A DNA stretch of 64,000 nucleotides from Myxococcota bacterium (GCA_965228475.1 OZ245817.1:4398264-4462263); one strand, 5' to 3'. Shown: positions 1 to 64,000, numbered from the stretch's first letter. A program made the numbers and translations. The notes: a model not told the origin generated them from the letters alone.

Positions 1-1055
1 GTCATGCCGACCAGGCCGACGAGGAAGATCGCGGAGGCCTTGAGCAGCGTGTCCCCGGAGAAGGGTGCGCCCGAGAGGGCGGCCTGCGGATTCCACATCT
101 CCAGGTGGCGGCCTTCGGCGCGGCGGAGCGCGGCGCAGAACGCGGCCAGGGCCTTGTCCTGGAGATCCTGGGGAAGGGAGACCGTGGTATCGACGAGATT
201 CGCCAGGTCGATCTGCGCGACCGAAACCTGGGTGTTGTCCTGCAGGTGGGCGACGAAGGGGCCGAGCTCGAAGGGAGACGGCAGGACCCAGAGCGCCTGC
301 GCCGGCACGCGGCCGAAGTTGCTCTCGAAGTAGTCGAGGGAGCGCTGCACCTCGAGCAGCACGTTCTCGAGGTCCGGGCCGATCTCCTCGGAAGCCGACT
401 CGAGGCCCGAGAACGTCTCGAGCACCGAGAGGTCGGTCACGAGGTCGCGCGCCATGCAGAGGTCGCCGCCGCGCGTGACGCCGAAGCGGCTCCGCTTGGG
501 CGAGAGGCGGAGGAAGGCCTGGCCTTCGCTGGCGTCGCCGACCACGGGCGAGAGGTTCAGGAGGGCCGTCTCCCGGATCTCGACGGCGGCGGGCTCGAGG
601 CCGCTTTCGCGCAGCGTCTCGACCACCTGGTCGATGAGCTCCGCGCGGGCCGCCACGGCGAACATGCTTCGGCTCGCGTCCGGCCCTTCCACCGGGAGCG
701 GCAGGCAATCCACGACCGCGTGCACGGGGTCGAAGTCGAGCTCGTCGCGAAGCGCCCAGCGCGTGGCTTCGCGCAGCTCGTCGTCGGGAACGTCGGGCGC
801 ATCGATGGGCCGGACCACGTAGGCATCGGAAGGCAGCACGGCGGTCGCGGGAACTCCGGCGAGCCCGTGCTCGCGAACCGCACCGGAGAGTGCGAGCGCG
901 AACTCGTCGGGCCCGTCGAACTTCACGTACTCGCACACTTCGAGCGCAGGACGATCGTCCCCGTCCATCAGGTGCACGAGTGCGAAGCCATCTGTATCGA
1001 TCGCGACGCCGACACGGCCTCGCGCCGCGCCGCTCGCCTTCCAGCCTAGAACCAT
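1..1055 (-). CDS. PilM/MshI-like type IV pilus (MSHA-type) assembly protein; 3' end lies beyond the window start
   Basis: Not in the ORF track because no stop falls in the window. My translation of the minus strand from ATG 1055 gives MVLGWKASGAARGRVGVAIDTDGFALVHL...VLPSDAYVVRPIDAPDVPDDELREATRWALRDELDF...LLEVQRSLDYFES..., then a hydrophobic helix (LLKASAIFLVGLVGM) as in PilM-PilN type fusions. The + strand ORF 105..1049 is its antisense shadow. Confidence 0.55.
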   Translation of the reverse strand, partial: MVLGWKASGAARGRVGVAIDTDGFALVHLMDGDDRPALEVCEYVKFDGPDEFALALSGAVREHGLAGVPATAVLPSDAYVVRPIDAPDVPDDELREATRWALRDELDFDPVHAVVDCLPLPVEGPDASRSMFAVAARAELIDQVVETLRESGLEPAAVEIRETALLNLSPVVGDASEGQAFLRLSPKRSRFGVTRGGDLCMARDLVTDLSVLETFSGLESASEEIGPDLENVLLEVQRSLDYFESNFGRVPAQALWVLPSPFELGPFVAHLQDNTQVSVAQIDLANLVDTTVSLPQDLQDKALAAFCAALRRAEGRHLEMWNPQAALSGAPFSGDTLLKASAIFLVGLVGM

Positions 1056-1213
1056 GGGTCACCCCAGCCCGGACCCCTCCAAGGGCCCTCAGGCGTTTCC
1101 CATCGCCTTCTAGAACGGCAAAACGACAGAGAACCTGAAACGAGTCAGGCCCGTTTTCGGTTCCACCGGGGAAAGCCCGAGGGCCGAACCCCTCGCGATG
1201 CTAACGTCGCTCG

Positions 1214-1975
1214 ATGCTTCGCCGGATCTACTCGTCGCTGTACTGGGGCTTCGTGACCGCGAGCTCGATCGCGCTGTTCCCGGTGGCCTTACTAGTATGG
1301 GCGGTGACGGCGCCCTTCGATCGGCGCAAGGTGGTGCTCCACCGCTTCACCTGTTTCTGGGCGTCGCTCTACACCTGGTTCAACCCGGCCTGGCCGGTCA
1401 CGGTGACGGGCCGGGAACACATCCAGCCCGGCGAGACCTATGTGATGGTCGCCAACCACCTCTCGGTGATCGACATCTTCGTGCTCTTCCGGCTCTGGCG
1501 GCACTTCAAGTGGGTGTCCAAGGTCGAGAATTTCCGCATTCCGTGCATCGGCTGGAACATGCACCTGAACGGCTACGTCCCGCTCCGCCGAGGCGACCGC
1601 GCGAGCGTGATCGAGATGATGCGGGCCTGCGAACGGGAGCTCGCCGCGGGCAGCTCGATCATGATGTTCCCCGAGGGCACGCGCTCGATGACGGGACAGC
1701 TCCGCCCCTTCAAGACCGGCGCCTTCGAGCTGGCGCTGAAGGCCCGCAAGCCCATCCTGCCGATCGCGCTCTCGGGCACCCTCGAAGCGCTGCCCGACCG
1801 CGGCGTCCTCCTCCAGGGCTACCACCCGATCGAGCTCAAGGTGCTCGAGCCGATTCCCTACGAGAGCTTCGCGGGCGCCTCGGCCGAGGACACGGCGCTG
1901 CGCGTGCGCGAGATCCTTGCCGCCGAGCTCGCCGACAAGAACCTGACGCCCTCGGACGCCACGCCAGAGGGCTAG
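1214..1975 (+). CDS. 1-acyl-sn-glycerol-3-phosphate acyltransferase family protein (PlsC-like)
   Basis: N-terminal TM helix. Acyltransferase boxes NHxxxxD (VANHLSVIDIF) and FPEGTRS are present. Confidence 0.85.
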   Translation: MLRRIYSSLYWGFVTASSIALFPVALLVWAVTAPFDRRKVVLHRFTCFWASLYTWFNPAWPVTVTGREHIQPGETYVMVANHLSVIDIFVLFRLWRHFKWVSKVENFRIPCIGWNMHLNGYVPLRRGDRASVIEMMRACERELAAGSSIMMFPEGTRSMTGQLRPFKTGAFELALKARKPILPIALSGTLEALPDRGVLLQGYHPIELKVLEPIPYESFAGASAEDTALRVREILAAELADKNLTPSDATPEG

Positions 1976-1981
1976 GGAGCG

Positions 1982-3532
1982 CTAGGCCGGGAGCGGGATG
2001 CGGATGCGGAACTCCGTCCCGCCGCCCTCGCGCTCTTCCGCCACGACGTCACCGCCAACGTTCTCCACCTGCGCTCGCACGATCGCGAGCCCGAGGCCCG
2101 TGTGGCGGTCGCGCGGGGCCGAGCCGGGCCGGTAGCTGAAGAAGCGGTCGAAGATGCGCTCGCGGTGTTCGCGCGGGATCCCGGGGCCGCGGTCGAGGAC
2201 GCGCACGACGGCGAAGTCCTCTTCGCGCGAGAGCTCGACCCGGATCCCGGCGTCGGGCGGCGAGAACCCGGCGGCGTTGTCGATGACGTTCTCGATGGCG
2301 CGCGCGATTCCGTCCGCCGGCACCGAGACCTCGACGGGCTCCTCGGGATGGACGACCTCGATGCGCCGCTCGCCGCGCGTCCGGAAGGACTCCGCCAGCC
2401 CGTCGAGGAGCGCGGCGAGATCCACGGCTTCGGGCGCTTCGGGCCAGGCGCCCGCGTCGAGACGGGAGACCTCCTGCACGCCGGCCAGCAGGAGCTCCAT
2501 GCGTGCGATCTCGCGCTGGATCATCTCGAGGAAGCGCTTGCGCTCCCCGGCGTCGTCGACCTCGGCGAGCATCTCGCTCGCGGCGCGGATGGAACCGAGC
2601 GGGTTGCGCAGCTCGTGGGAGACGTCCGAGGCGAAGGATTCGACCCAGCCGATGTGGGCGTCGAGCCTTCGCGTGAGTGCTTCGAGCGCGCGGCCGAGGT
2701 CGCCGATCTCGTCGCGCCGGTTCGAGGCGTGGAGCGGCCCGCGCAGGCGGCCGCGCGCATCGAGCAGCGAGTCGGCCTGGTTGCGCAACCGGACGAGCGG
2801 GCGCGCGATGGTCGTCGAGACGACGAGCGAGAGCACGACCGCGGCGACCAGAGAGGCGAGGAACACGCGCAGCACGTCCATGCGGAGCTGATAGAGCTTC
2901 TGGAGGATCCGGTAGGTCGATTGCGAAACCAGCACGACGCCGGTCACGTCGTCGCCGCGGCGGATCGGCAGCGCGCTGTAGAGCGTGACCGAGCGCTGGC
3001 CGCCCGAGGAGATGCGCGTCGCGGCGCCGTAGTTCCCGTTCAGGGCCGCGCGGATCTCGCGGCCCTCGAGCGGGCCGCCGCCGGTGTAGGCGTCGGCGCT
3101 CGCGTGGGGCGCTTCCGGGGGCAACAGGTACTCGCGCCACAGGCGGAACGGCAGGGCCCCCAGGCGATAGAGCAGCCCGTCCCGCGGCCCGGGAGGCCGG
3201 TTCAGGATCGGGTCGTCCGGGCGCAGCGCGCCGAGCTGGCTCGAGTCCACGAGCAGCCGCCCGGCGGCGTCGAGCACGCGCAGGCGCGCTTCAGATTCCT
3301 GGTCGAGGGCGACGAGCGTCCGACGCGCGTCCTGCTCCCCGAGCGGCGAACGGCCGGAGAGCGCTGCGGCGAGCAGACGGCCCTGGTGCACCATCGCCCG
3401 CTCCTGATCGCGCAGGAGCTGCTGCTCGTAGGTATCGAGGAAGAGGACGCCGGCCGCGGGCAGGAACACGAGCAGGACGTTGAAGGCGAGCAGGCGCACC
3501 TGGATGCGCGCCAGGGCCTTGCGCAGCCTCAC
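1982..3532 (-). CDS. Sensor histidine kinase (dedicated-sortase-system type)
   Basis: TM / periplasmic domain / TM / HAMP layout. H-box SHELRNPLGSI and ATPase boxes (IDNAAGF, GLGLAIV). Start overlaps the RR stop by 4 nt. Confidence 0.85.
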   Translation of the reverse strand: MRLRKALARIQVRLLAFNVLLVFLPAAGVLFLDTYEQQLLRDQERAMVHQGRLLAAALSGRSPLGEQDARRTLVALDQESEARLRVLDAAGRLLVDSSQLGALRPDDPILNRPPGPRDGLLYRLGALPFRLWREYLLPPEAPHASADAYTGGGPLEGREIRAALNGNYGAATRISSGGQRSVTLYSALPIRRGDDVTGVVLVSQSTYRILQKLYQLRMDVLRVFLASLVAAVVLSLVVSTTIARPLVRLRNQADSLLDARGRLRGPLHASNRRDEIGDLGRALEALTRRLDAHIGWVESFASDVSHELRNPLGSIRAASEMLAEVDDAGERKRFLEMIQREIARMELLLAGVQEVSRLDAGAWPEAPEAVDLAALLDGLAESFRTRGERRIEVVHPEEPVEVSVPADGIARAIENVIDNAAGFSPPDAGIRVELSREEDFAVVRVLDRGPGIPREHRERIFDRFFSYRPGSAPRDRHTGLGLAIVRAQVENVGGDVVAEEREGGGTEFRIRIPLPA

Positions 3533-4269
3533 GAAGCCGGGGCCTCCCGGCCCGCTCGACGGTAGCGGTAGCCGAGCCCGTGGACGGTCTCGACGCAGGC
3601 GAAGCCCTCGGTCACGGTCTCGAACTTCCGCCGGATGCGCTTGATGTGGCTATCGATGGTGCGCTCGCTCACGAAGGCGTCGTGCGGGTAGCCCTCTTCC
3701 ATGAGCTGGCGGCGCGTCTTCACCTGGCCGGGGCGCCGCGCCAGCGCCGCGAGGATCAGGAACTCGGTGACGGTGAGGGCGACCTCCTGGCCGTCCCAGC
3801 GGGCGGTGTAGCCGTCGAGGTCGAGCACCAGTTCGTCCACTTCGACGGCGGTGCCGTCGGCGGCGGGCTCGGCGCCACGCAGCAGCGCGAGGCGGCGGAA
3901 GAGCACCTTCACGCGCGCCGTGAGCTCGCGCATCGAGAACGGCTTGCACAGGTAGTCGTCGGCCCCGAGTTCGAGGCCGAGGATGCGGTCGAGCTCCTCG
4001 TCCTTCGAGGTCAGGAAGATGATGGGCATCGTCTCCGAGAGCGTGCGGAGCTTGCGGCAGAGTTCGAGGCCGTCCATGCGGGGCATCAGGATGTCGAGCA
4101 CGGCCACGTCCGGGAGGGCGCCGTTCGAGAAGCTCTCCCACGCGGCGGCGCCGTCCGCATGGCTCTCCACGACGTAGCCTTCGCGATCGAGGGCGAAGCC
4201 CACGCTCTCGCGAATGCTCTGCTCGTCGTCGACCACCGCGACGCGTCCGAGGGCGGGTTCCTTGGCCAT
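3529..4269 (-). CDS. OmpR-family response regulator
   Basis: Receiver domain (VAVVDDEQSI...VLDILMPRMDG...LTSK) plus a winged-helix output domain (...TVHGLGYRY). Confidence 0.9.
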   Translation of the reverse strand: MAKEPALGRVAVVDDEQSIRESVGFALDREGYVVESHADGAAAWESFSNGALPDVAVLDILMPRMDGLELCRKLRTLSETMPIIFLTSKDEELDRILGLELGADDYLCKPFSMRELTARVKVLFRRLALLRGAEPAADGTAVEVDELVLDLDGYTARWDGQEVALTVTEFLILAALARRPGQVKTRRQLMEEGYPHDAFVSERTIDSHIKRIRRKFETVTEGFACVETVHGLGYRYRRAGREAPAS

Positions 4270-4473
4270 GCCGCGAGGCTACCGCCTCCCCGTCCGTGCG
4301 GGAAGCGGGCCGCCGGCGCGTGCGGTGGATTGCCCCAGACTCGCCACATCTTTCCCCGTCATCGCCCCGGGAGGCGGCCGCCCCTGCCCTCTCCTGCTGC
4401 TTTCCTGCAGCCGTGCCGCGCTCGGTCGCCGACCACGGAGCCGCGGATGAGAGGCAACAGGGAAGGAGCGGGC

Positions 4474-6570
4474 ATGACGTCGTGGCGGGAGAAGGCCGGG
4501 GGATGCGGGGGTCGCGGGTGTTCGGGGTGCGGGGGCCCCCGGCGCTGGCGGCGGACCGTCGAGGCCTTCCTGCTCGTGGCGATGGCATCGCTCGCTCCTT
4601 CCCGAACGCTCCTGGCCCAGACGGTGCCGGACGCCACCTCCGCCGAAACGCCGCCGGGAGGTCACCTGCTGCTGCGCGCGGCGGATGGCAGCGAGAGCGT
4701 CGCGCCGGTGCTCGAGGTCGACGTCGTCCTGCGCGTCGCGGGCATGGTGGCCCGGGGGAGCGTTTCGCAACGCTTCGCGAACCCGAGCGATCGCTGGCTC
4801 GAGGCGCTCTACGTCTTCCCGCTCCCCGAGCATGCGGCGGTCGACGGCCTGCGCATGCAGATCGGCGAGCGGCGCATCGAAGGGGAGATCCGCGAGCGCG
4901 AACAGGCGCGGCGCGTCTACGAGGCGGCGCGGGCGAACGGGCAGCGCGCTTCGCTGCTCGAGCAGCACCGGCCGAACGCCTTCACCTCGCGGGTGGCGAA
5001 CATCCCGCCCCGCTCCGAGATCCGCGTCGAGATCGATTTCCAGCAGTCCGTCGCGTACCGCGACGGGGAGTTCGACCTGCGGCTCCCCTGGATCGTGGCC
5101 CCTCGCTACTTCCCGCCGGGAGCGACGAGCGGCGAAGCGGTTGCGGACGACGCGGCGATGCTCTCCCGTGAGGCCGCGGCGGCGGCGGCGGCGGAGGGCG
5201 TGGCGCCCGACGTCGCGCTCGCGATCGATCTCGACCCCGGCGTCGCCCTCGACGCGATCGAGAGCCCGACCCACGCGCTGCGCTTCGAACACCTCGATGC
5301 CAACCGCCTGCTCGTCACCCTCGAGGACGACACCGTACCCGCGGACCGCGACTTCGTGCTCCGCTGGCGCCCGACGCCGGGCCGCCAGCCGATGGCGAGC
5401 CTCTTTCGCGAGGAGCGCGACGGGGAGCACTACCTGCTGCTCATGCTACTCCCCCCGGCCGCGTCTGAAGCGGAGGGCCCACCCGCGCGTGCGCCGGAAG
5501 CGCGGGAGATCGTCTTCGTGATCGACACCTCGGGCTCCATGGGCGGCGCCTCGATCGTGCAGGCGCGCGCGGCGCTCCGCCTCGCGATCGAACGCCTCGA
5601 ACCCCGCGACCGCTTCAACCTCATCGCGTTCGCTTCCGAAACCCGAACGCTCTTCCCGAAGTCGACCCACGCCGACCCGGGCGCCGTCGAGAGGGCTCTC
5701 GACTTCGTCGACGGCCTCGAAGCGGGCGGGGGAACCGACATGCTCCCGGCCCTGCTTGCCGCCCTGCGCGACGAACGCGGCGGGGACGGCCTGCGCCAGA
5801 TCGTCTTCGTGACCGACGGCTGCGTCGGCAACGAGGCGCAGCTCTTCTCGGCGGTCCGCGCGGGGCTCGGACGCTCGCGCCTGTTCACCGTCGGCATCGG
5901 GAGCGCACCGAACGGACACTTCATGGACGGGGCGGCGCGCTTCGGGCGCGGCGCACGGGTCTCGATCGCTTCTCCGGAGGAGGTCGGAACGAGGATGGAA
6001 GCGCTCTTCGCGAAGCTCGAGCGGCCGGCGCTGACGGAGCTCGAGATCGCGTGGCCGGACCGCACCGAGAGCTGGCCCGCGCGGCTGCCCGACCTCTACT
6101 TCGGCGAGCCGCTCGTCGTCACCGCACGCGTCTCGCGTTTCCTCGGCGACGTCCGGGTCTCCGGGATTCTCGGCGGCCGGCCGTGGGAAGCGGCGCTCCC
6201 CTTCACCCCGGGCCGCAGCGAACTCGGCATCGAGAAGCTCTTCGGGCGGCGCAAGATCGCAGCCCGCATGGATGGGCTCATCACCGGCGATTCGGAGGAA
6301 CACGTGAAGCGTGACGTCCTGGAAACCGCCCTCGAACACGGCCTCGTCTCCCGGTACACGAGCCTCGTGGCGGTCGAGCGAACGCCCGCGAGGCCGCTCG
6401 GCGAAGGGCTCGCCGAGGGCCGGGTCGCACCGGGGACGCCGGCCGGCTTCGTACTTCCCCAGGGCGCGACGCCCGCACCGCTCTGGCTCGCCTGGGCGCT
6501 GACCTCTGGCCTCGCCGGAGTCGGCTTCGCCCTGCGAGCGCGCTGGACGGCGCAACGAGAACGGCCGTGA
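4474..6570 (+). CDS. Sortase target protein with VIT and von Willebrand A domains and a C-terminal LPQGA-TM-basic sorting signal
   Basis: Start chosen at the ATG behind GGAAGGAG; the track ORF 3580..6570 has a spurious N-terminal extension across the RR gene. VIT-like N-terminus (LEALYVFPLPEHAAVDGLRMQIGERRIEGEIRERE). vWA MIDAS motif (VFVIDTSGSMGG). C-terminus reads FVLPQGATPAPLWLAWALTSGLAGVGFALRARWTAQRERP. Confidence 0.8.
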   Translation: MTSWREKAGGCGGRGCSGCGGPRRWRRTVEAFLLVAMASLAPSRTLLAQTVPDATSAETPPGGHLLLRAADGSESVAPVLEVDVVLRVAGMVARGSVSQRFANPSDRWLEALYVFPLPEHAAVDGLRMQIGERRIEGEIREREQARRVYEAARANGQRASLLEQHRPNAFTSRVANIPPRSEIRVEIDFQQSVAYRDGEFDLRLPWIVAPRYFPPGATSGEAVADDAAMLSREAAAAAAAEGVAPDVALAIDLDPGVALDAIESPTHALRFEHLDANRLLVTLEDDTVPADRDFVLRWRPTPGRQPMASLFREERDGEHYLLLMLLPPAASEAEGPPARAPEAREIVFVIDTSGSMGGASIVQARAALRLAIERLEPRDRFNLIAFASETRTLFPKSTHADPGAVERALDFVDGLEAGGGTDMLPALLAALRDERGGDGLRQIVFVTDGCVGNEAQLFSAVRAGLGRSRLFTVGIGSAPNGHFMDGAARFGRGARVSIASPEEVGTRMEALFAKLERPALTELEIAWPDRTESWPARLPDLYFGEPLVVTARVSRFLGDVRVSGILGGRPWEAALPFTPGRSELGIEKLFGRRKIAARMDGLITGDSEEHVKRDVLETALEHGLVSRYTSLVAVERTPARPLGEGLAEGRVAPGTPAGFVLPQGATPAPLWLAWALTSGLAGVGFALRARWTAQRERP

Positions 6571-7160
6571 CGGCGCGTGCCGCGGCGGCAGCGTGCGGAC
6601 TGTTCGCGGCGGTCTGCGCAGCGAACGCGCTGTGGCTTCCGGCGAAAGCCGCGCTCGCCCAGGTGCTCCTCGACGCGGCGTACCAGCGGACCCTCCTCGC
6701 CGGGAACGCCGCGCGCCCGTGGCCGTGGTCCGATGCCTGGCCGGTCGCGCGCATCGAAGCGCCGGAGCGTGGGCAGCGCTTCGTCGTCCTCTCCGATGCC
6801 TCGGGGCGCTCGCTCGCCTTTGCGCCCGGCCACCTTTCGGGAACGGCCCTTCCGGGAGGTGCCGGCACGAGCATCGTCGCCGGGCACCGCGACACGCACT
6901 TCGCGTTCCTGCGCGAGCTCGTCGCGGGGGATCTGGTGACGGTCGAAGACGCACGCGGCGGGCACCATCGCTTCCGGGTGCGGGAGACCGCCGTGGTGCA
7001 CGAACGCGACGCGCGCGTCGCGGGCGTGGGCGTCGCGGACCGGCTCGTGCTCGTGACCTGCTGGCCCTTCGACGCCGTGCGCCCCGGAACGAAGTGGCGC
7101 TACGTCGTGATCGCCGAGCGGGAGGACGCCGCGCCCGCGATCCCCTCGCGGCGCGTCTAG
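6567..7160 (+). CDS. Sortase (proteobacterial / class GN type)
   Basis: GTGA overlap with the target gene. Catalytic His context IVAGHRDTHFAFL, Cys context LVLVTCWPF, and a conserved Arg further on (TKWRYVV). Confidence 0.8.
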   Translation: MTARAAAAACGLFAAVCAANALWLPAKAALAQVLLDAAYQRTLLAGNAARPWPWSDAWPVARIEAPERGQRFVVLSDASGRSLAFAPGHLSGTALPGGAGTSIVAGHRDTHFAFLRELVAGDLVTVEDARGGHHRFRVRETAVVHERDARVAGVGVADRLVLVTCWPFDAVRPGTKWRYVVIAEREDAAPAIPSRRV

Positions 7161-7175
7161 CTGCAGCCCTCCCGG

Positions 7176-7955
7176 CTACTCGCGCGTCATGCGGGCCAGC
7201 AGTTCGCCGAGCCGGCGCGGCACTTCGTTCAGCATCCCGAGGGAAGCGGTCGCGCGCGGCAGGCGGACGTGGCGCCGGTCGTTCTTCACGGCATCGATGA
7301 TCGCGTCCACGACCTGCGACACCGGCATCTGGACCTCCTTCGCGCCCTTGCCGCCGCGGAGCTTCGCGTAGGGGCCGTAAGCCTGGGTGGCGTCGTCCAT
7401 CTCCGTTGCCGCGCTCCCGATCTCGACCAGCGTCGTGCCGATGCCGCGCCCCGAGAGGTCGACACGCAGCCCGGCCGTGTAGTGGGACAGGCCGGCCTTG
7501 CTCGCGCCGTAGTAGACGAGCCCGGGGGGCGCTAGGATCGCCGCGATCGAGGACATGTTCACCACGTGGCCGCCGCCCCGCTCGAGCCAGCGCGGAATGA
7601 GCTTCGCCGTGATCTGCATCGGCGCGAGCAGGTTCGTCTGGACGATCTGCTCGATCTCTTCGGGCGAGTTGTCGAGCATGTGCTTCACGTGGGAGACGCC
7701 GGCGTTGTTCACGAGCACGTCGATCGGCCCGGCCTCGCTCTCGACGCGATCGACGAGGCCGAGCACCTGCTCGCGGTCCATCAGATCGCAGACGTGCGCG
7801 GTGCCCCCGTGCTGGCCGACGAGCTCCTCGAGCGGTTCGGCTTTCCGCGCGGAGAGCGCGAGGACGCACCCCTCGCGTGCGAAGGCCTCGACCATCCCGC
7901 GCCCGAGCCCGCGCGAGGCCCCGGTGATGAGTACGCGCTTGCCTCGAAGATCCAC
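7176..7955 (-). CDS. Short-chain dehydrogenase/reductase (SDR)
   Basis: GTG start 7 nt after GAGGAG. Rossmann motif ITGASRGLG, plus NNAG and YGASK catalytic motifs. The track ORF start at 8063 would overlap the upstream gene. Confidence 0.8.
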   Translation of the reverse strand: MDLRGKRVLITGASRGLGRGMVEAFAREGCVLALSARKAEPLEELVGQHGGTAHVCDLMDREQVLGLVDRVESEAGPIDVLVNNAGVSHVKHMLDNSPEEIEQIVQTNLLAPMQITAKLIPRWLERGGGHVVNMSSIAAILAPPGLVYYGASKAGLSHYTAGLRVDLSGRGIGTTLVEIGSAATEMDDATQAYGPYAKLRGGKGAKEVQMPVSQVVDAIIDAVKNDRRHVRLPRATASLGMLNEVPRRLGELLARMTRE

Positions 7956-7969
7956 CTTTCGCTCCTCGC

Positions 7970-8557
7970 TCAGGGAACCGCGAAGCCGCGCGCATCCTCG
8001 CTCCACGCGGGAGCGTTGCGCACGGCCTCGAGAACCTCGTCCGAAGTTTCGACGACGGACCACATCTCACGGTGCCGCTCGTCCATGAACCGTTCCTCGA
8101 CCGCGGATTCGAGCAGGCGGATCGCCGGGTCGTAGAAGCCGCGCACGTTCACCAGCACGATCGGGTTCGCATAGAGCCCGAGCCGCTTCCAGGTGATCGC
8201 CTCGAAGAGCTCCTCGAAGGTTCCGCAGCCCCCGGGCAGGGCGACGATCGCGTCGGCCCGGTCGATCATCAGCCGCTTGCGTTCGTGGAGATCCGCCACG
8301 ACGTGCAGGTCCGTCAGGCGGGGGTGGCCCCACTCGAGGTCGTGCATGAAGCGGGGTAGGACGCCTTCGACCCGGCCGCCGCGCGCCAGGGCGCCGTCCG
8401 CGAGCGCGCCCATCGAGCCGACCGCGCCGCCGCCGTAGACGACGGTCGCACCGGCTTCCGCCAGAAGTTCGCCCAGGCGGCCCGCCGACTCCCGGAACGC
8501 CGGGTCGGCCTGCCGGCTCGACGCGCAGTAGACGGTGACGGTGGAAGGCGTCGACAT
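7970..8557 (-). CDS. LOG-family (TIGR00730-type) nucleotide 5'-monophosphate nucleosidase
   Basis: Motifs VVYGGGAVGSMG and PGGCGTFEELFE. Confidence 0.85.
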   Translation of the reverse strand: MSTPSTVTVYCASSRQADPAFRESAGRLGELLAEAGATVVYGGGAVGSMGALADGALARGGRVEGVLPRFMHDLEWGHPRLTDLHVVADLHERKRLMIDRADAIVALPGGCGTFEELFEAITWKRLGLYANPIVLVNVRGFYDPAIRLLESAVEERFMDERHREMWSVVETSDEVLEAVRNAPAWSEDARGFAVP

Positions 8558-8799
8558 CGCTCGGGTTCCCTGGGCTCGGGGCCTGAAAGACCCCGGGTTC
8601 GGGGCTAGAAAGAAGATGGGCCGAGCTTAGCCCGCCCCGCTGCAGGTGGCGTGCTGCATCGGCGGGTTCGTGGCGGCGAAGTGCGGCGGGCGGTGAATCA
8701 AACCGGAACCGGTTGCGTCCGTTCGGGTTGAACGGGAGTCGACGAAGTGGCCCCGGGACGTCCCGGCCACCCCGCTCCCGCCTTCCGGAAGGAGGATCC

Positions 8800-9300
8800 A
8801 TGGTCCCCGCTTCGACCCGCCCCTTCGGGCCCGCCGCCCGCTGGCCTTCGGCGCTGACGGCCCTCGCGCTGGCCCTCGGTCTCACGGCGTGTGTGGCCTC
8901 GGCGCCGCGAAACGTTTCAACCGCCTCGGGGCTCGCCGAGGAATCGCGCGCCGCGATCGAAGACGGCGTCCGCCTCTACGAGGCGGGCGAGTACGCCATG
9001 GCAGCGCGACGCTTCGGCGACGGCGCGAGCATGGCCGACCGCATGGGCGACGATGCCCTCGCCTGGCGCTCCGTCGCCGCCGAGTGCACGAGCTGGCTGC
9101 TCGCGCGGCTCCTGCGCGAGTTCGACGCCTGCAGCGGCCGGCTCGAGACCGCCCAGCGCCGCGCCCACGAAACGAGCGGCGGCACGAACGCCCTGATCTC
9201 CCTCGGCGCCGTCGCCGGGGGCCGCGGACAGCCCGCCGTGAACGTCCCCCGGGCCGTGCGCAGCGTCGTGCGCCACCGCCCGCAGCCGGAGGACTTCTGA
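8800..9300 (+). CDS. Lipoprotein of unknown function (TPR-like helix pair)
   Basis: ATG behind GGAAGGAGGA. Lipobox LALGLTAC. High GC3. First gene of a coupled operon. Confidence 0.6.
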   Translation: MVPASTRPFGPAARWPSALTALALALGLTACVASAPRNVSTASGLAEESRAAIEDGVRLYEAGEYAMAARRFGDGASMADRMGDDALAWRSVAAECTSWLLARLLREFDACSGRLETAQRRAHETSGGTNALISLGAVAGGRGQPAVNVPRAVRSVVRHRPQPEDF

Positions 9301-10331
9301 TGTCCCCCACGAACCGACTCCGCTCGCCCCGCGCAACGCGCCGCTCGCTTCGCACAACGCGCCGTTCGCTTCGCCGAGGAATTCCCATGCTTCACCGCAT
9401 CTCCCTGCTCGCCGTGTTCGCAGCGGCTCCGCTCGTCACCTCCCTCGCCCTGCCCGCCAGCGTCACCGCCGCTGGCCGGGAACGCGCCTCCGAACTCATC
9501 CCGGAGCTGATGGGGCGGATCCTCGAATCCCAGGAGCAGATCCGCGAGCGCGAGGGCGAGTACTCGCCGCTCATCCAGCGCTACAACGAGAAGCTCGTCG
9601 CTTCGCGCCAGGCCATCCAGGACGCCGGCTCCGACGAGGTCGCCGCCGAGGCCCTCGTCGACTACGTCGAGACCTATGCGGCCCGGCTCGAGGTCCAGGA
9701 GGAGGGGCTCGACGGGATCCGCTCCTCCCTCGTGCGCATGCGCGCCGATGCACGCGAGCTCGTGCGCGTGGCCGAGCGCTCGGGCGCCCGCGGCGAGGAA
9801 TCGCCGGACGAGCGCAAGCCGTTCTACGAAGACCAGTTCCAGGGCGTCGCCGCGGGAACCGCCGAGCTCGCCGAGCGACTCGGCCGCGAGGCGGAGATCG
9901 CCACCACGGGCTCGGTGCTCCAGGCCGCGTGGGCCGTGCACGGGGAGATGGCGATCCCCCTGCCGGAGCTCGGACCGGACAGCGCCCTCGCCTTCGCGCG
10001 ACGGGTGGAGGGGCTCTACGCCCAGTACCAGGCCCGCGCGAACCAACTGCGGACCGAACGCCGCGCGACGCGCCGGCTGCTCGACCTGCTGATCGAGCGC
10101 CAGCTCGGCCAGCGGCTCGACGCCCTGTTCGCCGGCAACGAATCCGTCGGCCTCGGCGCGCTGCTCTCCGCCGAGGGCAAGACGGAAGACTGGAACGATC
10201 TCGGCCGCGTGGTTTCGCGCGTGGTCGGCATGCCCAACTACGACGCCGATGGAGACGGACGCGACGACGCCTACGAGCGCCTCGACTTCTTCGCCCGCGG
10301 CGTCCACCGGGACGAGGAGAAGGTGCGATGA
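9300..10331 (+). CDS. Secreted coiled-coil protein of unknown function; N-terminus carries two TRRSL(R) motifs
   Basis: ATG overlaps the previous stop (TGATG). Alternative start is ATG 9387 (MLHRISLLAVFAAAPLV...VTA-AG signal peptide). The rest is Glu/Arg/Leu-rich and helical. Confidence 0.55.
   Translation: MSPTNRLRSPRATRRSLRTTRRSLRRGIPMLHRISLLAVFAAAPLVTSLALPASVTAAGRERASELIPELMGRILESQEQIREREGEYSPLIQRYNEKLVASRQAIQDAGSDEVAAEALVDYVETYAARLEVQEEGLDGIRSSLVRMRADARELVRVAERSGARGEESPDERKPFYEDQFQGVAAGTAELAERLGREAEIATTGSVLQAAWAVHGEMAIPLPELGPDSALAFARRVEGLYAQYQARANQLRTERRATRRLLDLLIERQLGQRLDALFAGNESVGLGALLSAEGKTEDWNDLGRVVSRVVGMPNYDADGDGRDDAYERLDFFARGVHRDEEKVR
9330..9371 (+). repeat. In-frame 21-nt tandem duplication (2 copies, 2 mismatches)
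   Basis: cgcgcaacgcgccgctcgctt / cgcacaacgcgccgttcgctt, encoding RATRRSL / RTTRRSL. Confidence 0.85.
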
Positions 10332-10810
10332 AGTCCTTCCAGACGAAGCTTCGGTTCTCCAAAGCGCGACGCCGTGCGCTCGGCCGCTTCACCGCGGCGG
10401 CCATGCTCGCCGGCGCGGGCCTTTTCCTCGCCGCTCCCGCCCAGGCGGACTCGTGCCGCGAGTGGCGCGTCGAGCACCACGAGTGGAAGAGCGAGGCCGT
10501 CCGCCGCTACCTCGACGGCTCGCCGGGCAAGGACCTCGACAACGCGGTCTTCGAGATGCTCCAGCGCGAGGCCTACCTGACCTCCTGCAACATGCCCGTC
10601 CGCCGGGCGCGGCAGGCGTTCGTCGGCTGGCGGCTCGTCGGGCGCGGCGCGGACGAGTACGGCCGCGCGGTGGTCGAGTCCCTGCTCGAGGAAGCGGGGA
10701 TGGACCTCACCGTGCGCAACTGGTTCGGTCCGATGCTCGGTGCTGCCGGCCCGACCGCGAGCCTCGCGGACCCCGCCTACGGCGACCCGACGGGCTCGAC
10801 CCGGCGCTAG
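10328..10810 (+). CDS. Secreted protein of unknown function
   Basis: ATGA overlap with the upstream gene. Signal peptide ...AMLAGAGLFLAAPAQA-DS. High GC3. Confidence 0.6.
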   Translation: MKSFQTKLRFSKARRRALGRFTAAAMLAGAGLFLAAPAQADSCREWRVEHHEWKSEAVRRYLDGSPGKDLDNAVFEMLQREAYLTSCNMPVRRARQAFVGWRLVGRGADEYGRAVVESLLEEAGMDLTVRNWFGPMLGAAGPTASLADPAYGDPTGSTRR

Positions 10811-10813
10811 CCG

Positions 10814-11332
10814 ATGCGCGGGACCTTCGTCGCAGCCTGTCTCGGCGTGCTCGCCGCGGCGCCGGTCGTCGCACTGGCGGTCGCCGGCGTTTCGCCCGGC
10901 GAGCTGCCGGGCGCGAGCGTCCGCGGGCTGCGCAACGAGGTCGCCTCGGTCGGCTGGGTGCTCGTCCCGCAGCTCGTGCTCGCGGTGGCGATCCTCGGCC
11001 TGGCGCTCCAGCAGGCGGTGCGCCGCGCCGCGCGGCTCGAGCGCCTGACGCCGCCGGGATGGCTCTCGCCGGCGGTCGAGTCGGCCCTGCTGCTCGGCCT
11101 GCTCGGCACGATCAGCGGCATGGTGGCCGGCTTCCTCGGAACGTCGCCGGACGCCCTCGAGCCCGGACCGCTCGTGCACGGGCTCGGCGCCGCACTGCGC
11201 AGCACCTTCGTCGGCTTCGCCATCGCCCTGGTCGGCGTCTGGCTGAAGCAGGACGAACCGAACGTCTCAAGGGAGGGGCCTCCGTTTCCGCCACACCTCT
11301 CCCCGAGCGGTCGGCCGGGGAGTCTTCCGTGA
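10814..11332 (+). CDS. MotA/TolQ/ExbB-family proton channel protein (short form, 172 aa)
   Basis: Family signature LLLGLLGTISGMVAGF followed by GLGAALRSTFVGFAIALVGVWL. Three predicted TM helices. Confidence 0.75.
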   Translation: MRGTFVAACLGVLAAAPVVALAVAGVSPGELPGASVRGLRNEVASVGWVLVPQLVLAVAILGLALQQAVRRAARLERLTPPGWLSPAVESALLLGLLGTISGMVAGFLGTSPDALEPGPLVHGLGAALRSTFVGFAIALVGVWLKQDEPNVSREGPPFPPHLSPSGRPGSLP

Positions 11333-11724
11333 GCGGAAGCTCCCCGGTCGGCTACGCGCTCTACTTCATCGACGTCCTCGCATGCCTGCTCTTCTGCATC
11401 GTGCTCACGCTGGTGGGCGCGCGTTTCTCGACGGAGACGACGGTCCTCGTCGACCTTCCGGATCTCGCGGGCTCCGCCGGCGTCGCCGCGGAACCGGATG
11501 CGCTCTCCGTGACGGTCCTCGAAGCGGACGGAACGACGCGCTTCTACCTCGAGGACGAGGCCGTGTCCTTCGAAGAGCTGCGCGAACGCCTTCGCTTCGC
11601 CGCCCCGGAGACGGTGCGCATCCGCTCCGAAGAAACGGCCCTCGCCCGGGTGATCGGGCTGGCCCATGAGTCGGGCATCGGCGACGTCGAGCTCGCCTAC
11701 GAAACGCGCGGAGGATCCCGATGA
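11329..11724 (+). CDS. ExbD/TolR-like protein
   Basis: GTGA overlap with the ExbB-like gene. One N-terminal TM helix (YFIDVLACLLFCIVLTLV), then VLVDLP... and a periplasmic alpha/beta domain, as in ExbD. Confidence 0.65.
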   Translation: MSGSSPVGYALYFIDVLACLLFCIVLTLVGARFSTETTVLVDLPDLAGSAGVAAEPDALSVTVLEADGTTRFYLEDEAVSFEELRERLRFAAPETVRIRSEETALARVIGLAHESGIGDVELAYETRGGSR

Positions 11725-12350
11725 TTCGTTTTCTCACGACCCTCGTGATCACACTCGCCCTCGCCGTGGCCGCGGCGGCCTGGTGGACCGGTGCGGACGA
11801 TCCGGAGCCCGTCGCGATCGAAACGGGTGAGGCGAGCGCCGCGCTCGAGCCCGGTCTCACGCCGGTGGAACCCGAGGCCGCGCCGTCCGTCCCTGCCCTT
11901 CCCGAGTTGGCGAGTCCGGCGAGGACGGTCCCGGACCCGAAGCCGCCCGAGCCGGCCGCCCGCGAACTCCCGCCGATCCCGCCGATCCCGGCGCCCCACT
12001 TCGAGGCGCCTCCCGTGCGGACGCTCGCGGCCATCCCGGCGCCCGAGTTTGCGCGCCCCGAGCAGGAGCCGCCCCCCGAGGCGGCCGCCGCGCTCCCCGA
12101 AGAAACGCCGCCCGTCGAGGAAACGGAGCTTCCGACCCTTCCGGCCTTCGAGACCCCCGCGCCGGGCGAGCCCACGACCATCGAGGCGATTCTCGCCGCG
12201 AACCCGGACCTCGGACCGACCGCCGAGGAAGAGCTCGAGCAGTGGGAAGAGAGCCAGAAGACGGTCGCCCTGGGGAGCGAGCACGACCGAAGTGCCTCGC
12301 GCATCCGCCGGCTGCTCGACGTCTACGAAGGGTTGCGGGGGCGCCGCTAG
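11721..12350 (+). CDS. Single-pass membrane protein with Pro-rich spacer (TonB-like architecture, no recognisable TonB C-domain)
   Basis: ATGA overlap. TM helix FLTTLVITLALAVAAAAWW, then about 140 aa rich in P/E/A. Confidence 0.6.
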   Translation: MIRFLTTLVITLALAVAAAAWWTGADDPEPVAIETGEASAALEPGLTPVEPEAAPSVPALPELASPARTVPDPKPPEPAARELPPIPPIPAPHFEAPPVRTLAAIPAPEFARPEQEPPPEAAAALPEETPPVEETELPTLPAFETPAPGEPTTIEAILAANPDLGPTAEEELEQWEESQKTVALGSEHDRSASRIRRLLDVYEGLRGRR

Positions 12351-13474
12351 TGCCGACCGATCGCGCCATCCGCTGGGCCTGTCAGCTCGTGGTCATCGTC
12401 TGGCTCGCCACCGCCCTCGGCTGGCGCGAGCTTGCGCCGCGCGAGGTGCGCGTCGCGGTGCAGCCGACCTCGGTCGAGGCCGTCGCGCTCCCGCCAGTAC
12501 CGGCCGCCGAACCCGAGGAAGAGACCGAGGCGGAGCCCGAAAACGCCGCGGCGCCCGAACCCGCTGCCCCCGAGATCGCCGAGGCGCCCGAGCCCGAACC
12601 GGCACCGCCCGAGCCGGCCGAGGCGCCCGAACCCGAGCCCGCCCCGCCCGAAGTCGCCGAAGCGCCGGTGCCGGAGGCACTTCCCGAGCCCGAACCCGAG
12701 CCCGCCCCGGTGGACGTCGCCGAGGCCCCCGAGCCCGAGCCCATCGAAGCGGCCGAGATCCCCGAGCTCGCTGCGGCGGAGGAGCCCGAGCCCCTCGAAG
12801 CGGAGCCTGCCCCCCTCGAACCGGCCGAGCTCCCCGAGGCGGACCCGGCCCCGCTCGAGGTCGCCGAAGCCCCGGCGCCCGAACCCGCGCCTACTCTAGA
12901 AGCTCCCCTCGCCGCTCCGCCCCTCCCCCTCCAGACCGTCAGCGAGGCCGACGTCGCCCGGGGCGGAACGCTGCTCACCGGGGACGAAGGCTTCCCCGTG
13001 CTCGAGAGCCGCTACGAGGCCTTCGGGAGCTTCGGCGACTACGCCCGCGCGATGCAGGCCCTCGGAGCCCGCTTCGTCGTGGTGGAGCGCCACGCCATCC
13101 TGGGAACGATCGACCCGTGGACCCTCGAGGCCGGCACCCTGGCCGACGCCGCCGCCCTCTCTCCCCGCGCCCGCGACTACGCGGGGGAGCCCGCCCTGCT
13201 CGCCGCCAGCCGCACCGTCCGTCGCCGCCACGGGAACCGGGCCGAGATCATGATGCTCGTGCCGCGCCGCATCGACGCGGCCCTCTTCGGCGGCATCACC
13301 CGGGCCCTCGAAGCGCGGGGCCGCGCACCGGGCGCCTACCGGCAGATCCTGGCCCGGTACGAACGCGGGCCGGGCGGAAGCCTCCGCCTGCGGGTCGAGG
13401 CGGCGGTCGGCAAGGATGGCCGCAAGGAACCCCTCCCGCTGCTCTTCGACCTCTCCCGGCTCGTCCGCACCTGA
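12350..13474 (+). CDS. Single-pass membrane protein with long (Pro-Glu)-rich spacer and an unassigned C-terminal domain of about 180 aa
   Basis: GTG overlapping the previous TAG (TAGTG). TM helix WACQLVVIVWLATALGW. AEAPEPEPAPPEPA-type repeats. Globular C-terminus (GFPVLESRYEAFGSFGDYARAMQALGARFVVVE...). Confidence 0.65.
   Translation: MPTDRAIRWACQLVVIVWLATALGWRELAPREVRVAVQPTSVEAVALPPVPAAEPEEETEAEPENAAAPEPAAPEIAEAPEPEPAPPEPAEAPEPEPAPPEVAEAPVPEALPEPEPEPAPVDVAEAPEPEPIEAAEIPELAAAEEPEPLEAEPAPLEPAELPEADPAPLEVAEAPAPEPAPTLEAPLAAPPLPLQTVSEADVARGGTLLTGDEGFPVLESRYEAFGSFGDYARAMQALGARFVVVERHAILGTIDPWTLEAGTLADAAALSPRARDYAGEPALLAASRTVRRRHGNRAEIMMLVPRRIDAALFGGITRALEARGRAPGAYRQILARYERGPGGSLRLRVEAAVGKDGRKEPLPLLFDLSRLVRT
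12488..12931 (+). repeat. Coding low-complexity Pro/Glu/Ala repeat, including two tandem 39-nt units at about 12581..12658
   Basis: gaggcgcccgagcccgaaccggcaccgcccgagccggcc / gaggcgcccgaacccgagcccgccccgcccgaagtcgcc encode EAPEPEPAPPEPA / EAPEPEPAPPEVA. Confidence 0.8.
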
Positions 13475-13572
13475 GGCCCCGCCGGGTTCGCATCCGCGAT
13501 GCCGGCGAGCTGCGCTTCCCCCCGGAGGCCGCTCGGTGTTAGTTTGGGCCCCTACCGTTTCAGGGGGTCCCC

Positions 13573-15369
13573 ATGGCAGCGTTCAACGGCACCGAGCAGG
13601 TCAGAAAGGTCGACAACTTCATCCAGGCCTTCCACATCATGTCCGAGGCCGTGCCCGAACGAGAGGCCCTGCGCACGTCGGACGGTCAGTCCTCGCTCTC
13701 CTGGGGCGAGGTGCGGCAGCGGGTCGACGCCATCGCCGGCGGGCTCGCGAAGCTCGGCGTCGCGCGCGGCGAGACCGTCGCCCTGATGCTCTCGAACCGG
13801 CCCGAGTTCCACCTGTGCGATCTCGCCACCATGAGTGCCGGCGGAACGCCCTTCTCGATCTACCAGACGCTCCCGCCGGAATCGATCGAGTACGTCGTGG
13901 GCGATGCGGGCGCGCGCGTCGCGATCATCGAGCGCGCCTTCTTCGAGAACTTCATGAAGGCGCGCCAGAACCTCCGGGACCTCGAGCACGTGATCGTGAT
14001 CGACGGCGAGGGCGAAGGCGGCACCCTCACGCTCACCGAGATCGAAGGTTCGAACCCCGGCTTCGACACCGCCGCCAGCGCTGCGGGCATCGGCGCCGAG
14101 GACCTCCTCACGCTGATCTACACCTCGGGCACCACGGGCCCGCCGAAGGGCGTGCAGCTCACCCACGCGAACCTGCTCGCCGGCGTGCGGATCCTCGACC
14201 AGGTGATCAACATCCCGGACGGCGCGCGCGTCATCTCCTGGCTGCCGACGGCCCACATCGCGGAGCGCGCCGCCAACTACTACATCCCGCTCGTCTTCGG
14301 GGCGACCATCACCACCCTCGACGACCCGCGCAGCATCATCAAGGTGCTGCCCGAGGTGAAGCCGAACTTCTTCTTCGCCGTGCCGCGCATCTGGGAAAAG
14401 ATGAAGGCCGGCATCGAAGCCCAGCTCGAGCAGCTGCCGGAGGAGACGGCCGCGCTCGCGAAGAAGGCCATCGAGGCCGGCATCCAGAAGGTCCGCCTCG
14501 AACAGGCCGGGCAGGAGGTTCCGGCGGAGCTCGCCGCGGTCTGCGAGCGCGCGGACGGTGAGCTCTTCGCGCGGCTCCGGGCGCTCCTCGGACTCGAGGA
14601 AGCCCGCGCCATCAACACGGGCGCCGCGCCGACGCCCGTCGAGGTGCTCGAGTTCTTCCACGCGATCGGGCTCGAGCTCGCGGAACTCTGGGGCATGTCG
14701 GAGACCTGCGGCGCCGGTACGACGAACCCGCCCGGCAAGGTGCGGCTGGGAACGGTCGGCCCGCCGGCCCCCGAGATCGAGATCAAGCTCGACGGCGACG
14801 GCGAGATCCTGATCCGCGGCCCCATCCTCATGCAGGGCTACCGCAACCTCCCGGAGAAGACCGCCGAGACCTTCACCGAGGACGGCTGGCTCCGCACCGG
14901 CGACATCGGCGAGTTCGACAGCCACGGCTACCTGAAGATCGTCGACCGCAAGAAGGAGCTGATCATCAACGCCGCGGGCAAGAACATGGCGCCCATCAAC
15001 ATCGAGGGGAAGCTCAAGGGATCGAGCCCCTTCATCGGGCAGGCCTGCGCGATCGGCGATGCGCGCCCCTACAACACGGCGCTGATCGTCCTCGATGCGG
15101 ACTACGTCCCCGCCTGGGCGGCCCAGAACGGCATCGAGGAGACTACGCTGGAGGCGCTCGCGGAGAACGAGAAGATCGTGGCCGCCGTCGAGGCGGGCGT
15201 CGCCTCGGCGAACGAGAAGCTCTCCCGCGTCGAGCAGATCAAGAAGTTCCACATCGTCCGCGGCGATTGGCTGCCGGGCGGCGACGAACTCACGCCGACC
15301 ATGAAGCTCAAGCGCAAGCCGATCGCCGAGAAGTACGCCCGCGAGATCGAGGAGCTCTACGCGAAATGA
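13573..15369 (+). CDS. AMP-dependent long-chain acyl-CoA synthetase
   Basis: AMP-binding motif LIYTSGTTGPPKGV, plus GWLRTGD and ...TPTMKLKRK. Confidence 0.9.
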   Translation: MAAFNGTEQVRKVDNFIQAFHIMSEAVPEREALRTSDGQSSLSWGEVRQRVDAIAGGLAKLGVARGETVALMLSNRPEFHLCDLATMSAGGTPFSIYQTLPPESIEYVVGDAGARVAIIERAFFENFMKARQNLRDLEHVIVIDGEGEGGTLTLTEIEGSNPGFDTAASAAGIGAEDLLTLIYTSGTTGPPKGVQLTHANLLAGVRILDQVINIPDGARVISWLPTAHIAERAANYYIPLVFGATITTLDDPRSIIKVLPEVKPNFFFAVPRIWEKMKAGIEAQLEQLPEETAALAKKAIEAGIQKVRLEQAGQEVPAELAAVCERADGELFARLRALLGLEEARAINTGAAPTPVEVLEFFHAIGLELAELWGMSETCGAGTTNPPGKVRLGTVGPPAPEIEIKLDGDGEILIRGPILMQGYRNLPEKTAETFTEDGWLRTGDIGEFDSHGYLKIVDRKKELIINAAGKNMAPINIEGKLKGSSPFIGQACAIGDARPYNTALIVLDADYVPAWAAQNGIEETTLEALAENEKIVAAVEAGVASANEKLSRVEQIKKFHIVRGDWLPGGDELTPTMKLKRKPIAEKYAREIEELYAK

Positions 15370-16811
15370 CCCAGCCCCTGGATCTCGACGCCACCGCCCA
15401 GGCGGAACTCGTCCGCAGCGGTGAAGTGAAGCCCCAGGAGCTGGTGGATGCCGCCATCGAGCGCGCGGAGCGCCTCGACGAGGATCTCAACGCCGTGATC
15501 CTGCCGCGCTACGAGGAAGCGCGCGGCACGGCGGCGGGCGAGCTTCCGGACGGCCCCTTTCGCGGCGTCCCGTTCCTGCTGAAGGATCTCGGTGCGAACT
15601 TCGCCGGCTGGCCCAACCACAACGGGATGCAGGCGCTGAAGGACGCCGGCTGGACGACGCCCGTCGATTCCGTGCTGGCCGCGCGCTTCCGGGAGGCCGG
15701 CTTCGTGACGCTCGGGCGCACCAACTCGCCGGAGCTCGGGCTCGCACCGATCACCGAGCCGAGCGCCTACGGCCCGGCGCGAAACCCCTGGGACCTCGAT
15801 CACTCGCCGGGCGGCTCGAGCGGTGGCTCCTCGGCGGCGGTGGCCGCGGGAATCGTCGCGGTCGCGCACTCGAGCGACGGCGGAGGTTCGATCCGCATCC
15901 CGGCAGCGCATGCGGGCCTCGTCGGCCTGAAGCCCTCGCGCGGGCGCAACTCCTTCGGCCCGGAAGTGGGCGAGCGCTGGTTCGGCTGCTCCTGCGAGGG
16001 TGTCGTCTCGCGCACGGTGCGCGACACCGCGGCCGTGCTCGACGCCACCCACGGCCCGGCCGCGGGCGACCCCTACGGCTGCCCGCCCCCGGCTCGCTCC
16101 TATCGAGAAGAAGTCGGGGCGGCCCCCGGCCCGCTGCGCATCGGCCTGCTCGATCACGGCCCGCGCGGGGTCGACATCCACGAAGACAACGCCATCGCCG
16201 TGCGCAACGCCGCGCGCGCGCTCGAGGGCCTCGGGCACACCGTCGAGCCCTCCCATCCGAGCGTGCTCGACGATCAGGAGATCGTGCTCTCCTTCGTGAA
16301 GGTCGTGATGGCCTCGTGTGCGGCGGCCCTCGATTCCTGGGGCCAGAAGATCGGCCGTGCGATCGAGGAGAAGGACGTCGAGCCCATGACCTGGGCGATC
16401 GCCTCGCGCGGCCGCGACATCAGCGCGCCGGACCTGGCCGCCGCCGTCTCGTTCATGCACGCCGCCGGCCGGAACACCGGCGCCTGGCACGAGAGCGGCT
16501 ACGACCTGCTGCTCACGCCCACGTGCGGCCAGCCGCCGCCGCAGATCGGAGAGCTCGTCTCGCCGCCGGAGGAGCCGCTGCAGGGTTACATCCGCTCGGG
16601 GCCCTACGGCATGTTCACGTCGCCGTTCAACATGACGGGCCAGCCCGCCATCAGCCTTCCGCTGCACTGGAACGACGCCGGGCTTCCGATCGGCGTGCAG
16701 CTCGTCGCGCCGTATGCGGGGGAGGACCGGCTCCTTCGCGTCGCCGCGCAGCTGGAACAGGCCCTCCCCTGGGCCGACCGTCGGCCGACGGTCAACGCAT
16801 TCGGGACCTGA
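15366..16811 (+). CDS. Amidase (amidase-signature family)
   Basis: ATGA overlap with the ligase gene. [14 protein letters not shown] signature and [12 protein letters not shown]. Confidence 0.9.
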
Positions 16812-16849
16812 ACCCTGGGAGGTTGCAGGTCCACTCCTCCGAGAAGCGA

Positions 16850-16892
16850 CCGGCGGGGGAAAGGGTTGGACCCGCCGGCCGCTCTCGGCCGG
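16850..16892. terminator. Two adjacent GC-rich hairpins between convergent genes (possible bidirectional terminator)
   Basis: CCGGCGGG-N13-CCCGCCGG overlapping CCGGCCG-CTCT-CGGCCGG. No clear U-tract. Confidence 0.35.
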
Positions 16893-16896
16893 AGCG

Positions 16897-17487
16897 CTAG
16901 CGACGCCCCCGGCGCCAGATTCCCACCAGGGCACCGGCAACCAGCAGGGCGGCACTGGGCTCGGGCACGCTTGCGCCGCCATAGGTCCCGTCACCCCCAC
17001 CCACGGTGTAGCTGGCGTTGAGCCCGAAGTTGAAGTGCTCACCGAGGCTGATGAGTCCCGTGGGCCCGAAATCGAAGATCTCGTTGAACCCCATGCCGAT
17101 GCCATAGTGGACTTGATCGAACCCGTGCGAGAAGCTCCCGCTGGGGTTGAGCCCCGGCGGGGTGCCTCCCAGGTGGTAGACACCGGCGAAGCTGTGGAGG
17201 TATCCGTCTTCGAAGACGACGGTGCCCTCGTAGGTGAACGGACCATCGCCTGCGTTGGGCTCCTCCCGGAACGTCACGTTGAGGTCCCAACCCCAGACGC
17301 AACCCCCATAGGCGCAGGAATCGAAGGTCACTTCGCTCGCGGCGCTTGACTCGAGGATGAAGAGCGCGTTGTAGCCGACCTCCGCCTCGTTCGAGTAGAC
17401 GACGGTCAGGCTCACGGCCGAGGCCGGGGCTCCGGAGAACAACATGGCCAGGCCCAGGGCCAAGCCGGCAAGGAATCGAACAGACAT
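16897..17487 (-). CDS. PEP-CTERM sorting-domain secreted protein
   Basis: Signal peptide. C-terminal VPEPSAALLVAGALVGIWRRGRR (PEP motif, TM helix, Arg cluster). ATG behind AAGGAGG. Confidence 0.8.
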   Translation of the reverse strand: MSVRFLAGLALGLAMLFSGAPASAVSLTVVYSNEAEVGYNALFILESSAASEVTFDSCAYGGCVWGWDLNVTFREEPNAGDGPFTYEGTVVFEDGYLHSFAGVYHLGGTPPGLNPSGSFSHGFDQVHYGIGMGFNEIFDFGPTGLISLGEHFNFGLNASYTVGGGDGTYGGASVPEPSAALLVAGALVGIWRRGRR

Positions 17488-17564
17488 GAACAACAACACC
17501 TCCTTGCCCGCCGATGCGTCTAAACAGTCGAAAGGGCAATTTTAATTATACCGAGTGAACTATT
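17488..17564 (-). promoter_or_regulatory. Conserved AT-rich leader, paralogous to 19275..19345
   Basis: About 85% identity over about 52 nt with the other leader (AATAGTTCACTCGGTATAATTAAAATTGCCCTTTCG vs AATATTCCGATCGGTATATTTAAAATTGTCCTTTCG), plus an identical GGGCAAGGAGGTG at the RBS. Confidence 0.6.
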
Positions 17565-17580
17565 TGCAACCGACGTGCCA
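17565..17580 (-). promoter_or_regulatory. Sigma-54 (-24/-12) promoter
   Basis: Minus strand reads TGGCACGTCGGTTGCA, matching TGGCAC-N5-TTGCA exactly. It lies 78 nt upstream of the ATG. Confidence 0.75.
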
Positions 17581-17668
17581 TCTCGCCCCGTCGCAGGGTC
17601 CGACTCTCAAGCTGCCGGAAACAGGAAGGTTTTCACCTCGACTCGACCGCGACCTCCAGATCGCATTG

Positions 17669-17682
17669 GGAACGACGGTTCC
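17669..17682. promoter_or_regulatory. Candidate enhancer (UAS) palindrome, proximal
   Basis: GGAACGACGGTTCC (GGAAC-N4-GTTCC), about 110 nt upstream of the -12 element. Confidence 0.55.
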
Positions 17683-17699
17683 TCTCTAGCCACCAGAGA

Positions 17700-17713
17700 G
17701 GAAAAATTGTTCC
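17700..17713. promoter_or_regulatory. Candidate enhancer (UAS) palindrome, distal
   Basis: GGAAAAATTGTTCC, 31 bp centre-to-centre from the proximal site. Confidence 0.5.
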
Positions 17714-17744
17714 GTCGGTCTATTCGCATGGGGACGCCTTTCCC

Positions 17745-18707
17745 TTACGGGTGATGCGTCAGCTCAGGATCGATGCGGATGACACAGGGCCGTCCGAAAT
17801 CGTCGTCCCGGATCTCGAAACGCCACTCGGGCGCCATCCAGATGATCTGGGCCCAGGGCAGCTGGGCCTCGTAGATCGCCTGGACCGAGATGTACTCGGT
17901 GAGCTCCGGGCATCGATCGTCGAGGATCGTGATGTCGACGGTGGTCGTTTGCTCGTGGGCAGGAAACGTGAAGGGCAACAGCTCCGGATAGGTCGTTACC
18001 GGCCCATCGAAGTCTTCCCCCGCCTTCGCGGTCGAGCCGAAGGCGATCCAGAAGTCCAGAACCGGGATGGCGAAACGCCCAGAGTGCATGGCGTAGTAGT
18101 CCGTCACCGGTTCGTCGACCTTGAACATCTGCGAGAAGGTGAGGGTCTCGGTCCGCGTGGGCGACTCGTCGAAGGGCGCGTTCTCCGCGGTGACGTCGAT
18201 CAACGGAGGCCAGGCCGTGAACTGTGCACCCTGGATACAGATCGTTCCGTTCTGTTCCATCTGCGCCCACAGCGTATGGAGGCCGGGGTTGAGCGCGTAG
18301 CCCGGGGGCTCGTCGTCGAAGTCCGACGTGATCACGCTGATGAAGGCGTACTGATCGGCGGTCTTCACCTGCTCGACGCCGCCGGTGGTGTTCCCGTCCA
18401 GCCACAGCGTGACGAAGGGGCCGAGCGCCGCGTTCGGAAGAGTCCAGCTCAGCTCGAGGTTGCCCGACCCGTTGTGGTAGAGCGGCCATTCCGTGCCGAA
18501 TGAGCCTGAGGTGACGAGGAACGGTTGGCAGCCCGCCCCTTGAACGGCGCCGATCGAAGGCGGCTCCGGTGTTGCCGTCGGGCTGAGCGGGGATCCGCTG
18601 GGCTCGACCGGAACGACCCCGGAGAGCGAGGCAACGGCAGGGAGAGCGAGAAAGAACGTCACCGAAGCCAGCAGTGCGGTGCGTTGGACGAGAGTTCCGA
18701 ATTTCAT
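17745..18707 (-). CDS. Secreted protein with C-terminal Calx-beta-like domain
   Basis: ATG behind AAGGAAAC. Signal peptide. Calx-beta pattern GSTAKAGEDFDGPVTTYPELLPFTFPAHEQTTTVDITILDDRCPELTEYISV. Confidence 0.7.
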   Translation of the reverse strand: MKFGTLVQRTALLASVTFFLALPAVASLSGVVPVEPSGSPLSPTATPEPPSIGAVQGAGCQPFLVTSGSFGTEWPLYHNGSGNLELSWTLPNAALGPFVTLWLDGNTTGGVEQVKTADQYAFISVITSDFDDEPPGYALNPGLHTLWAQMEQNGTICIQGAQFTAWPPLIDVTAENAPFDESPTRTETLTFSQMFKVDEPVTDYYAMHSGRFAIPVLDFWIAFGSTAKAGEDFDGPVTTYPELLPFTFPAHEQTTTVDITILDDRCPELTEYISVQAIYEAQLPWAQIIWMAPEWRFEIRDDDFGRPCVIRIDPELTHHP

Positions 18708-18782
18708 GGTGGGTTTCCTTGGTCGAGGGCCGGCCTGCGGGTGGGCCACGCCCGTCGAACGGGCCCACCCCTCCAGGCGAGT

Positions 18783-19274
18783 TCAGGGCTGTCGAGAGCC
18801 GAGCGGCGGGCGGCGAGCGCCGGCCAGGGCGACCACGACGAGCAGGGCAAGGGCGGGCTCGGGCACACCGACGTGTCTTCCACTGAAGATGAAATCGCCG
18901 GACGGCGAGCCCCCGTCATGGACCGCCGAGTAGACGTCCATCCCGTTGCCGTGGGGGACGGTGCCGCTGAGCGACGTGCCGGTGGTTCCGGCGAAGAGCC
19001 AGGTCTCACCGTCCTCGTGGGTACTTCTCCCTGACCAGGCGAGCACACCTCCGGCTTCGCTGAAGAGGATGCTCACGTCCCAGAAACAATTCCCGGCGAC
19101 GCAGGAGTTGAAGGCGACGTCCTGGCCGCCGTCGAGGACGACTTCCAGACGCAGGCCGTAGCTCTCGGCGCTGTTGTCCTCGAACTCCACGTTGATGGTC
19201 ACCGCCGACGCAGGGCCGGCGGCCAGAATCAGAGCCAACCCGAGGACCGGCCAGGCAAAGGACCGAGCAGACAT
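18783..19274 (-). CDS. PEP-CTERM sorting-domain secreted protein (paralog of 16897..17487)
   Basis: ATG 7 nt after AAGGAGG. C-terminal VPEPALALLVVVALAGARRPP. Shares FNSCVAGNCFW / FDSCAYGGCVW with the paralog. Confidence 0.8.
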   Translation of the reverse strand: MSARSFAWPVLGLALILAAGPASAVTINVEFEDNSAESYGLRLEVVLDGGQDVAFNSCVAGNCFWDVSILFSEAGGVLAWSGRSTHEDGETWLFAGTTGTSLSGTVPHGNGMDVYSAVHDGGSPSGDFIFSGRHVGVPEPALALLVVVALAGARRPPLGSRQP

Positions 19275-19345
19275 GAGCACACCTCCTTGCCCTTTCGAGT
19301 CAATAAAACCGAAAGGACAATTTTAAATATACCGATCGGAATATT
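19275..19345 (-). promoter_or_regulatory. Conserved AT-rich leader with an SD-proximal hairpin
   Basis: See 17488..17564. Hairpin TGTCCTTTCG-N11-CGAAAGGGCA lies immediately 5' of AAGGAGG. Confidence 0.6.
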
Positions 19346-19361
19346 TGCAACGGGCGTGCCA
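19346..19361 (-). promoter_or_regulatory. Sigma-54 (-24/-12) promoter
   Basis: Minus strand reads TGGCACGCCCGTTGCA, 72 nt upstream of the ATG. Confidence 0.75.
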
Positions 19362-19451
19362 TCCGGGGCAGCGCACGGACTGCCGGGCGCAAGCCTTCGC
19401 CGGCGAAGGGATTTCCGAATGGCTGAGGAACGGAGCGAGCCCGGGGCGTTG

Positions 19452-19465
19452 GGAACGCCGGTTCC
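19452..19465. promoter_or_regulatory. Candidate enhancer (UAS) palindrome, proximal
   Basis: GGAACGCCGGTTCC. The flanks TTGGGAACGNCGGTTCC are shared with 17665..17682. Confidence 0.55.
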
Positions 19466-19482
19466 GTCCGAGCCGCAAAATG

Positions 19483-19496
19483 GGAAAAACGTTTCC
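19483..19496. promoter_or_regulatory. Candidate enhancer (UAS) palindrome, distal
   Basis: GGAAAAACGTTTCC, 31 bp centre-to-centre from the proximal site. Confidence 0.5.
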
Positions 19497-19570
19497 CACG
19501 AGACGGATCATCGCCTCGACTCGCGGCGGTCGGCCAGGGGCTGGGATCGCCCTGAAAAGCCGGTCTGAGC

Positions 19571-20227
19571 CTACTTGCGGCGGTCCGAACTCGGCGGAGG
19601 CTCGCCGGACTCGAGCTCGGCGGCGTCTCGCTGGGCCTGCTCGACGATGGCCCGGACCGCGAACTGCGTCATCTCGCGGTAGATCTCCGGCGCGCGGCGG
19701 GTCCCCAGCCAGAGGGCCTCGGCTCCGTGGCCCAGCGCCGTGATCGCCTCGGCGGCCGGACGGCCGACCTCCTCAGGCAGGCCCAGGAACTCCTGGATGA
19801 TGTTCACCCGGTGCTCGATGGAGAGCTTCGCCACGACAGCATGGCCGTCGTTGACCATGGCGCTGGCCATCAGCTGCTGCATCGCGCTGGCGAAGGTTCG
19901 CAGCTCGGGCCGGAAGTGCAGAGCCAGCTGAGCGTCCAGCCGTTCGCTCCAGTCGCCGGGGGTCTGAGTGAGGATTCCGGTGAAGGCCTGGTGGGCTCGA
20001 GCGGCGATGGCTTGGAAGAGCCCCTCGCGCGAGCCGAAGTGGTGGAGGACCGAGGTCTTGCTGGTGTCCGCCTCGCGCGCGATGTCGGCCAAGGAGATGG
20101 CCATTCCCTGCTCGCCGATCAGACGGATCGTCGCGAGGAGGATCGCCTCCTTGGACTCCTCTCCCGCGCGCCCCTTCGGTCGCCCGGCCTTGCGGGCGGG
20201 CTTCGAAGGCGGGGATTCCGGAGCCAT
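19571..20227 (-). CDS. TetR-family transcriptional regulator
   Basis: HTH region ILLATIRLIGEQGMAISLADIAREADTSKTSVLHHFGSREGL. Confidence 0.85.
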   Translation of the reverse strand: MAPESPPSKPARKAGRPKGRAGEESKEAILLATIRLIGEQGMAISLADIAREADTSKTSVLHHFGSREGLFQAIAARAHQAFTGILTQTPGDWSERLDAQLALHFRPELRTFASAMQQLMASAMVNDGHAVVAKLSIEHRVNIIQEFLGLPEEVGRPAAEAITALGHGAEALWLGTRRAPEIYREMTQFAVRAIVEQAQRDAAELESGEPPPSSDRRK

Positions 20228-20340
20228 TGAAAGAGGTTAGCAGTTCCCTCCTCTCTCTTTTTTCCTCAGCCTCGATTTTATTAGACCATTCGCTCAATAG
20301 CATGTTAATAGATCAGTCAGTCTATTCAAAGGAGACTCCC

Positions 20341-23331
20341 ATGGCCCTTCTGCGCCTCTGGACCCTGCTCTGTTCCGTGCTCTTCCTTGCGGTGTCCCCC
20401 GCCCAGGCGGAGTCCGTCATTCCGGACCCGCCGGAATGCTTGCCCGCCTCGGTCCTGGCTGCGCTCGAGGGGGCCGGCCTGCTCCCCACCGAAGAGGGCG
20501 AGGACGGAGACGTGGGCGCTGGGGGCGGCAGCCAGGGCGGCGGCGGGAATGACGGCATGCAAGGCTCGGACGGCGGCGCGACCGGGCCCGATCAGGGCGA
20601 CGGGAGCGGGCACGACTCCGGTGACGGCGACCCGGACGCTCCCTGGTGGACGAACATCCCCACCGACCTGCCCGAGGACTTCGAAGCCCCCTTCTACTGG
20701 ATCTACTACTGGTCCAATGGCTACGGCCCGCCGCCTCCGGCCTGCGAGGACCTCCCGCCGCCGCCGGTCTCCTTCCTGTTCATCGAGATCACCGACCCGG
20801 AAGAAGACCCGTTCCACACGGTTCACGAGACCCAGAGCCTCGCCGGCGAAATCATCTCCGGCAACGGCTCCCCGCTCCAAGAGATCCAGTTCTTCAACCA
20901 GCGGAACCTGGACTGGGGCCTGGTCGACGTCTCCGGCGAAGCGTTCGACGTAGAGGGCATCGAACTCGAGATCGGGGAGAACCCGATCGTCGTCTTCGGC
21001 TCGAACGTAGCCGGCGCCTCGGACTCGGACACCATCACGGTGATCCGCAAGGACAAGCACTGCAACACCCACCAGGGCAACGTGCTCTGCACGGAACCCT
21101 GGTGCGACGGCAGCTTGCCGATGTCGCTGATCAAGCCCCAGTACCGGACCTGGCTCGAGCAGCATCCGAGCGGGATCGGTGTGCTCTACCCGATGCACGG
21201 CGACTTCCCGCCGGCAACGGACCTTCCTCCCCCGCCGGCAGACCCGCTCGACGCAGAGCTCACCTACTCGGTCTTCCAGGAGAACGGTCAGCCGATGATC
21301 CGCTTCCACGCGGAGCTTCGCAGCTTCGACTCGCTGCCGACGCCCTTCACACTCGGGGAGGTGGCCGTGGAGGTCACGGCCTCCGGTGAGAACGGCGACA
21401 CGACGATGCTGCTCACGCCGTTCTGCTACGACGACGCCGAGGCCTTCTACGACCTGAACGGCGAGGTCTTCGGCTACGTCGACGCCATCCTCCCCTACGA
21501 CGGGACGACGACGGTTACGGCGACACTCGTCGAGGTCGACGACGAGGGCGAACCGATCGTCCCCACCGTCACCCTCGGCACCGACCGCAACACGTTCATT
21601 CCGAACGACAACCCGATCGCGACCACCGACCCCGTCCCGAACGGACTCGTGGCCCAGATCAACGACACCGGCCTCGACGCGGTGGCCGGTGCCTTCAGCG
21701 GCCAGGTCAGCACGCTGATCAAGGACGGCCTGGCGGATACGGTTGGGGTGCCGCTACCGCAGTTCTCGTTCGAAACCACCTTCGAAGAGCTCGAGGTGAC
21801 CTCCGTCGGTCTTGCGCTGAGCGAAACGAGCGCGCTCAACACGACCTTGGCGCTCAACGGTCTGAAAGGCCACCTGAAGGTCAACATTCCCATACTCGGG
21901 GATTGTCACATCTGGTTCGAGACCGACAGCGCCACCGTGGCGGCCAGCTTCACCCAGCTCCCCGCATCCGACGCCCACCAGATCGATCTCGCGCCCGCGG
22001 GTACAACGCTGTCGTTCTCGACGCCAACGTACGAATACAGCGACAGTATCCTTTTCCCCGGCTGCGGCCCCGTCATGCTGTACCTCGGCCAGTCCATGGA
22101 CGAGATCGTCGATGACATCATCACCGGGATCCTGGAAGGGGTCGACAAGGAACTCGAGCCGGGGCTCGAGAACGAGATCAACGGGCTCGGCCTGGGCTCG
22201 ATGGTCGGAGACCTCCTGCAGGTGAAGTTCGACGGGACCTTCTCGTCGATCGACGACTTGACTGCGATCGCCCGCTACAACGTCGACGCGCACTTCGAAG
22301 CCATCTCGGACAACGTGCTGGTGACGGAGTCCTTCGCGCCGCCGGATGATTTCATGCCCTTCGGCACGACCGCGCCGGGCGTCGGCGGCTTCGATCTCGG
22401 GGTGTATCTCACGCCCGCCGCCTTGAACCAGGTCCTGGCCGCGCGCACGAACGATGGCATGCTCAGTGGCCAGATCACGGAGCTGACACCGGGTCAGCCC
22501 CTCACGGTCGACCTGCTGAACACGTTCGGCGTTTTCTTCCCGGACGACGCGCAGAAGACCGACCCCGTCGTCGTGGAGCTCGTGCCCACGATGGCCCCCA
22601 TGACGGACGGCGGGCCCGGGCCGGACGGCGACATGTACCAGCTCGACATCTGGCAGCTCATCCTGAAGGTCCTCTGGACCGACGGTCAGGGAGAGGAAGT
22701 CGAAGTTCTTCGCGCGGCGGTGGACTTCTCCCTCGGGTTCGACATCGGGTTCCCCGAACCCTGGGCGCCTCCGGCCACCGAGCTCAGCCCGCCGACCGCA
22801 CCGGCCGTAGTGAAAGTCCTCTTCGCTCCGTACGGAGTGAACGACTTCATCTTCCCGATTGCGGTGAGCGGCGTGCTGGCAACGAGCTTCGATGCTCTCG
22901 TGGGCGGCCTGTTCGGGGACGGCAACGGCGGCCCGATCGGCGTCCTCGGACTGGACGTGGAGGGCGAGGGAGCCTTGCGAGCCGGGGACGCCATGGCGTT
23001 GCTCTTCGATCTCTCCATCGCACCGACGCAAGCCAACCTCGTCTACGAGCAGGACGACATCGAGGACATCTCGGTGGAGTTCACGGTGACGTTCCCCTTC
23101 GACGGTGTCTCCTTCGCCTGGGACTTCGGCGACGGCGATACGCAGACGACCTCGGGGCCGAGCGTCACCCACATCTACGGCGGCCTTCCGGGCTACAACG
23201 GGCTCCCGCCCGGCCTCCACGACTTCGGTGTGAAGGTGGACGTCACGCGGGAGAACGGCGCCGTGGTCTCGGGCAACACGGCCATCCTGATCTGCATCAA
23301 GGAGAACCCGGACGACGTCTGCGAGCAGTGA
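20341..23331 (+). CDS. Large secreted protein (996 aa): Gly/Asp-rich N-terminal region, long unassigned middle, C-terminal PKD domain
   Basis: ATG behind AAAGGAG. Signal peptide LLCSVLFLAVSPAQA-ES. PKD signature FAWDFGDGDTQTTSGPSVTHIYGG...GLHDFGVKVDVTRENG. The track start 20227 lies in an AT-rich non-coding leader. Confidence 0.8.
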   Translation: MALLRLWTLLCSVLFLAVSPAQAESVIPDPPECLPASVLAALEGAGLLPTEEGEDGDVGAGGGSQGGGGNDGMQGSDGGATGPDQGDGSGHDSGDGDPDAPWWTNIPTDLPEDFEAPFYWIYYWSNGYGPPPPACEDLPPPPVSFLFIEITDPEEDPFHTVHETQSLAGEIISGNGSPLQEIQFFNQRNLDWGLVDVSGEAFDVEGIELEIGENPIVVFGSNVAGASDSDTITVIRKDKHCNTHQGNVLCTEPWCDGSLPMSLIKPQYRTWLEQHPSGIGVLYPMHGDFPPATDLPPPPADPLDAELTYSVFQENGQPMIRFHAELRSFDSLPTPFTLGEVAVEVTASGENGDTTMLLTPFCYDDAEAFYDLNGEVFGYVDAILPYDGTTTVTATLVEVDDEGEPIVPTVTLGTDRNTFIPNDNPIATTDPVPNGLVAQINDTGLDAVAGAFSGQVSTLIKDGLADTVGVPLPQFSFETTFEELEVTSVGLALSETSALNTTLALNGLKGHLKVNIPILGDCHIWFETDSATVAASFTQLPASDAHQIDLAPAGTTLSFSTPTYEYSDSILFPGCGPVMLYLGQSMDEIVDDIITGILEGVDKELEPGLENEINGLGLGSMVGDLLQVKFDGTFSSIDDLTAIARYNVDAHFEAISDNVLVTESFAPPDDFMPFGTTAPGVGGFDLGVYLTPAALNQVLAARTNDGMLSGQITELTPGQPLTVDLLNTFGVFFPDDAQKTDPVVVELVPTMAPMTDGGPGPDGDMYQLDIWQLILKVLWTDGQGEEVEVLRAAVDFSLGFDIGFPEPWAPPATELSPPTAPAVVKVLFAPYGVNDFIFPIAVSGVLATSFDALVGGLFGDGNGGPIGVLGLDVEGEGALRAGDAMALLFDLSIAPTQANLVYEQDDIEDISVEFTVTFPFDGVSFAWDFGDGDTQTTSGPSVTHIYGGLPGYNGLPPGLHDFGVKVDVTRENGAVVSGNTAILICIKENPDDVCEQ

Positions 23332-23353
23332 CGCCCTTCCATGGTGTAAGTTG

Positions 23354-23383
23354 GAGCGGCCCTACCCCACGGTAGGGCCGCTC
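23354..23383 (+). terminator. Strong 13-bp stem hairpin after the PKD-protein gene
   Basis: GAGCGGCCCTACC-CCAC-GGTAGGGCCGCTC. No U-tract. Confidence 0.5.
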
Positions 23384-23412
23384 TGCGGGCGCGGTCAGCC
23401 TGGTGCGGGACG

Positions 23413-24078
23413 ATGCGGATGAAGTCGAAGCGCAAGAGAGGGCGGCCGCGCGGGAGCGATCCGGCGCCGAGCAAGGACGACATCCTCGAAGCCGCCGTCG
23501 CCTCGGTGGCGGAAGTGGGCCTGCAGCGCGCTTCGATCTCCCACGTGGCGGAGAAGGCCGGCGCCAGCAAGACCTCCGTCCTCTACCATTTCCGTAATCG
23601 TGAGGGCCTCGTGGCCGCGCTGGCGCTCAAGGTCTTGAGCGACTTCCAGGAAGGCGTCTCCACCGGCTCGAAGCTCCCCAGGGGCGACGTCGCGCGCGCC
23701 GAGGCGGGCGTCCGGGCGTTCTTCAAGCCCGAGTACCGCGAATCGCTCGTCGTGATGCGCGAGCTCATGACCCAGGGCGCCTTCGACAAGCGCATGGGCG
23801 AGCTGGTGCGGTTCGCCGTCGAGACGCGCGTCCAGATGATCGCGTCGCTGCTCGACCTCCCCACGCCCCTCGCGCTCTCCACCGCGCGCAACCTGGTGAT
23901 GGCCGTGCAGGGTGCCGTCGACGCCTGGGTCTGCAGCGGAAGCCGCAACCCGGCGCCGTATTGCGAATCCGCGATCGAGACCGCGCGCGCCCTGATCGAG
24001 AGCGCCGGCAACCGGGCTCGGCTCGTCGCGATCCCCGACGATGAAGAAGAGGAGTTCCCCGCCGACGACGAGGGCTAG
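23413..24078 (+). CDS. TetR-family transcriptional regulator
   Basis: HTH region ILEAAVASVAEVGLQRASISHVAEKAGASKTSVLYHFRNREGL. Confidence 0.85.
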   Translation: MRMKSKRKRGRPRGSDPAPSKDDILEAAVASVAEVGLQRASISHVAEKAGASKTSVLYHFRNREGLVAALALKVLSDFQEGVSTGSKLPRGDVARAEAGVRAFFKPEYRESLVVMRELMTQGAFDKRMGELVRFAVETRVQMIASLLDLPTPLALSTARNLVMAVQGAVDAWVCSGSRNPAPYCESAIETARALIESAGNRARLVAIPDDEEEEFPADDEG

Positions 24079-24105
24079 CGCCCTCGCCGTCGACGGAGGG
24101 GTGCC

Positions 24106-24855
24106 TCAGTCCTTGTAGCTCGGATCCAGGCGATCCAGCTGGCGGCGCATCGCCGGCCAGAGGAGCGCGTTCCCGACGACCGGCAGGCCGTTGCCCTGCT
24201 GGGCCGTCTTCTCGACGACGGCCGGCTCGACCTCGACCGCGCCCTGGCTCCCGGAGAGCGTCCGCACCTGCATCGAGCACGCGCGCTCGAGGTAGTACAT
24301 GCGGGTGAACGCTTCGGCGACGGTCGAGCCGACGGTCAGCGTGCCGTGGTTGTGGAGCAGCATCAGGTGCTTGTCGCCGATGTCCCGCACCAGGCGCTCG
24401 CGCTCGTCGAGGTCGAGGGCCACGCCTTCGTAGTCGTGATAGGCGATGTCCTCGCGCACGAGCAGCGCGGTCTGGTTCAGGGGCAGGAGCCCTTCCTTCT
24501 GGGTCGAAACCGCCGTGCCGTCGAGGGTGTGGAGGTGCAGCACGCACATCGCATCCTCGCGCGCCTGGTGGATCGCGCTGTGGATCACGAACCCGGCGGG
24601 GTTCACGGGGTGGCCCGAGTCGAGCACGACGTTCCCGTCGAGATCGATCTTCGCGAGGCTCGAGGCGGTGATCTCGTCGAAGAGCAGCCCGAAGGGGTTG
24701 ATCAGGAAGTGGTGCTCGGGCCCGGGGACCCGGACGGAGATGTGGGTGAAGATCAGGTCGTCCCAGCCGAGCCGGGCCACCTGGCGGTAGCAGGCCGCGA
24801 GGTCCTCGCGGATCGCCCATTCTTCTTCGGATACCTGGTCGCGGATGGATGCCAT
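24106..24855 (-). CDS. Class II aldolase/adducin-family protein
   Basis: Family-typical motifs THISVRVP, GFVIHSAIH and LLHNHGTLTVG. Confidence 0.85.
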   Translation of the reverse strand: MASIRDQVSEEEWAIREDLAACYRQVARLGWDDLIFTHISVRVPGPEHHFLINPFGLLFDEITASSLAKIDLDGNVVLDSGHPVNPAGFVIHSAIHQAREDAMCVLHLHTLDGTAVSTQKEGLLPLNQTALLVREDIAYHDYEGVALDLDERERLVRDIGDKHLMLLHNHGTLTVGSTVAEAFTRMYYLERACSMQVRTLSGSQGAVEVEPAVVEKTAQQGNGLPVVGNALLWPAMRRQLDRLDPSYKD

Positions 24856-24931
24856 GGGTTCGTCTCCTTCGTGTGGAGAGGATCCTATGGCAGCGGAACA
24901 TCATTGAAAATTAGATCTTTGTCGCTTAAAC

Positions 24932-24946
24932 ATAACGCAACGTTAT
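24932..24946. promoter_or_regulatory. LysR-type T-N11-A box
   Basis: ATAAC-GCAAC-GTTAT, a perfect inverted repeat in the AT-rich divergent region between the aldolase and LysR genes. Confidence 0.55.
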
Positions 24947-24957
24947 GGAGAAACGTC

Positions 24958-25869
24958 GTGGAGATCCGGCAATTGGAGCACCTGGTGGCCGCCGTGGAGC
25001 TCGGCACCCTGCGCGAGGCCGCCGAGCGCTGCCACATCTCCCAGCCGGGCCTCTCCATGAGCCTGCGGCGGCTCGAGGATTTCCTCGGGGTGAAGGTGCT
25101 CGAGCGCGAGCCGCGCGGCGTCGTCCCCACCCGCTACGGCGAGGTCCTCTGCCGCCACGCGAAGATCGTGCTCGCCCACGTGCGCCACGCCACCAGCGAG
25201 ATCGAGAGCCTGCGCGGCGAGGGCGCCGGCGAGCTCCGCATCGGGGTCGGCGCGAGCTTCATGAACCGGGCGCTCGCGCGGGTGGTGGCGCGGCTCATCG
25301 AGAGCCGGCCGGGCTTCGCCCTCCACGTTTCCGAGGGCGTCGCCGAGGACCAGATCCCCCGCCTTGCCGAGGGCGAGCTCGACCTCGCCCTGGTGCGCTT
25401 CCCGTCGACGCCGCCGGACGCGACGCTCGTCTACGAAACGCTCCATCGCCGCGAGCTGTGCGCCTGGGTGCGCGCCGGGCACCCGCTCGCCGAGCGGGCG
25501 CAGGAACTCACGCTCGAAGATCTCGTCCAGGCCCGGTGGAGCACGCCGGACGATGCGCCCCAGGAGATCGCGGGCCCGATCTACCGGGCGCTCCAGCGCG
25601 CCGGCTTCGCGACGCGCCCGACGGTGCAGACCAACTCGGTGCCGTTCCTGAAGCGGCTCGTGCTCGCGAGCGATTGTCTGGCGCTGCTGCCCGAGGGCGC
25701 CGTGGCGGACGAGGTCGCCGATGGGGAGCTCGTCGGGTTGAAGCTCCCGGGCGTCGATCTCAGCGACGAGGTGGGCGCCGTCTACCGGCGCGAGCTCGCG
25801 GAGCTTCCCGTCCTCGGCGAGATCGTCGAGGCCCTGCGCGAAGAGCTCCCACGCGCGGGGCTCGAGTGA
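24958..25869 (+). CDS. LysR-family transcriptional regulator
   Basis: GTG 7 nt after GGAG. HTH region IRQLEHLVAAVELGTLREAAERCHISQPGLSMSLRRLEDFLGVKVLER. Confidence 0.85.
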   Translation: MEIRQLEHLVAAVELGTLREAAERCHISQPGLSMSLRRLEDFLGVKVLEREPRGVVPTRYGEVLCRHAKIVLAHVRHATSEIESLRGEGAGELRIGVGASFMNRALARVVARLIESRPGFALHVSEGVAEDQIPRLAEGELDLALVRFPSTPPDATLVYETLHRRELCAWVRAGHPLAERAQELTLEDLVQARWSTPDDAPQEIAGPIYRALQRAGFATRPTVQTNSVPFLKRLVLASDCLALLPEGAVADEVADGELVGLKLPGVDLSDEVGAVYRRELAELPVLGEIVEALREELPRAGLE

Positions 25870-25894
25870 GGGGAAAGCCGGCGCGCGCGGCCCG

Positions 25895-26416
25895 CTAGCC
25901 CTCGTCGACGAGCTTCTCGAGGATGCCGTCGATCGCCTTTTCGGCGATCTCCACCATCTCGCCGTCGGTGCGGTCCTGGATGGGGTGCTGGACGAAGACG
26001 GCCGCCGGATCGGCGCCGAGGGCCCGGGCCTGGGCCTCCGCCGCGTCCACGAACTCCGTCGTCGCGACGAACACGCCGGGGATGCCGCGGGCTTCGAGGT
26101 CGACCGTGTCGTGCACACTGCACGACGTGCAGCTGCCTCAATCGGCGAGCGCTTCCACCACCGCATCGCACTCGACGGCGATCTCCTGACGGAGATCGGG
26201 CGGGGCGGGCTTCGTGAAGGTCGGCTTCTTGTAGCGGCGCACCTCGGCGCCGCGCTCGCGCAGGCCCTGCTCGAGCCGGTCGAGGAAGACGTCGCCGCGG
26301 GCCTTCGAGATGTCGAGCAGGCCGACGGTGCGGCCGGCCAGGGTGTCGAGCCGGGCCAGGCGCTCGCGCGTGGCCGCGCTCCGCTCACTCGTCGGGTCGA
26401 GGAGGATGCGGGTCAC
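25895..26416 (-). CDS. Candidate selenoprotein (173 aa) with an in-frame UGA in a U-G-S-C-x-x-C motif
   Basis: Track ORFs 26138..26416 and 25895..26116 are in the same frame, separated only by TGA 26140..26138. The read-through gives ...VVEALAD-U-GSCTSCSVHDTVDLEARGIP... GC3 stays high across the junction. Confidence 0.6.
26108..26126 (-). other. Candidate SECIS-like hairpin 11 nt 3' of the UGA
   Basis: GUCGUGCA-GUG-UGCACGAC (8-bp stem). An alternative 6-bp hairpin CUGCAC-GUC-GUGCAG lies 5 nt after the UGA. Confidence 0.4.
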
Positions 26417-26435
26417 GGGCGTACCCCAGGGTGCG

Positions 26436-27875
26436 TCACGGCCGGATCTCCTTCATCACCGGGGTGCTGCCGACCTCGCCGGAGACCCACCCGGGGATGA
26501 TCGCAGAGAAGAGTCCGGCGCCGCCACCGCAGTGCACGATGCGCAGGCCGCCGGGCCGGAACTTCGGGAGCGTCGCGTCCTTCAGGCCTTCGGGAACACC
26601 CTCGGCGATGCCGCCCGCGCCGCGTACCAGCTCGGCCCCCGGGATCAGCAACAGCTCGCCGAGCTTCGCGATCAGGTCGTCCTTGCTCCAGCCGGCCTCG
26701 CGAAAGATGCGCGCGTGCTCGGGGCCGACGGCGAGGATCGCGTCGAAGGCCATCACGAGCTTCGGGTGCGTGAGCGGGCGCAGCGCGGCGGCGTAGCTGC
26801 GCGAAAGCGACTCCGGGTCACGCGAGAGCTGGTCGACGAGCGTGTTCGGGCCCTCGCCGCAGAAGGCGGTCACGGCGTCCTGCCCGGGCGCGGCGCCAAA
26901 CTCGGTCGCCAGCGGCGTCCACGGCGAGTTCTCCTCGTCCTCGGCGAAGCAGAAGGAGAGCTTGCTCGGGTTGCCGTGGGCCGCGCGGTCGATCTCACCC
27001 GGGCGTCCGCCGCCGACGTTACGCACCACGAGCTGGACGGCGCGGCCGATCGTCGAGTTCGCGCGGTTGCCCTGGCCGAAGACGTTCTTCCCGGAGTTCA
27101 TGCCGATGCGCCTGCGGACCGGGCCGTTCACGACGAGGACGGGCGCGACGGGCATGGTCGTCGCGAGCACGCCGTGGATGTTGAACGCGTCCGTGCAGAT
27201 CGCCTCGACGGCGGCGAGCACGACGGGCAGGTACTCGGGCTTGCAGCCGGCGAGCACCGCGTTGATCGCGACCTTCTCGACCGTGCACGGCACGAGGTCC
27301 GGCGGAACGGTCGCGACGATCTCGTCGGCCGCGCGCTCGGTGCCTTCGAGCATCGCGAGCACGCGCCGCTCGGTGGGCGGGACGAGCGGGAGGCCATCGC
27401 TCCAGCCGCGCTCGAAGAGGGCCTCCATCTCATCCTCGAGGGGCGCGAGCTCGACGCGGCGGGCGGAGAGCTTGTGCCCCTCGAAGCGCACGGCCAGATC
27501 CGGCGCGAGGTCCGGGTCCACGGACTTCGAGCCGCAGCCCGGACGCCACTCCGGGAGCTCGGGCCCGAGACCGGAGAGCCCCGTCAGCTGCTCCCAGTCG
27601 GCGCGGTGCCAGCCGAGCGCGCGCCCGACCTCGCGGCCGTCCTCGATGCGCAGGAGCGTCGGCACGGTCTCGATCCGGTGGTGGTAGGAGACGGCGAGGC
27701 CGGTGTCGTCGACGGGCGACACGCCCTCGGGGAAGGCGACGTCGTCCTGGGTGTAGACGGTGAGCTCGGTGCGCGCATCGAGATCCCGCAGGACCGGCGC
27801 GACGAGCTCGCACGTCGGGCACTCACGCTTCACGACCGCGACGAGGCCGGAGGGAAGGTCTCGAACCGTCTCCAT
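26436..27875 (-). CDS. Thioredoxin-fold (CPTC) N-terminal domain fused to an unassigned domain of about 370 aa
   Basis: ATG 6 nt after GGAGG. VAVVKRECPTCELVAPVL...TVPTLL is thioredoxin-like. The remainder has no motif I recognise. Confidence 0.75.
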   Translation of the reverse strand: METVRDLPSGLVAVVKRECPTCELVAPVLRDLDARTELTVYTQDDVAFPEGVSPVDDTGLAVSYHHRIETVPTLLRIEDGREVGRALGWHRADWEQLTGLSGLGPELPEWRPGCGSKSVDPDLAPDLAVRFEGHKLSARRVELAPLEDEMEALFERGWSDGLPLVPPTERRVLAMLEGTERAADEIVATVPPDLVPCTVEKVAINAVLAGCKPEYLPVVLAAVEAICTDAFNIHGVLATTMPVAPVLVVNGPVRRRIGMNSGKNVFGQGNRANSTIGRAVQLVVRNVGGGRPGEIDRAAHGNPSKLSFCFAEDEENSPWTPLATEFGAAPGQDAVTAFCGEGPNTLVDQLSRDPESLSRSYAAALRPLTHPKLVMAFDAILAVGPEHARIFREAGWSKDDLIAKLGELLLIPGAELVRGAGGIAEGVPEGLKDATLPKFRPGGLRIVHCGGGAGLFSAIIPGWVSGEVGSTPVMKEIRP

Positions 27876-27938
27876 GGGAAGCCTCCGACGGGAGAGCATA
27901 CCTCGACTTCGGAGAGCTAGGCAGGAACGTCCCCCTGG

Positions 27939-28433
27939 TCAGGGGGTGGGGGAGGCGGGCGGGGGTGTCTGGCGTTCGCGCTCGGCGCGGGCGCGGCGGG
28001 TCTTCTTTCGCTCGACGATGTCGCCGTGCATCGGTGCGAGGCGGGCGAGCAGGCGGTTCTGGGCCCCGGTCGGCGTCCCCTCGGTCTCCATCGCGTCGAT
28101 CAGGTCTTCGACGAGCGCGTTGAAGTCTCCCTCGCTGACGCCCATGCCGCGGTGGACGTCCGCCATGCTGTCGCCGGTGTACTCGCAGGGTCCGTCGGAG
28201 ACCTGACAGAGCTGGTCGATCAGGTGGCGGCGGAAGCGCGAAATCTTCGTCTCGGCGAAGTGGTGGACGATGCGCTCGTCGGCCGCGAGCTCGCGCAGGA
28301 AGGAATCCACGATCGCCTCGATCCCCGCGTGGCCACCGAGGTCGTCGAACAGGGTCCGCGGCTCCGCGCGCGGCAGCGCGCAGGCCGTGGCGAGCAGCCC
28401 CGCCAGCGCGATGCATCGCAACGGCGCCCTCAC
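27939..28433 (-). CDS. Group-1 truncated hemoglobin with lipoprotein signal
   Basis: GTG start in a GTGA overlap with the upstream gene. Lipobox LLATAC. trHb pattern LFDDLGGHAGIEAIVDSFLRELAADERIVHHF...VHRGMGVSEGDFNALVEDL. Confidence 0.8.
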   Translation of the reverse strand: MRAPLRCIALAGLLATACALPRAEPRTLFDDLGGHAGIEAIVDSFLRELAADERIVHHFAETKISRFRRHLIDQLCQVSDGPCEYTGDSMADVHRGMGVSEGDFNALVEDLIDAMETEGTPTGAQNRLLARLAPMHGDIVERKKTRRARAERERQTPPPASPTP

Positions 28434-29311
28434 AGGCTCGCCTGCACGGAGAGGTACACGCCGTTCTGGCTCCGGAAACCGGCGATGTCGCCGAGCATCG
28501 CGTAGGAGGCGACGAGCCCGACGTGTTTGTTCGGGAACCACGCGACGAAGACGTCCATCCAATCCGATTCCTTGGCGAACTTCAGGTTGCTTCCCTTCTG
28601 GCGATACTCGAAGCCGAGCGCGAGGCGCCGGTTCATGAAGAGAGCTGCCGAGCCCTCGAACAGGGCCCGGTAGCCGCCGCGCCGGTCGCCGCCGAAGCCG
28701 AGCAGGCCGAGTTCGTTGGCCCGGGTCGCGCGCACGGTTCCGTTCAAGACGAGGTTGCGGCCGAGCACGGCACCGAGGAAGAGCTTCGTCGCGGAGAGAT
28801 AGGCGTCGACCCCCCAGTGTCTGCGAGCTCCGACGGCTTCGGGCAGGGCGAAGTCCATGTTGTGCTTGTACTGGACGCCGGCCGCGAACTGGGGCCAACC
28901 GCCGTAGACCACGTCGCCGAAGAGTCGGACCTTCGCGCTCGCGACGTTCATGCGCAGGCGCGTATCGAGCGGACGCACGAAGAAGCGCTGGTGGGCGAAA
29001 GAGAACTCGACGCGATTCCAGAAGCCGACCGAGGCACCGTAGGACTCGAGTCTGAAGTCCGGCAGCCGGACGTTCGTCGCACTGATTCCGCCGCCGATCT
29101 GATCTTCGGTGCCGGTTCCCGCGATCACCGCCCAGGGAACGAGCCCGCCCCCGGCCGAGCCCTCGACCTGGGTCACGCCACCGGTCGCGAGCAGCCGCCC
29201 GCCGGCGGAAGCGAGGGTCGGCGTGAGCGCGATCGCCGCGAGCATCGCCGCGGCCAGGGCGCCCTGTCTACGCCGCCGGCTCCGTGAAGCCCCCTGCCTT
29301 CTGGTACGCAT
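28430..29311 (-). CDS. Outer-membrane beta-barrel-like protein (DUF3034-like, from memory)
   Basis: Signal peptide, GGGLVPWAVIAG, and alternating beta-strand pattern to the C-terminus. Alternative start at 29245. Confidence 0.65.
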   Translation of the reverse strand: MRTRRQGASRSRRRRQGALAAAMLAAIALTPTLASAGGRLLATGGVTQVEGSAGGGLVPWAVIAGTGTEDQIGGGISATNVRLPDFRLESYGASVGFWNRVEFSFAHQRFFVRPLDTRLRMNVASAKVRLFGDVVYGGWPQFAAGVQYKHNMDFALPEAVGARRHWGVDAYLSATKLFLGAVLGRNLVLNGTVRATRANELGLLGFGGDRRGGYRALFEGSAALFMNRRLALGFEYRQKGSNLKFAKESDWMDVFVAWFPNKHVGLVASYAMLGDIAGFRSQNGVYLSVQASL

Positions 29312-31604
29312 CCATCCACTCCAAGAAATCCGGCTCGGCGAGGGGGCGGCTGATCCCGTAGCCCTGGGCGACGTCGCATCCGGCCCGGGCGAGCAGCCGC
29401 CAGACCAGCCGATCCTCCACGCCTTCGGCGACCACCCGGAGCCCGAGGGCGTGGGCGAGCTCCACGGTGGAGCGCACGATCACCTCGTCGGGCGTGCCCT
29501 CCCGCATGTGGCGAACGAACGCCTGATCGATTTTGAGTTCATCGACCGGAAGCCGCTTGAGTTGAGCCAGGGACGCCTGGCCGGTCCCGAAGTCGTCCAG
29601 GGAAACCCGGATGCCCGCGCCGCGCAGATCGCCGAGGATCCGGGCGCCGCCCTCCGGGTCCGCCATCACCGCGCTCTCGGTGACTTCGACATGCAGACTG
29701 CCGGGTGCGAGCCCCGCTTCTCCGACGTGCCGACGGATCCGCTGGGCGAGGCGCGGGTCGGCCAGGTCGTGGGCGGACAGGTTCACCCCGACCTTGATCT
29801 CGTAGCCCCGCGTGGCCCAGGCCGCGGCGCGTGTCGTCGCGTGGCGCAGCACCCATTCCGTCAACGCCCCGATGCTGCCCGCCTGCTCCGCGAGGGCGAC
29901 GAAGAGGTCCGGGCGCATGGGGCCGAGCTGCGGGTGCTCCCAGCGGATCAGCGCCTCGACGCCCACGAGCTCGCCCGTCGCCATCTCGATCTTGGGCTGG
30001 TAGTGCATGTCGAGGGCGTCATCGACGATCGCCTGGCCGAGATCCGAAAGGATCGCGACCCGGCGACGATTGTCTTCCTCGTGGCCGGGCTCGAACTCGG
30101 CCAGCGGAAGGCGCTCCGCCTTCGCCGTCACCATCGCGAACTCCGCGCGTCGCAGGAGATCTTCGGCGGAGCCGCCATCCTCGGGTGCGCGCAAGACGCC
30201 GGCCGTCGCCCGGATGCCGACGCGCGCGCCGCCGTAGGTGAGGGGTTCCTCTAGATCCGCGAGAAAACCTCGAACCCGCTCGACGCCATCGGCGGAGCCG
30301 TCCTCCGGGAAGACGACCAGGAACTCGTCGCCGCCGACCCGGGACACGAACCCGGAACCGGCGAGCCTCGTCTGAAGACGCTCGGCGACGGTCCGCAGGG
30401 CAGCGTCGCCCGCGGGCTGGCCGAGCGCCGCGTTCACGTCCTTCAGCCGATCGATGTCGAGCAGCGCGATGCGTAGCGAGGCCCCGCTCTGCGCGCTCTC
30501 CTCGATCAGCCAGTCGAGCGCCGTCGGCGCGACGGTCCGGTTGGGGAGGCCGGTCAGGCCGTCGTGGGACGCCTGACGACGGATTTCCTGCTCGCGTTCG
30601 CGGATCGCCCCCTGCATCGTGCGGAAGGTCTCGGCGAGGACGCCGATCTCGTCGGCGCTCGAGACGGCGACCTCCGTCCCGTAGTCGCCGCTCGAGATCC
30701 GCTTGGCCGCGTCGGCGAGGGCACGGATGGGCCTCGCGAAGCTGCGCGCGCTCAGCATGGAACCGGCGAGCGCACCCGCCAGGCTGAGTGCGAACAGCAC
30801 GAGGAGCTCGGCCCGCAGGGCTTCGTACGGCGCCATGGCTTCGGAATGGGACGTCTGGAGCACGGCGCCGGCGCCGCCGTTTCCGAACCTCACGGAGAGC
30901 GTGATCCAATCCGAACCCTCCGGCCGCGCCGGGACCGACTCTGCGGGCAGGCCCTCGTGAGACGCCACCCACCGGCCGAGGCTTTCGCGCTCGGCCGCGG
31001 GCAAGGTCGAGGCCGGGAGCGCGTCACGAGCGCCCACGAAGGAGACTTCGAGGCCGGAGAGCTCGCGCAGGGCCAGCGCGAGTTCGTCGTCGAGGGCAAA
31101 GCCCATGGCGACCCAGCCCACGCGGAGCGGCGCGTGGACCGGAACCAGCACGACCTGGTGCGGAGCGCCGGCCAGCTCGAGGACCGTCGTCGTGGCTTCT
31201 CCCTCCGACCGGCCGACGAGGTGCGTGAAGACACCGTCGGCGGAGACCGGCGGGAAGGCCGCGGTCTGCCTGCCCTCGAGATCGAGCAACAGCGTGACGT
31301 CCGAACCGATCCGGCCGCCGTGGTTCTCGAGTACGGACGCGATCGTCGGGACGTCCCGGGTCGCGACGGCGCGCTTGAAGCCGAAGTCGGAGGCGAGGAT
31401 CTCGACACTCGAGAGAAGCTGACGCTCGCGGTCGGCCAGCAGGCGGTCGAAGTCGCGGCCACCGCGCTCGAGGGCCTCGTAGGCATGGTTCTCGGCGCTG
31501 CGCTCCGTCGCGGCAAGCACCAGCACGATGGTCACGCCCTGGCTCGCGAGGATCAGGCCGAGCATCCAACGCAGCAGGCGGGTTCGAACGCTCGCCGCGC
31601 TCAT
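29268..31604 (-). CDS. Membrane sensor / HAMP / GGDEF / EAL protein (c-di-GMP turnover)
   Basis: ATGA overlap with the upstream gene. Two TM helices flank a periplasmic domain. HAMP, then GGDEF (RVGGDEFLVVF), then EAL (EALIRW, DDFGTG, KIDQAFV). The track ORF 29268..34115 is a read-through artefact. Confidence 0.9.
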   Translation of the reverse strand: MSAASVRTRLLRWMLGLILASQGVTIVLVLAATERSAENHAYEALERGGRDFDRLLADRERQLLSSVEILASDFGFKRAVATRDVPTIASVLENHGGRIGSDVTLLLDLEGRQTAAFPPVSADGVFTHLVGRSEGEATTTVLELAGAPHQVVLVPVHAPLRVGWVAMGFALDDELALALRELSGLEVSFVGARDALPASTLPAAERESLGRWVASHEGLPAESVPARPEGSDWITLSVRFGNGGAGAVLQTSHSEAMAPYEALRAELLVLFALSLAGALAGSMLSARSFARPIRALADAAKRISSGDYGTEVAVSSADEIGVLAETFRTMQGAIREREQEIRRQASHDGLTGLPNRTVAPTALDWLIEESAQSGASLRIALLDIDRLKDVNAALGQPAGDAALRTVAERLQTRLAGSGFVSRVGGDEFLVVFPEDGSADGVERVRGFLADLEEPLTYGGARVGIRATAGVLRAPEDGGSAEDLLRRAEFAMVTAKAERLPLAEFEPGHEEDNRRRVAILSDLGQAIVDDALDMHYQPKIEMATGELVGVEALIRWEHPQLGPMRPDLFVALAEQAGSIGALTEWVLRHATTRAAAWATRGYEIKVGVNLSAHDLADPRLAQRIRRHVGEAGLAPGSLHVEVTESAVMADPEGGARILGDLRGAGIRVSLDDFGTGQASLAQLKRLPVDELKIDQAFVRHMREGTPDEVIVRSTVELAHALGLRVVAEGVEDRLVWRLLARAGCDVAQGYGISRPLAEPDFLEWMDAYQKAGGFTEPAA

Positions 31605-32320
31605 CGCGCTCCCTTGCGGAAGAGGTGTTGGAGCGGATCCTCTTCTTCGTGCGCCTCGTCCTCGTTCACCTCGTGTTTCGCTCGGGGATCCGGGGCGAGT
31701 TTCCCGGGGATTCTCAAGACGACTTCGTTGCCGGCCTCGAGGTCGAACGTGCCCAACGGGACGCCTTGCTCGGGAAGTCGCGGATGCAGGACCTGGACCC
31801 GGTGAGACCCGGGGCGCTTCAACCCGGTCGAAGCGCGACCCCCTTCGTCGGTCACCGCATGGGCCGCGCCGTCGAGCACATAGACGTACCCGATCATGTG
31901 GTCGTGGATGTTGCAGCCGAGCACGACCGTACCGGCCGTCTCGAAGGTCACGGGGGGTGCCTCCACACCGGCGTAGAGCTTCAACTCGAAGGTCTTGGCG
32001 GTAGAGAAGGAGTAGACGTGGTGGCGGGTCTGGTCGCTGTTGGGGAAGGAGACCTGCGTTCCGCGCGGGACGGCCAGGACGTAGGGCGAGAACTGCTTCT
32101 CGCGCTGGTCCACGACGGCCCGCAACGCAGGCGCGATGGCCGGCTCCGCTCCGAGAACCGCCACGACGGCGTTCGGGAGCGGAGCTCCCGAGACGTCCAG
32201 GACCTGCCAGCGCACCTCCGCAGCGGAGGCGAGGCTCGAGCCACAGCAGGCGAGCAGGAGAACCACGGCCCGGGCCAGCGGCAACGAGCGGCGGAAATCG
32301 CGACGCAGAAGCGCACCCAT
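31601..32320 (-). CDS. Periplasmic cupredoxin-like protein ('methylamine utilization protein' type)
   Basis: Signal peptide. Candidate copper ligands in RHHVYSF and GCNIHDHM. Confidence 0.65.
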   Translation of the reverse strand: MGALLRRDFRRSLPLARAVVLLLACCGSSLASAAEVRWQVLDVSGAPLPNAVVAVLGAEPAIAPALRAVVDQREKQFSPYVLAVPRGTQVSFPNSDQTRHHVYSFSTAKTFELKLYAGVEAPPVTFETAGTVVLGCNIHDHMIGYVYVLDGAAHAVTDEGGRASTGLKRPGSHRVQVLHPRLPEQGVPLGTFDLEAGNEVVLRIPGKLAPDPRAKHEVNEDEAHEEEDPLQHLFRKGAR

Positions 32321-32422
32321 CCGGGTGTCTTCGACGCTCTTCCGGACGGTCTTGAGATCGCCGCCGAAGTCCCGCCGGGAATGGCCGGAGCGTCCGGGGA
32401 AACCCCGAGACGCGGTCGCCGC

Positions 32423-33451
32423 CTAGAGCTTGCCGCGCTCGAGCAGGGCCTCGGCGATCTGCACCGCGTTGGTCGCGGCGCCCTTGCGCAGGTTGTCCGA
32501 CGTCTGCCACAGCCAGAGCTTGTCGCTCGCCGTGTCGCGGCGGATGCGGCCCACGAGCACTTCGTCCGTCCCCTCGACGTCCGCCGCCGTGGGGAAGGCC
32601 ATCGTGGCCGGGTCGTCCACCACGCGGCAGCCGGGGAACGCGGCGATGGCCTCGCGCGCGGCCTCGGGCGTGATCGGCTTCTCCGTCTCCACGAGCACGG
32701 TGGCCGAGTGTCCGACCGGGACCGGAACCCGCACGCAGGTCATCGAGACGTCCACGTTCGGGAGACCCATGATCTTGCGGGTCTCGTCGAGGAGCTTGCG
32801 CTCCTCGTCGGTGTATCCGTCGTCGCGGAACGAACCGCACACGGGCACCGGGTTGTAGGCGATCTGGTGCGCGAAGACCTCGGGCGGCGGCACGGGCTCG
32901 CCCGCCTGCACGGCCTTCACCTGGGCGTCGAGCTCGTCGATGCCCGGCGTCCCCGAGCCCGAGACGGCCTGGAGCGTCGTCACGACGAGGCTCTTGAGCC
33001 CCGCCGCGCGGCGGATCGGCTCGACGGACATCACCAGCCCGGTGGTGGTGCAGTTCGGGTTCGCGACGATGCCGCGGTGCTTCTCGAGGGCGTCGGCGTT
33101 GATCTCCGGCACGACGAGCGGCACCTCGTCGTCCATGCGCCAGGTGCTCGACTTGTCGATCACGACCGCCCCGCGCTTCACGGCCTCCGGCGCGAGCTCC
33201 TTCGAGAGCCCGCCGGTCGCCGCGAAGAACACCAGGTCGACGCCCTCGAAGGCCTCGGGACAGGCGACCTCGACCTTCGCCTCCTGCCCCGCGAACGTCA
33301 CCGTCGTGCCCGCGCTTCGCGTGCTCGCCAGCGGCTTGAGCTGGGAGACCGGGAAGTGGCGCTCTTCCAGCACCCCGAGGAGAACTTCCCCCACGGCACC
33401 GGTGGCGCCGACGACGGCGACGACGGGTTGTTTCTGCGAGACCTTGGACAC
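32423..33451 (-). CDS. asd: Aspartate-semialdehyde dehydrogenase
   Basis: GTG 6 nt after AAGGAG. VAVVGATGAVG and active-site NPNCTT. Confidence 0.9.
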   Translation of the reverse strand: MSKVSQKQPVVAVVGATGAVGEVLLGVLEERHFPVSQLKPLASTRSAGTTVTFAGQEAKVEVACPEAFEGVDLVFFAATGGLSKELAPEAVKRGAVVIDKSSTWRMDDEVPLVVPEINADALEKHRGIVANPNCTTTGLVMSVEPIRRAAGLKSLVVTTLQAVSGSGTPGIDELDAQVKAVQAGEPVPPPEVFAHQIAYNPVPVCGSFRDDGYTDEERKLLDETRKIMGLPNVDVSMTCVRVPVPVGHSATVLVETEKPITPEAAREAIAAFPGCRVVDDPATMAFPTAADVEGTDEVLVGRIRRDTASDKLWLWQTSDNLRKGAATNAVQIAEALLERGKL

Positions 33452-33470
33452 GACCTTCTCCTTGCGCGGG

Positions 33471-33491
33471 GCGCAAACCCTCCGTTTGCGC
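33471..33491. promoter_or_regulatory. Perfect 8-bp inverted repeat in the asd/TetR divergent region (candidate operator)
   Basis: GCGCAAAC-CCTCC-GTTTGCGC. Confidence 0.4.
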
Positions 33492-33539
33492 CGTATCCGG
33501 CTGGACGGCGATGATGGCGCATGTTTCAATCCACCGCCC

Positions 33540-34172
33540 ATGAGCGAGGAAGCCGGCGAGAGCGAGGAGACCGTCGCAGGGACGGAGGGCGAAGGCTCCC
33601 CCCCGACGCGCCTGGCCACGAGCCAGGTCAAGCGGCTCCGGCGCATCGTCGACGCGGCGTCGAAGCTCGCCGAGGAAGGCGGGTTCGAGGCCGTCCGGCT
33701 GCGCGACGTGGCCGAGGCTTCCGGGGTCGCCCTCGGCACGCTCTACCGGTATTTCCGCAGCAAGGAAGACATCTTGGTGTTCGTCCTTGCCGAACAGGTC
33801 GACGGGCTCGAAGCCGCGCTCACCCGCCGGCCCCCCACCGGCGCGACCCCCGCCGAGCGCGTGGGCGTCGTCTTCGGCCTGACCACCCGCGCCCTGACCG
33901 GCCGCCCGCACCTCGCCCGCGCGCTCCTGCGGGCGGTCTCCGCCGGCGAGCCCGAAACCAAGGAGAAGGTGGCTTCCTTCCATCTCCGGGTGAGCCGGAT
34001 CGTGCTCGACGCCCTGCGCGGCGAGGGCGAAGCGACACCGCGGCTCCACGGCGTGGCGACCATCCTCCAGCAGGTCTGGTTCGCTTCGCTCGTAGGCTGG
34101 ACGGGCGGCCTGCACGACGCGAAGACCGTCATCCGCCAGACGGACGACGCCGCCGCCCTGCTTCTGGAGTAG
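33540..34172 (+). CDS. TetR-family transcriptional regulator
   Basis: ATG at MSEEAG. HTH region IVDAASKLAEEGGFEAVRLRDVAEASGVALGTLYRYFRSKEDIL. Confidence 0.85.
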   Translation: MSEEAGESEETVAGTEGEGSPPTRLATSQVKRLRRIVDAASKLAEEGGFEAVRLRDVAEASGVALGTLYRYFRSKEDILVFVLAEQVDGLEAALTRRPPTGATPAERVGVVFGLTTRALTGRPHLARALLRAVSAGEPETKEKVASFHLRVSRIVLDALRGEGEATPRLHGVATILQQVWFASLVGWTGGLHDAKTVIRQTDDAAALLLE

Positions 34173-34175
34173 CGG

Positions 34176-34895
34176 TCAGCCCTCTTCGCCGTAGTTCCGG
34201 ACGCGGCACTCCTGGCCTTCGTCGCAGAGCTCGGCCATCTCCCGCTCGAGCAGGCGGGTCCACTTCTCGATCAGGAACGTGTTGTAGGTGCCCGACGTCT
34301 CGGAGTCGAAGGCCTCGTGGCGCTCGTCGGTGTGGCGAAGCGTGATCTCGTAGACGCGCCGCAGGAACCCGTCGGTGCGCTTCTCGACGGGGATCGCGGC
34401 GATCTTCTGGTTGAGCCGGCGCGTGGCCACCTCGGCGATCGCGAAGTGGATCTGCTCGTGCTGGAGGATGTACCAGTCCGGCGGGCGCCCGCCGAAGCTC
34501 ATCGCGCCGACCGCAGCGAGCCCGAGGCGAGCCGCGCGCCCGACGGGGCTGATGATCTTGTTCCAGAACGAACAGTCGGGGCGCATCAGCGCGACGAACT
34601 CGCCGCTCGCCTCGTAGTCCTCGGCGGGGCGGATGAGCAGACAGACCTCGGCGTCGTGGGCGAAGTTCCCCCACGCCTTGTACGACGTCGCCGACTCGAA
34701 GTGATCCTTGGTGATGAGCTGGTAGCGGAGGACCGCGTCGCCGACCCAGGAGTCCGGGTCGCCGAAGACGCCGAGCTCCGCGTGCGCGCCCCCGGCTTCG
34801 GCCGTCTCGCTGACCGACGCCGCCCGGCCGGCGGGCTGCCGGCTGCAGCCCGTCACCAGGACGAGGAGCGAGAGCGCGAGGACCGTCCGACGCAT
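34176..34895 (-). CDS. Lipoprotein with HExxH motif (putative secreted Zn-peptidase-like)
   Basis: Lipobox LVLVTGC. LQHEQIHFAI contains HEQIH. Confidence 0.65.
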   Translation of the reverse strand: MRRTVLALSLLVLVTGCSRQPAGRAASVSETAEAGGAHAELGVFGDPDSWVGDAVLRYQLITKDHFESATSYKAWGNFAHDAEVCLLIRPAEDYEASGEFVALMRPDCSFWNKIISPVGRAARLGLAAVGAMSFGGRPPDWYILQHEQIHFAIAEVATRRLNQKIAAIPVEKRTDGFLRRVYEITLRHTDERHEAFDSETSGTYNTFLIEKWTRLLEREMAELCDEGQECRVRNYGEEG

Positions 34896-34935
34896 GCGCC
34901 CATTCTACAGACTGACCAGGGGGACGTTCCCCTGG

Positions 34936-36051
34936 TCAGTCGGCGGCGAGGGTACGACCCAATTCGGCGAGTTGGCGGTGCGCCGAGCCGAGGGTCAGCT
35001 CGATCTGGCGGGCCCACAGGTAGTAGCGGTGCACCGGGTAGTCGACGTCGACGCCCATGCCGCCGTGCAGATGGACCGCGGCGTAGGTCGCGTTGTGCCC
35101 CCCCTCGGCGGCCCAGTACTTGGCCACCGCGACGGCCTCCTCCGCGGGCTCGCCGGCCGCGAGCCGGCTCGAGGCCTGCCAGCTCGTGAGACGCATCGCC
35201 TCGATGCCGACGTAGGCATCCGCCGCGCGCTGGTGGACGGCCTGGAAGCTTCCGATCGGGCGATCGAACTGTTCGCGCTGGGTCGTGTACTCGGCGGTGA
35301 TGCGGATGGCGCGCTCCGCCACGCCGAGCGCCACGGCGCAGAGCGCGGCCTTCGCGCGCAGGGCCAGCCACGCGACGGCCGCCGCGCCCTCCTCCGGGCC
35401 CGCGAGCACGTCGTCGGCGTCGATGCGCGCACCGGAGAGCACGACGTGGGACTGCGGCTCGGAGTTCGTCGCCTCGACCGCCTGGAGCTCGACGCCATCC
35501 GCCGCCGGGTCGAGCAGGAAGAGCCCGATGCCCGTGTCGGTCCGGGCCGGGACGAGGATGCGCTCGGCCAGCGCGGCGAAGGGCACCGAGAGCTTCATGC
35601 CGTCGAGGCGCCAGCCGTCGCCGTCGCGCGAGGCCACGGTGGCGGGCGTCGCCGGGTCTTCGTTCTCGGGCTCCGCGAGGGCCGCGGTCAGCACCGCATC
35701 GCCCGACGCGACGCGGGGCAGGAAGTGCGCCTTCTGCGCGTCGCTTCCGAACTCCTCGATCGGCAGCGCCCCGAGCACGAGCGTCGGAACGAGCGGCACC
35801 GGGGCGACCGCGCGGCCGCCCTCCTCGAGCAGCAGGGAGAGCTCCAGGAACCCCATGCCCATGCCCCCGTGCGCCTCGCCGATGGCGATGCCGAGCAGGT
35901 TCGACTTCGCGAGCTCGGCCCACAGCGTGCGGTCGAAGCACTCGCCGGCCTTTTCCAACTCGCGCAGGCGATCGTGCCCGCACAGGTCCGCGAAGATCTT
36001 CGCCGAGAGCTCGCGCAGGCTGTCCTGTTCGTCGGAGAACGAGAAGTCCAT
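34936..36051 (-). CDS. Acyl-CoA dehydrogenase family protein (second gene of an adjacent pair)
   Basis: MDFSFSDEQ... N-terminus and ...QFDRPIGSFQAVHQRAAD... The ATG is 2 nt after the upstream gene's stop. Confidence 0.85.
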   Translation of the reverse strand: MDFSFSDEQDSLRELSAKIFADLCGHDRLRELEKAGECFDRTLWAELAKSNLLGIAIGEAHGGMGMGFLELSLLLEEGGRAVAPVPLVPTLVLGALPIEEFGSDAQKAHFLPRVASGDAVLTAALAEPENEDPATPATVASRDGDGWRLDGMKLSVPFAALAERILVPARTDTGIGLFLLDPAADGVELQAVEATNSEPQSHVVLSGARIDADDVLAGPEEGAAAVAWLALRAKAALCAVALGVAERAIRITAEYTTQREQFDRPIGSFQAVHQRAADAYVGIEAMRLTSWQASSRLAAGEPAEEAVAVAKYWAAEGGHNATYAAVHLHGGMGVDVDYPVHRYYLWARQIELTLGSAHRQLAELGRTLAAD

Positions 36052-36053
36052 GG

Positions 36054-37226
36054 CTAGTCCTTGTAGTGGGGCATGCCGAGGCCGGCCATCGCGATGATGT
36101 CGCGCTGGACCTCGTTGGTGCCGCCGCCGAAGGTGAGGATCAGCATCGAGCGGTACATCATCTCGATGCGGCCCATGAGCGCGGATTCGGGCGAGCCGCG
36201 CCGGATGGCGCCGTTCGCGCCGAGCACTTCGCCGAGCAGCCGGTAGCCGGCGATGTTGAACTCGCTGCCGAACACCTTGACCGCCGAGGCGTCGGCCATC
36301 GCGAGGTTGCCTTGGGTGAGCGCCCAGGCCTGTTTCCAGTTCATGAGCTTCAGCGTCTCGGCGTGGGCCTTCGCCTTGGCGAGGTTGAGCTGCACCCACG
36401 GCTCGTCGATCACGCGCTGGCCGTTGCGCTTCGTGTTGCGGGCCCACTCGACGACGAGCTCGACGTTGCGCTCGAGCGTCCCCGAGGCCATGAGCGAGAC
36501 GCGCTCGTGGTTCAGCTGATTCACGATCAGGCCCCAGCCGCCGTTCTCCGGGCCGACCAGGTTCTCGACGGGGACGCGCACGTCGTCGTAGTACGTCGAG
36601 TTCGTCGAGATGCCGCCCACCGTCGGCGTCGGCGTCATGCGGAAGCCTTCGGCATCGGTCGGGACGATGATCATCGAGATGCCGCGGTGCTTCGGGGCAT
36701 CGGCGTCCGTGCGGCACGCGAGCCAGACGTAGTCGGCGTAGCCCGCGAGGCTCGTGAAGCTCTTCTGGCCGTTGATCACCCACTCGTCGCCGTCGCGCAC
36801 GGCGCGGGTCACGAGCGAGCCGAGGTCGGTGCCGGCCCCCGGCTCGGAGTAGCCGATGCAGAAGAAGATCTCGCCGGCCAGGATCTTCGGCAGGAAGTAG
36901 CGGCGCTGCTCTTCGCTGCCGAACTGCATGAGCGTCGGGCCGACGGTGTTCAGCGTCAGGAAGGGGAGCGGAAAGCCCGAACGCTGCGCTTCGTCCGAAA
37001 ACAGGTACTGCTCGATCGAGGAGCGCGCCTGGCCGCCGTACTCCTTCGGCCAGCCGATGCCGAGCAGACCGTCGCGGCCCATCTGCTTCATGGCGGCGCG
37101 GAAGAGCGGGCCGCCGCCCTCCGTACCGGAAATCTCCTCGACCATCTCCGGCGTCATGACCCGCTCGAAATACGTCCGCATCTCGTCGCGGAAGGCGCGC
37201 TGGTCGGGGGTGAGATCGATGTGCAT
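36054..37226 (-). CDS. Acyl-CoA dehydrogenase family protein (first gene of the pair)
   Basis: Start at MHIDLTPDQ. YSEPGAGTDL and ...GGGTNEVQRDIIA. Confidence 0.85.
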   Translation of the reverse strand: MHIDLTPDQRAFRDEMRTYFERVMTPEMVEEISGTEGGGPLFRAAMKQMGRDGLLGIGWPKEYGGQARSSIEQYLFSDEAQRSGFPLPFLTLNTVGPTLMQFGSEEQRRYFLPKILAGEIFFCIGYSEPGAGTDLGSLVTRAVRDGDEWVINGQKSFTSLAGYADYVWLACRTDADAPKHRGISMIIVPTDAEGFRMTPTPTVGGISTNSTYYDDVRVPVENLVGPENGGWGLIVNQLNHERVSLMASGTLERNVELVVEWARNTKRNGQRVIDEPWVQLNLAKAKAHAETLKLMNWKQAWALTQGNLAMADASAVKVFGSEFNIAGYRLLGEVLGANGAIRRGSPESALMGRIEMMYRSMLILTFGGGTNEVQRDIIAMAGLGMPHYKD

Positions 37227-37308
37227 GGAAGGCTCCGTTCGCTCGAGGGGCCGTGGGCCGGCGGGGTCGGGGCCGGCGGCGAAGAACGCCATCATTCTAC
37301 CTTGGAAT

Positions 37309-37322
37309 TAGAACGCGTTCTA
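37309..37322. promoter_or_regulatory. KstR-type operator palindrome
   Basis: TAGAACGCGTTCTA, in the divergent region between the ACAD pair and the ferredoxin gene. Confidence 0.6.
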
Positions 37323-37402
37323 GTATCCTGTGGCCCCCCGGACGCCCTCGACGTGATAGCGTTCCGGCCTGATTTCCCTAGCGGGAACGGGAGGATGCCT
37401 GC

Positions 37403-37594
37403 ATGAAGATCATCGTGGACTACGACCTGTGCGAAGCCAACGCCGTCTGCATGGCCGAAGCGCCGGAAGTCTTCGAAGTGGACGACGACGACAACCTGAA
37501 CATCCTCGACGAGAACCCGGGCGAAGCGCTGCGGGCGAAGGTCGAGGCCGCCGTGCGCCTGTGCCCGAAGCAGGCGCTCAAGCTCGAAGGCTGA
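37403..37594 (+). CDS. Small ferredoxin (single-cluster, 3Fe-4S/4Fe-4S type)
   Basis: 63 aa. Matches the small actinobacterial-type ferredoxin pattern: VDYDLCEANAVCMAEAP...CP. Confidence 0.75.
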   Translation: MKIIVDYDLCEANAVCMAEAPEVFEVDDDDNLNILDENPGEALRAKVEAAVRLCPKQALKLEG

Positions 37595-37603
37595 GCCCCG
37601 GCC

Positions 37604-38785
37604 GTGGACTTCCGCGACTCCGAGAGCGAGGCCGCCTTCCGGACGGAAGCGCGCGCGTTCCTCGACGCCCACGCGCCGGACCCCGCGGAACTCTACGGCG
37701 AGGATCCGCTCGCGGCGTCGAACGTCGACGCCCACCGGGCGTGGCAGCGCACGCTCTACGAGCACGGCTGGGCCGGCCTCACCTGGCCGAAGGCCTACGG
37801 GGGCCGCGGCCTCGGCCCGATCGAGCAGATCATCTGGAACCAGGAGCTCGCGCGGAAGGAGGTCGGGCTCTCGATGTTCATGCCCGGCCTCGCGATGGCC
37901 GGGCCGACGCTCATCGCCCACGGCACCGAGGAACAGAAGCAGCGCTACCTCGAACCGCTGCTCCGCGGGGACGAGCTCTGGTGCCAGCTCTTCAGCGAGC
38001 CCGGGGCCGGGAGCGACCTCGCCGGGCTCGCCTGCCGCGCCGAGCGCGACGGCGACGAGTGGGTGATCCAGGGCCAGAAGACGTGGTCGTCGGGCGCCGA
38101 GGACTCCCAGTTCGGGATCCTCCTGTGCCGCACCGACCCGACGGTGCCGAAGCACGAAGGCATCACCTACTTCCTGCTTCCGATGGATGCGCCGGGCGTC
38201 GAGGTCCGGCCGATCCGCCAGATGAACGATTCGACGCACTTCGCCGATACCTTCCTGAACGAGGTGCGGATCCCGGACGCGTGCCGCCTCGGCCCCGTCG
38301 GGGGCGGCTGGTCCTGCGCGATGACCACGCTCCTGAACGAGCGCATGGGCATGGGCGGCATGGAGACGTTCCGCTTCGAGGATCTGGCGGCGCTGGCGCG
38401 CGAGAACCGCGGCCGCCTGGACCCGGTGATGCGCGACGACCTCGTGAAGGTCTGGGGCCACGGCAAGACGCTCGAGCTGCTGAACGCCCGCATCATCACC
38501 AAGCTCGGCCAGGGCGTGATGCCCGACGCCGAGAGTTCGGTCATGAAGCTCGCGATCGCACGGCTGATGAGCGAAGGCGCGGACATGGGCCTGCGCCTGC
38601 TCGGGCCGGACGCCCTGCTGCGGGCGGGCTCGTGGCAGAACCAGTTCCTGTTCGCCCCGGCCATGCACGTGGCCGGCGGCACGGACGAGATCCAGAAGAA
38701 CGTCGCCGCCGAGCGCACGCTCGGCCTCCCGAAGGAGGAGCGGGGCGACCGCGAAACCGCCTTCCAGGATCTGCCCCGGAACTGA
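37604..38785 (+). CDS. Acyl-CoA dehydrogenase family protein
   Basis: MDFRDSESE..., FSEPGAGSDL and ...GGTDEIQKNVAAE. Confidence 0.85.
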   Translation: MDFRDSESEAAFRTEARAFLDAHAPDPAELYGEDPLAASNVDAHRAWQRTLYEHGWAGLTWPKAYGGRGLGPIEQIIWNQELARKEVGLSMFMPGLAMAGPTLIAHGTEEQKQRYLEPLLRGDELWCQLFSEPGAGSDLAGLACRAERDGDEWVIQGQKTWSSGAEDSQFGILLCRTDPTVPKHEGITYFLLPMDAPGVEVRPIRQMNDSTHFADTFLNEVRIPDACRLGPVGGGWSCAMTTLLNERMGMGGMETFRFEDLAALARENRGRLDPVMRDDLVKVWGHGKTLELLNARIITKLGQGVMPDAESSVMKLAIARLMSEGADMGLRLLGPDALLRAGSWQNQFLFAPAMHVAGGTDEIQKNVAAERTLGLPKEERGDRETAFQDLPRN

Positions 38786-38807
38786 CCGCCCGCTATCCTC
38801 CGGGGCG

Positions 38808-39092
38808 ATGTCCGAGAGCCCCTACGAAGTCCGCTGCCATCACTGCGACGTGAGCTTCCCGGTCGGCACGAAGACCTGCCTGCACTGCGGCGAGCGGGTG
38901 GGCGGGGGCCCGTTCTTCCGGATCGGCACCGACCCGACGGAGTCGGTCTTCGAGCAGGAACCGGTCTTCGGCGAGGCGGAGGCGGCCGAGGAACCCGACG
39001 CCCCGCGGCGGCCCTTCCGCTTCGGGGTCACCATGATCTGGCTCGCGGCCCTCGTCCTCTCGGCCGCCCAGCGGGCCTGCCAGGGGAACTAG
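38808..39092 (+). CDS. Small zinc-ribbon membrane protein
   Basis: CHHC...CLHC pairs followed by a C-terminal TM helix (VTMIWLAALVLSAA). High GC3. Confidence 0.55.
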   Translation: MSESPYEVRCHHCDVSFPVGTKTCLHCGERVGGGPFFRIGTDPTESVFEQEPVFGEAEAAEEPDAPRRPFRFGVTMIWLAALVLSAAQRACQGN

Positions 39093-39149
39093 CCCCAAGG
39101 GGACCTTCCGACCACGGGTCCCCGCTTCCGACCGCGAGTCGCCGGGATG

Positions 39150-39163
39150 GGAAAGGGTTTTCC
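39150..39163. promoter_or_regulatory. Candidate UAS palindrome of the same type as at 17700 and 19483
   Basis: GGAAAGGGTTTTCC, about 140 nt upstream of the -12 element at 39294. Confidence 0.4.
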
Positions 39164-39280
39164 CTTCGCGCGCACCCAGTTTTCCCTCCCGGCCAAGAGT
39201 CCACATCCGGGAAACCCGCCAAGGTCCTGATTTCCTTTCATTTTCACGCGCCTGGCCGCGGTGGGGCGGCGAGCCCCAGT

Positions 39281-39296
39281 TGGCTCGAAACTTGCT
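39281..39296 (+). promoter_or_regulatory. Sigma-54 (-24/-12) promoter
   Basis: TGGCTCGAAACTTGCT has GG and GC at the correct 10-nt spacing. It lies 40-50 nt upstream of the candidate ATGs. Confidence 0.55.
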
Positions 39297-39336
39297 CTCT
39301 TTTCGGTTGCTTCTCTCTTGCTGCTCGAAGACAAGG

Positions 39337-40080
39337 ATGCGACCCATGCGATTCCGCGCCCTCCCGATCCTCGCCACTGCCCTGCTCGTCGCCGGCCCGG
39401 CCTCGGCCCTCACGAGCTACGGGGACTTCAGCGGCGCCGACCTGGACTTCATCGACGTGAACGAGACGTCCCTGTTCGGCGACCCGGAGCCCTTGTTCGG
39501 CGCGCCGACCACGGCCGGGAACTCGCTCTTGTTCTTCCCGACGACCTTCACGGCCACCAGCGCTGGAGGCGGCGTCGACGGCACGGGCTCCCTTCTGAAC
39601 CTCACCCTCGAGGCCACGGGCGGGAACACGCTCACGACCTTCTCGATCACCGAGTTCGGTGACACCTCGCTCTTCGGCGCGGGGACGGCGGCCACCGGAA
39701 GCTTCATCGGCCTCTCCGGCTTCCTGACCGTCACGGAGGATCTGAGCGGATCCATCACGCCCGTCGTGATTCCCTTTACCGGCGTCGTGACGCCGACGAC
39801 CGTGCCCGCTGGCACCTTCACGCTGCCGACCAACCCGGGCGTGACCCTCTGGACGGCGAGCGTGGTCATCGACATCACGAGCTACGTGCCGGACGCGACC
39901 GTCGCCGAGCTTCAGCTCAACAACGTGCTCAACGCTGCGAGCGAAGCCGGCACGAGCGCCCTGATCCAGAAGAAGGTCGTGAGCGGCCCGTCGGTCATTA
40001 TCACGGTGCCCGAGCCGGCCACCCTCGCGGTGATCGCCATCGGCCTCCTGGGCGCGCTCGGCCTTCGCCGCCGCGCCTAG
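39337..40080 (+). CDS. PEP-CTERM sorting-domain secreted protein
   Basis: Start at ATG 39337 or 39346, since the track start 39280 lies inside the promoter. Signal peptide. C-terminal VPEPATLAVIAIGLLGALGLRRRA. Confidence 0.8.
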   Translation: MRPMRFRALPILATALLVAGPASALTSYGDFSGADLDFIDVNETSLFGDPEPLFGAPTTAGNSLLFFPTTFTATSAGGGVDGTGSLLNLTLEATGGNTLTTFSITEFGDTSLFGAGTAATGSFIGLSGFLTVTEDLSGSITPVVIPFTGVVTPTTVPAGTFTLPTNPGVTLWTASVVIDITSYVPDATVAELQLNNVLNAASEAGTSALIQKKVVSGPSVIITVPEPATLAVIAIGLLGALGLRRRA

Positions 40081-40207
40081 GCTTCGGAAGTTTTTCTGCA
40101 TGTGTTTTTGGGGAACTGGGAGACCAGCGTAAGGAAGGGTGCGCTCAGCGCCTGACATAGTGCTCCGTCGCTGTTGCTGGTTTCGTTGGGGGGTGAAGGA
40201 GCTCGTG

Positions 40208-42961
40208 GTGAAGTTGTTCGTTTCTCTTGGCGCAGTCTTTGCGCTGTTGGTGGCCCAGCCCGCACGGGCCACGGTCAATCACGGGGATTTCCTCGGAACC
40301 AGCGTCGATTTCATCGCCGTCTCCGAGACCACCCAGACCGCCGGCGACCCGGAGCCGATCTGGGGCGCGCCGTCGATCGGCGGTTCGGGCGACCAGCTCG
40401 TCTTCTTCCCCGCCGCGTTCACCTCGTCCTGCTCCCTCGGCAGTTCGGACGTCACCACCTCGATCCTCACGACGACGATCACCGCCCAGCCCGGCGGCCA
40501 CATCGACAACGTGACCCTGGTCGAGTCCGGCGACGCCACGCTCACCGTGTTCCCGCCCTTCGGCGACCCGTCGACGAACGTGACGGCCGCGCTCACGGGC
40601 ACCGTCACCGTCACCGAGACGACGAGCGGCCCGATCGCCCCGGTCGTGATCCCCTTCACCGGGAGCTTCACGCCGAGCGACACGTTCTCCCTGCCGATCA
40701 ACTTCGGCCTCTCCACCTGGTCCGGCTCGATCAGCGTCGACGTCGCTTCCGTCGTGCCGCTCGCGACGGTGGCCGAGCTCTCCCTCGACAACACGCTCAC
40801 TTCGAACTGCGGCCCGGGCAACACGAGCGCCCTGATCCAGAAGAAGGTCGTGAGCGGCCCGAGCGTGGCCATCCTGGTGAACCCGATCGAGTGCGAGCTC
40901 GAGCTCGACAAGACCTGCTGCGTCACCCAGCCCGCCCTGCCCGACCTCGGCAGCTGCGAGGGCGACATGACGCGGGTCGTGTTCGAGTACACCGGCGACA
41001 AGTGCTGGAAGTCGAACAACGACCAGGGCCACGCCTTCCGCTGCTACGGGCGGCGCCCCGTGGGCGACTCGGCGGACCTGACCTTCCTGCGTGACGCCGC
41101 GACGCTGTCCGCGACGCCGATGACCGACATCGACCGCGGCGACCTCATCGAGATCACGAGCAGCACGGGCACGCTCCCGAACAAGCTCAAGATGAAGATC
41201 CGCGACGATTGGTGGCGGCGTCAGATCGTGAAGATCGACACCTCCTGCGAGAAGGCCTTCGCCTGCGACGACCAGTTCGGCGCCTTCAAGGTCGTCGAGT
41301 TCGAGAGCACCGAGGGCGGCCTCGTGGACTGCAACGCGCCTCCGGGGCCGCCGGTCTGCGCCGTCTCCGGCGACCCGGCGGGAACGCCGTGTGACGCGAA
41401 GCTCGTGGACGTGGTCTACGAGTACACCGGCCAGGACTGCCAGGATCCGCTCGCGAACGGCCAGAACGGCGAAGCGAGCTGCTCGGGCGACGCCACCGGC
41501 GGAAGCAACGTCGGCATCGTTTATGCCGGCCAGCACGCCTGGCGCCACCGGGTCTCGCCGGCCAGCGGCATCAACGACGGCGACCGCATCCGCGTGACCT
41601 CGCGGCACCGCGGCAGCCTGTTCCCGAACCAGAAGTACCTGATCACCGACGACAGCGGCGTGCTGCAGGAGATCGAGCTCCACACCTCGTGCTCCGAGCC
41701 CCTCGCCCTCGGCGACGAGTTCGGCAGCCTGAAGGTGGTCGAGTTCACGACGAAGAACGGCACGCGCGTGGCGCTCGGCAGCGGCGACGACGGCCCCTTC
41801 GACGCCTGCGAAGTGCCGCTCTCGCCGCCGGGACCGCACTGCACGAGCGACCTCCAGGAGCTGACGCTGGTCTACATCGGCGACTACCTGGGTGAAGGCT
41901 GCACCGTGAGCAACTCCCAGAGCGGCTACGCCCACTGCACGGGCGACGCCGATCCGGGCGATCCGGTCTCGGTGGTCCCGGGCGCCGGCCTCGAGGCCGA
42001 CCCGCTCGACACCATCGAGTTCGGCGACCTCGTGACCTTCACGGCCACGAGCGGTGGCGACCTGCCGAACTTCGTGACCCTCGACGTCACGGGCGCCGGC
42101 GGCAGCCAGTGGATCCAGATCAAGACCTCGTGCCACAAGCCCCTGAGCCTCGGAGACCGCTTCGGCTCCTTCGTGGTCTTCGGGATGGACCGTGAGGACG
42201 AGGGCGCGATCAGCCTCGGTGGCAACGTCCAGTACCAGTACACGGTCACGAACCCGGGCACCTCGACGGTCGACAACGTGTCGATCGACGACGACCAGCT
42301 CGGCCTGATCACGAGCGGCGTCTCCCTCGCCCCGGGCGAGAGCCAGACGTTCGTGCAGCCCGCGACGCTCTACGGCACCACCACGAACGTGGCGACGGCC
42401 ACGGGCGACGTGGCCGGGGACGTCTGCGCCCCGGGCGTCGATCAGGTGACGATCGGCGTGACGGCGCCGCCCCAGGGCTCCTTCCGATGCGCCTGCTACC
42501 AGTCGCTGACGGAGGTCACCCTGGTGTGGGACGGCGAGGACACCGTCGACATCGTGGCCTGGGACGGAAGCCCCGGCGGCACGATGCTCGCCATGGTGGA
42601 CGACGTGGCACCGGGCGAGGCCGTGACGGTCACCGGGTTCACCCAGGACGATTCGATCTGGGAGATCTTCGACGAGACCGGAACGACCAAACTCGGCGAG
42701 TCGACCTTCGAACTCACCTGCCGCGACAAGGCGATGAACGGCATCGAGGACTGCGGCAAGCGGGTGGGCGACGGGAAGTACAACGACCCGGGCTTCATCA
42801 ACGACTGGCTCGTCGAGGGCATGGTCGACGACGACGAGACCCTGGTCTGCTCGCCGCTGCTCGCGGGGCCGCCGCCGGCCTGCGGCTTCGGTCCGGAGCT
42901 CCTGCTGATCCTGCCGGGACTCATGTTCTGGCACCGCCGCAGCCTGCGCGAAGAGGCCTAG
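40208..42961 (+). CDS. Large secreted multidomain protein (917 aa)
   Basis: The N-terminal domain is paralogous to the upstream PEP-CTERM protein, followed by three or four Cys-rich repeat modules and a DUF11-like repeat, with an atypical C-terminal hydrophobic/basic tail. GTG behind GAAGGAG. Shares SALIQKKVVSGPSV, PVVIPFTG and ATVAEL with 39337..40080. Modules end in (I/L)xTSCxxP(L)xxGDxFGxxxV. YQYTVTNPGTSTVDNVSIDD is DUF11-like. The tail reads GFGPELLLILPGLMFWHRRSLREEA. Confidence 0.8.
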   Translation: MKLFVSLGAVFALLVAQPARATVNHGDFLGTSVDFIAVSETTQTAGDPEPIWGAPSIGGSGDQLVFFPAAFTSSCSLGSSDVTTSILTTTITAQPGGHIDNVTLVESGDATLTVFPPFGDPSTNVTAALTGTVTVTETTSGPIAPVVIPFTGSFTPSDTFSLPINFGLSTWSGSISVDVASVVPLATVAELSLDNTLTSNCGPGNTSALIQKKVVSGPSVAILVNPIECELELDKTCCVTQPALPDLGSCEGDMTRVVFEYTGDKCWKSNNDQGHAFRCYGRRPVGDSADLTFLRDAATLSATPMTDIDRGDLIEITSSTGTLPNKLKMKIRDDWWRRQIVKIDTSCEKAFACDDQFGAFKVVEFESTEGGLVDCNAPPGPPVCAVSGDPAGTPCDAKLVDVVYEYTGQDCQDPLANGQNGEASCSGDATGGSNVGIVYAGQHAWRHRVSPASGINDGDRIRVTSRHRGSLFPNQKYLITDDSGVLQEIELHTSCSEPLALGDEFGSLKVVEFTTKNGTRVALGSGDDGPFDACEVPLSPPGPHCTSDLQELTLVYIGDYLGEGCTVSNSQSGYAHCTGDADPGDPVSVVPGAGLEADPLDTIEFGDLVTFTATSGGDLPNFVTLDVTGAGGSQWIQIKTSCHKPLSLGDRFGSFVVFGMDREDEGAISLGGNVQYQYTVTNPGTSTVDNVSIDDDQLGLITSGVSLAPGESQTFVQPATLYGTTTNVATATGDVAGDVCAPGVDQVTIGVTAPPQGSFRCACYQSLTEVTLVWDGEDTVDIVAWDGSPGGTMLAMVDDVAPGEAVTVTGFTQDDSIWEIFDETGTTKLGESTFELTCRDKAMNGIEDCGKRVGDGKYNDPGFINDWLVEGMVDDDETLVCSPLLAGPPPACGFGPELLLILPGLMFWHRRSLREEA

Positions 42962-42995
42962 GCGCAAGGGATCGGTAGGTCCAGTGCAAGAACGC

Positions 42996-43029
42996 AACGC
43001 CCCGGCTTCGGCCGGGGCGTTCGCGTTTC
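42996..43029 (+). terminator. Rho-independent terminator
   Basis: AACGCCCCGGC-TTCG-GCCGGGGCGTT followed by CGCGTTTC. Confidence 0.65.
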
Positions 43030-43099
43030 AGGGCCCGCGCGAGTCCGCAGGACCCGCCGATTCCGCCCACACGCCGGGCCGCGAAGGTAAGATGTCGCC

Positions 43100-43873
43100 G
43101 TGCTGCCCTACATCGAACAGCCCGTCCTCGACCTCGGCTTCTACCGCATCGAAGCGTTCCCCGTCCTCGCGCTCCTCGCGATCGTGGCGCAGTTCCAGAT
43201 CACGCTGCGGCGCGCGCCGACGGCGGGCATCTCCCGGCGCGACGCCTCCTCGCTCTGCGGCTGGGCCATCGCCCTCGGCCTCGTCGCCGCCCACGTCTTC
43301 GACGTCATCGCCTACCAGCCCCAAGCGCTCCTCGAGAACCCGATCATCCTGTTCACGATCTGGAGCAGCCTCTCGTCCTTCGGCGGAATGCTCGGCGGCA
43401 TCGGGGGGCTGGCCTTCCTCATGCACCGCCGGGGCATGAGCGCCGAGGACCAGATCCGCTTCGTCGACACCCTGATCTACGCCCTGCCCTTCACCCTGGC
43501 GATCGGCCGCTTCGGCTGCGGGCTCCTGCACGATCACCCGGGCCGCGCCTCGACCCACTGGCTGGCCGTCGACTTCCCCGACGTCTCGCGCTTCGACACC
43601 GGGCTGCTCGAATCCTTCTACACCGCGGCGATCGCGGCGCTCTTCCTCGTGCTCGGGCGCAAGCCGCGGCCGGCGGGCTTCTTCATCGGCGCCTTCTTCC
43701 TGCTCTATGGGCCGGTGCGCTTCCAGCTCGACGCCCTGCGCATCATGGAGGCGCGCTACCTCGGCTGGACGCCGGGCCAGTACCTCTCCATCGTGGCGAC
43801 GGTGGTGGGCGCGGGCGTGCTCTTCTGGGCGCTGCGGCGCGGCTCGGTTCAGGAGCGGCGCACGGCGGTCTGA
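43100..43873 (+). CDS. lgt: Prolipoprotein diacylglyceryl transferase family protein
   Basis: Polytopic membrane protein. SSFGGMLGG and AIGRFGCGLLHDHPG are Lgt-like. Confidence 0.7.
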   Translation: MLPYIEQPVLDLGFYRIEAFPVLALLAIVAQFQITLRRAPTAGISRRDASSLCGWAIALGLVAAHVFDVIAYQPQALLENPIILFTIWSSLSSFGGMLGGIGGLAFLMHRRGMSAEDQIRFVDTLIYALPFTLAIGRFGCGLLHDHPGRASTHWLAVDFPDVSRFDTGLLESFYTAAIAALFLVLGRKPRPAGFFIGAFFLLYGPVRFQLDALRIMEARYLGWTPGQYLSIVATVVGAGVLFWALRRGSVQERRTAV

Positions 43874-44463
43874 TAGGCCCAGACCGCCACGATCAGACCC
43901 GCCGGCAGATCCACGAACCAGTGCTGCCGGGTCGCCATCGTCGCGTAGAAGATCAGACCGCCCCAGACGAGCCCGGCCGCGAGGAGCAGCGGCTTCTTCC
44001 GGCCGAACACGTGGGCGGCGAAGAGCAACGAATACACGGTCAATCCCGCGTGCAGGGACGGGAACGAGTTCGAAGGGCGGTCGACGCCGACGATCGCCCG
44101 GTAGACCGCGTGGTCCGGTACCTCCGCCGGCCGCGGCCCCTCGACGGGCATGAGCAGGAAGAACGCGAAGCACACGAAGCAGAGCCGGAAGAGGCCCTTC
44201 GCATAGCGAAGGAGATCCGCGCGGCGCTCGGCCAGGAGGGGCGCGAGCGGAACGAGCAGCGCGAGGGAGGCATAGGGCCATACCCAGGCCGGGTCGAAGG
44301 CGACGAGGCCGTCGATGGGGGTCGCGGGCACGTCGCGCGTCGGGAAGAGATGAACGCGCTGGAGGGTGAAGTAGGGGACGCAGATCCCGACGGCGAGCCC
44401 GAGCCAGACGGCGACCTTGGTGCGGAGTTCGGCGCCGAAGCGAGCGGCCAGGCTAGAAGCCAA
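43849..44463 (-). CDS. PAP2-superfamily membrane phosphatase/transferase
   Basis: SFPSLHAG ... TRQHWFVD phosphatase motifs. The 3' end overlaps the convergent lgt by 25 nt. Confidence 0.7.
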   Translation of the reverse strand: MASSLAARFGAELRTKVAVWLGLAVGICVPYFTLQRVHLFPTRDVPATPIDGLVAFDPAWVWPYASLALLVPLAPLLAERRADLLRYAKGLFRLCFVCFAFFLLMPVEGPRPAEVPDHAVYRAIVGVDRPSNSFPSLHAGLTVYSLLFAAHVFGRKKPLLLAAGLVWGGLIFYATMATRQHWFVDLPAGLIVAVWAYQTAVRRS

Positions 44464-45559
44464 GTTCGTCCGCGATGCGCGCCCGGTGCCAGGTGGCGTC
44501 CCCGAGCAGCTCGAGGCTCGACCGCGCGCGCTTGTAATAGTGGTGCGGGGCGGCTTCGTCGGTCACGCCGATCCCGCCGTGGATCTGGATGTTGCTCGCC
44601 GCGCACTGCTGGTAGGCCTCGCTGCAGAGCGACTTGGCGAGGCTCGCGGCCTGGGGCAGCTCGGCGTCGCCTTCGGCGCAGGCCCAGGCGGCCCAGTAGG
44701 CCGCCGTCCGCGCGCCCTCGAGGGCGAGCAGCATGTCCGCACACCTGTGCTTGATCGCCTGGAACGCGCCGATCGGACGGCCGAACTGCATGCGCTCCTT
44801 GGCGTAGGCCACGGCCATCTCGAGGCACGCCTCGGCGCCGCCGAGGCACTCGAGGGCGAGCTGCGCGGCCGCCTCGTCGAGGGCCCGCGCGAGGCCGGCC
44901 GCGGCGTCGCCGCCGACCCGCACCGCCCGCGCCCCGTCGAGCTCGAGGTCCGCGAGCCGGCGCGTCGGGTCGAGGGTGGGCTGCGCGCTCGCCTTCGTTC
45001 CCGGAGCACCGGCCTCGAGCGCGAAGAGCGCCAGGCCGTCGGGCGCCCGCGCCACGACGAGCAGCAGGTCCGCCGTGTGGCCATCGACGACGAAACGTTT
45101 CGCGCCGTCGAGCATGAAGACGTCCCCGTCGGCGCGGGCCGTCATCGTGACGTCCGAGACGTCCCAGCTCGAACCCTCGACCCAGGCGAGGGTGGCCGTG
45201 CGCCGTCCGGAGGCGACGTCCGGCAGCCAGGCCGCGTGGTCCGCAGCGTCGCCGACGTGAACCAGCGCCGGCGTCGCGAGGCAGGCGGTCGCGAAGAACG
45301 GCGTGCAGGCGAGGGTGCGCCCGAGCTCCTCCTGGACGATGCCGAGTTCCAGGGGCCCGAAGCCCTGGCCGCCGTGGGCCTCGGCGATGGCGATCCCGGG
45401 CAGGCCGAGCTCTTCGCTCATGGCCTTCCATAGCGCCGGGGCCCAGCCCTCGGCGCGGGCGCTCGCCTCGCGAACCTCGCTGAGCGGCGAGCGCTCGGCG
45501 AGGAAGCGCCGGATCTCGGCGCGGAAGGCTTCCTGTTCTTCACCGAATGCGAAGTTCAT
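44453..45559 (-). CDS. Acyl-CoA dehydrogenase family protein
   Basis: MNFAFGEEQEAF... and ...QFGRPIGAFQAIKHRCAD... Confidence 0.85.
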   Translation of the reverse strand: MNFAFGEEQEAFRAEIRRFLAERSPLSEVREASARAEGWAPALWKAMSEELGLPGIAIAEAHGGQGFGPLELGIVQEELGRTLACTPFFATACLATPALVHVGDAADHAAWLPDVASGRRTATLAWVEGSSWDVSDVTMTARADGDVFMLDGAKRFVVDGHTADLLLVVARAPDGLALFALEAGAPGTKASAQPTLDPTRRLADLELDGARAVRVGGDAAAGLARALDEAAAQLALECLGGAEACLEMAVAYAKERMQFGRPIGAFQAIKHRCADMLLALEGARTAAYWAAWACAEGDAELPQAASLAKSLCSEAYQQCAASNIQIHGGIGVTDEAAPHHYYKRARSSLELLGDATWHRARIADELGF

Positions 45560-45706
45560 GGGCGGGAGGAGCCAGCGATGAGGGCGGCGGGAGGGCCGGG
45601 CGTCATGGTGGCGGGAGGGTAAGGGGCCTTCGAGAAGTCGGCCCCCGCCAATCCACCCCGGGCGGGTTCCTGTTACACCGGAGCAGTCTGACGGGGGCCG
45701 TCGAAA

Positions 45707-45720
45707 TAGAACCTGTTACA
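45707..45720. promoter_or_regulatory. KstR-type operator-like palindrome (degenerate)
   Basis: TAGAACCTGTTACA. Confidence 0.45.
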
Positions 45721-45728
45721 ATTATTAT

Positions 45729-45742
45729 TAGAACACGTTCCA
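45729..45742. promoter_or_regulatory. KstR-type operator-like palindrome
   Basis: TAGAACACGTTCCA, 22 nt (start to start) from the previous box, in an AT-rich island between divergent ACAD genes. Confidence 0.55.
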
Positions 45743-45819
45743 GCCCGTTGTGCAACCATGAATCGGAGCGGGCCGGCCGCCGAGGCCGCCCCCCACAGAA
45801 AAAGCCTTCGAGGACGAGC

Positions 45820-47004
45820 ATGTACGTCGATTTCACCGCCGAGCAGGACGCCCTTCGCATGCGCATCCGCGCCTACTACGAGGGGCTCCTGACCCCCGAG
45901 ATCCGGGCGGAGCTGGCGGCGGAGGAGGACGGCGGCGCCGGCGGAACGGCCTACCGGCGGGTCGTCGCCCAGATGGGCAAGGACGGCTGGCTCGGCGTCG
46001 GCTGGCCCGAGGAGTACGGCGGCCAGGGCTTCACCCCGATCGAGCAGTTCATCTTCTGGGACGAGACCTACCGCGCGCGGGCGCCGCTTCCGATCATCCC
46101 GGTCAACACGATCGGCCCGGCGATCATGCAGTTCGGCAACGAGGTGCAGAAGAAGGAGTACCTCCCGCCGATCCTGCGCGGCGAACTCCACTTCGGCGTC
46201 GGCTACACCGAGCCCGGCTCGGGCACGGACCTGGCCTCTCTCACCACCCGGGCCGACCGCGTCGGCGACGAGTACATCGTGAACGGTCAGAAGATCTTCA
46301 CGACCCACGGCCACGACTGCGACTACATCTGGCTCGCGGCGCGCACGGACCCGGATGCGCCGAAGCACAAGGGCATCTCGATCCTGCTCGTCCCGACGAG
46401 CGCCGAGGGCTACTCGGTCACGCCGATCCACACCCTCGGCGGCGAGCGGACCAACGCCACCTACTACGAGAACGTGCGCGTGCCCGTGAGCAATCTGGTC
46501 GGGCCCGAGAACGGCGGGTGGTCGCTCGTCGTCTCTCAGCTGAACCACGAGCGCATCACCCTCGCGACGCCCGGCACCGCCGACCGCCTGCTCGAGGAGG
46601 TCTGGCGCTGGGCCGCCGCGACCGATTCACCCGAGGGCGGGAAGATGATCGAGCGCGAGTGGGTGCAGACGAACCTCGCCCGGATCTACGCGAAGCTCGA
46701 AGCGCTGAAGCTCCTGAACTGGCGCTCCGCGTGGTCCCTCACCGCGGGGCACCCGCGCATGGAGGAGGCCAGTGCCGTCAAGGTGATGGGGACGGAGTTC
46801 TTCGTCGAGTGCTACCGGCTGCTGCTCGAGATCACTGGCGAGGCGGGGCTCGTGCGCGGCGGGGAGCCGGGCATGCTCTTCGGCGGGCTGCTCGAGCACG
46901 CCTATCGCAGCGCGGTCACGCTGACCTTCGGCGGCGGGGTGAACGAGGTCCAGCGCGACATCATCGCCATGGCCGGCCTCTCGCTGCCGCGGGCGCGGCG
47001 CTAG
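45820..47004 (+). CDS. Acyl-CoA dehydrogenase family protein
   Basis: Start at MYVDFTAEQDAL. YTEPGSGTDL and GGGVNEVQRDIIA. Confidence 0.85.
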   Translation: MYVDFTAEQDALRMRIRAYYEGLLTPEIRAELAAEEDGGAGGTAYRRVVAQMGKDGWLGVGWPEEYGGQGFTPIEQFIFWDETYRARAPLPIIPVNTIGPAIMQFGNEVQKKEYLPPILRGELHFGVGYTEPGSGTDLASLTTRADRVGDEYIVNGQKIFTTHGHDCDYIWLAARTDPDAPKHKGISILLVPTSAEGYSVTPIHTLGGERTNATYYENVRVPVSNLVGPENGGWSLVVSQLNHERITLATPGTADRLLEEVWRWAAATDSPEGGKMIEREWVQTNLARIYAKLEALKLLNWRSAWSLTAGHPRMEEASAVKVMGTEFFVECYRLLLEITGEAGLVRGGEPGMLFGGLLEHAYRSAVTLTFGGGVNEVQRDIIAMAGLSLPRARR

Positions 47005-47086
47005 TTCTCACACGCGGCGCTAGTTCTCACACGCGGCGCTAGTTCTCACACGCGGCTCCAGCTCGCGCGTGCGGCGCTAGTTCGCG
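46997..47086. repeat. 19-bp tandem repeat: three perfect copies, one degenerate copy and one partial copy
   Basis: The unit GGCGCTAGTTCTCACACGC occurs three times (46997..47053), followed by ggctccagctcgcgcgtgc and ggcgctagttcgcg. The first copy holds the TAG of the + gene. The last holds the CTA (stop) of the convergent - gene. Confidence 0.85.
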
Positions 47087-47838
47087 GCGCCGAACACCTT
47101 CTTCAGGAGATCCGTGCTGCGGGCCGCCGGCTCCTTGCGGATCTTCGTTTCTTCCTGCGCGAGCACGGTGAACAGGCCCGAGAGCGCGCCGTCGGTCACG
47201 TGGTTGCGCAGGTCCGGCGGCTGCTGCCTCGAGAAGGCGGAGAGCGGGTTCGCCTCGTAACGGGCGACGAGGTCGTCGTAGAGCTTCACGAGGCCGACGG
47301 CCGACATCTTCTCCTCGACGATCGGCGCGAAGCGCCCGCGCAGCTCGTCGGAGGTCGTGCGCCGGAAGTAGTCCGTCGCGGCGGTGTCGCCGCCCTCGAG
47401 GATCCCGAAGGCATCCTCGATCGTCATCTGCTGGACGCCGTTCCAGAAGACCGAGGCCGCCTCCCCCGCCGCCTGCTCCGCCGCGCGGTTCATGGCGATC
47501 TCGAGCTCGTCGACCTGGCGCCCCATGCCGACGGCGCGCAGCGTCTTGGTCATCGTCCCGAGGGATTCGGGCGTGTGGATGCGGATCAGCTCGTTCGCGA
47601 GGAAGCCGTCGAGCTTCGAAGTGCTCGCGACCGTCCGGTCCGTTCCGACGCGCAGGGCCTCCTTCAGGCCCGCCACGACGGTCCCCGCATCGAGGGCGGC
47701 GTTCTGGGTCACCCCCGCCTGCTCGAGCACGGCGTTCAGGTCCGAGAACTTCGGCCCGCCGTCGGCGCAGCCCGTCACGAAGACGAACGGCAGGACTGCG
47801 AACCAGCTGGCGGAGCCGAGCGAGAACCGATCATGCAT
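47077..47838 (-). CDS. DUF4197-like lipoprotein
   Basis: Lipobox FVFVTGC. VAGLKEALRVGT...MNRAAEQAA...TIEDAFGILEGGDTAATDYF pattern. Confidence 0.7.
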   Translation of the reverse strand: MHDRFSLGSASWFAVLPFVFVTGCADGGPKFSDLNAVLEQAGVTQNAALDAGTVVAGLKEALRVGTDRTVASTSKLDGFLANELIRIHTPESLGTMTKTLRAVGMGRQVDELEIAMNRAAEQAAGEAASVFWNGVQQMTIEDAFGILEGGDTAATDYFRRTTSDELRGRFAPIVEEKMSAVGLVKLYDDLVARYEANPLSAFSRQQPPDLRNHVTDGALSGLFTVLAQEETKIRKEPAARSTDLLKKVFGAAN

Positions 47839-47861
47839 CCACGTGCCCTCCTGGCCCTTGC

Positions 47862-48224
47862 TTAGCGCATGTCGTCGAGGGCGGCGGCAGCGGCCTTCTC
47901 GGCGTCGTCGGCCTCTTCCTCGATCGCATCGCCGAGGTCTTCGGCGCCCTGCTCGATGCCGGCGGCCACGTCGGTCGCCGTCTCCTCGGCGGCGGCCGCG
48001 ACGTCCCGAGCCGCATCTTCCGCGGCGTCGACCATCTCACGAGCCGCTTCGGTGCCCTCTTCGACGGCGCGCTCGGCCGCTTCCTTGGCTTCCGCGGCGG
48101 CTTCCTTCGCACGTGTCTCCATCCGGGCCATGGCGTCCGGCGTCGTCGCGTCTTCCTGCGCGTCTCCGCAGCCGATCATGGTGAACCCGAGCACGGCGGC
48201 GAGCAGCATTCCCTTGCGAACCAT
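47862..48224 (-). CDS. Small Ala/Glu-rich lipoprotein
   Basis: ATG 8 nt after AGGAGG. Lipobox FTMIGCG. The upstream part of the track ORF is Arg-rich shadow. Confidence 0.6.
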   Translation of the reverse strand: MVRKGMLLAAVLGFTMIGCGDAQEDATTPDAMARMETRAKEAAAEAKEAAERAVEEGTEAAREMVDAAEDAARDVAAAAEETATDVAAGIEQGAEDLGDAIEEEADDAEKAAAAALDDMR

Positions 48225-48313
48225 GTTCATTCCCTCCTGAGGACGCGATCGGTCCTCGCACAAAGATCGGGGCGACGCCCGAAGGCGCCGCCCCGAAGTG
48301 GCGGACAGTCGTT

Positions 48314-49294
48314 CTAGCGGACCCGGACGCCCAGAGCCTCGACCGTCGCGATCGTCAGGTTGCCCGTGGGCAGACCCTTCGCACGCTGGAAGGCGTTCAC
48401 GGCGGTCATGGTCTGGCCACCGAGCTGGCCGTCGATCGGGCCCGGCTCGTGGCCGGCGGCCTGCAGCGCGCGCTGGATGTCGCGCACGATGCCGGGCGAA
48501 ACGTTCGTCTCGCACAGGATCTCACGCCAGGCCATCTGGCCCTCGGTCACCTTCGCGGTGCGGGTCACGGTCTGGTACTCGGCCGGGATCTCGATCGTGC
48601 GGCTCTTCTCCGGCTCGACCAGGCGTCGAACGCGGACCGTCTCGTACTTGGCCGGGATCTCGATCTTGCGCGTCGTCGGCCCCGCCGTCATCACGCGCTT
48701 GCGCACGGACTTGTACTCCTCGGGGATGGCGATCTCACGCGTGGTCGCCGCCGACTTCAGGACGCGCTTGCGCACGACCTTGTAGGTCGCCGGAACCTCG
48801 ACGAGGCACAGGATCTCGCCCGTCGTGTTGTTGACGCGCTCGATCGGGCCGCGGCCCTTCTTCCAGACGGTGTGGGCGGGCTGGTCGAGCACGCGCTCTT
48901 CCGTCCACTCGTAGACGGCCGGAACCTCGACGATCTGCTTGCTGGCCGGCTTCACGAGGACCTCTTCCGTGCGCCACTCGTACTGGGCCGGAACGACCTC
49001 GAGCCGCTCGGAGGCTTCCTGCACGAGAACCTGCTCGGTGGCCCACTCGTAGCGAGCCGGGATGACCTCGATCTTGGTGCTGGCTTCGCGCTTCAGCACG
49101 TCGTAGGAGTCCGTGCGGAACGTCGCCGGAACGAACACGCGGGCGTAGCACTCGCCGGGGTTCGCCGAGGGCGGAAGCAGGTCGGCACCGACGAACTTCG
49201 CCGGGGCGGCGCCGACGGGCGGCGCATCTTGGGCGCTCGCCATCGGGGCGACGCCGAGGGCGACGACGGCCGCCAGGGTGGTCGTGAACTTCAT
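48314..49294 (-). CDS. Secreted protein with seven (I/V)PxxYE-type repeats of about 20 aa and a C-terminal peptidoglycan-binding domain
   Basis: Signal peptide ...APMASA-QD. Repeats include EVIPARYEWATEQVLV, EVVPAQYEWRTEEVLV and EIPAKYETVRVRRLV. PG_binding_1-like IVRDIQRALQAAGHEPGPIDGQLGGQTMTAVNAFQRAKGLP. Confidence 0.8.
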   Translation of the reverse strand: MKFTTTLAAVVALGVAPMASAQDAPPVGAAPAKFVGADLLPPSANPGECYARVFVPATFRTDSYDVLKREASTKIEVIPARYEWATEQVLVQEASERLEVVPAQYEWRTEEVLVKPASKQIVEVPAVYEWTEERVLDQPAHTVWKKGRGPIERVNNTTGEILCLVEVPATYKVVRKRVLKSAATTREIAIPEEYKSVRKRVMTAGPTTRKIEIPAKYETVRVRRLVEPEKSRTIEIPAEYQTVTRTAKVTEGQMAWREILCETNVSPGIVRDIQRALQAAGHEPGPIDGQLGGQTMTAVNAFQRAKGLPTGNLTIATVEALGVRVR

Positions 49295-49431
49295 GGGGGA
49301 TCCTCTTTCGTTTCAGTGGTTCGGGTCACGACCCGGCGCCTCGCGCCGGGTCCGCATTCAACCGGTGCGGTTCTTCTTCCGCACCCGGCACAATGCTTCG
49401 TGTTTCCGGAACGTCACGAAAACGATCGGCC

Positions 49432-49773
49432 CTACTCACTTTCCCGAAGCGGCGGGGTTTCGCGAGGGGGATCGGCCTCGGGAGCCTCGGGGCGAACCGC
49501 CGTGGCGAGGCGCCGCGCGACGGGCAGGACCGTCGAGGAGAAGAATCCGAGGGTGCAGAGGTCGACGAGGTCGTGCGCCATCAGGCGGACGTTCACCCGC
49601 GCGCGAACGCGCTCGACGAGCCCCGGCGGCTCGGGGCTCTCGTCCTCGCCCAGGCTCGAGAGCAGCAGCCGGGCGACGGTGCGGTCCCAGACCGGCGACC
49701 CTTCGGAAGAGAGGCCCGGGGCTTCCGGGTCGAGGGGAGAGTCGCCCGGAGCGCCCGGCTCCGGGCGAGACAT
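49432..49773 (-). CDS. Small membrane protein, paralog of the mini anti-sigma-like protein at 53649..53900
   Basis: Shares the pattern EDxSxxPxxLxExxxxxVRAxxxxRxxxxDL(I/V)DLxTLxF. Begins 1 nt after the DUF4332 gene stop. Confidence 0.5.
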   Translation of the reverse strand: MSRPEPGAPGDSPLDPEAPGLSSEGSPVWDRTVARLLLSSLGEDESPEPPGLVERVRARVNVRLMAHDLVDLCTLGFFSSTVLPVARRLATAVRPEAPEADPPRETPPLRESE

Positions 49774-49774
49774 C

Positions 49775-50182
49775 TCAGTACTCGACCTTGCGCGGGAGCT
49801 CCGCGGCCTGGGCCACCCAATCCGTGACCTGCTTGGCGGAGGGAACCTGGCGGGTGAGCTTCTTTTCCTCGTTCACCTCGGCCATCTTGGCGGCGAGGTT
49901 CTCGGCGTTGCGCTGGGCGAGCTCCTTCACCGTGTCGACGCCCGAGCACTCGAGCAGCTCCGCGTACTCGCCGGCGACGCCCTTGATGCGGAAGAGATCG
50001 GCCATGTTCACCCAGCCGAGCACGAGCTTGTCGGAGAGGTCGCACTTCTCCGCGATCTCCTTGCGGCCCTTGGGCGTGCAGCCCTTCTCGAGCAGGTCGT
50101 CCGTGGTCTTGATGCCCGCGGCCTCGAGCTTCTCGCCGTAGGCGGGGCCGATGCCTTCGATCTCCTGGATGGGCTTTCCCAT
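49775..50182 (-). CDS. DUF4332 (tandem helix-hairpin-helix-like) protein
   Basis: IQEIEGIGPAYGEKLEAAGIKTTDDLL and LFRIKGVAGEYAELLECSGVDTVKELA. Confidence 0.75.
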   Translation of the reverse strand: MGKPIQEIEGIGPAYGEKLEAAGIKTTDDLLEKGCTPKGRKEIAEKCDLSDKLVLGWVNMADLFRIKGVAGEYAELLECSGVDTVKELAQRNAENLAAKMAEVNEEKKLTRQVPSAKQVTDWVAQAAELPRKVEY

Positions 50183-50333
50183 TGCGTTCCTCCTTGGTTG
50201 CGGGCCTGTCCATCGGACCCGCTGCGGGCAGCATATCTCGCTGCGCCGACGGGTCCGGCGGGAACGGGCAAACCGCCCGACGTTTTCTCGGAGTTCAATG
50301 CAACGGACGGCGGCGGCGTCACACCGCGGGAGG

Positions 50334-52811
50334 TCAGGCCAGGGACGAGGCGTCGAAGAGCGGCTCGGGACGGCCCCCGGGGCCCGTCCGCCACGGGGTC
50401 CAGACCAGCAGGATCGGCTCGACGGCCAGGTCGCCCTTGCGCGGACGGACCGTACGCGTCTTCACCTCGACCGCCTCGACGTCGACGGGCATCTCGAAGG
50501 CGGCCAGGGCGTCCTTGAACTCGGCCTCGAGCGCCTCGAGCTTCTCGACCAGGGCGGCGTGCTTTTCCACGGCCCGCTCGACGTCGCCCCGCTCCTGGGA
50601 GACGCGGCCCATCGTCCGCGCCGTCGTCGCCGCGCGCCCGACGGTGCCGACGCTCTTCACCTTGCGGCCGAACAGGGCGCCGATCACGGTCGCCCCCATC
50701 GAGACCATCGTCTTCATCTTCTGGTGCTTGACCTGCTCCTGCTCCTTCTCGATGCGCGCCTCGGCCGTGCGGATGCGCTCCTCGAGCCGGGCCAGTTTCG
50801 GCCCGTAGCGCTTGCGGAGCTTCTCGACCTCGAGATCGCGCTTCTCCCGCAGGGCGTGGCGGAGGCTCCCCCGGAACTCGGCCTCGCTCTCGCCGGGCTT
50901 CGACCAGCGCTTGAGCTTCGTGTGGCCATAGAGGGTCAGCGGGTGCTCACGGTAGAGGGAACTCTTGAGCCGCTTCCCCCAGGTCCCGTAGCTCTTCGCG
51001 CGCTGGGCCTTGCCCGGCAGCGGATCGAAGGAACCCGTGGCCGGAGGCTCCCCCTCGAGCGGGGGCAGCGAGGGCAGGACCTCCGCGTCCGTCCACGGAT
51101 CCGAAGCGACCGGCTCGTCGAGCAGGGCCAGGGCGTGGACGTCGCGCCAGAAATCGACGCCGGAGGTGCGGTCCGCATAGTGGAGCTGGGCCGAGCCGAG
51201 CAGCGCGGGGCGCCAGAAGATCTCCCCCGCGCCCGACGGCCCCGGGACGAGGAAGCGTTCGGCCACCTCGGGCGGGAGGATCGGGCGGCCTTCGGCTTCG
51301 GCCTCCGCGGGCACCGGCGCGCTCTGGCTCTTCGCCGCGCGCTTGCGCTTCGTCTTCTTCGCGACCTTCTTCTTGGCCTGCTCCGCCTTCGGCGCGTCGG
51401 CGCCGGCGAGCTCGCGGATCTGTTGGCGCGTGAGCGGCCCGCGCAGGTACGAGAGCGCCCAGCGCGTGTGGAACAGGACCGGCGCGTCCTCGTGCACGTT
51501 GTTCATCAGGAAGACGCGGCTCTTCAGGCCCGAGAGCATGCGATCCATCTCGGCCCGGTCGAAGCTCGCGCCGGAGGAGGTGGCCGCACCTTCGAGGCCG
51601 TCGAGCACGCGCAGCTTGTCGCGCTCCGCCTGGAGCCGGCCGAGGAACCAGGTGCCGCAGTTCGCGAGGCCCTTGTAGTCGAGATCCACGGGGTTCTGCG
51701 TCGAGAGCACGCAGCCCACGCCGAAGGCACGCGCCTGCTTCAAGAGCGTGAGCATCGGGCGCTTCGAGGGCGGCTCGGCGCTCGGCGGGAAGTAGCCGAA
51801 GATCTCGTCCATGTAGAGCAGCGCGCGCAGGCTCGACGTGCCGGGCTGGCCGCGCATCCACGCGACGAGCTCGTTCAGGAGCTGGGTCACGAAGAACATC
51901 CGCTCGCGGTCCGAGAGGTGCGCGATCGAGAGCACCGCGATGCGCGGGCGGCCGTCCTCGGCATAGAGCAGGCTCCCGATGTCGAGAGGCTCGCCCTCCA
52001 TCCACGCCGCGAAGCCCGGCGAGGCGAGCAGGTTGTTCATGCGCATGGCGAGCTCGAAGCGGTCGTCGGCGGGGAAGAAGCTCTCGAGGTCGAGGACGCC
52101 GAGGCGATCGAAGGGCGGTTGCTGGATCTCGGCCACGAGGCGGGCGAAGTCGAGGTCGCGGCCTTCGCGCCAGGCCCGGTCGAGCAGGTTCGAGAGCAGG
52201 ATGTGCTCGCGGCTGCGGATCGGGTCCGCATCCACGTCGAGCAGCGAGAGCAGGCCCGAGACCGTGGCGGCGACGCGGTCGGCCATGGCGTCCGGATCCT
52301 CGGCGAGCTCCGGCGGCGGCGCGGCGAGCGAGCGCAGCACGCGCAGCGGCCGGCCCGCGCGGCTGCCGGGTGTATAGATCGTGAGGTCGGCGCGCTCGCG
52401 CAGGCGGCGGATGCGCTTGCCGTCCTGCCCCCAGCTCGCGAGCCCGTCCTTCCAGAGCTTCGCGGTCTTGGCCGCGTGGGAGGCGACCGTCTCGCCCTTG
52501 CGCGCGGCCTCCGCCGGGTCGATCCACGGCTCGAAGGAGGCGGCGTCGAGCTTCGGGAAGGTGAGCAGGAGGTTGCCGAGGTCGCCCTTCGGATCGATCG
52601 CGAGCGCCGGGATGCCGTCGATGGCCGCCTCTTCGAGGAGCGAGAGACAAAGCCCCGTCTTCCCGCTGCCCGTCATGCCGACGCACAGGGCGTGGGTCGT
52701 CAGATCCTTCGAGTCGTAGAGCAGCAGCTCGTCGCGGGTCTCCCCGGCCTCCGCATCCCACGTCTTGCCGAGATAGAACGAACCGAGCTTCTCGAAATCG
52801 ACCTTCGCCAA
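50334..52811 (-). CDS. HerA/FtsK-like P-loop ATPase (DUF853/YjgR-like core) with a long C-terminal extension containing a coiled coil and a hydrophobic segment
   Basis: Walker A CVGMTGSGKTG and Walker B ALLYMDEIFGYFP, plus STQNPVDLDYKGLANCGTWFLGRLQ. The C-terminus has a Lys-rich linker, EKEQEQVKHQKMKTMVSMGATVIGALFG. Confidence 0.8.
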   Translation of the reverse strand: MAKVDFEKLGSFYLGKTWDAEAGETRDELLLYDSKDLTTHALCVGMTGSGKTGLCLSLLEEAAIDGIPALAIDPKGDLGNLLLTFPKLDAASFEPWIDPAEAARKGETVASHAAKTAKLWKDGLASWGQDGKRIRRLRERADLTIYTPGSRAGRPLRVLRSLAAPPPELAEDPDAMADRVAATVSGLLSLLDVDADPIRSREHILLSNLLDRAWREGRDLDFARLVAEIQQPPFDRLGVLDLESFFPADDRFELAMRMNNLLASPGFAAWMEGEPLDIGSLLYAEDGRPRIAVLSIAHLSDRERMFFVTQLLNELVAWMRGQPGTSSLRALLYMDEIFGYFPPSAEPPSKRPMLTLLKQARAFGVGCVLSTQNPVDLDYKGLANCGTWFLGRLQAERDKLRVLDGLEGAATSSGASFDRAEMDRMLSGLKSRVFLMNNVHEDAPVLFHTRWALSYLRGPLTRQQIRELAGADAPKAEQAKKKVAKKTKRKRAAKSQSAPVPAEAEAEGRPILPPEVAERFLVPGPSGAGEIFWRPALLGSAQLHYADRTSGVDFWRDVHALALLDEPVASDPWTDAEVLPSLPPLEGEPPATGSFDPLPGKAQRAKSYGTWGKRLKSSLYREHPLTLYGHTKLKRWSKPGESEAEFRGSLRHALREKRDLEVEKLRKRYGPKLARLEERIRTAEARIEKEQEQVKHQKMKTMVSMGATVIGALFGRKVKSVGTVGRAATTARTMGRVSQERGDVERAVEKHAALVEKLEALEAEFKDALAAFEMPVDVEAVEVKTRTVRPRKGDLAVEPILLVWTPWRTGPGGRPEPLFDASSLA

Positions 52812-52833
52812 GGGACCCTCCTCGGCCCCTAGC

Positions 52834-53652
52834 TTACTTGATCACCTCGTCGACGAGGCGGGCGTTCGGCACGCGGAAGGTCTTCTCGCCGTCCCGGAAG
52901 ACCGTGTGCACGGGGCCGATCTCCTCGACCACGCCGCGCTCGCCGGCGACTTCGAGCTGCCGCTCGGTCGGCAGCGTCTGCCGGAGATAGTGGCCGGCGA
53001 GGATGCCGCGCATGACCGTCTGGGCCCCGAGGGCGAAGGCGAGCCCCATGCCGGCCATGACCGCCGCCACCGTGACGGTGATGACCGTCGTCAGGATCTG
53101 GGTGTCGACGCCGAGCTGCTCGAGCGTCACCACGCCGACCATGACGACGATCGCGGTGCGGGCCACGGCGCCGAGGCCTTCGGCGTAGGAGAGGTTCGCC
53201 GCCGCGCCGCCCGAGGTGACGAGGTTCCCGACGAAGCGCGCGAGGAAGACGCCGGCCGCGAGCACCAGCGCCGCGGAGATCACGCTCGGGATGTACCCGA
53301 AGATCCGGGCGATCGCGTTCGAGACGGCCTCCATGCCGAGAATCTGCGCGCAGGCCATCAGCACCGAGATCATAACGAGCCAGTAGACGACGCCCCCGAG
53401 GATCTCGCTCGGCGTCGAGGTCATGGACGTGCGCTCGAGCGCCCGGTTCAGGCCCGTTCGATCGAGGACCGCATCGAGCCCGGCGCGGACCGACCGCTCG
53501 AGCACGGCGCGCACCAGCCGTGCAAAGAGCCAACCGATGAGCAGCACGACGAGCGCGCCGACCAGCTTCGGCAGGAACAGCACGGCCGTCTCGATCGATT
53601 GTTGAACCATCCCGAGCAGCAGCTCGCGGATCTCGGTGAATTGCTCGGTCAT
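52834..53652 (-). CDS. Mechanosensitive-channel-like membrane protein ('conserved TM helix' repeat type)
   Basis: Repeated TM helix units and a C-terminal beta domain (VEEIGPVHTVFRDGEKTFRVPNARL). ATGA overlap with the upstream small gene. Confidence 0.7.
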   Translation of the reverse strand: MTEQFTEIRELLLGMVQQSIETAVLFLPKLVGALVVLLIGWLFARLVRAVLERSVRAGLDAVLDRTGLNRALERTSMTSTPSEILGGVVYWLVMISVLMACAQILGMEAVSNAIARIFGYIPSVISAALVLAAGVFLARFVGNLVTSGGAAANLSYAEGLGAVARTAIVVMVGVVTLEQLGVDTQILTTVITVTVAAVMAGMGLAFALGAQTVMRGILAGHYLRQTLPTERQLEVAGERGVVEEIGPVHTVFRDGEKTFRVPNARLVDEVIK

Positions 53653-53900
53653 CGGTCTTCTCCCGGGTCTTGTTCCGGTTCGTGCCCCAGGAGCGCCGCG
53701 ATCAGGTCGATCAACGGCGCACAGAAGCGCAGCACGAACACGAGCGTGGTGAGGTCGATCAGGTCCCTCGTGGTGATCAATGCACGGACCTTCTGAATCG
53801 TCTTTTCCGGCAGGTCCTCGGGCGTCTCGGAGGCGTCCTCGCGCAGGAGCTCGAGGAGCTCCTCCGCGACCTGCTCGTCGGGTCGGGGATCACTGGCCAT
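53649..53900 (-). CDS. Mini anti-sigma-like membrane protein (83 aa, no zinc-binding anti-sigma (ZAS) motif)
   Basis: Overlaps the 3' end of the ECF sigma gene by 11 nt. Acidic N-terminus plus one TM helix. Confidence 0.55.
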   Translation of the reverse strand: MASDPRPDEQVAEELLELLREDASETPEDLPEKTIQKVRALITTRDLIDLTTLVFVLRFCAPLIDLIAALLGHEPEQDPGEDR

Positions 53901-54468
53901 CGTCTCCCCCCCTTCCTTCTTTGCCGGCGATGCGCCGCTCGTAGAGCTCCCGCAGGCGCTTGGCGCCCCGGGAGACCCTCATCTTGGCGGCGGACTCCGA
54001 GAGATCGAGCTCGGCCGCGATCTCCCCGAAAGTGTGCCCGTCCACGAAGCGCATGAGCAGGGGAATCCGCGTCCCCGGGTCGAGTTCGTCGAGCATCTCG
54101 AGGACGACGGCGCGCAGGGCCGGGTCCGTCGGGGTCGGACTCTGCGTCCGGGGCACCTCCACGGCGACGGCCTCGCGCTTGCGCTCGAGCTGGCTGCGCT
54201 TGCGCAGGAGCATCCGGCAGGCGTTGAGCGTCACGACGTTCAGCCAGTGGCCGAACGGGCGTTCGAAGCGGTAGGCCGGGAGGTTCTTGAAGGCCGCCAG
54301 GAAGACGTCCTGGACGGCCTCTTCCGCATCGGCCTGGGAGCGCAGGATCCGGTAGGCGCGCTGGTAGATGCGCGGCGAGTGCCGCCGCACCAGGACGTCG
54401 AAGGACTTCGTTCCGTACGGGAGCTCGCCTTGCGCGCGCTCGACGAGCTCCCGATCCGGATCCAACAC
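53890..54468 (-). CDS. ECF (group IV) sigma-70 family sigma factor
   Basis: Region 2 (AEEAVQDVFLAAFKNLPAYRFERPFGHWLNVVTLNACR) and region 4 (GHTFGEIAAELDLSESAAKMRVSRG). Confidence 0.9.
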   Translation of the reverse strand: MLDPDRELVERAQGELPYGTKSFDVLVRRHSPRIYQRAYRILRSQADAEEAVQDVFLAAFKNLPAYRFERPFGHWLNVVTLNACRMLLRKRSQLERKREAVAVEVPRTQSPTPTDPALRAVVLEMLDELDPGTRIPLLMRFVDGHTFGEIAAELDLSESAAKMRVSRGAKRLRELYERRIAGKEGRGGDDGQ

Positions 54469-54488
54469 GTTCTAGAGCAGGGTTCGCT

Positions 54489-54902
54489 TCAGGAAGCGCG
54501 CTGCGCGAGCAGGTCGCGAATCTCGGTGAGGAGCACCTCTTCCTTCGGCGGCTCCTTCGGCTTCTCCTCTTCCTTCTCCTTGAGCGAGTTCACGCCCTTC
54601 ACGAGCAGGAAGACGGCGAAGGCGACGATCATGAAGTCGAGGGCCGTGTTGATGAACGCGCCGTACTTGATCGTGGCGGCACCGGCGGCCTCGGCGGCCT
54701 CGAGACTCTCGTAGCTCCCACCGCCGAGCGTGACGAAGAGATTCGAGAAATCGACCCCGCCGACCAGCTCACCGATGGGCGGCATCATCATGCCCTGGGT
54801 GAACGCGTTGACGACGTCCTTGAACGCGGCGCCCATGATGATGCCGACGGCCATGTCGAACACGTTGCCCTTGGCAACGAACTTCTTGAACTCCTCCAAC
54901 AT
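54489..54902 (-). CDS. mscL: Large-conductance mechanosensitive channel
   Basis: [27 protein letters not shown]... and ...[23 protein letters not shown]. Confidence 0.9.
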
Positions 54903-55028
54903 GCGGACCCCTCCCTGCGCGGGCCCTGAAACGCCCGCGCCTTGCGATTTTTCGGCGCACGCCTGCCATCGGGGCCCGCGCCTCGCCGCCCATGTAATGC
55001 GGGGACGGGAGAAAAAGCAACGAAGGGG

Positions 55029-55886
55029 TCAGCCGAGGGCGGGATTTTCCTTCGGCGGCGCCAGCGAGCCGCGGGTTCGGCTCCAGACCTGGGTGAACTC
55101 CGCCCCGAAGAAGAGGATCTGCGAGGAGTAGTAGACCCAGAGCAGCACCACGACGAGCGAGCCGGCGGCGCCGTAGACCGAGGTCGCCGAGGTCTGGCCG
55201 AGGTAGAGCCCGATCAGCTCCTTGCCGACGGCGAACAGCAGCGCCGTGCCCGCCGCGCCGGCCCAGACGTCGCGCCAGGCGATCTTCGTGTCCGGCAGGT
55301 ACTTGAAGATCAGCGCGAAGAGCAGGGTCACGACGCCGAAGGAGACGACGAGGTTCGCGCCGCGGGCGAGCACGTCGGCGCCCGGGAAGAGGCCCGAGAG
55401 CCACGTGTCGAGCGCCGAGACGGCGGCCGTCAGCACGAGCGAGACCAACAGCAGGAAGCCGACGACGAGGATCATCGAGAAGGTCGTGAGCCGCGCGAGG
55501 AAGTAGGCGCCCCAGCCCTGGTTCGGGTCGGCCTCGACGTCCCAGACGGTGTTCATGGCGTCCTGGAGTTCGCCGAACACCGTCGACGCCCCGAGGATCA
55601 TCGTCGCCAGTCCGATCACCGTCGCCGCGACGCCTTCCTTGGGCTGGTTCGCGTTGGCGATCATCTGCTGGACGCCGGCGGCACCGTCCTCCCCGAGCAT
55701 GCCCTCGAGCTGGGCGAGGATCTCGCCCTCGGCCGCGCGCTCCCCGAAGAAGAAGCCGATCCCGGCGATCACCAGGACCAGCAGCGGCGCCAGCGAGAAG
55801 ACGGTGTAGTAGGCCAGCGCGGCGCCGAGCCGGAGGCAGCGGTCCTCGCTCCACTCGCTGTAGGTGAGCTTGAGCAACTCGAACAT
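55029..55886 (-). CDS. YihY/BrkB-family membrane protein
   Basis: LGAALAYYTVFSLAPLL and a six-TM layout. Confidence 0.8.
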   Translation of the reverse strand: MFELLKLTYSEWSEDRCLRLGAALAYYTVFSLAPLLVLVIAGIGFFFGERAAEGEILAQLEGMLGEDGAAGVQQMIANANQPKEGVAATVIGLATMILGASTVFGELQDAMNTVWDVEADPNQGWGAYFLARLTTFSMILVVGFLLLVSLVLTAAVSALDTWLSGLFPGADVLARGANLVVSFGVVTLLFALIFKYLPDTKIAWRDVWAGAAGTALLFAVGKELIGLYLGQTSATSVYGAAGSLVVVLLWVYYSSQILFFGAEFTQVWSRTRGSLAPPKENPALG

Positions 55887-55947
55887 GGACGGATCCCCCG
55901 GGGGAATGCGGCGGACGCTTGCGATGGAGCGCCATCCGGAGATAAAA

Positions 55948-55961
55948 TAGAACGTGTTCTA
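55948..55961. promoter_or_regulatory. KstR-type operator palindrome
   Basis: TAGAACGTGTTCTA, 66 nt upstream of the hydratase/DUF35 gene. Confidence 0.6.
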
Positions 55962-56026
55962 CCCGGAGCGGCCGGCCCCATCCACGGAGAGCCGCTCCCC
56001 CTGCCTACTACTAGAGAGGCGTCGAG

Positions 56027-57019
56027 GTGTCCATGAGCAACCCCGCCGAAGCCAAGCGGGAGCTTGAAGCGAAGCTCCAGGAATTCGTCGGCCAGGAGAC
56101 CGGGCCGGCGACGCTCGGGCTCGACACGGTCAACGAGCCGATGATCCGGCACTGGTGCGAGACCATGGGCGACGCGAACCCCGTCTACACCGACGCCGGC
56201 GTGGCCGAGAAGTCCGCCCACGGCGGCATCGTGGCGCCGCCGACCATGATGCAGGCCTGGATCATGCGCGGCGTCAGCATGGCGCGGCCGCCGGCCGGGG
56301 ACGTCACCGACCGCCAGAACGAACTCCACGCCCTGCTCACCGAGAGCGGCTACCCCTCGGTCGTCGCCACGAACTGCGAGCAGGAGTACCACCGCTACCT
56401 GAAGCCCGGCGACGAAGTCGCGGCGAGCACCGTGATCGAATCCGTCTCCGAGCAGAAGGCCACGGCCCTCGGCATCGGATACTTCATCGACACGCGCACG
56501 AAGTTCGAGGTCGACGGAGAAGAGGTCGGCTGGATGACCTTCCGCGTGCTGAAGTTCAAGCCGAACGCGGCGCCGGCCGCGGCGGCCAGCGACGAAGACG
56601 CGGGCGGGCCCATGTCCGGCACGCCGAAGCGGCTGCGTCCCAGCCTCGGCCACGACAACCAGTGGTGGTGGGAGGCCGTCGACGCGGGGAAGTTCCTCGT
56701 GCAGAAGTGCTCCTCGTGCGGCGTCGTGCGCCACCCGCCGCGCGCGATGTGCGGCGAGTGCCAGTCGATCGAGTGGGAGGGCGTCGAGGCCGAGATGAAG
56801 GGCACCGTGCACAGCTTCACGGTGATCCATCATCCGCAGGTGCCCGGATACGAATATCCCCTCGTCTCGGCGCTGATCGACCTCGAGATCGGCACGCGCT
56901 TCGTCTCGAACGTGGTCGGCTGCGACCCGGCCGACGTGCACGTCGGAATGAAGGTCGTCGGAACGATCGAGGCGGTCGACGACGAAATGAACCTCCCGAT
57001 CTTCCGGCCGGCGAACTGA
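56027..57019 (+). CDS. MaoC-like hot-dog domain fused to a DUF35 OB-fold/zinc-ribbon domain (ChsH2-like)
   Basis: N-terminus VNEPMIRHWCETMGDANPVY. C-terminus LVQKCSSCGVVRHPPRAMCGECQS...TVHSFTV. Alternative ATG at 56033. Confidence 0.8.
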   Translation: MSMSNPAEAKRELEAKLQEFVGQETGPATLGLDTVNEPMIRHWCETMGDANPVYTDAGVAEKSAHGGIVAPPTMMQAWIMRGVSMARPPAGDVTDRQNELHALLTESGYPSVVATNCEQEYHRYLKPGDEVAASTVIESVSEQKATALGIGYFIDTRTKFEVDGEEVGWMTFRVLKFKPNAAPAAAASDEDAGGPMSGTPKRLRPSLGHDNQWWWEAVDAGKFLVQKCSSCGVVRHPPRAMCGECQSIEWEGVEAEMKGTVHSFTVIHHPQVPGYEYPLVSALIDLEIGTRFVSNVVGCDPADVHVGMKVVGTIEAVDDEMNLPIFRPAN

Positions 57020-57020
57020 G

Positions 57021-58139
57021 ATGGATTTCGACTACAGCGACGAACAGGAATCCATCCGCGATCTCGCCCGCGAGATCCTCGAGAACGAGATCGACGCCGA
57101 CCGTCTGAAGGAGATCGGCGCGAGCGACGCCTGGTTCGACGAGGCGCTGTGGAAGCAGCTCGGCGAAGCGAACCTGCTCGGCGTGGCCGTGCCCGAAGCC
57201 CACGGCGGGATGGGGTTCGGCTTCGAGGAGCTCTGCGTCCTGCTGGTCGAGCAGGGGCGTGCGCTCGCCCCCGTCCCGCTCCATGCGACGGCGACGGCGG
57301 GGCTGGCCCTGGCGCGCGCGGGGAGTGCCGCGCAGCAGGAGGCCTGGCTCCCGGGTGTGGCGAGCGGCGAGGCGATCTTCGCCCTGGCACTGGACGATGC
57401 CGCCTCGGTCTCGCCCGAAGCTCCGGCCACGCGTGCCGAACCCAAGGGCGACGCGTTCACGCTCACGGGCACGAAGCGGTTCGTGCCCTCCGCGCATCTC
57501 GCGAAGCGCCTCGTCGTTCCTGCGAGCATCGCGGACGGCGCCGCGCTGTTCCTCGTCGCTCCCGATGCGCCCGGCGTGACGCTGACCCGGCAGCGCGCCT
57601 CCAGCGGCGAGCCGCTCTTCGCACTGACCCTCGACGGCGCCGCCGCCGAACGCATCGGGGATTCGGACGGAGCCATCGTTCGCTGGCTGCACGAAGCCGC
57701 GACGATCGGCCTGTGCGCCCTCCAGACGGGCGTCTCCGAGAAGGCGCTCGAGATCACCACGGGCTACGTGCGCGAACGCGAGCAGTTCGGCGGGCCGATC
57801 GGCGCCTTCCAGGCCGTGCAGCACCGCTGTGCGGACGGCTACATCGACCTCGAATCGATCCGCTGGACGATGTGGCGCGCGGCCTCCCGGCTGGCCCGCG
57901 GCCTCGCGGTTCCGCGCGAAGCGGCCGTCGCGAAGTTCTGGGCGGCGGACGGCGGCTCGCGCGTCGCCGGCTCGGCGCAGCACCTCCACGGCGGCATCGG
58001 TGTCGACGTCGACTACCCGATCCACCGCTACTTCCTGTGGACGAAGGCCCTCGAGTTCCGGCTCGGCGCCGCCACGCCCACCCTGGTCCAACTCGGCCGC
58101 GACCTCGCCGCCGCACCCCCGGAGCCCGCCCGCGCATGA
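57021..58139 (+). CDS. Acyl-CoA dehydrogenase family protein
   Basis: MDFDYSDEQESI... and QFGGPIGAFQAVQHRCAD. Confidence 0.85.
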   Translation: MDFDYSDEQESIRDLAREILENEIDADRLKEIGASDAWFDEALWKQLGEANLLGVAVPEAHGGMGFGFEELCVLLVEQGRALAPVPLHATATAGLALARAGSAAQQEAWLPGVASGEAIFALALDDAASVSPEAPATRAEPKGDAFTLTGTKRFVPSAHLAKRLVVPASIADGAALFLVAPDAPGVTLTRQRASSGEPLFALTLDGAAAERIGDSDGAIVRWLHEAATIGLCALQTGVSEKALEITTGYVREREQFGGPIGAFQAVQHRCADGYIDLESIRWTMWRAASRLARGLAVPREAAVAKFWAADGGSRVAGSAQHLHGGIGVDVDYPIHRYFLWTKALEFRLGAATPTLVQLGRDLAAAPPEPARA

Positions 58140-58549
58140 GCCAGACGCTTTCCTACGCCGAAGTCTCCGTCGGCGACGAACTGCCGGCCCTCGACGTGCC
58201 CCTCGACACGACCCTGATCGTGAGCACGGCCATCGCCTCGCGCGACTTCACGCCCGTGCACCACGACAAGGCCGCGGCCCAGGCCCAGGGCATGGGCGAC
58301 GTCTTCATGAACATCCTCACCACGAACGGCTTCGTCGGCCGCTTCGTGACGGACTGGGCGGGCCCCGATGCGGTGCTCAAGAACGTCGCGATCAAGCTCG
58401 GCGCACCGAATCTGCCGGGCGACACCATGAAGATGCGCGGCAAGGTCGAGAGCAAGGACGGAGGCGTCGTGTCCGTCTCCGTCGTGGGCAAGAACAATTG
58501 GGGCGACCACGTCACGGGCACCGTGAAGCTGTCGCTGCCGGGAGCCTAG
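58136..58549 (+). CDS. MaoC-like (R)-hydratase hot-dog protein (ChsH1-like)
   Basis: ATGA overlap. ASRDFTPVHHDKAAAQAQG. Confidence 0.8.
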   Translation: MSQTLSYAEVSVGDELPALDVPLDTTLIVSTAIASRDFTPVHHDKAAAQAQGMGDVFMNILTTNGFVGRFVTDWAGPDAVLKNVAIKLGAPNLPGDTMKMRGKVESKDGGVVSVSVVGKNNWGDHVTGTVKLSLPGA

Positions 58550-58551
58550 GC

Positions 58552-59721
58552 ATGCCGACGACGCTCAAGGACGAAGCCGCCATCGTCGGCATCGGGCAGA
58601 CCGAGTTCAGCAAGAACTCCGGCCGGTCGGAGGTGCAGCTCGCGAGCGAGGCGATCGCCGCCGCCATCGCCGACGCCGGCCTCGAGCCGAGCCAGATCGA
58701 CGGCCTCACCACCTTCACGATGGACACGAGCGACGAGATCGAGGTCGCCCGCGCCGTCGGCATCGGCGACATCACCTTCTTCAGCCGCATTCCGTACGGC
58801 GGCGGCGCCGCCATCGGCGTGATGCACCAGGCGGCCATGGCCGTCGCGACGGGCACCGCCAAGTACGTCGTCGTCTACCGCGACCTGAACGGCCGCTCGG
58901 GTCAGCGCTACGGCGAGGGCATCGCCAACGGGCCCACCACGAGCGATCTCATCCACTGGAGCTGGTACATGCCCTGGGGCCTCATGACCCCCGCCAGCTG
59001 GGTCGCCATGTTCGCCACGCGCTACATGCACGAGACGGGCACGAAGAGCACGGACCTCGCCGAGGTCGCGGTGCAGCAGCGCAAGCACGCGGTGAACAAC
59101 CCGGCGGCGTTCTTCTACCAGCAGCCGCTCACGATCGAGGAGCACCAGGCCTCGCGCATGATCGCCGAGCCGCTCCACCTCTATGATTGCTGCCAGGAGA
59201 CCGACGGCGCGACGGCCTGCATCGTGACGACGCCCGAGCGCGCCCGCGACCTCGCCCAGCCGGGCGTCGTGATCCGCGCCGTGGCCCAGGCCGCGGGCGC
59301 CGACGCCGAGCAGATGACGAGCTTCTACCGCGAGGACCTGACGCGTCTCGTCGAGATGGAGATGGTCGGAAAGCAGCTCTGGGAGACGAGCGGCCTCGGC
59401 CCGAACGACATCGACGCCGCGGTGCTCTACGACGCCTTCACCCCGAACGTGCTCTGGCAGCTCGAGGCCTTCGGCTTCTGCGGCTTCGGCGAGGCGAAGG
59501 ACTTCGTGAAGGACGGCGCCTTCGGGCTCGGCGGGCGCCTGCCCACGAACACCCACGGCGGTCAGCTCTCCGAAGCGTATCTGCACGGCATGAACGGCGT
59601 GAACGAAGGCGTCCGGCTCGTGCGCGGCACGTCCCACAATCAACCCGAGAAGAACGACCACGTGCTCGTCACCGCCGGCGTCGGCGTCCCCACGAGTGGC
59701 ATGGTGCTCGGAAAGCTCTAG
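58552..59721 (+). CDS. Thiolase-fold lipid-transfer protein (SCP-x/Ltp2-like)
   Basis: AAIVGIGQTEFSKNSGRSEVQL...NTHGGQLSEAYLHGMNG. Lacks the classical thiolase N-terminal Cys context. Confidence 0.8.
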   Translation: MPTTLKDEAAIVGIGQTEFSKNSGRSEVQLASEAIAAAIADAGLEPSQIDGLTTFTMDTSDEIEVARAVGIGDITFFSRIPYGGGAAIGVMHQAAMAVATGTAKYVVVYRDLNGRSGQRYGEGIANGPTTSDLIHWSWYMPWGLMTPASWVAMFATRYMHETGTKSTDLAEVAVQQRKHAVNNPAAFFYQQPLTIEEHQASRMIAEPLHLYDCCQETDGATACIVTTPERARDLAQPGVVIRAVAQAAGADAEQMTSFYREDLTRLVEMEMVGKQLWETSGLGPNDIDAAVLYDAFTPNVLWQLEAFGFCGFGEAKDFVKDGAFGLGGRLPTNTHGGQLSEAYLHGMNGVNEGVRLVRGTSHNQPEKNDHVLVTAGVGVPTSGMVLGKL

Positions 59722-60912
<1,191 letters not shown>

Positions 60913-60916
60913 CGAT

Positions 60917-61837
60917 ATGGGTTCTTTGGACGGAAAGGTCGCGGTCGTCACCGGCGCCGCGCACGGACTCGGACGGCTCCACGCGCTCGGCCTCGCGGCC
61001 GAGGGCGCGAAGGTGGTGGTGAACGATCTCGGCGTCGCCGCCGACGGCTCGGGCCGGGACGACAGCGCCGCCCAGGCCGTGGTCGACGAGATCAAGAGTG
61101 CCGGCGGCGAGGCCCTGGCCCACTCGGGCGACGTCGCGAACTTCGCCGATGCGGAAGGCATGATCCGCGCCGCCATCGACACCTACGGCGACCTCGACAT
61201 CCTGATCAACAACGCCGGCTTCACCCGCGACGGCACGATCTTCAACCTCACCGAGGACGAGTTCGATTCCGTCATGCGCGTCCACGTGAAGGGCCACTTC
61301 GCGCCCTCGAAGTTCGCCATGGCCCACTGGCGCGCGAAGTCGAAGGAAGCGGGCGGCCCGGTCTACGGCCGGCTCGTCTCGACGGCGAGCGAGTCGTTCC
61401 TATTCGCCCCGCCCGGCCAGCCGAACTACTCGGCCGCCAAGGCCGGCATCGTCGCCATGACCATGGGCCTCGCGCAGCTCGGCCAGCGCTACGGCGTGAC
61501 GGCCAACGTCGTTCTCCCGCGCGCGCGCACGCGCATGACCCTGGTCGGCCCGACCGCGGCGATCTTCCAGAAGCCCGAGGAAGGCTTCGACAACTTCGCC
61601 CCGGAGAATTCGAGCCCGCTCTTCGTGTACCTGTGCACGCCCCAGGCCGAGCGCATCTCGGGCCACGTCTTCGTGGTCTGGGGCCAGCAGGTGAAGGTGG
61701 TCGGCCGCCCGGACCCGAACGCCGCGATGTTCCAGACCGGCGAGCACTGGAACCTCGAGACCCTCCACGCCGAGCTCGGCCCCCACTTCGAGAAGCTCGA
61801 GCCCGTCACCGACGGCTACAGCGTCCCGGCGATGTAG
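60917..61837 (+). CDS. SDR-family dehydrogenase (hydroxyacyl-CoA dehydrogenase-like)
   Basis: VAVVTGAAHGLG, NNAG and YSAAKAG. Confidence 0.85.
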   Translation: MGSLDGKVAVVTGAAHGLGRLHALGLAAEGAKVVVNDLGVAADGSGRDDSAAQAVVDEIKSAGGEALAHSGDVANFADAEGMIRAAIDTYGDLDILINNAGFTRDGTIFNLTEDEFDSVMRVHVKGHFAPSKFAMAHWRAKSKEAGGPVYGRLVSTASESFLFAPPGQPNYSAAKAGIVAMTMGLAQLGQRYGVTANVVLPRARTRMTLVGPTAAIFQKPEEGFDNFAPENSSPLFVYLCTPQAERISGHVFVVWGQQVKVVGRPDPNAAMFQTGEHWNLETLHAELGPHFEKLEPVTDGYSVPAM

Positions 61838-61864
61838 GGAGCGGGGCGCCGCCTCCGAGCTCCG

Positions 61865-61905
61865 AAGAACGCCCCTGGCCCCCGGCCGGGGGCGTTCTTT
61901 CTTGG
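61865..61905 (+). terminator. Rho-independent terminator
   Basis: AAGAACGCCCC-N13-GGGGCGTTCTT followed by TCTT. Confidence 0.65.
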
Positions 61906-61969
61906 GCGGATCGGGCTCCCCCGTGACATTTCGAGATGCGGGGCTCCACCCAATCGCAGGAGGACCCGA

Positions 61970-62602
61970 ATGCCCCGCCCGCTTGCTCACTGCCTCGCCC
62001 TGCTGCCGCTGCTGCTCGCGCCCTCCGCGCAGGCGGCCAGCATCCAGATCCTGACCCAGCTCACGAGCAACCCGGCCTTCATCCTCGGGCCCCAGGCGGG
62101 GATCTTCACGCCGGGCGAGGACGTGCTGATCGAGATCACCTTCGACGAGATGGCGGTCGACGGAAATCCCTCGATGGGGATCGGCACCTTCCTCTCCGCG
62201 GTGAGCCAGCTCGACGTGAGCTTCCAGACGTCGGGGCTCTCCTTCCAGTTCGGCAACCCGCTGTCGTCGATCGGGACGGCCGACGACATGCCGTCGGGCA
62301 CGGACTCCGTCGCCTTCAGCTCCTCCAGCCGAATCGGGGGCAGCATGCCGGGCGGCGTGCCGGCCTCGATCTCGGTACTCCTCGTCCAGATGGGCGGCGC
62401 CGGTGACCTGGTCGTGAACGACCGCCCGGCGACGGGGCCCGTCGCCTTCACGAGTGCCACCTTCGACCTCAACACCACCGGCATCGGCGCAACGAACATG
62501 CTGCTCGAAGGCGGCACGGTCGTGGTCCCCGAGCCGGGCAGCGCCGGCCTCCTCTTGCTGGCTGGCGTCGCGGGCGCGGCGATCCGCTTCCGACGCCGCT
62601 AG
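61970..62602 (+). CDS. PEP-CTERM sorting-domain secreted protein (family member 1 of 3)
   Basis: ATG 7 nt after AGGAGG. Signal peptide. C-terminal VPEPGSAGLLLLAGVAGAAIRFRRR. Confidence 0.8.
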   Translation: MPRPLAHCLALLPLLLAPSAQAASIQILTQLTSNPAFILGPQAGIFTPGEDVLIEITFDEMAVDGNPSMGIGTFLSAVSQLDVSFQTSGLSFQFGNPLSSIGTADDMPSGTDSVAFSSSSRIGGSMPGGVPASISVLLVQMGGAGDLVVNDRPATGPVAFTSATFDLNTTGIGATNMLLEGGTVVVPEPGSAGLLLLAGVAGAAIRFRRR

Positions 62603-62844
62603 CCGCGCTCGGTGGGTTCCGCGGGGCCACCTTCAGCGGGCTCTGCGTCCTCGCCGCGCTTGCGCATCCGGCCGATCAGCAGCGCCACGAGCGCCAGCAG
62701 CGCTTCGTCCACGAACGGCAACGGGTCCGGAACGAAGACGTTCACCGCGGCCAGGGCGAGCACCAGCCCGAACAGCACGGGGAAGCGCCGGCGCGACGCC
62801 CAGCGGACGAGCGGTGCGAGGAAGGCGGTTCGGGCCAGAGCCAT
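62599..62844 (-). CDS. Small membrane protein (81 aa), possibly DUF1232-like
   Basis: High GC3. VNVFVPDPLPFVDEALLALVALLIG. Located between two + strand paralogs. Confidence 0.45.
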   Translation of the reverse strand: MALARTAFLAPLVRWASRRRFPVLFGLVLALAAVNVFVPDPLPFVDEALLALVALLIGRMRKRGEDAEPAEGGPAEPTERG

Positions 62845-62902
62845 CTCCCGACGTTGCCACTTTCGACCCCGGGTCACCACCAAGCTGGGTGGAGGACCCG
62901 AA

Positions 62903-63583
62903 GTGAAGCCCCGATCTGCCCCGCTCGCCCTGGCCCTCGCTCTCACCTTCGCGCTCGCGAAGCCCAGCGCGGCCGCCATCATCCAGGTCGAGATCGCGTC
63001 GACCCTGAGCCAGATCTTCTCCACCGACCACACCCTGCCCATGATGGTGGGGGACGAGATCGTCGTCCGCTTCCAGCTCGACGATGCGGTGCCGGACCTG
63101 AACCCCGTCGCGGGTTCGGGCCAGTTCCAGAACGCGATCGTCCAGGCCTCGGTGGAGTTTCCGGAGCAGGGCCTCTTCTTCGACTTCCCGCTCGGCAGCT
63201 TCAGCGTGCTCACGACCCTCGACAACCAGCCGAGCGGGCCCATCACCACCGACGCCTTCGCCTTCAACTCCCTCGGAGACTCGGTCGGCGGGGACATGCT
63301 GGACGGGGATACCCCGAACTCGATGATCTTCGGCTTCGCCCAGGCTCTCTTCGGCAGCGACCCGACCCTGGTCGTGAACGATCGCCTGAACCCGCCCTTC
63401 AGCTTCGACGGCCTCGGCGCCTCCCAGGTCACGCTGGTCGGGCCGATCGGCACGACGGGCGCGAACTTCGTCGACACCTTCGGCCTGAACGCCGGAAGCG
63501 CCGTCGTGGTGCCGGTGCCCGAGCCGGCGCTGGGCGCCCTGGCCCTGGTTTCGATCTTCGGCCTCGTCCGCCGCCGCACCTGA
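62903..63583 (+). CDS. PEP-CTERM sorting-domain secreted protein (family member 2 of 3)
   Basis: GTG behind GGAGGACCCGAA, the same RBS context as member 1. C-terminal VPVPEPALGALALVSIFGLVRRRT. Confidence 0.8.
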   Translation: MKPRSAPLALALALTFALAKPSAAAIIQVEIASTLSQIFSTDHTLPMMVGDEIVVRFQLDDAVPDLNPVAGSGQFQNAIVQASVEFPEQGLFFDFPLGSFSVLTTLDNQPSGPITTDAFAFNSLGDSVGGDMLDGDTPNSMIFGFAQALFGSDPTLVVNDRLNPPFSFDGLGASQVTLVGPIGTTGANFVDTFGLNAGSAVVVPVPEPALGALALVSIFGLVRRRT

Positions 63584-63648
63584 AGAGAGCGATTGCCGCG
63601 GGCCTGACACTTCCGGCGCCGAGCCACCACGAGGTATCGGAGGATCCC

Positions 63649-64000
63649 GTGAAGCCTACGCTCGCCGCTCTCGCTCTCGCCCTGACCGTCCCTTTCACCC
63701 AGGCCGCCAACGCCGCCACCGTCTCGGTCGAAATCGATACGACGATCTTCGCCGTGGTCAGCTCTCGCGCCATCCCGATCACGATGGGTGAGAACCTGGT
63801 CATCCAGTTCAGCTACGACGACGCGGTCGAAGACACCCAGCTCACCGACGGCTTCGGCCAGTTCGAGAACGCGGTCTCCTCCCTGAGCGTGGTGTTCCCG
63901 GACGACGGCCTGTCCCTCACGTTCAACGGAGGAGACAGCGAGATCGCGACGATCGACGACTTCGGTTCGCCGGGCTCCGAGCTCGACACCTTCACGATCA
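63649..64000 (+). CDS. Paralog 3 of the same secreted family (3' end beyond the window)
   Basis: Own translation from the GTG after GGAGGATCCC gives VKPTLAALALALTVPFTQAANAATVSVEIDTT...GENLVIQFSYDDAVEDTQLTDGFGQFENAVSSLSVVFPDDGLSLTF. It aligns with members 1 and 2. Confidence 0.65.
   Translation, partial: MKPTLAALALALTVPFTQAANAATVSVEIDTTIFAVVSSRAIPITMGENLVIQFSYDDAVEDTQLTDGFGQFENAVSSLSVVFPDDGLSLTFNGGDSEIATIDDFGSPGSELDTFTI

Follow-up and report, generated by a model that had tools for sequence, protein, structure and literature searches.

The window, by which we mean the whole 64-kb stretch of DNA that was analysed, carries on its minus strand a 173-codon frame (25895-26416) that extends from a GTG at 26416 to a TAG at 25897-25895 and whose sole interruption is a TGA at 26140-26138, as seen in both the sequence and its translation. 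The minus-strand codons read GTG (26416) ... GAT TGA GGC AGC TGC ACG TCG TGC AGT GTG CAC GAC ... TAG, and translation through the TGA gives ...AVVEALAD-*-GSCTSCSVHDTV..., which around the site becomes EALAD-U-GSCTSCSVHD when the UGA is taken as selenocysteine (Sec). Mechanical ORF calling breaks this frame into two pieces, 26138..26416 (92 aa) and 25895..26116 (73 aa). A sequence-only reading of the same DNA had described these two minus-strand ORFs as lying in one frame and split by the TGA, and both the ORF list and the translation agree with it. The GTG start is in accord with the N-termini of homologs (VTVLLDPTSE, MKVLDPTSE). On the same strand, the stop codon of a second, conserved gene, hereafter called the partner, lies 19 nt before the start of the frame. 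The coordinates of the features are collected in Table 1.

Table 1. Features of the predicted selenoprotein gene and its partner (positions in the window).
Feature	Position	Strand	Basis or remark
UGSC-family predicted selenoprotein gene, complete; predicted Sec at codon 93	25895..26416	-	frame, ORFs, family scores above cut-off
Predicted Sec codon UGA	26138..26140	-	Cys aligned in 117/120 homologs; TGA in 82/83 sequences
U-G-S-C-T-S-C putative redox motif (UxxCxxC)	26120..26140	-	G, S, C, T, S, C invariant in 46-sequence alignment
Spacer between UGA and hairpin, 11 nt (codons G, S, C and two bases of T)	26127..26137	-	synonymous sites free
Apical hairpin of the putative SECIS	26108..26126	-	5' arm 26126-26119 GUCGUGCA, loop 26118-26116 GUG, 3' arm 26115-26108 UGCACGAC
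Conserved partner gene	26436..27899	-	thioredoxin-fold N-terminus and ~370-aa C-terminal domain

Coding character is continuous across the TGA, as had been supposed from the sequence, because GC3 is 0.90 on its 5' side and 0.95 on its 3' side, in a window whose overall GC content is 69.8%. The ratio pN/pS, calculated for the window against 81 relatives and with pS near saturation, is 0.38 before the UGA and 0.45 after it. The part downstream of the UGA is under purifying selection that matches that on the upstream part. One possible reason for an in-frame TGA is a genome-wide reassignment of the codon, and this was ruled out because TGA closes 23 of the 45 gene calls in the window, where it is the commonest normal stop. 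The TGA at 26140-26138 is the sole convincing case in the 64 kb of a TGA with coding sequence on both flanks. A second TGA, at 37592-37594 on the plus strand (window 37384-37594), is preceded by approximately 70 in-frame codons with a GC3 of 0.89, and an acyl-CoA dehydrogenase gene that starts at about 37604 continues the same frame after it. Its context, ...ALKLEG*APAVDF..., is without a Cys or a redox motif, and this TGA is probably a chance occurrence in a GC-rich intergenic region.

With U replaced by Cys, the product scored 159.1 bits against NF041046, "UGSC family (seleno)protein" (cut-off 125), and 158.7 bits against Pfam PF24696, "UGSC family" (cut-off 25). The family name had been suggested in the sequence-only reading; it is a real one, and the product passes its curated cut-off. 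The [U/C]-G-S-C motif that gives the family its name is found in the window as D-U-G-S-C-T-S-C. Judged by these scores, the window gene is an additional member of an already described family. The "UGSC-containing protein" was noted as a predicted selenoprotein by Zhang and Gladyshev in 2007 (PMC1976440) and again in 2008 (PMC2398784), when 255 Sec forms and 21 Cys forms were reported from the GOS data, which puts the family among the predicted selenoproteins found most often in aquatic metagenomes (PMC2398784). The 2008 paper also gives a fusion partner for the family, labelled 'Unknown_1'. A 2026 review lists UGSC under NF041046, among families whose functions are largely uncharacterised (PMC13188914). 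The novelty of the gene itself is, therefore, low. It resembles the UGSC family (NF041046/PF24696) in its whole-length HMM match, in having U-G-S-C with a UGA, in its size (~170-185 aa), in the SECIS placed immediately downstream, and in the distribution of the forms, with Sec forms dominating in environmental bacteria and Cys forms found elsewhere (Bradyrhizobium, Methylobacterium). There is no essential difference, except that the fold is modelled here as flavodoxin-like and was guessed in 2008 to be thioredoxin (Trx)-like.

A collection of 5.8 billion proteins yielded 1996 protein homologs, the best 120 of which were aligned; all are full length (170-198 aa). The residue aligned with the UGA is Cys in 117 of these best 120, inside a nearly invariant L[SA]D-C-GSCTSCS[TV]. 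This bears out the earlier claim that the UGA occupies the first position of a CxxC-like motif, at a site of Sec/Cys exchange, and the alignment of homologs that had been proposed as a check thus places Cys within a nearly invariant CGSCTSC. The three non-Cys sequences among the best 120 are the closest matches (P0003, P0004, and P0005). P0004 is listed with W, but its metagenome contig (L002) reads TGA. P0003 has a true TGG (Trp) in the metagenome contig L001 (603-605), one base away from TGA and with the SECIS intact, and P0005, seen as a protein sequence only, shows Arg (R) at the Sec position. The TGG of L001 and the Arg codon of P0005 are each a single base removed from TGA; they may stem from mistakes in sequencing or assembly, may mark copies that have been inactivated, or may be genuine variants.

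A scan of 185,579 species-representative genomes produced 80 genomic loci with 62-81% protein identity, which are much closer to the window protein than the homologs from the protein database are. TGA stands at the Sec codon in all 80 of these loci and also in the metagenome loci L002 and L136. In one set of 83 related sequences, 82 have TGA at this codon. According to the record titles, the 80 loci belong to Myxococcota (the closest, 81%), Actinomycetota/Acidimicrobiia, Chloroflexota, Acidobacteriota, Binatia, Dormiibacterota, and Hydrogenedentales, and the TGA loci span at least six phyla; the Cys-form hosts include Bradyrhizobium and Methylobacterium. Some of the titles look taxonomically wrong: two freshwater MAGs are titled 'Bifidobacterium breve' (L063, L077) and one 'Ferrithrix thermotolerans' (L055), and their hairpin regions differ little or not at all from those of Ilumatobacteraceae, Acidimicrobiales, or Actinomycetota MAGs (L070, L082, L076, L054). 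Likewise, MAGs titled 'Spirochaetales' or 'Spirochaetaceae' (L005, L006, L018, L030, L036, L059, L069) rank by similarity among the Myxococcota loci.

These data bear on the possibility that the UGSC gene is of the Cys type and that its TGA arose by nonsense mutation or through a mistake in sequencing or assembly, which would make the gene a pseudogene or the codon a misread TGC or TGT. That the codon sometimes changes or is miscalled is evident from the single-base variants in the metagenome data, namely the TGG of L001, the Arg of P0005, and a TGT accompanied by an identical hairpin in L083. However, an error of this kind would have to recur in each of the 80 independent genome assemblies, which represent several phyla; the frame after the TGA is unbroken and shows purifying selection; and, as described below, the nucleotide constraint on the hairpin is confined to the TGA forms. 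We consider an error or a pseudogene extremely improbable. An in-frame UGA that aligns with Cys and has both sides conserved as coding sequence is the mark of a bacterial selenoprotein gene, and the locus bears it. As predicted from these comparisons, the TGA at 26140-26138 very likely encodes selenocysteine in this UGSC-family gene.

The hairpin GUCGUGCA-GUG-UGCACGAC is a perfect 8-bp stem-loop inside the coding sequence that starts 11 nt after the UGA. It had been pointed out in the sequence-only reading; its coordinates were confirmed, and it conforms to the published description of the bacterial SECIS (bSECIS), in which an apical loop of 3-9 nt is carried on a stem of 4-16 bp, a G is found in the first two loop positions and is usually followed by G or U, the UGA-to-loop distance is 16-37 nt, and the minimum free energy (MFE) is -7.5 kcal/mol or lower (PMC13188914). 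All four properties of the window hairpin fall within this description, since the loop is GUG, the stem has 8 bp, the loop begins 19 nt from the UGA, and the MFE of the 30-nt core is ~-12 kcal/mol. In these values, in its start 11 nt after the UGA, and in its position in the coding region directly after that codon, with an 8-bp upper stem and a 3-nt loop starting with G-U, it is similar to the bSECIS consensus and to the element of Escherichia coli fdhF, from which it differs in having no conserved lower stem. The fdhF element contains a bulged U and a loop larger than a triloop, and the UGSC hairpin is without such a bulge. An extended lower stem (UGAGG/CCUCGA) that appears in the window MFE fold was ruled out as a part of the element because its codons vary freely at synonymous sites (1.68 bits at the Leu codon at +14).

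The hairpin codons, ACG TCG TGC AGT GTG CAC GAC, encode T, S, C, S, V, H, and D. Among 81 distinct Sec forms, the synonymous entropy of these seven codons is 0.17, 0, 0.10, 0, 0.10, 0.47, and 0 bits, respectively, whereas it is 1.54, 1.64, 0.75, 2.18, 1.57, 0.72, and 0.99 bits in the control, which consisted of 66 distinct Cys-form sequences encoding the same C-T-S-C-S-x-H-D residues. The low entropy does not extend beyond the hairpin: in the Sec forms, the three spacer codons that precede it show 1.28, 1.81, and 0.81 bits, the codons that follow show 0.8-1.7 bits, and the entropy of the flanking codons is alike in Sec and Cys forms. In the Sec forms, the Ser codon AGT, which is rare in GC-rich genomes, appears without exception (79/79). 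The MFE of the 30-nt core is -12.2 ± 1.3 kcal/mol in Sec forms and -5.7 ± 3.5 kcal/mol in Cys forms (Mann-Whitney p ~1e-21; neither the MFE nor the entropy statistics are corrected for phylogeny). These results demonstrate that the hairpin is under RNA-level selection solely in the Sec forms and not in the Cys forms.

The mere presence of a stem is less telling. The TCG-TGC...CAC-GAC codons are self-complementary, and the protein motif together with GC-rich codon preference, therefore, already favours a hairpin; some Cys forms (L085, L114) also fold to ~-12 kcal/mol. For this reason, the discriminating signal is the lost synonymous variation rather than the stem. Similarly, the single-sequence fold of the hairpin region is not significant against a 70% GC background (z = -1.39), and the significance of the hairpin derives from the comparative data. 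Rfam at gathering thresholds gave no match in the window. In the alignment of the 81 sequences, the stem is paired in 98.6% of cells, as compared with 1-61% in controls with a shifted 3' arm. The near-invariance of the element leaves hardly any covariation: one double compensatory change was seen (C-G to U-A in L066, both changes synonymous) along with eight G-C to G-U wobble changes, too little variation for covariation to be used as stand-alone evidence.

Three further observations concern the evolution of the element. First, the Cys form on a JGI metagenome contig (Ga0589500_04564945; L083, 1229-1290), which has TGT at the Sec position, keeps all seven hairpin codons of the window unchanged, the rare AGT included; it has the appearance of a change from Sec to Cys so recent that the SECIS persists as a relic, or else of a base-calling variant of TGA. 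Second, the 21-nt SECIS core is almost identical in the loci L003-L082, which represent at least six phyla and proteins that are just 62-81% identical, and this points to either a very strict recognition by SelB or a horizontal spread of the Sec-form two-gene cassette. Third, the residues encoded around the loop are S-V (AGU GUG) in Sec forms and S-T in Cys forms, and the RNA requirement may dictate the amino acids of the loop region in the Sec forms.

One could also envision that the UGA is read through in the absence of Sec machinery, by near-cognate insertion of Trp or Cys or by context-dependent suppression, with the hairpin acting as a generic read-through or pausing signal. Insertion of Cys and Trp at UGA is known in some bacteria. 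The searches for Sec machinery lend this idea some room, as no SelA, SelB, or SelD was present among the 25 window genes scanned, no tRNA of any kind, tRNA-Sec included, was found in the 64-kb window, and no tRNA-Sec was found in the flanks of 49 related loci; these searches cover the window and the flanks and are uninformative on the remaining genome. On the other hand, the hairpin fits a SelB-type bSECIS in its loop (G then U), stem, spacing, and energy, the UGA falls at the catalytic UxxC position that is Cys in other lineages, TGA otherwise serves as the commonest normal stop in the window, and UGSC is established as a predicted selenoprotein family whose occurrence follows that of Sec-using organisms (PMC1976440, PMC2398784). 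Taken together, these considerations make Sec-independent read-through very improbable.

For a prediction of the fold, we used the AF2 model of P0002, which is not the window protein but its closest Cys homolog (~65% identical, with the same LADCGSCTSCSVHD motif). The model (pLDDT 91, pTM 0.85) is a single domain that extends across the UGA junction and has five parallel strands alternating with five helices; the Cys equivalent to Sec is placed where helix 3 begins, in the loop that joins beta3 to alpha3. Foldseek comparison of this model with the PDB returned generic flavodoxin-like matches, such as flavodoxin, lumazine synthase, and the MttC corrinoid domain, with TM scores of 0.4-0.5, and no thioredoxin was among the PDB matches. 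PDB sequence and profile searches with UGSC gave no match. The UGSC product is thus predicted by modelling to be a flavodoxin-like alpha/beta domain. The Trx-like fold suggested as likely in 2008 (PMC2398784) is not supported, because Foldseek returns no thioredoxins; a thioredoxin fold with CxxC/UxxC at the N-terminus of helix 1 was considered, and the P0002 model and its matches do not have this arrangement.

The predicted domain is also relevant to the simplest reading of the ORF list, that translation ends at the TGA to give a 92-aa product and that the 73-codon ORF is either untranslated or expressed from the GTG at 26116. Mechanical ORF calling does give two ORFs. Moreover, decoding of UGA as Sec competes with release factor 2, and some truncated product is expected from that competition. 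Nevertheless, the Cys homologs are single polypeptides of 170-190 aa, and the flavodoxin-like domain would span the junction in the beta3-to-alpha3 loop. The GTG at 26116 sits inside the hairpin, a separate start is not conserved, and pN/pS downstream of the TGA matches that upstream. True termination as the normal outcome is, in our judgment, hardly credible. We hold it to be highly probable that the two ORFs form one gene, in which UGA is decoded as Sec under the direction of the hairpin as SECIS and which encodes a UGSC-family selenoprotein of 173 residues and about 18.5 kDa; the product is predicted to be a flavodoxin-like, remote relative of selenoprotein B.

The last element of this reading comes from HMM comparisons. 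The window protein gave weak matches to GrdB and GrdF over the U region, and its residues 79-148 align with positions 333-397 of the 431-position selenoprotein B model, a segment that covers the Sec site. When 46 UGSC members were scanned, matches were obtained to TIGR01917 (GrdB) in 43 (best E 3.8e-6), to GrdF in 42 (best E 9.1e-7), to GrdH in 35, and to TIGR01918 (generic selenoprotein PB) in 30, the best E values across the selenoprotein B models ranging from 9e-7 to 3e-5; no other family was matched by more than three of the 46 members. GrdB, GrdF, and GrdH carry a UxxCxxC motif (PMC6778437, PMC13188914), and UGSC has the same motif in the form U-GS-C-TS-C. On the basis of the consistent HMM matches and the common motif, we conclude that the UGSC domain is probably a distant relative, in stand-alone form, of the C-terminal region that bears Sec in the selenoprotein B family. 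It does not belong to the family itself, because its scores of ~15 bits (15.5 against a cut-off of 602 for TIGR01917 and 15.9 against 800 for NF040794) are far below the cut-offs of 600-800, and because no pyruvoyl proprotein of the GrdE/PrdA type, GrdA, or GrdC is found near the UGSC gene. In sum, UGSC shares with GrdB/GrdF/GrdH (TIGR01917, NF040794, NF040795, TIGR01918) and PrdB the weak HMM matches and a UxxCxxC in which Sec is first, but it has 173 aa instead of ~430, its neighbour is a Trx-fused protein and not a pyruvoyl proprotein, and its hosts, which include Myxococcota and Acidimicrobiia, are not amino-acid-fermenting Firmicutes.

The partner protein has 487 aa, with a CPTC at residues 27-30 of its N-terminal region. 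Its true start is probably Met9 at 27875, which gives 479 aa, and its closest homolog (P0121), 97% identical, is 479 aa long. In 80 of 85 loci, a homolog of the partner immediately precedes UGSC, and the two genes often overlap by 4 bp; the partner-linked loci include Cys forms from Bradyrhizobium and another genome. Across 165 loci, the partner is the only recurrent neighbour; the second and third neighbour clusters proved to be antisense shadow ORFs of the partner/UGSC pair. The family has at least 8000 members, some of which are named "thioredoxin family protein" by NCBI. No Pfam family and no Grd or Prd model was matched by the partner. Its AF2 model (pLDDT 80) and PDB comparisons show a thioredoxin fold at residues ~15-105 with the invariant CPTC, and PDB sequence and profile searches found the thioredoxin domain only. 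The C-terminal region is an alpha/beta structure of ~370 aa with several invariant cysteines, and conserved Cys residues are found at positions 122, 219, 235, 317, and 457; class I fumarate hydratase was considered as its fold and rejected as unconvincing, the Foldseek TM score being just 0.2. In one locus (L034, 1038-3998, plus strand), the partner ORF has ~986 codons, which could mean either that the partner is fused to the gene before it or that the GC-rich DNA there happens to lack in-frame stops.

The genes around the UGSC/partner pair differ between genomes. In the window, the neighbours are a convergent LysR regulator, a class II aldolase, a TetR regulator, and a DUF3034 protein. Elsewhere in the window, catabolic genes of a lipid/steroid-side-chain type are abundant (36054-38785, 44453-47004, and 56027-61837), and these comprise five acyl-CoA dehydrogenase paralogs, a ChsH2-like hydratase (zinc ribbon plus OB fold), a thiolase, and a short-chain dehydrogenase; an AMP-binding ligase and an amidase are located at 13573-16811. 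There are two very large plus-strand ORFs, one at 20227-23331 (1034 aa), whose N-terminal segment is hydrophobic and which also has an acidic stretch rich in Gly and Asp, and one at 40139-42961 (940 aa) with three DUF7467 stretches and a sub-threshold DUF7507 match. A GC3-based caller assigned no genes to 8558-10813, 16812-19570, 29312-32422, 34896-36053, and 58140-59733. A long minus-strand ORF at 29268-34115 shows, by eye, GGDEF/EAL-like motifs in its C-terminal stretch.

SECIS-dependent recoding of the UGA, a single-domain product, and a partnership at the level of the genes are strongly supported by the comparisons presented above. A bacterial SECIS recruits SelB-GTP-Sec-tRNA(Sec) to the ribosome. 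The hairpin that begins 11 nt downstream of the UGA at 26140-26138 would, as the SECIS, bring this complex to the ribosome, and the UGA would be decoded as selenocysteine. The UGSC protein and its partner, if co-transcribed, would then constitute a two-gene module, in which Sec, at the N-terminus of a helix and backed by the Cys residues at +3 and +6, may form a nucleophilic or redox centre. A selenenyl-sulfide between Sec and Cys+3 or Cys+6 could be recycled by the CPTC of the partner's thioredoxin domain, and the C-terminal domain of the partner could provide the substrate site, for binding or for catalysis. The chemistry might resemble the reductive bond cleavage carried out by the B components of the Grd and Prd systems. 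This functional model, with its thioredoxin relay and GrdB-like chemistry, is built on gene adjacency, the predicted fold, and sub-threshold HMM matches. The more specific proposal, that UGSC and the Trx-fused partner are an unrecognised two-component selenoenzyme, derived in evolution from the B component of the clostridial glycine/proline reductases, analogous to it in chemistry, and performing Sec-mediated reductive cleavage of C-N or C-X bonds, is a tentative one that we regard as rather unlikely.

At the level of annotation, one selenoprotein gene should take the place of two short hypothetical ORFs, and the presence of a UGSC selenoprotein implies that the organism, which is probably a Myxococcota-like bacterium, has the Sec-decoding trait. 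The comparison of synonymous variation between Sec and Cys forms offers a clean validation for SECIS elements in coding regions that are too conserved for covariation analysis. To the published accounts of UGSC consulted here, the analysis adds the predicted flavodoxin-like fold, the probable kinship with selenoprotein B, and the near-constant Trx-fused upstream partner of ~480 aa, additions that we consider to be of moderate value. Should the proposal of a two-component enzyme be true, UGSC would belong to a selenoenzyme with built-in thioredoxin recycling rather than to the generic Trx-like thiol oxidoreductases, and this selenoenzyme would be widespread in Myxococcota, Acidimicrobiia, and Chloroflexota, with a Cys form in Alphaproteobacteria. 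The predicted fold, the UxxCxxC kinship with GrdB/F/H, and the Trx-fused partner would provide concrete experimental entry points to the function of UGSC.
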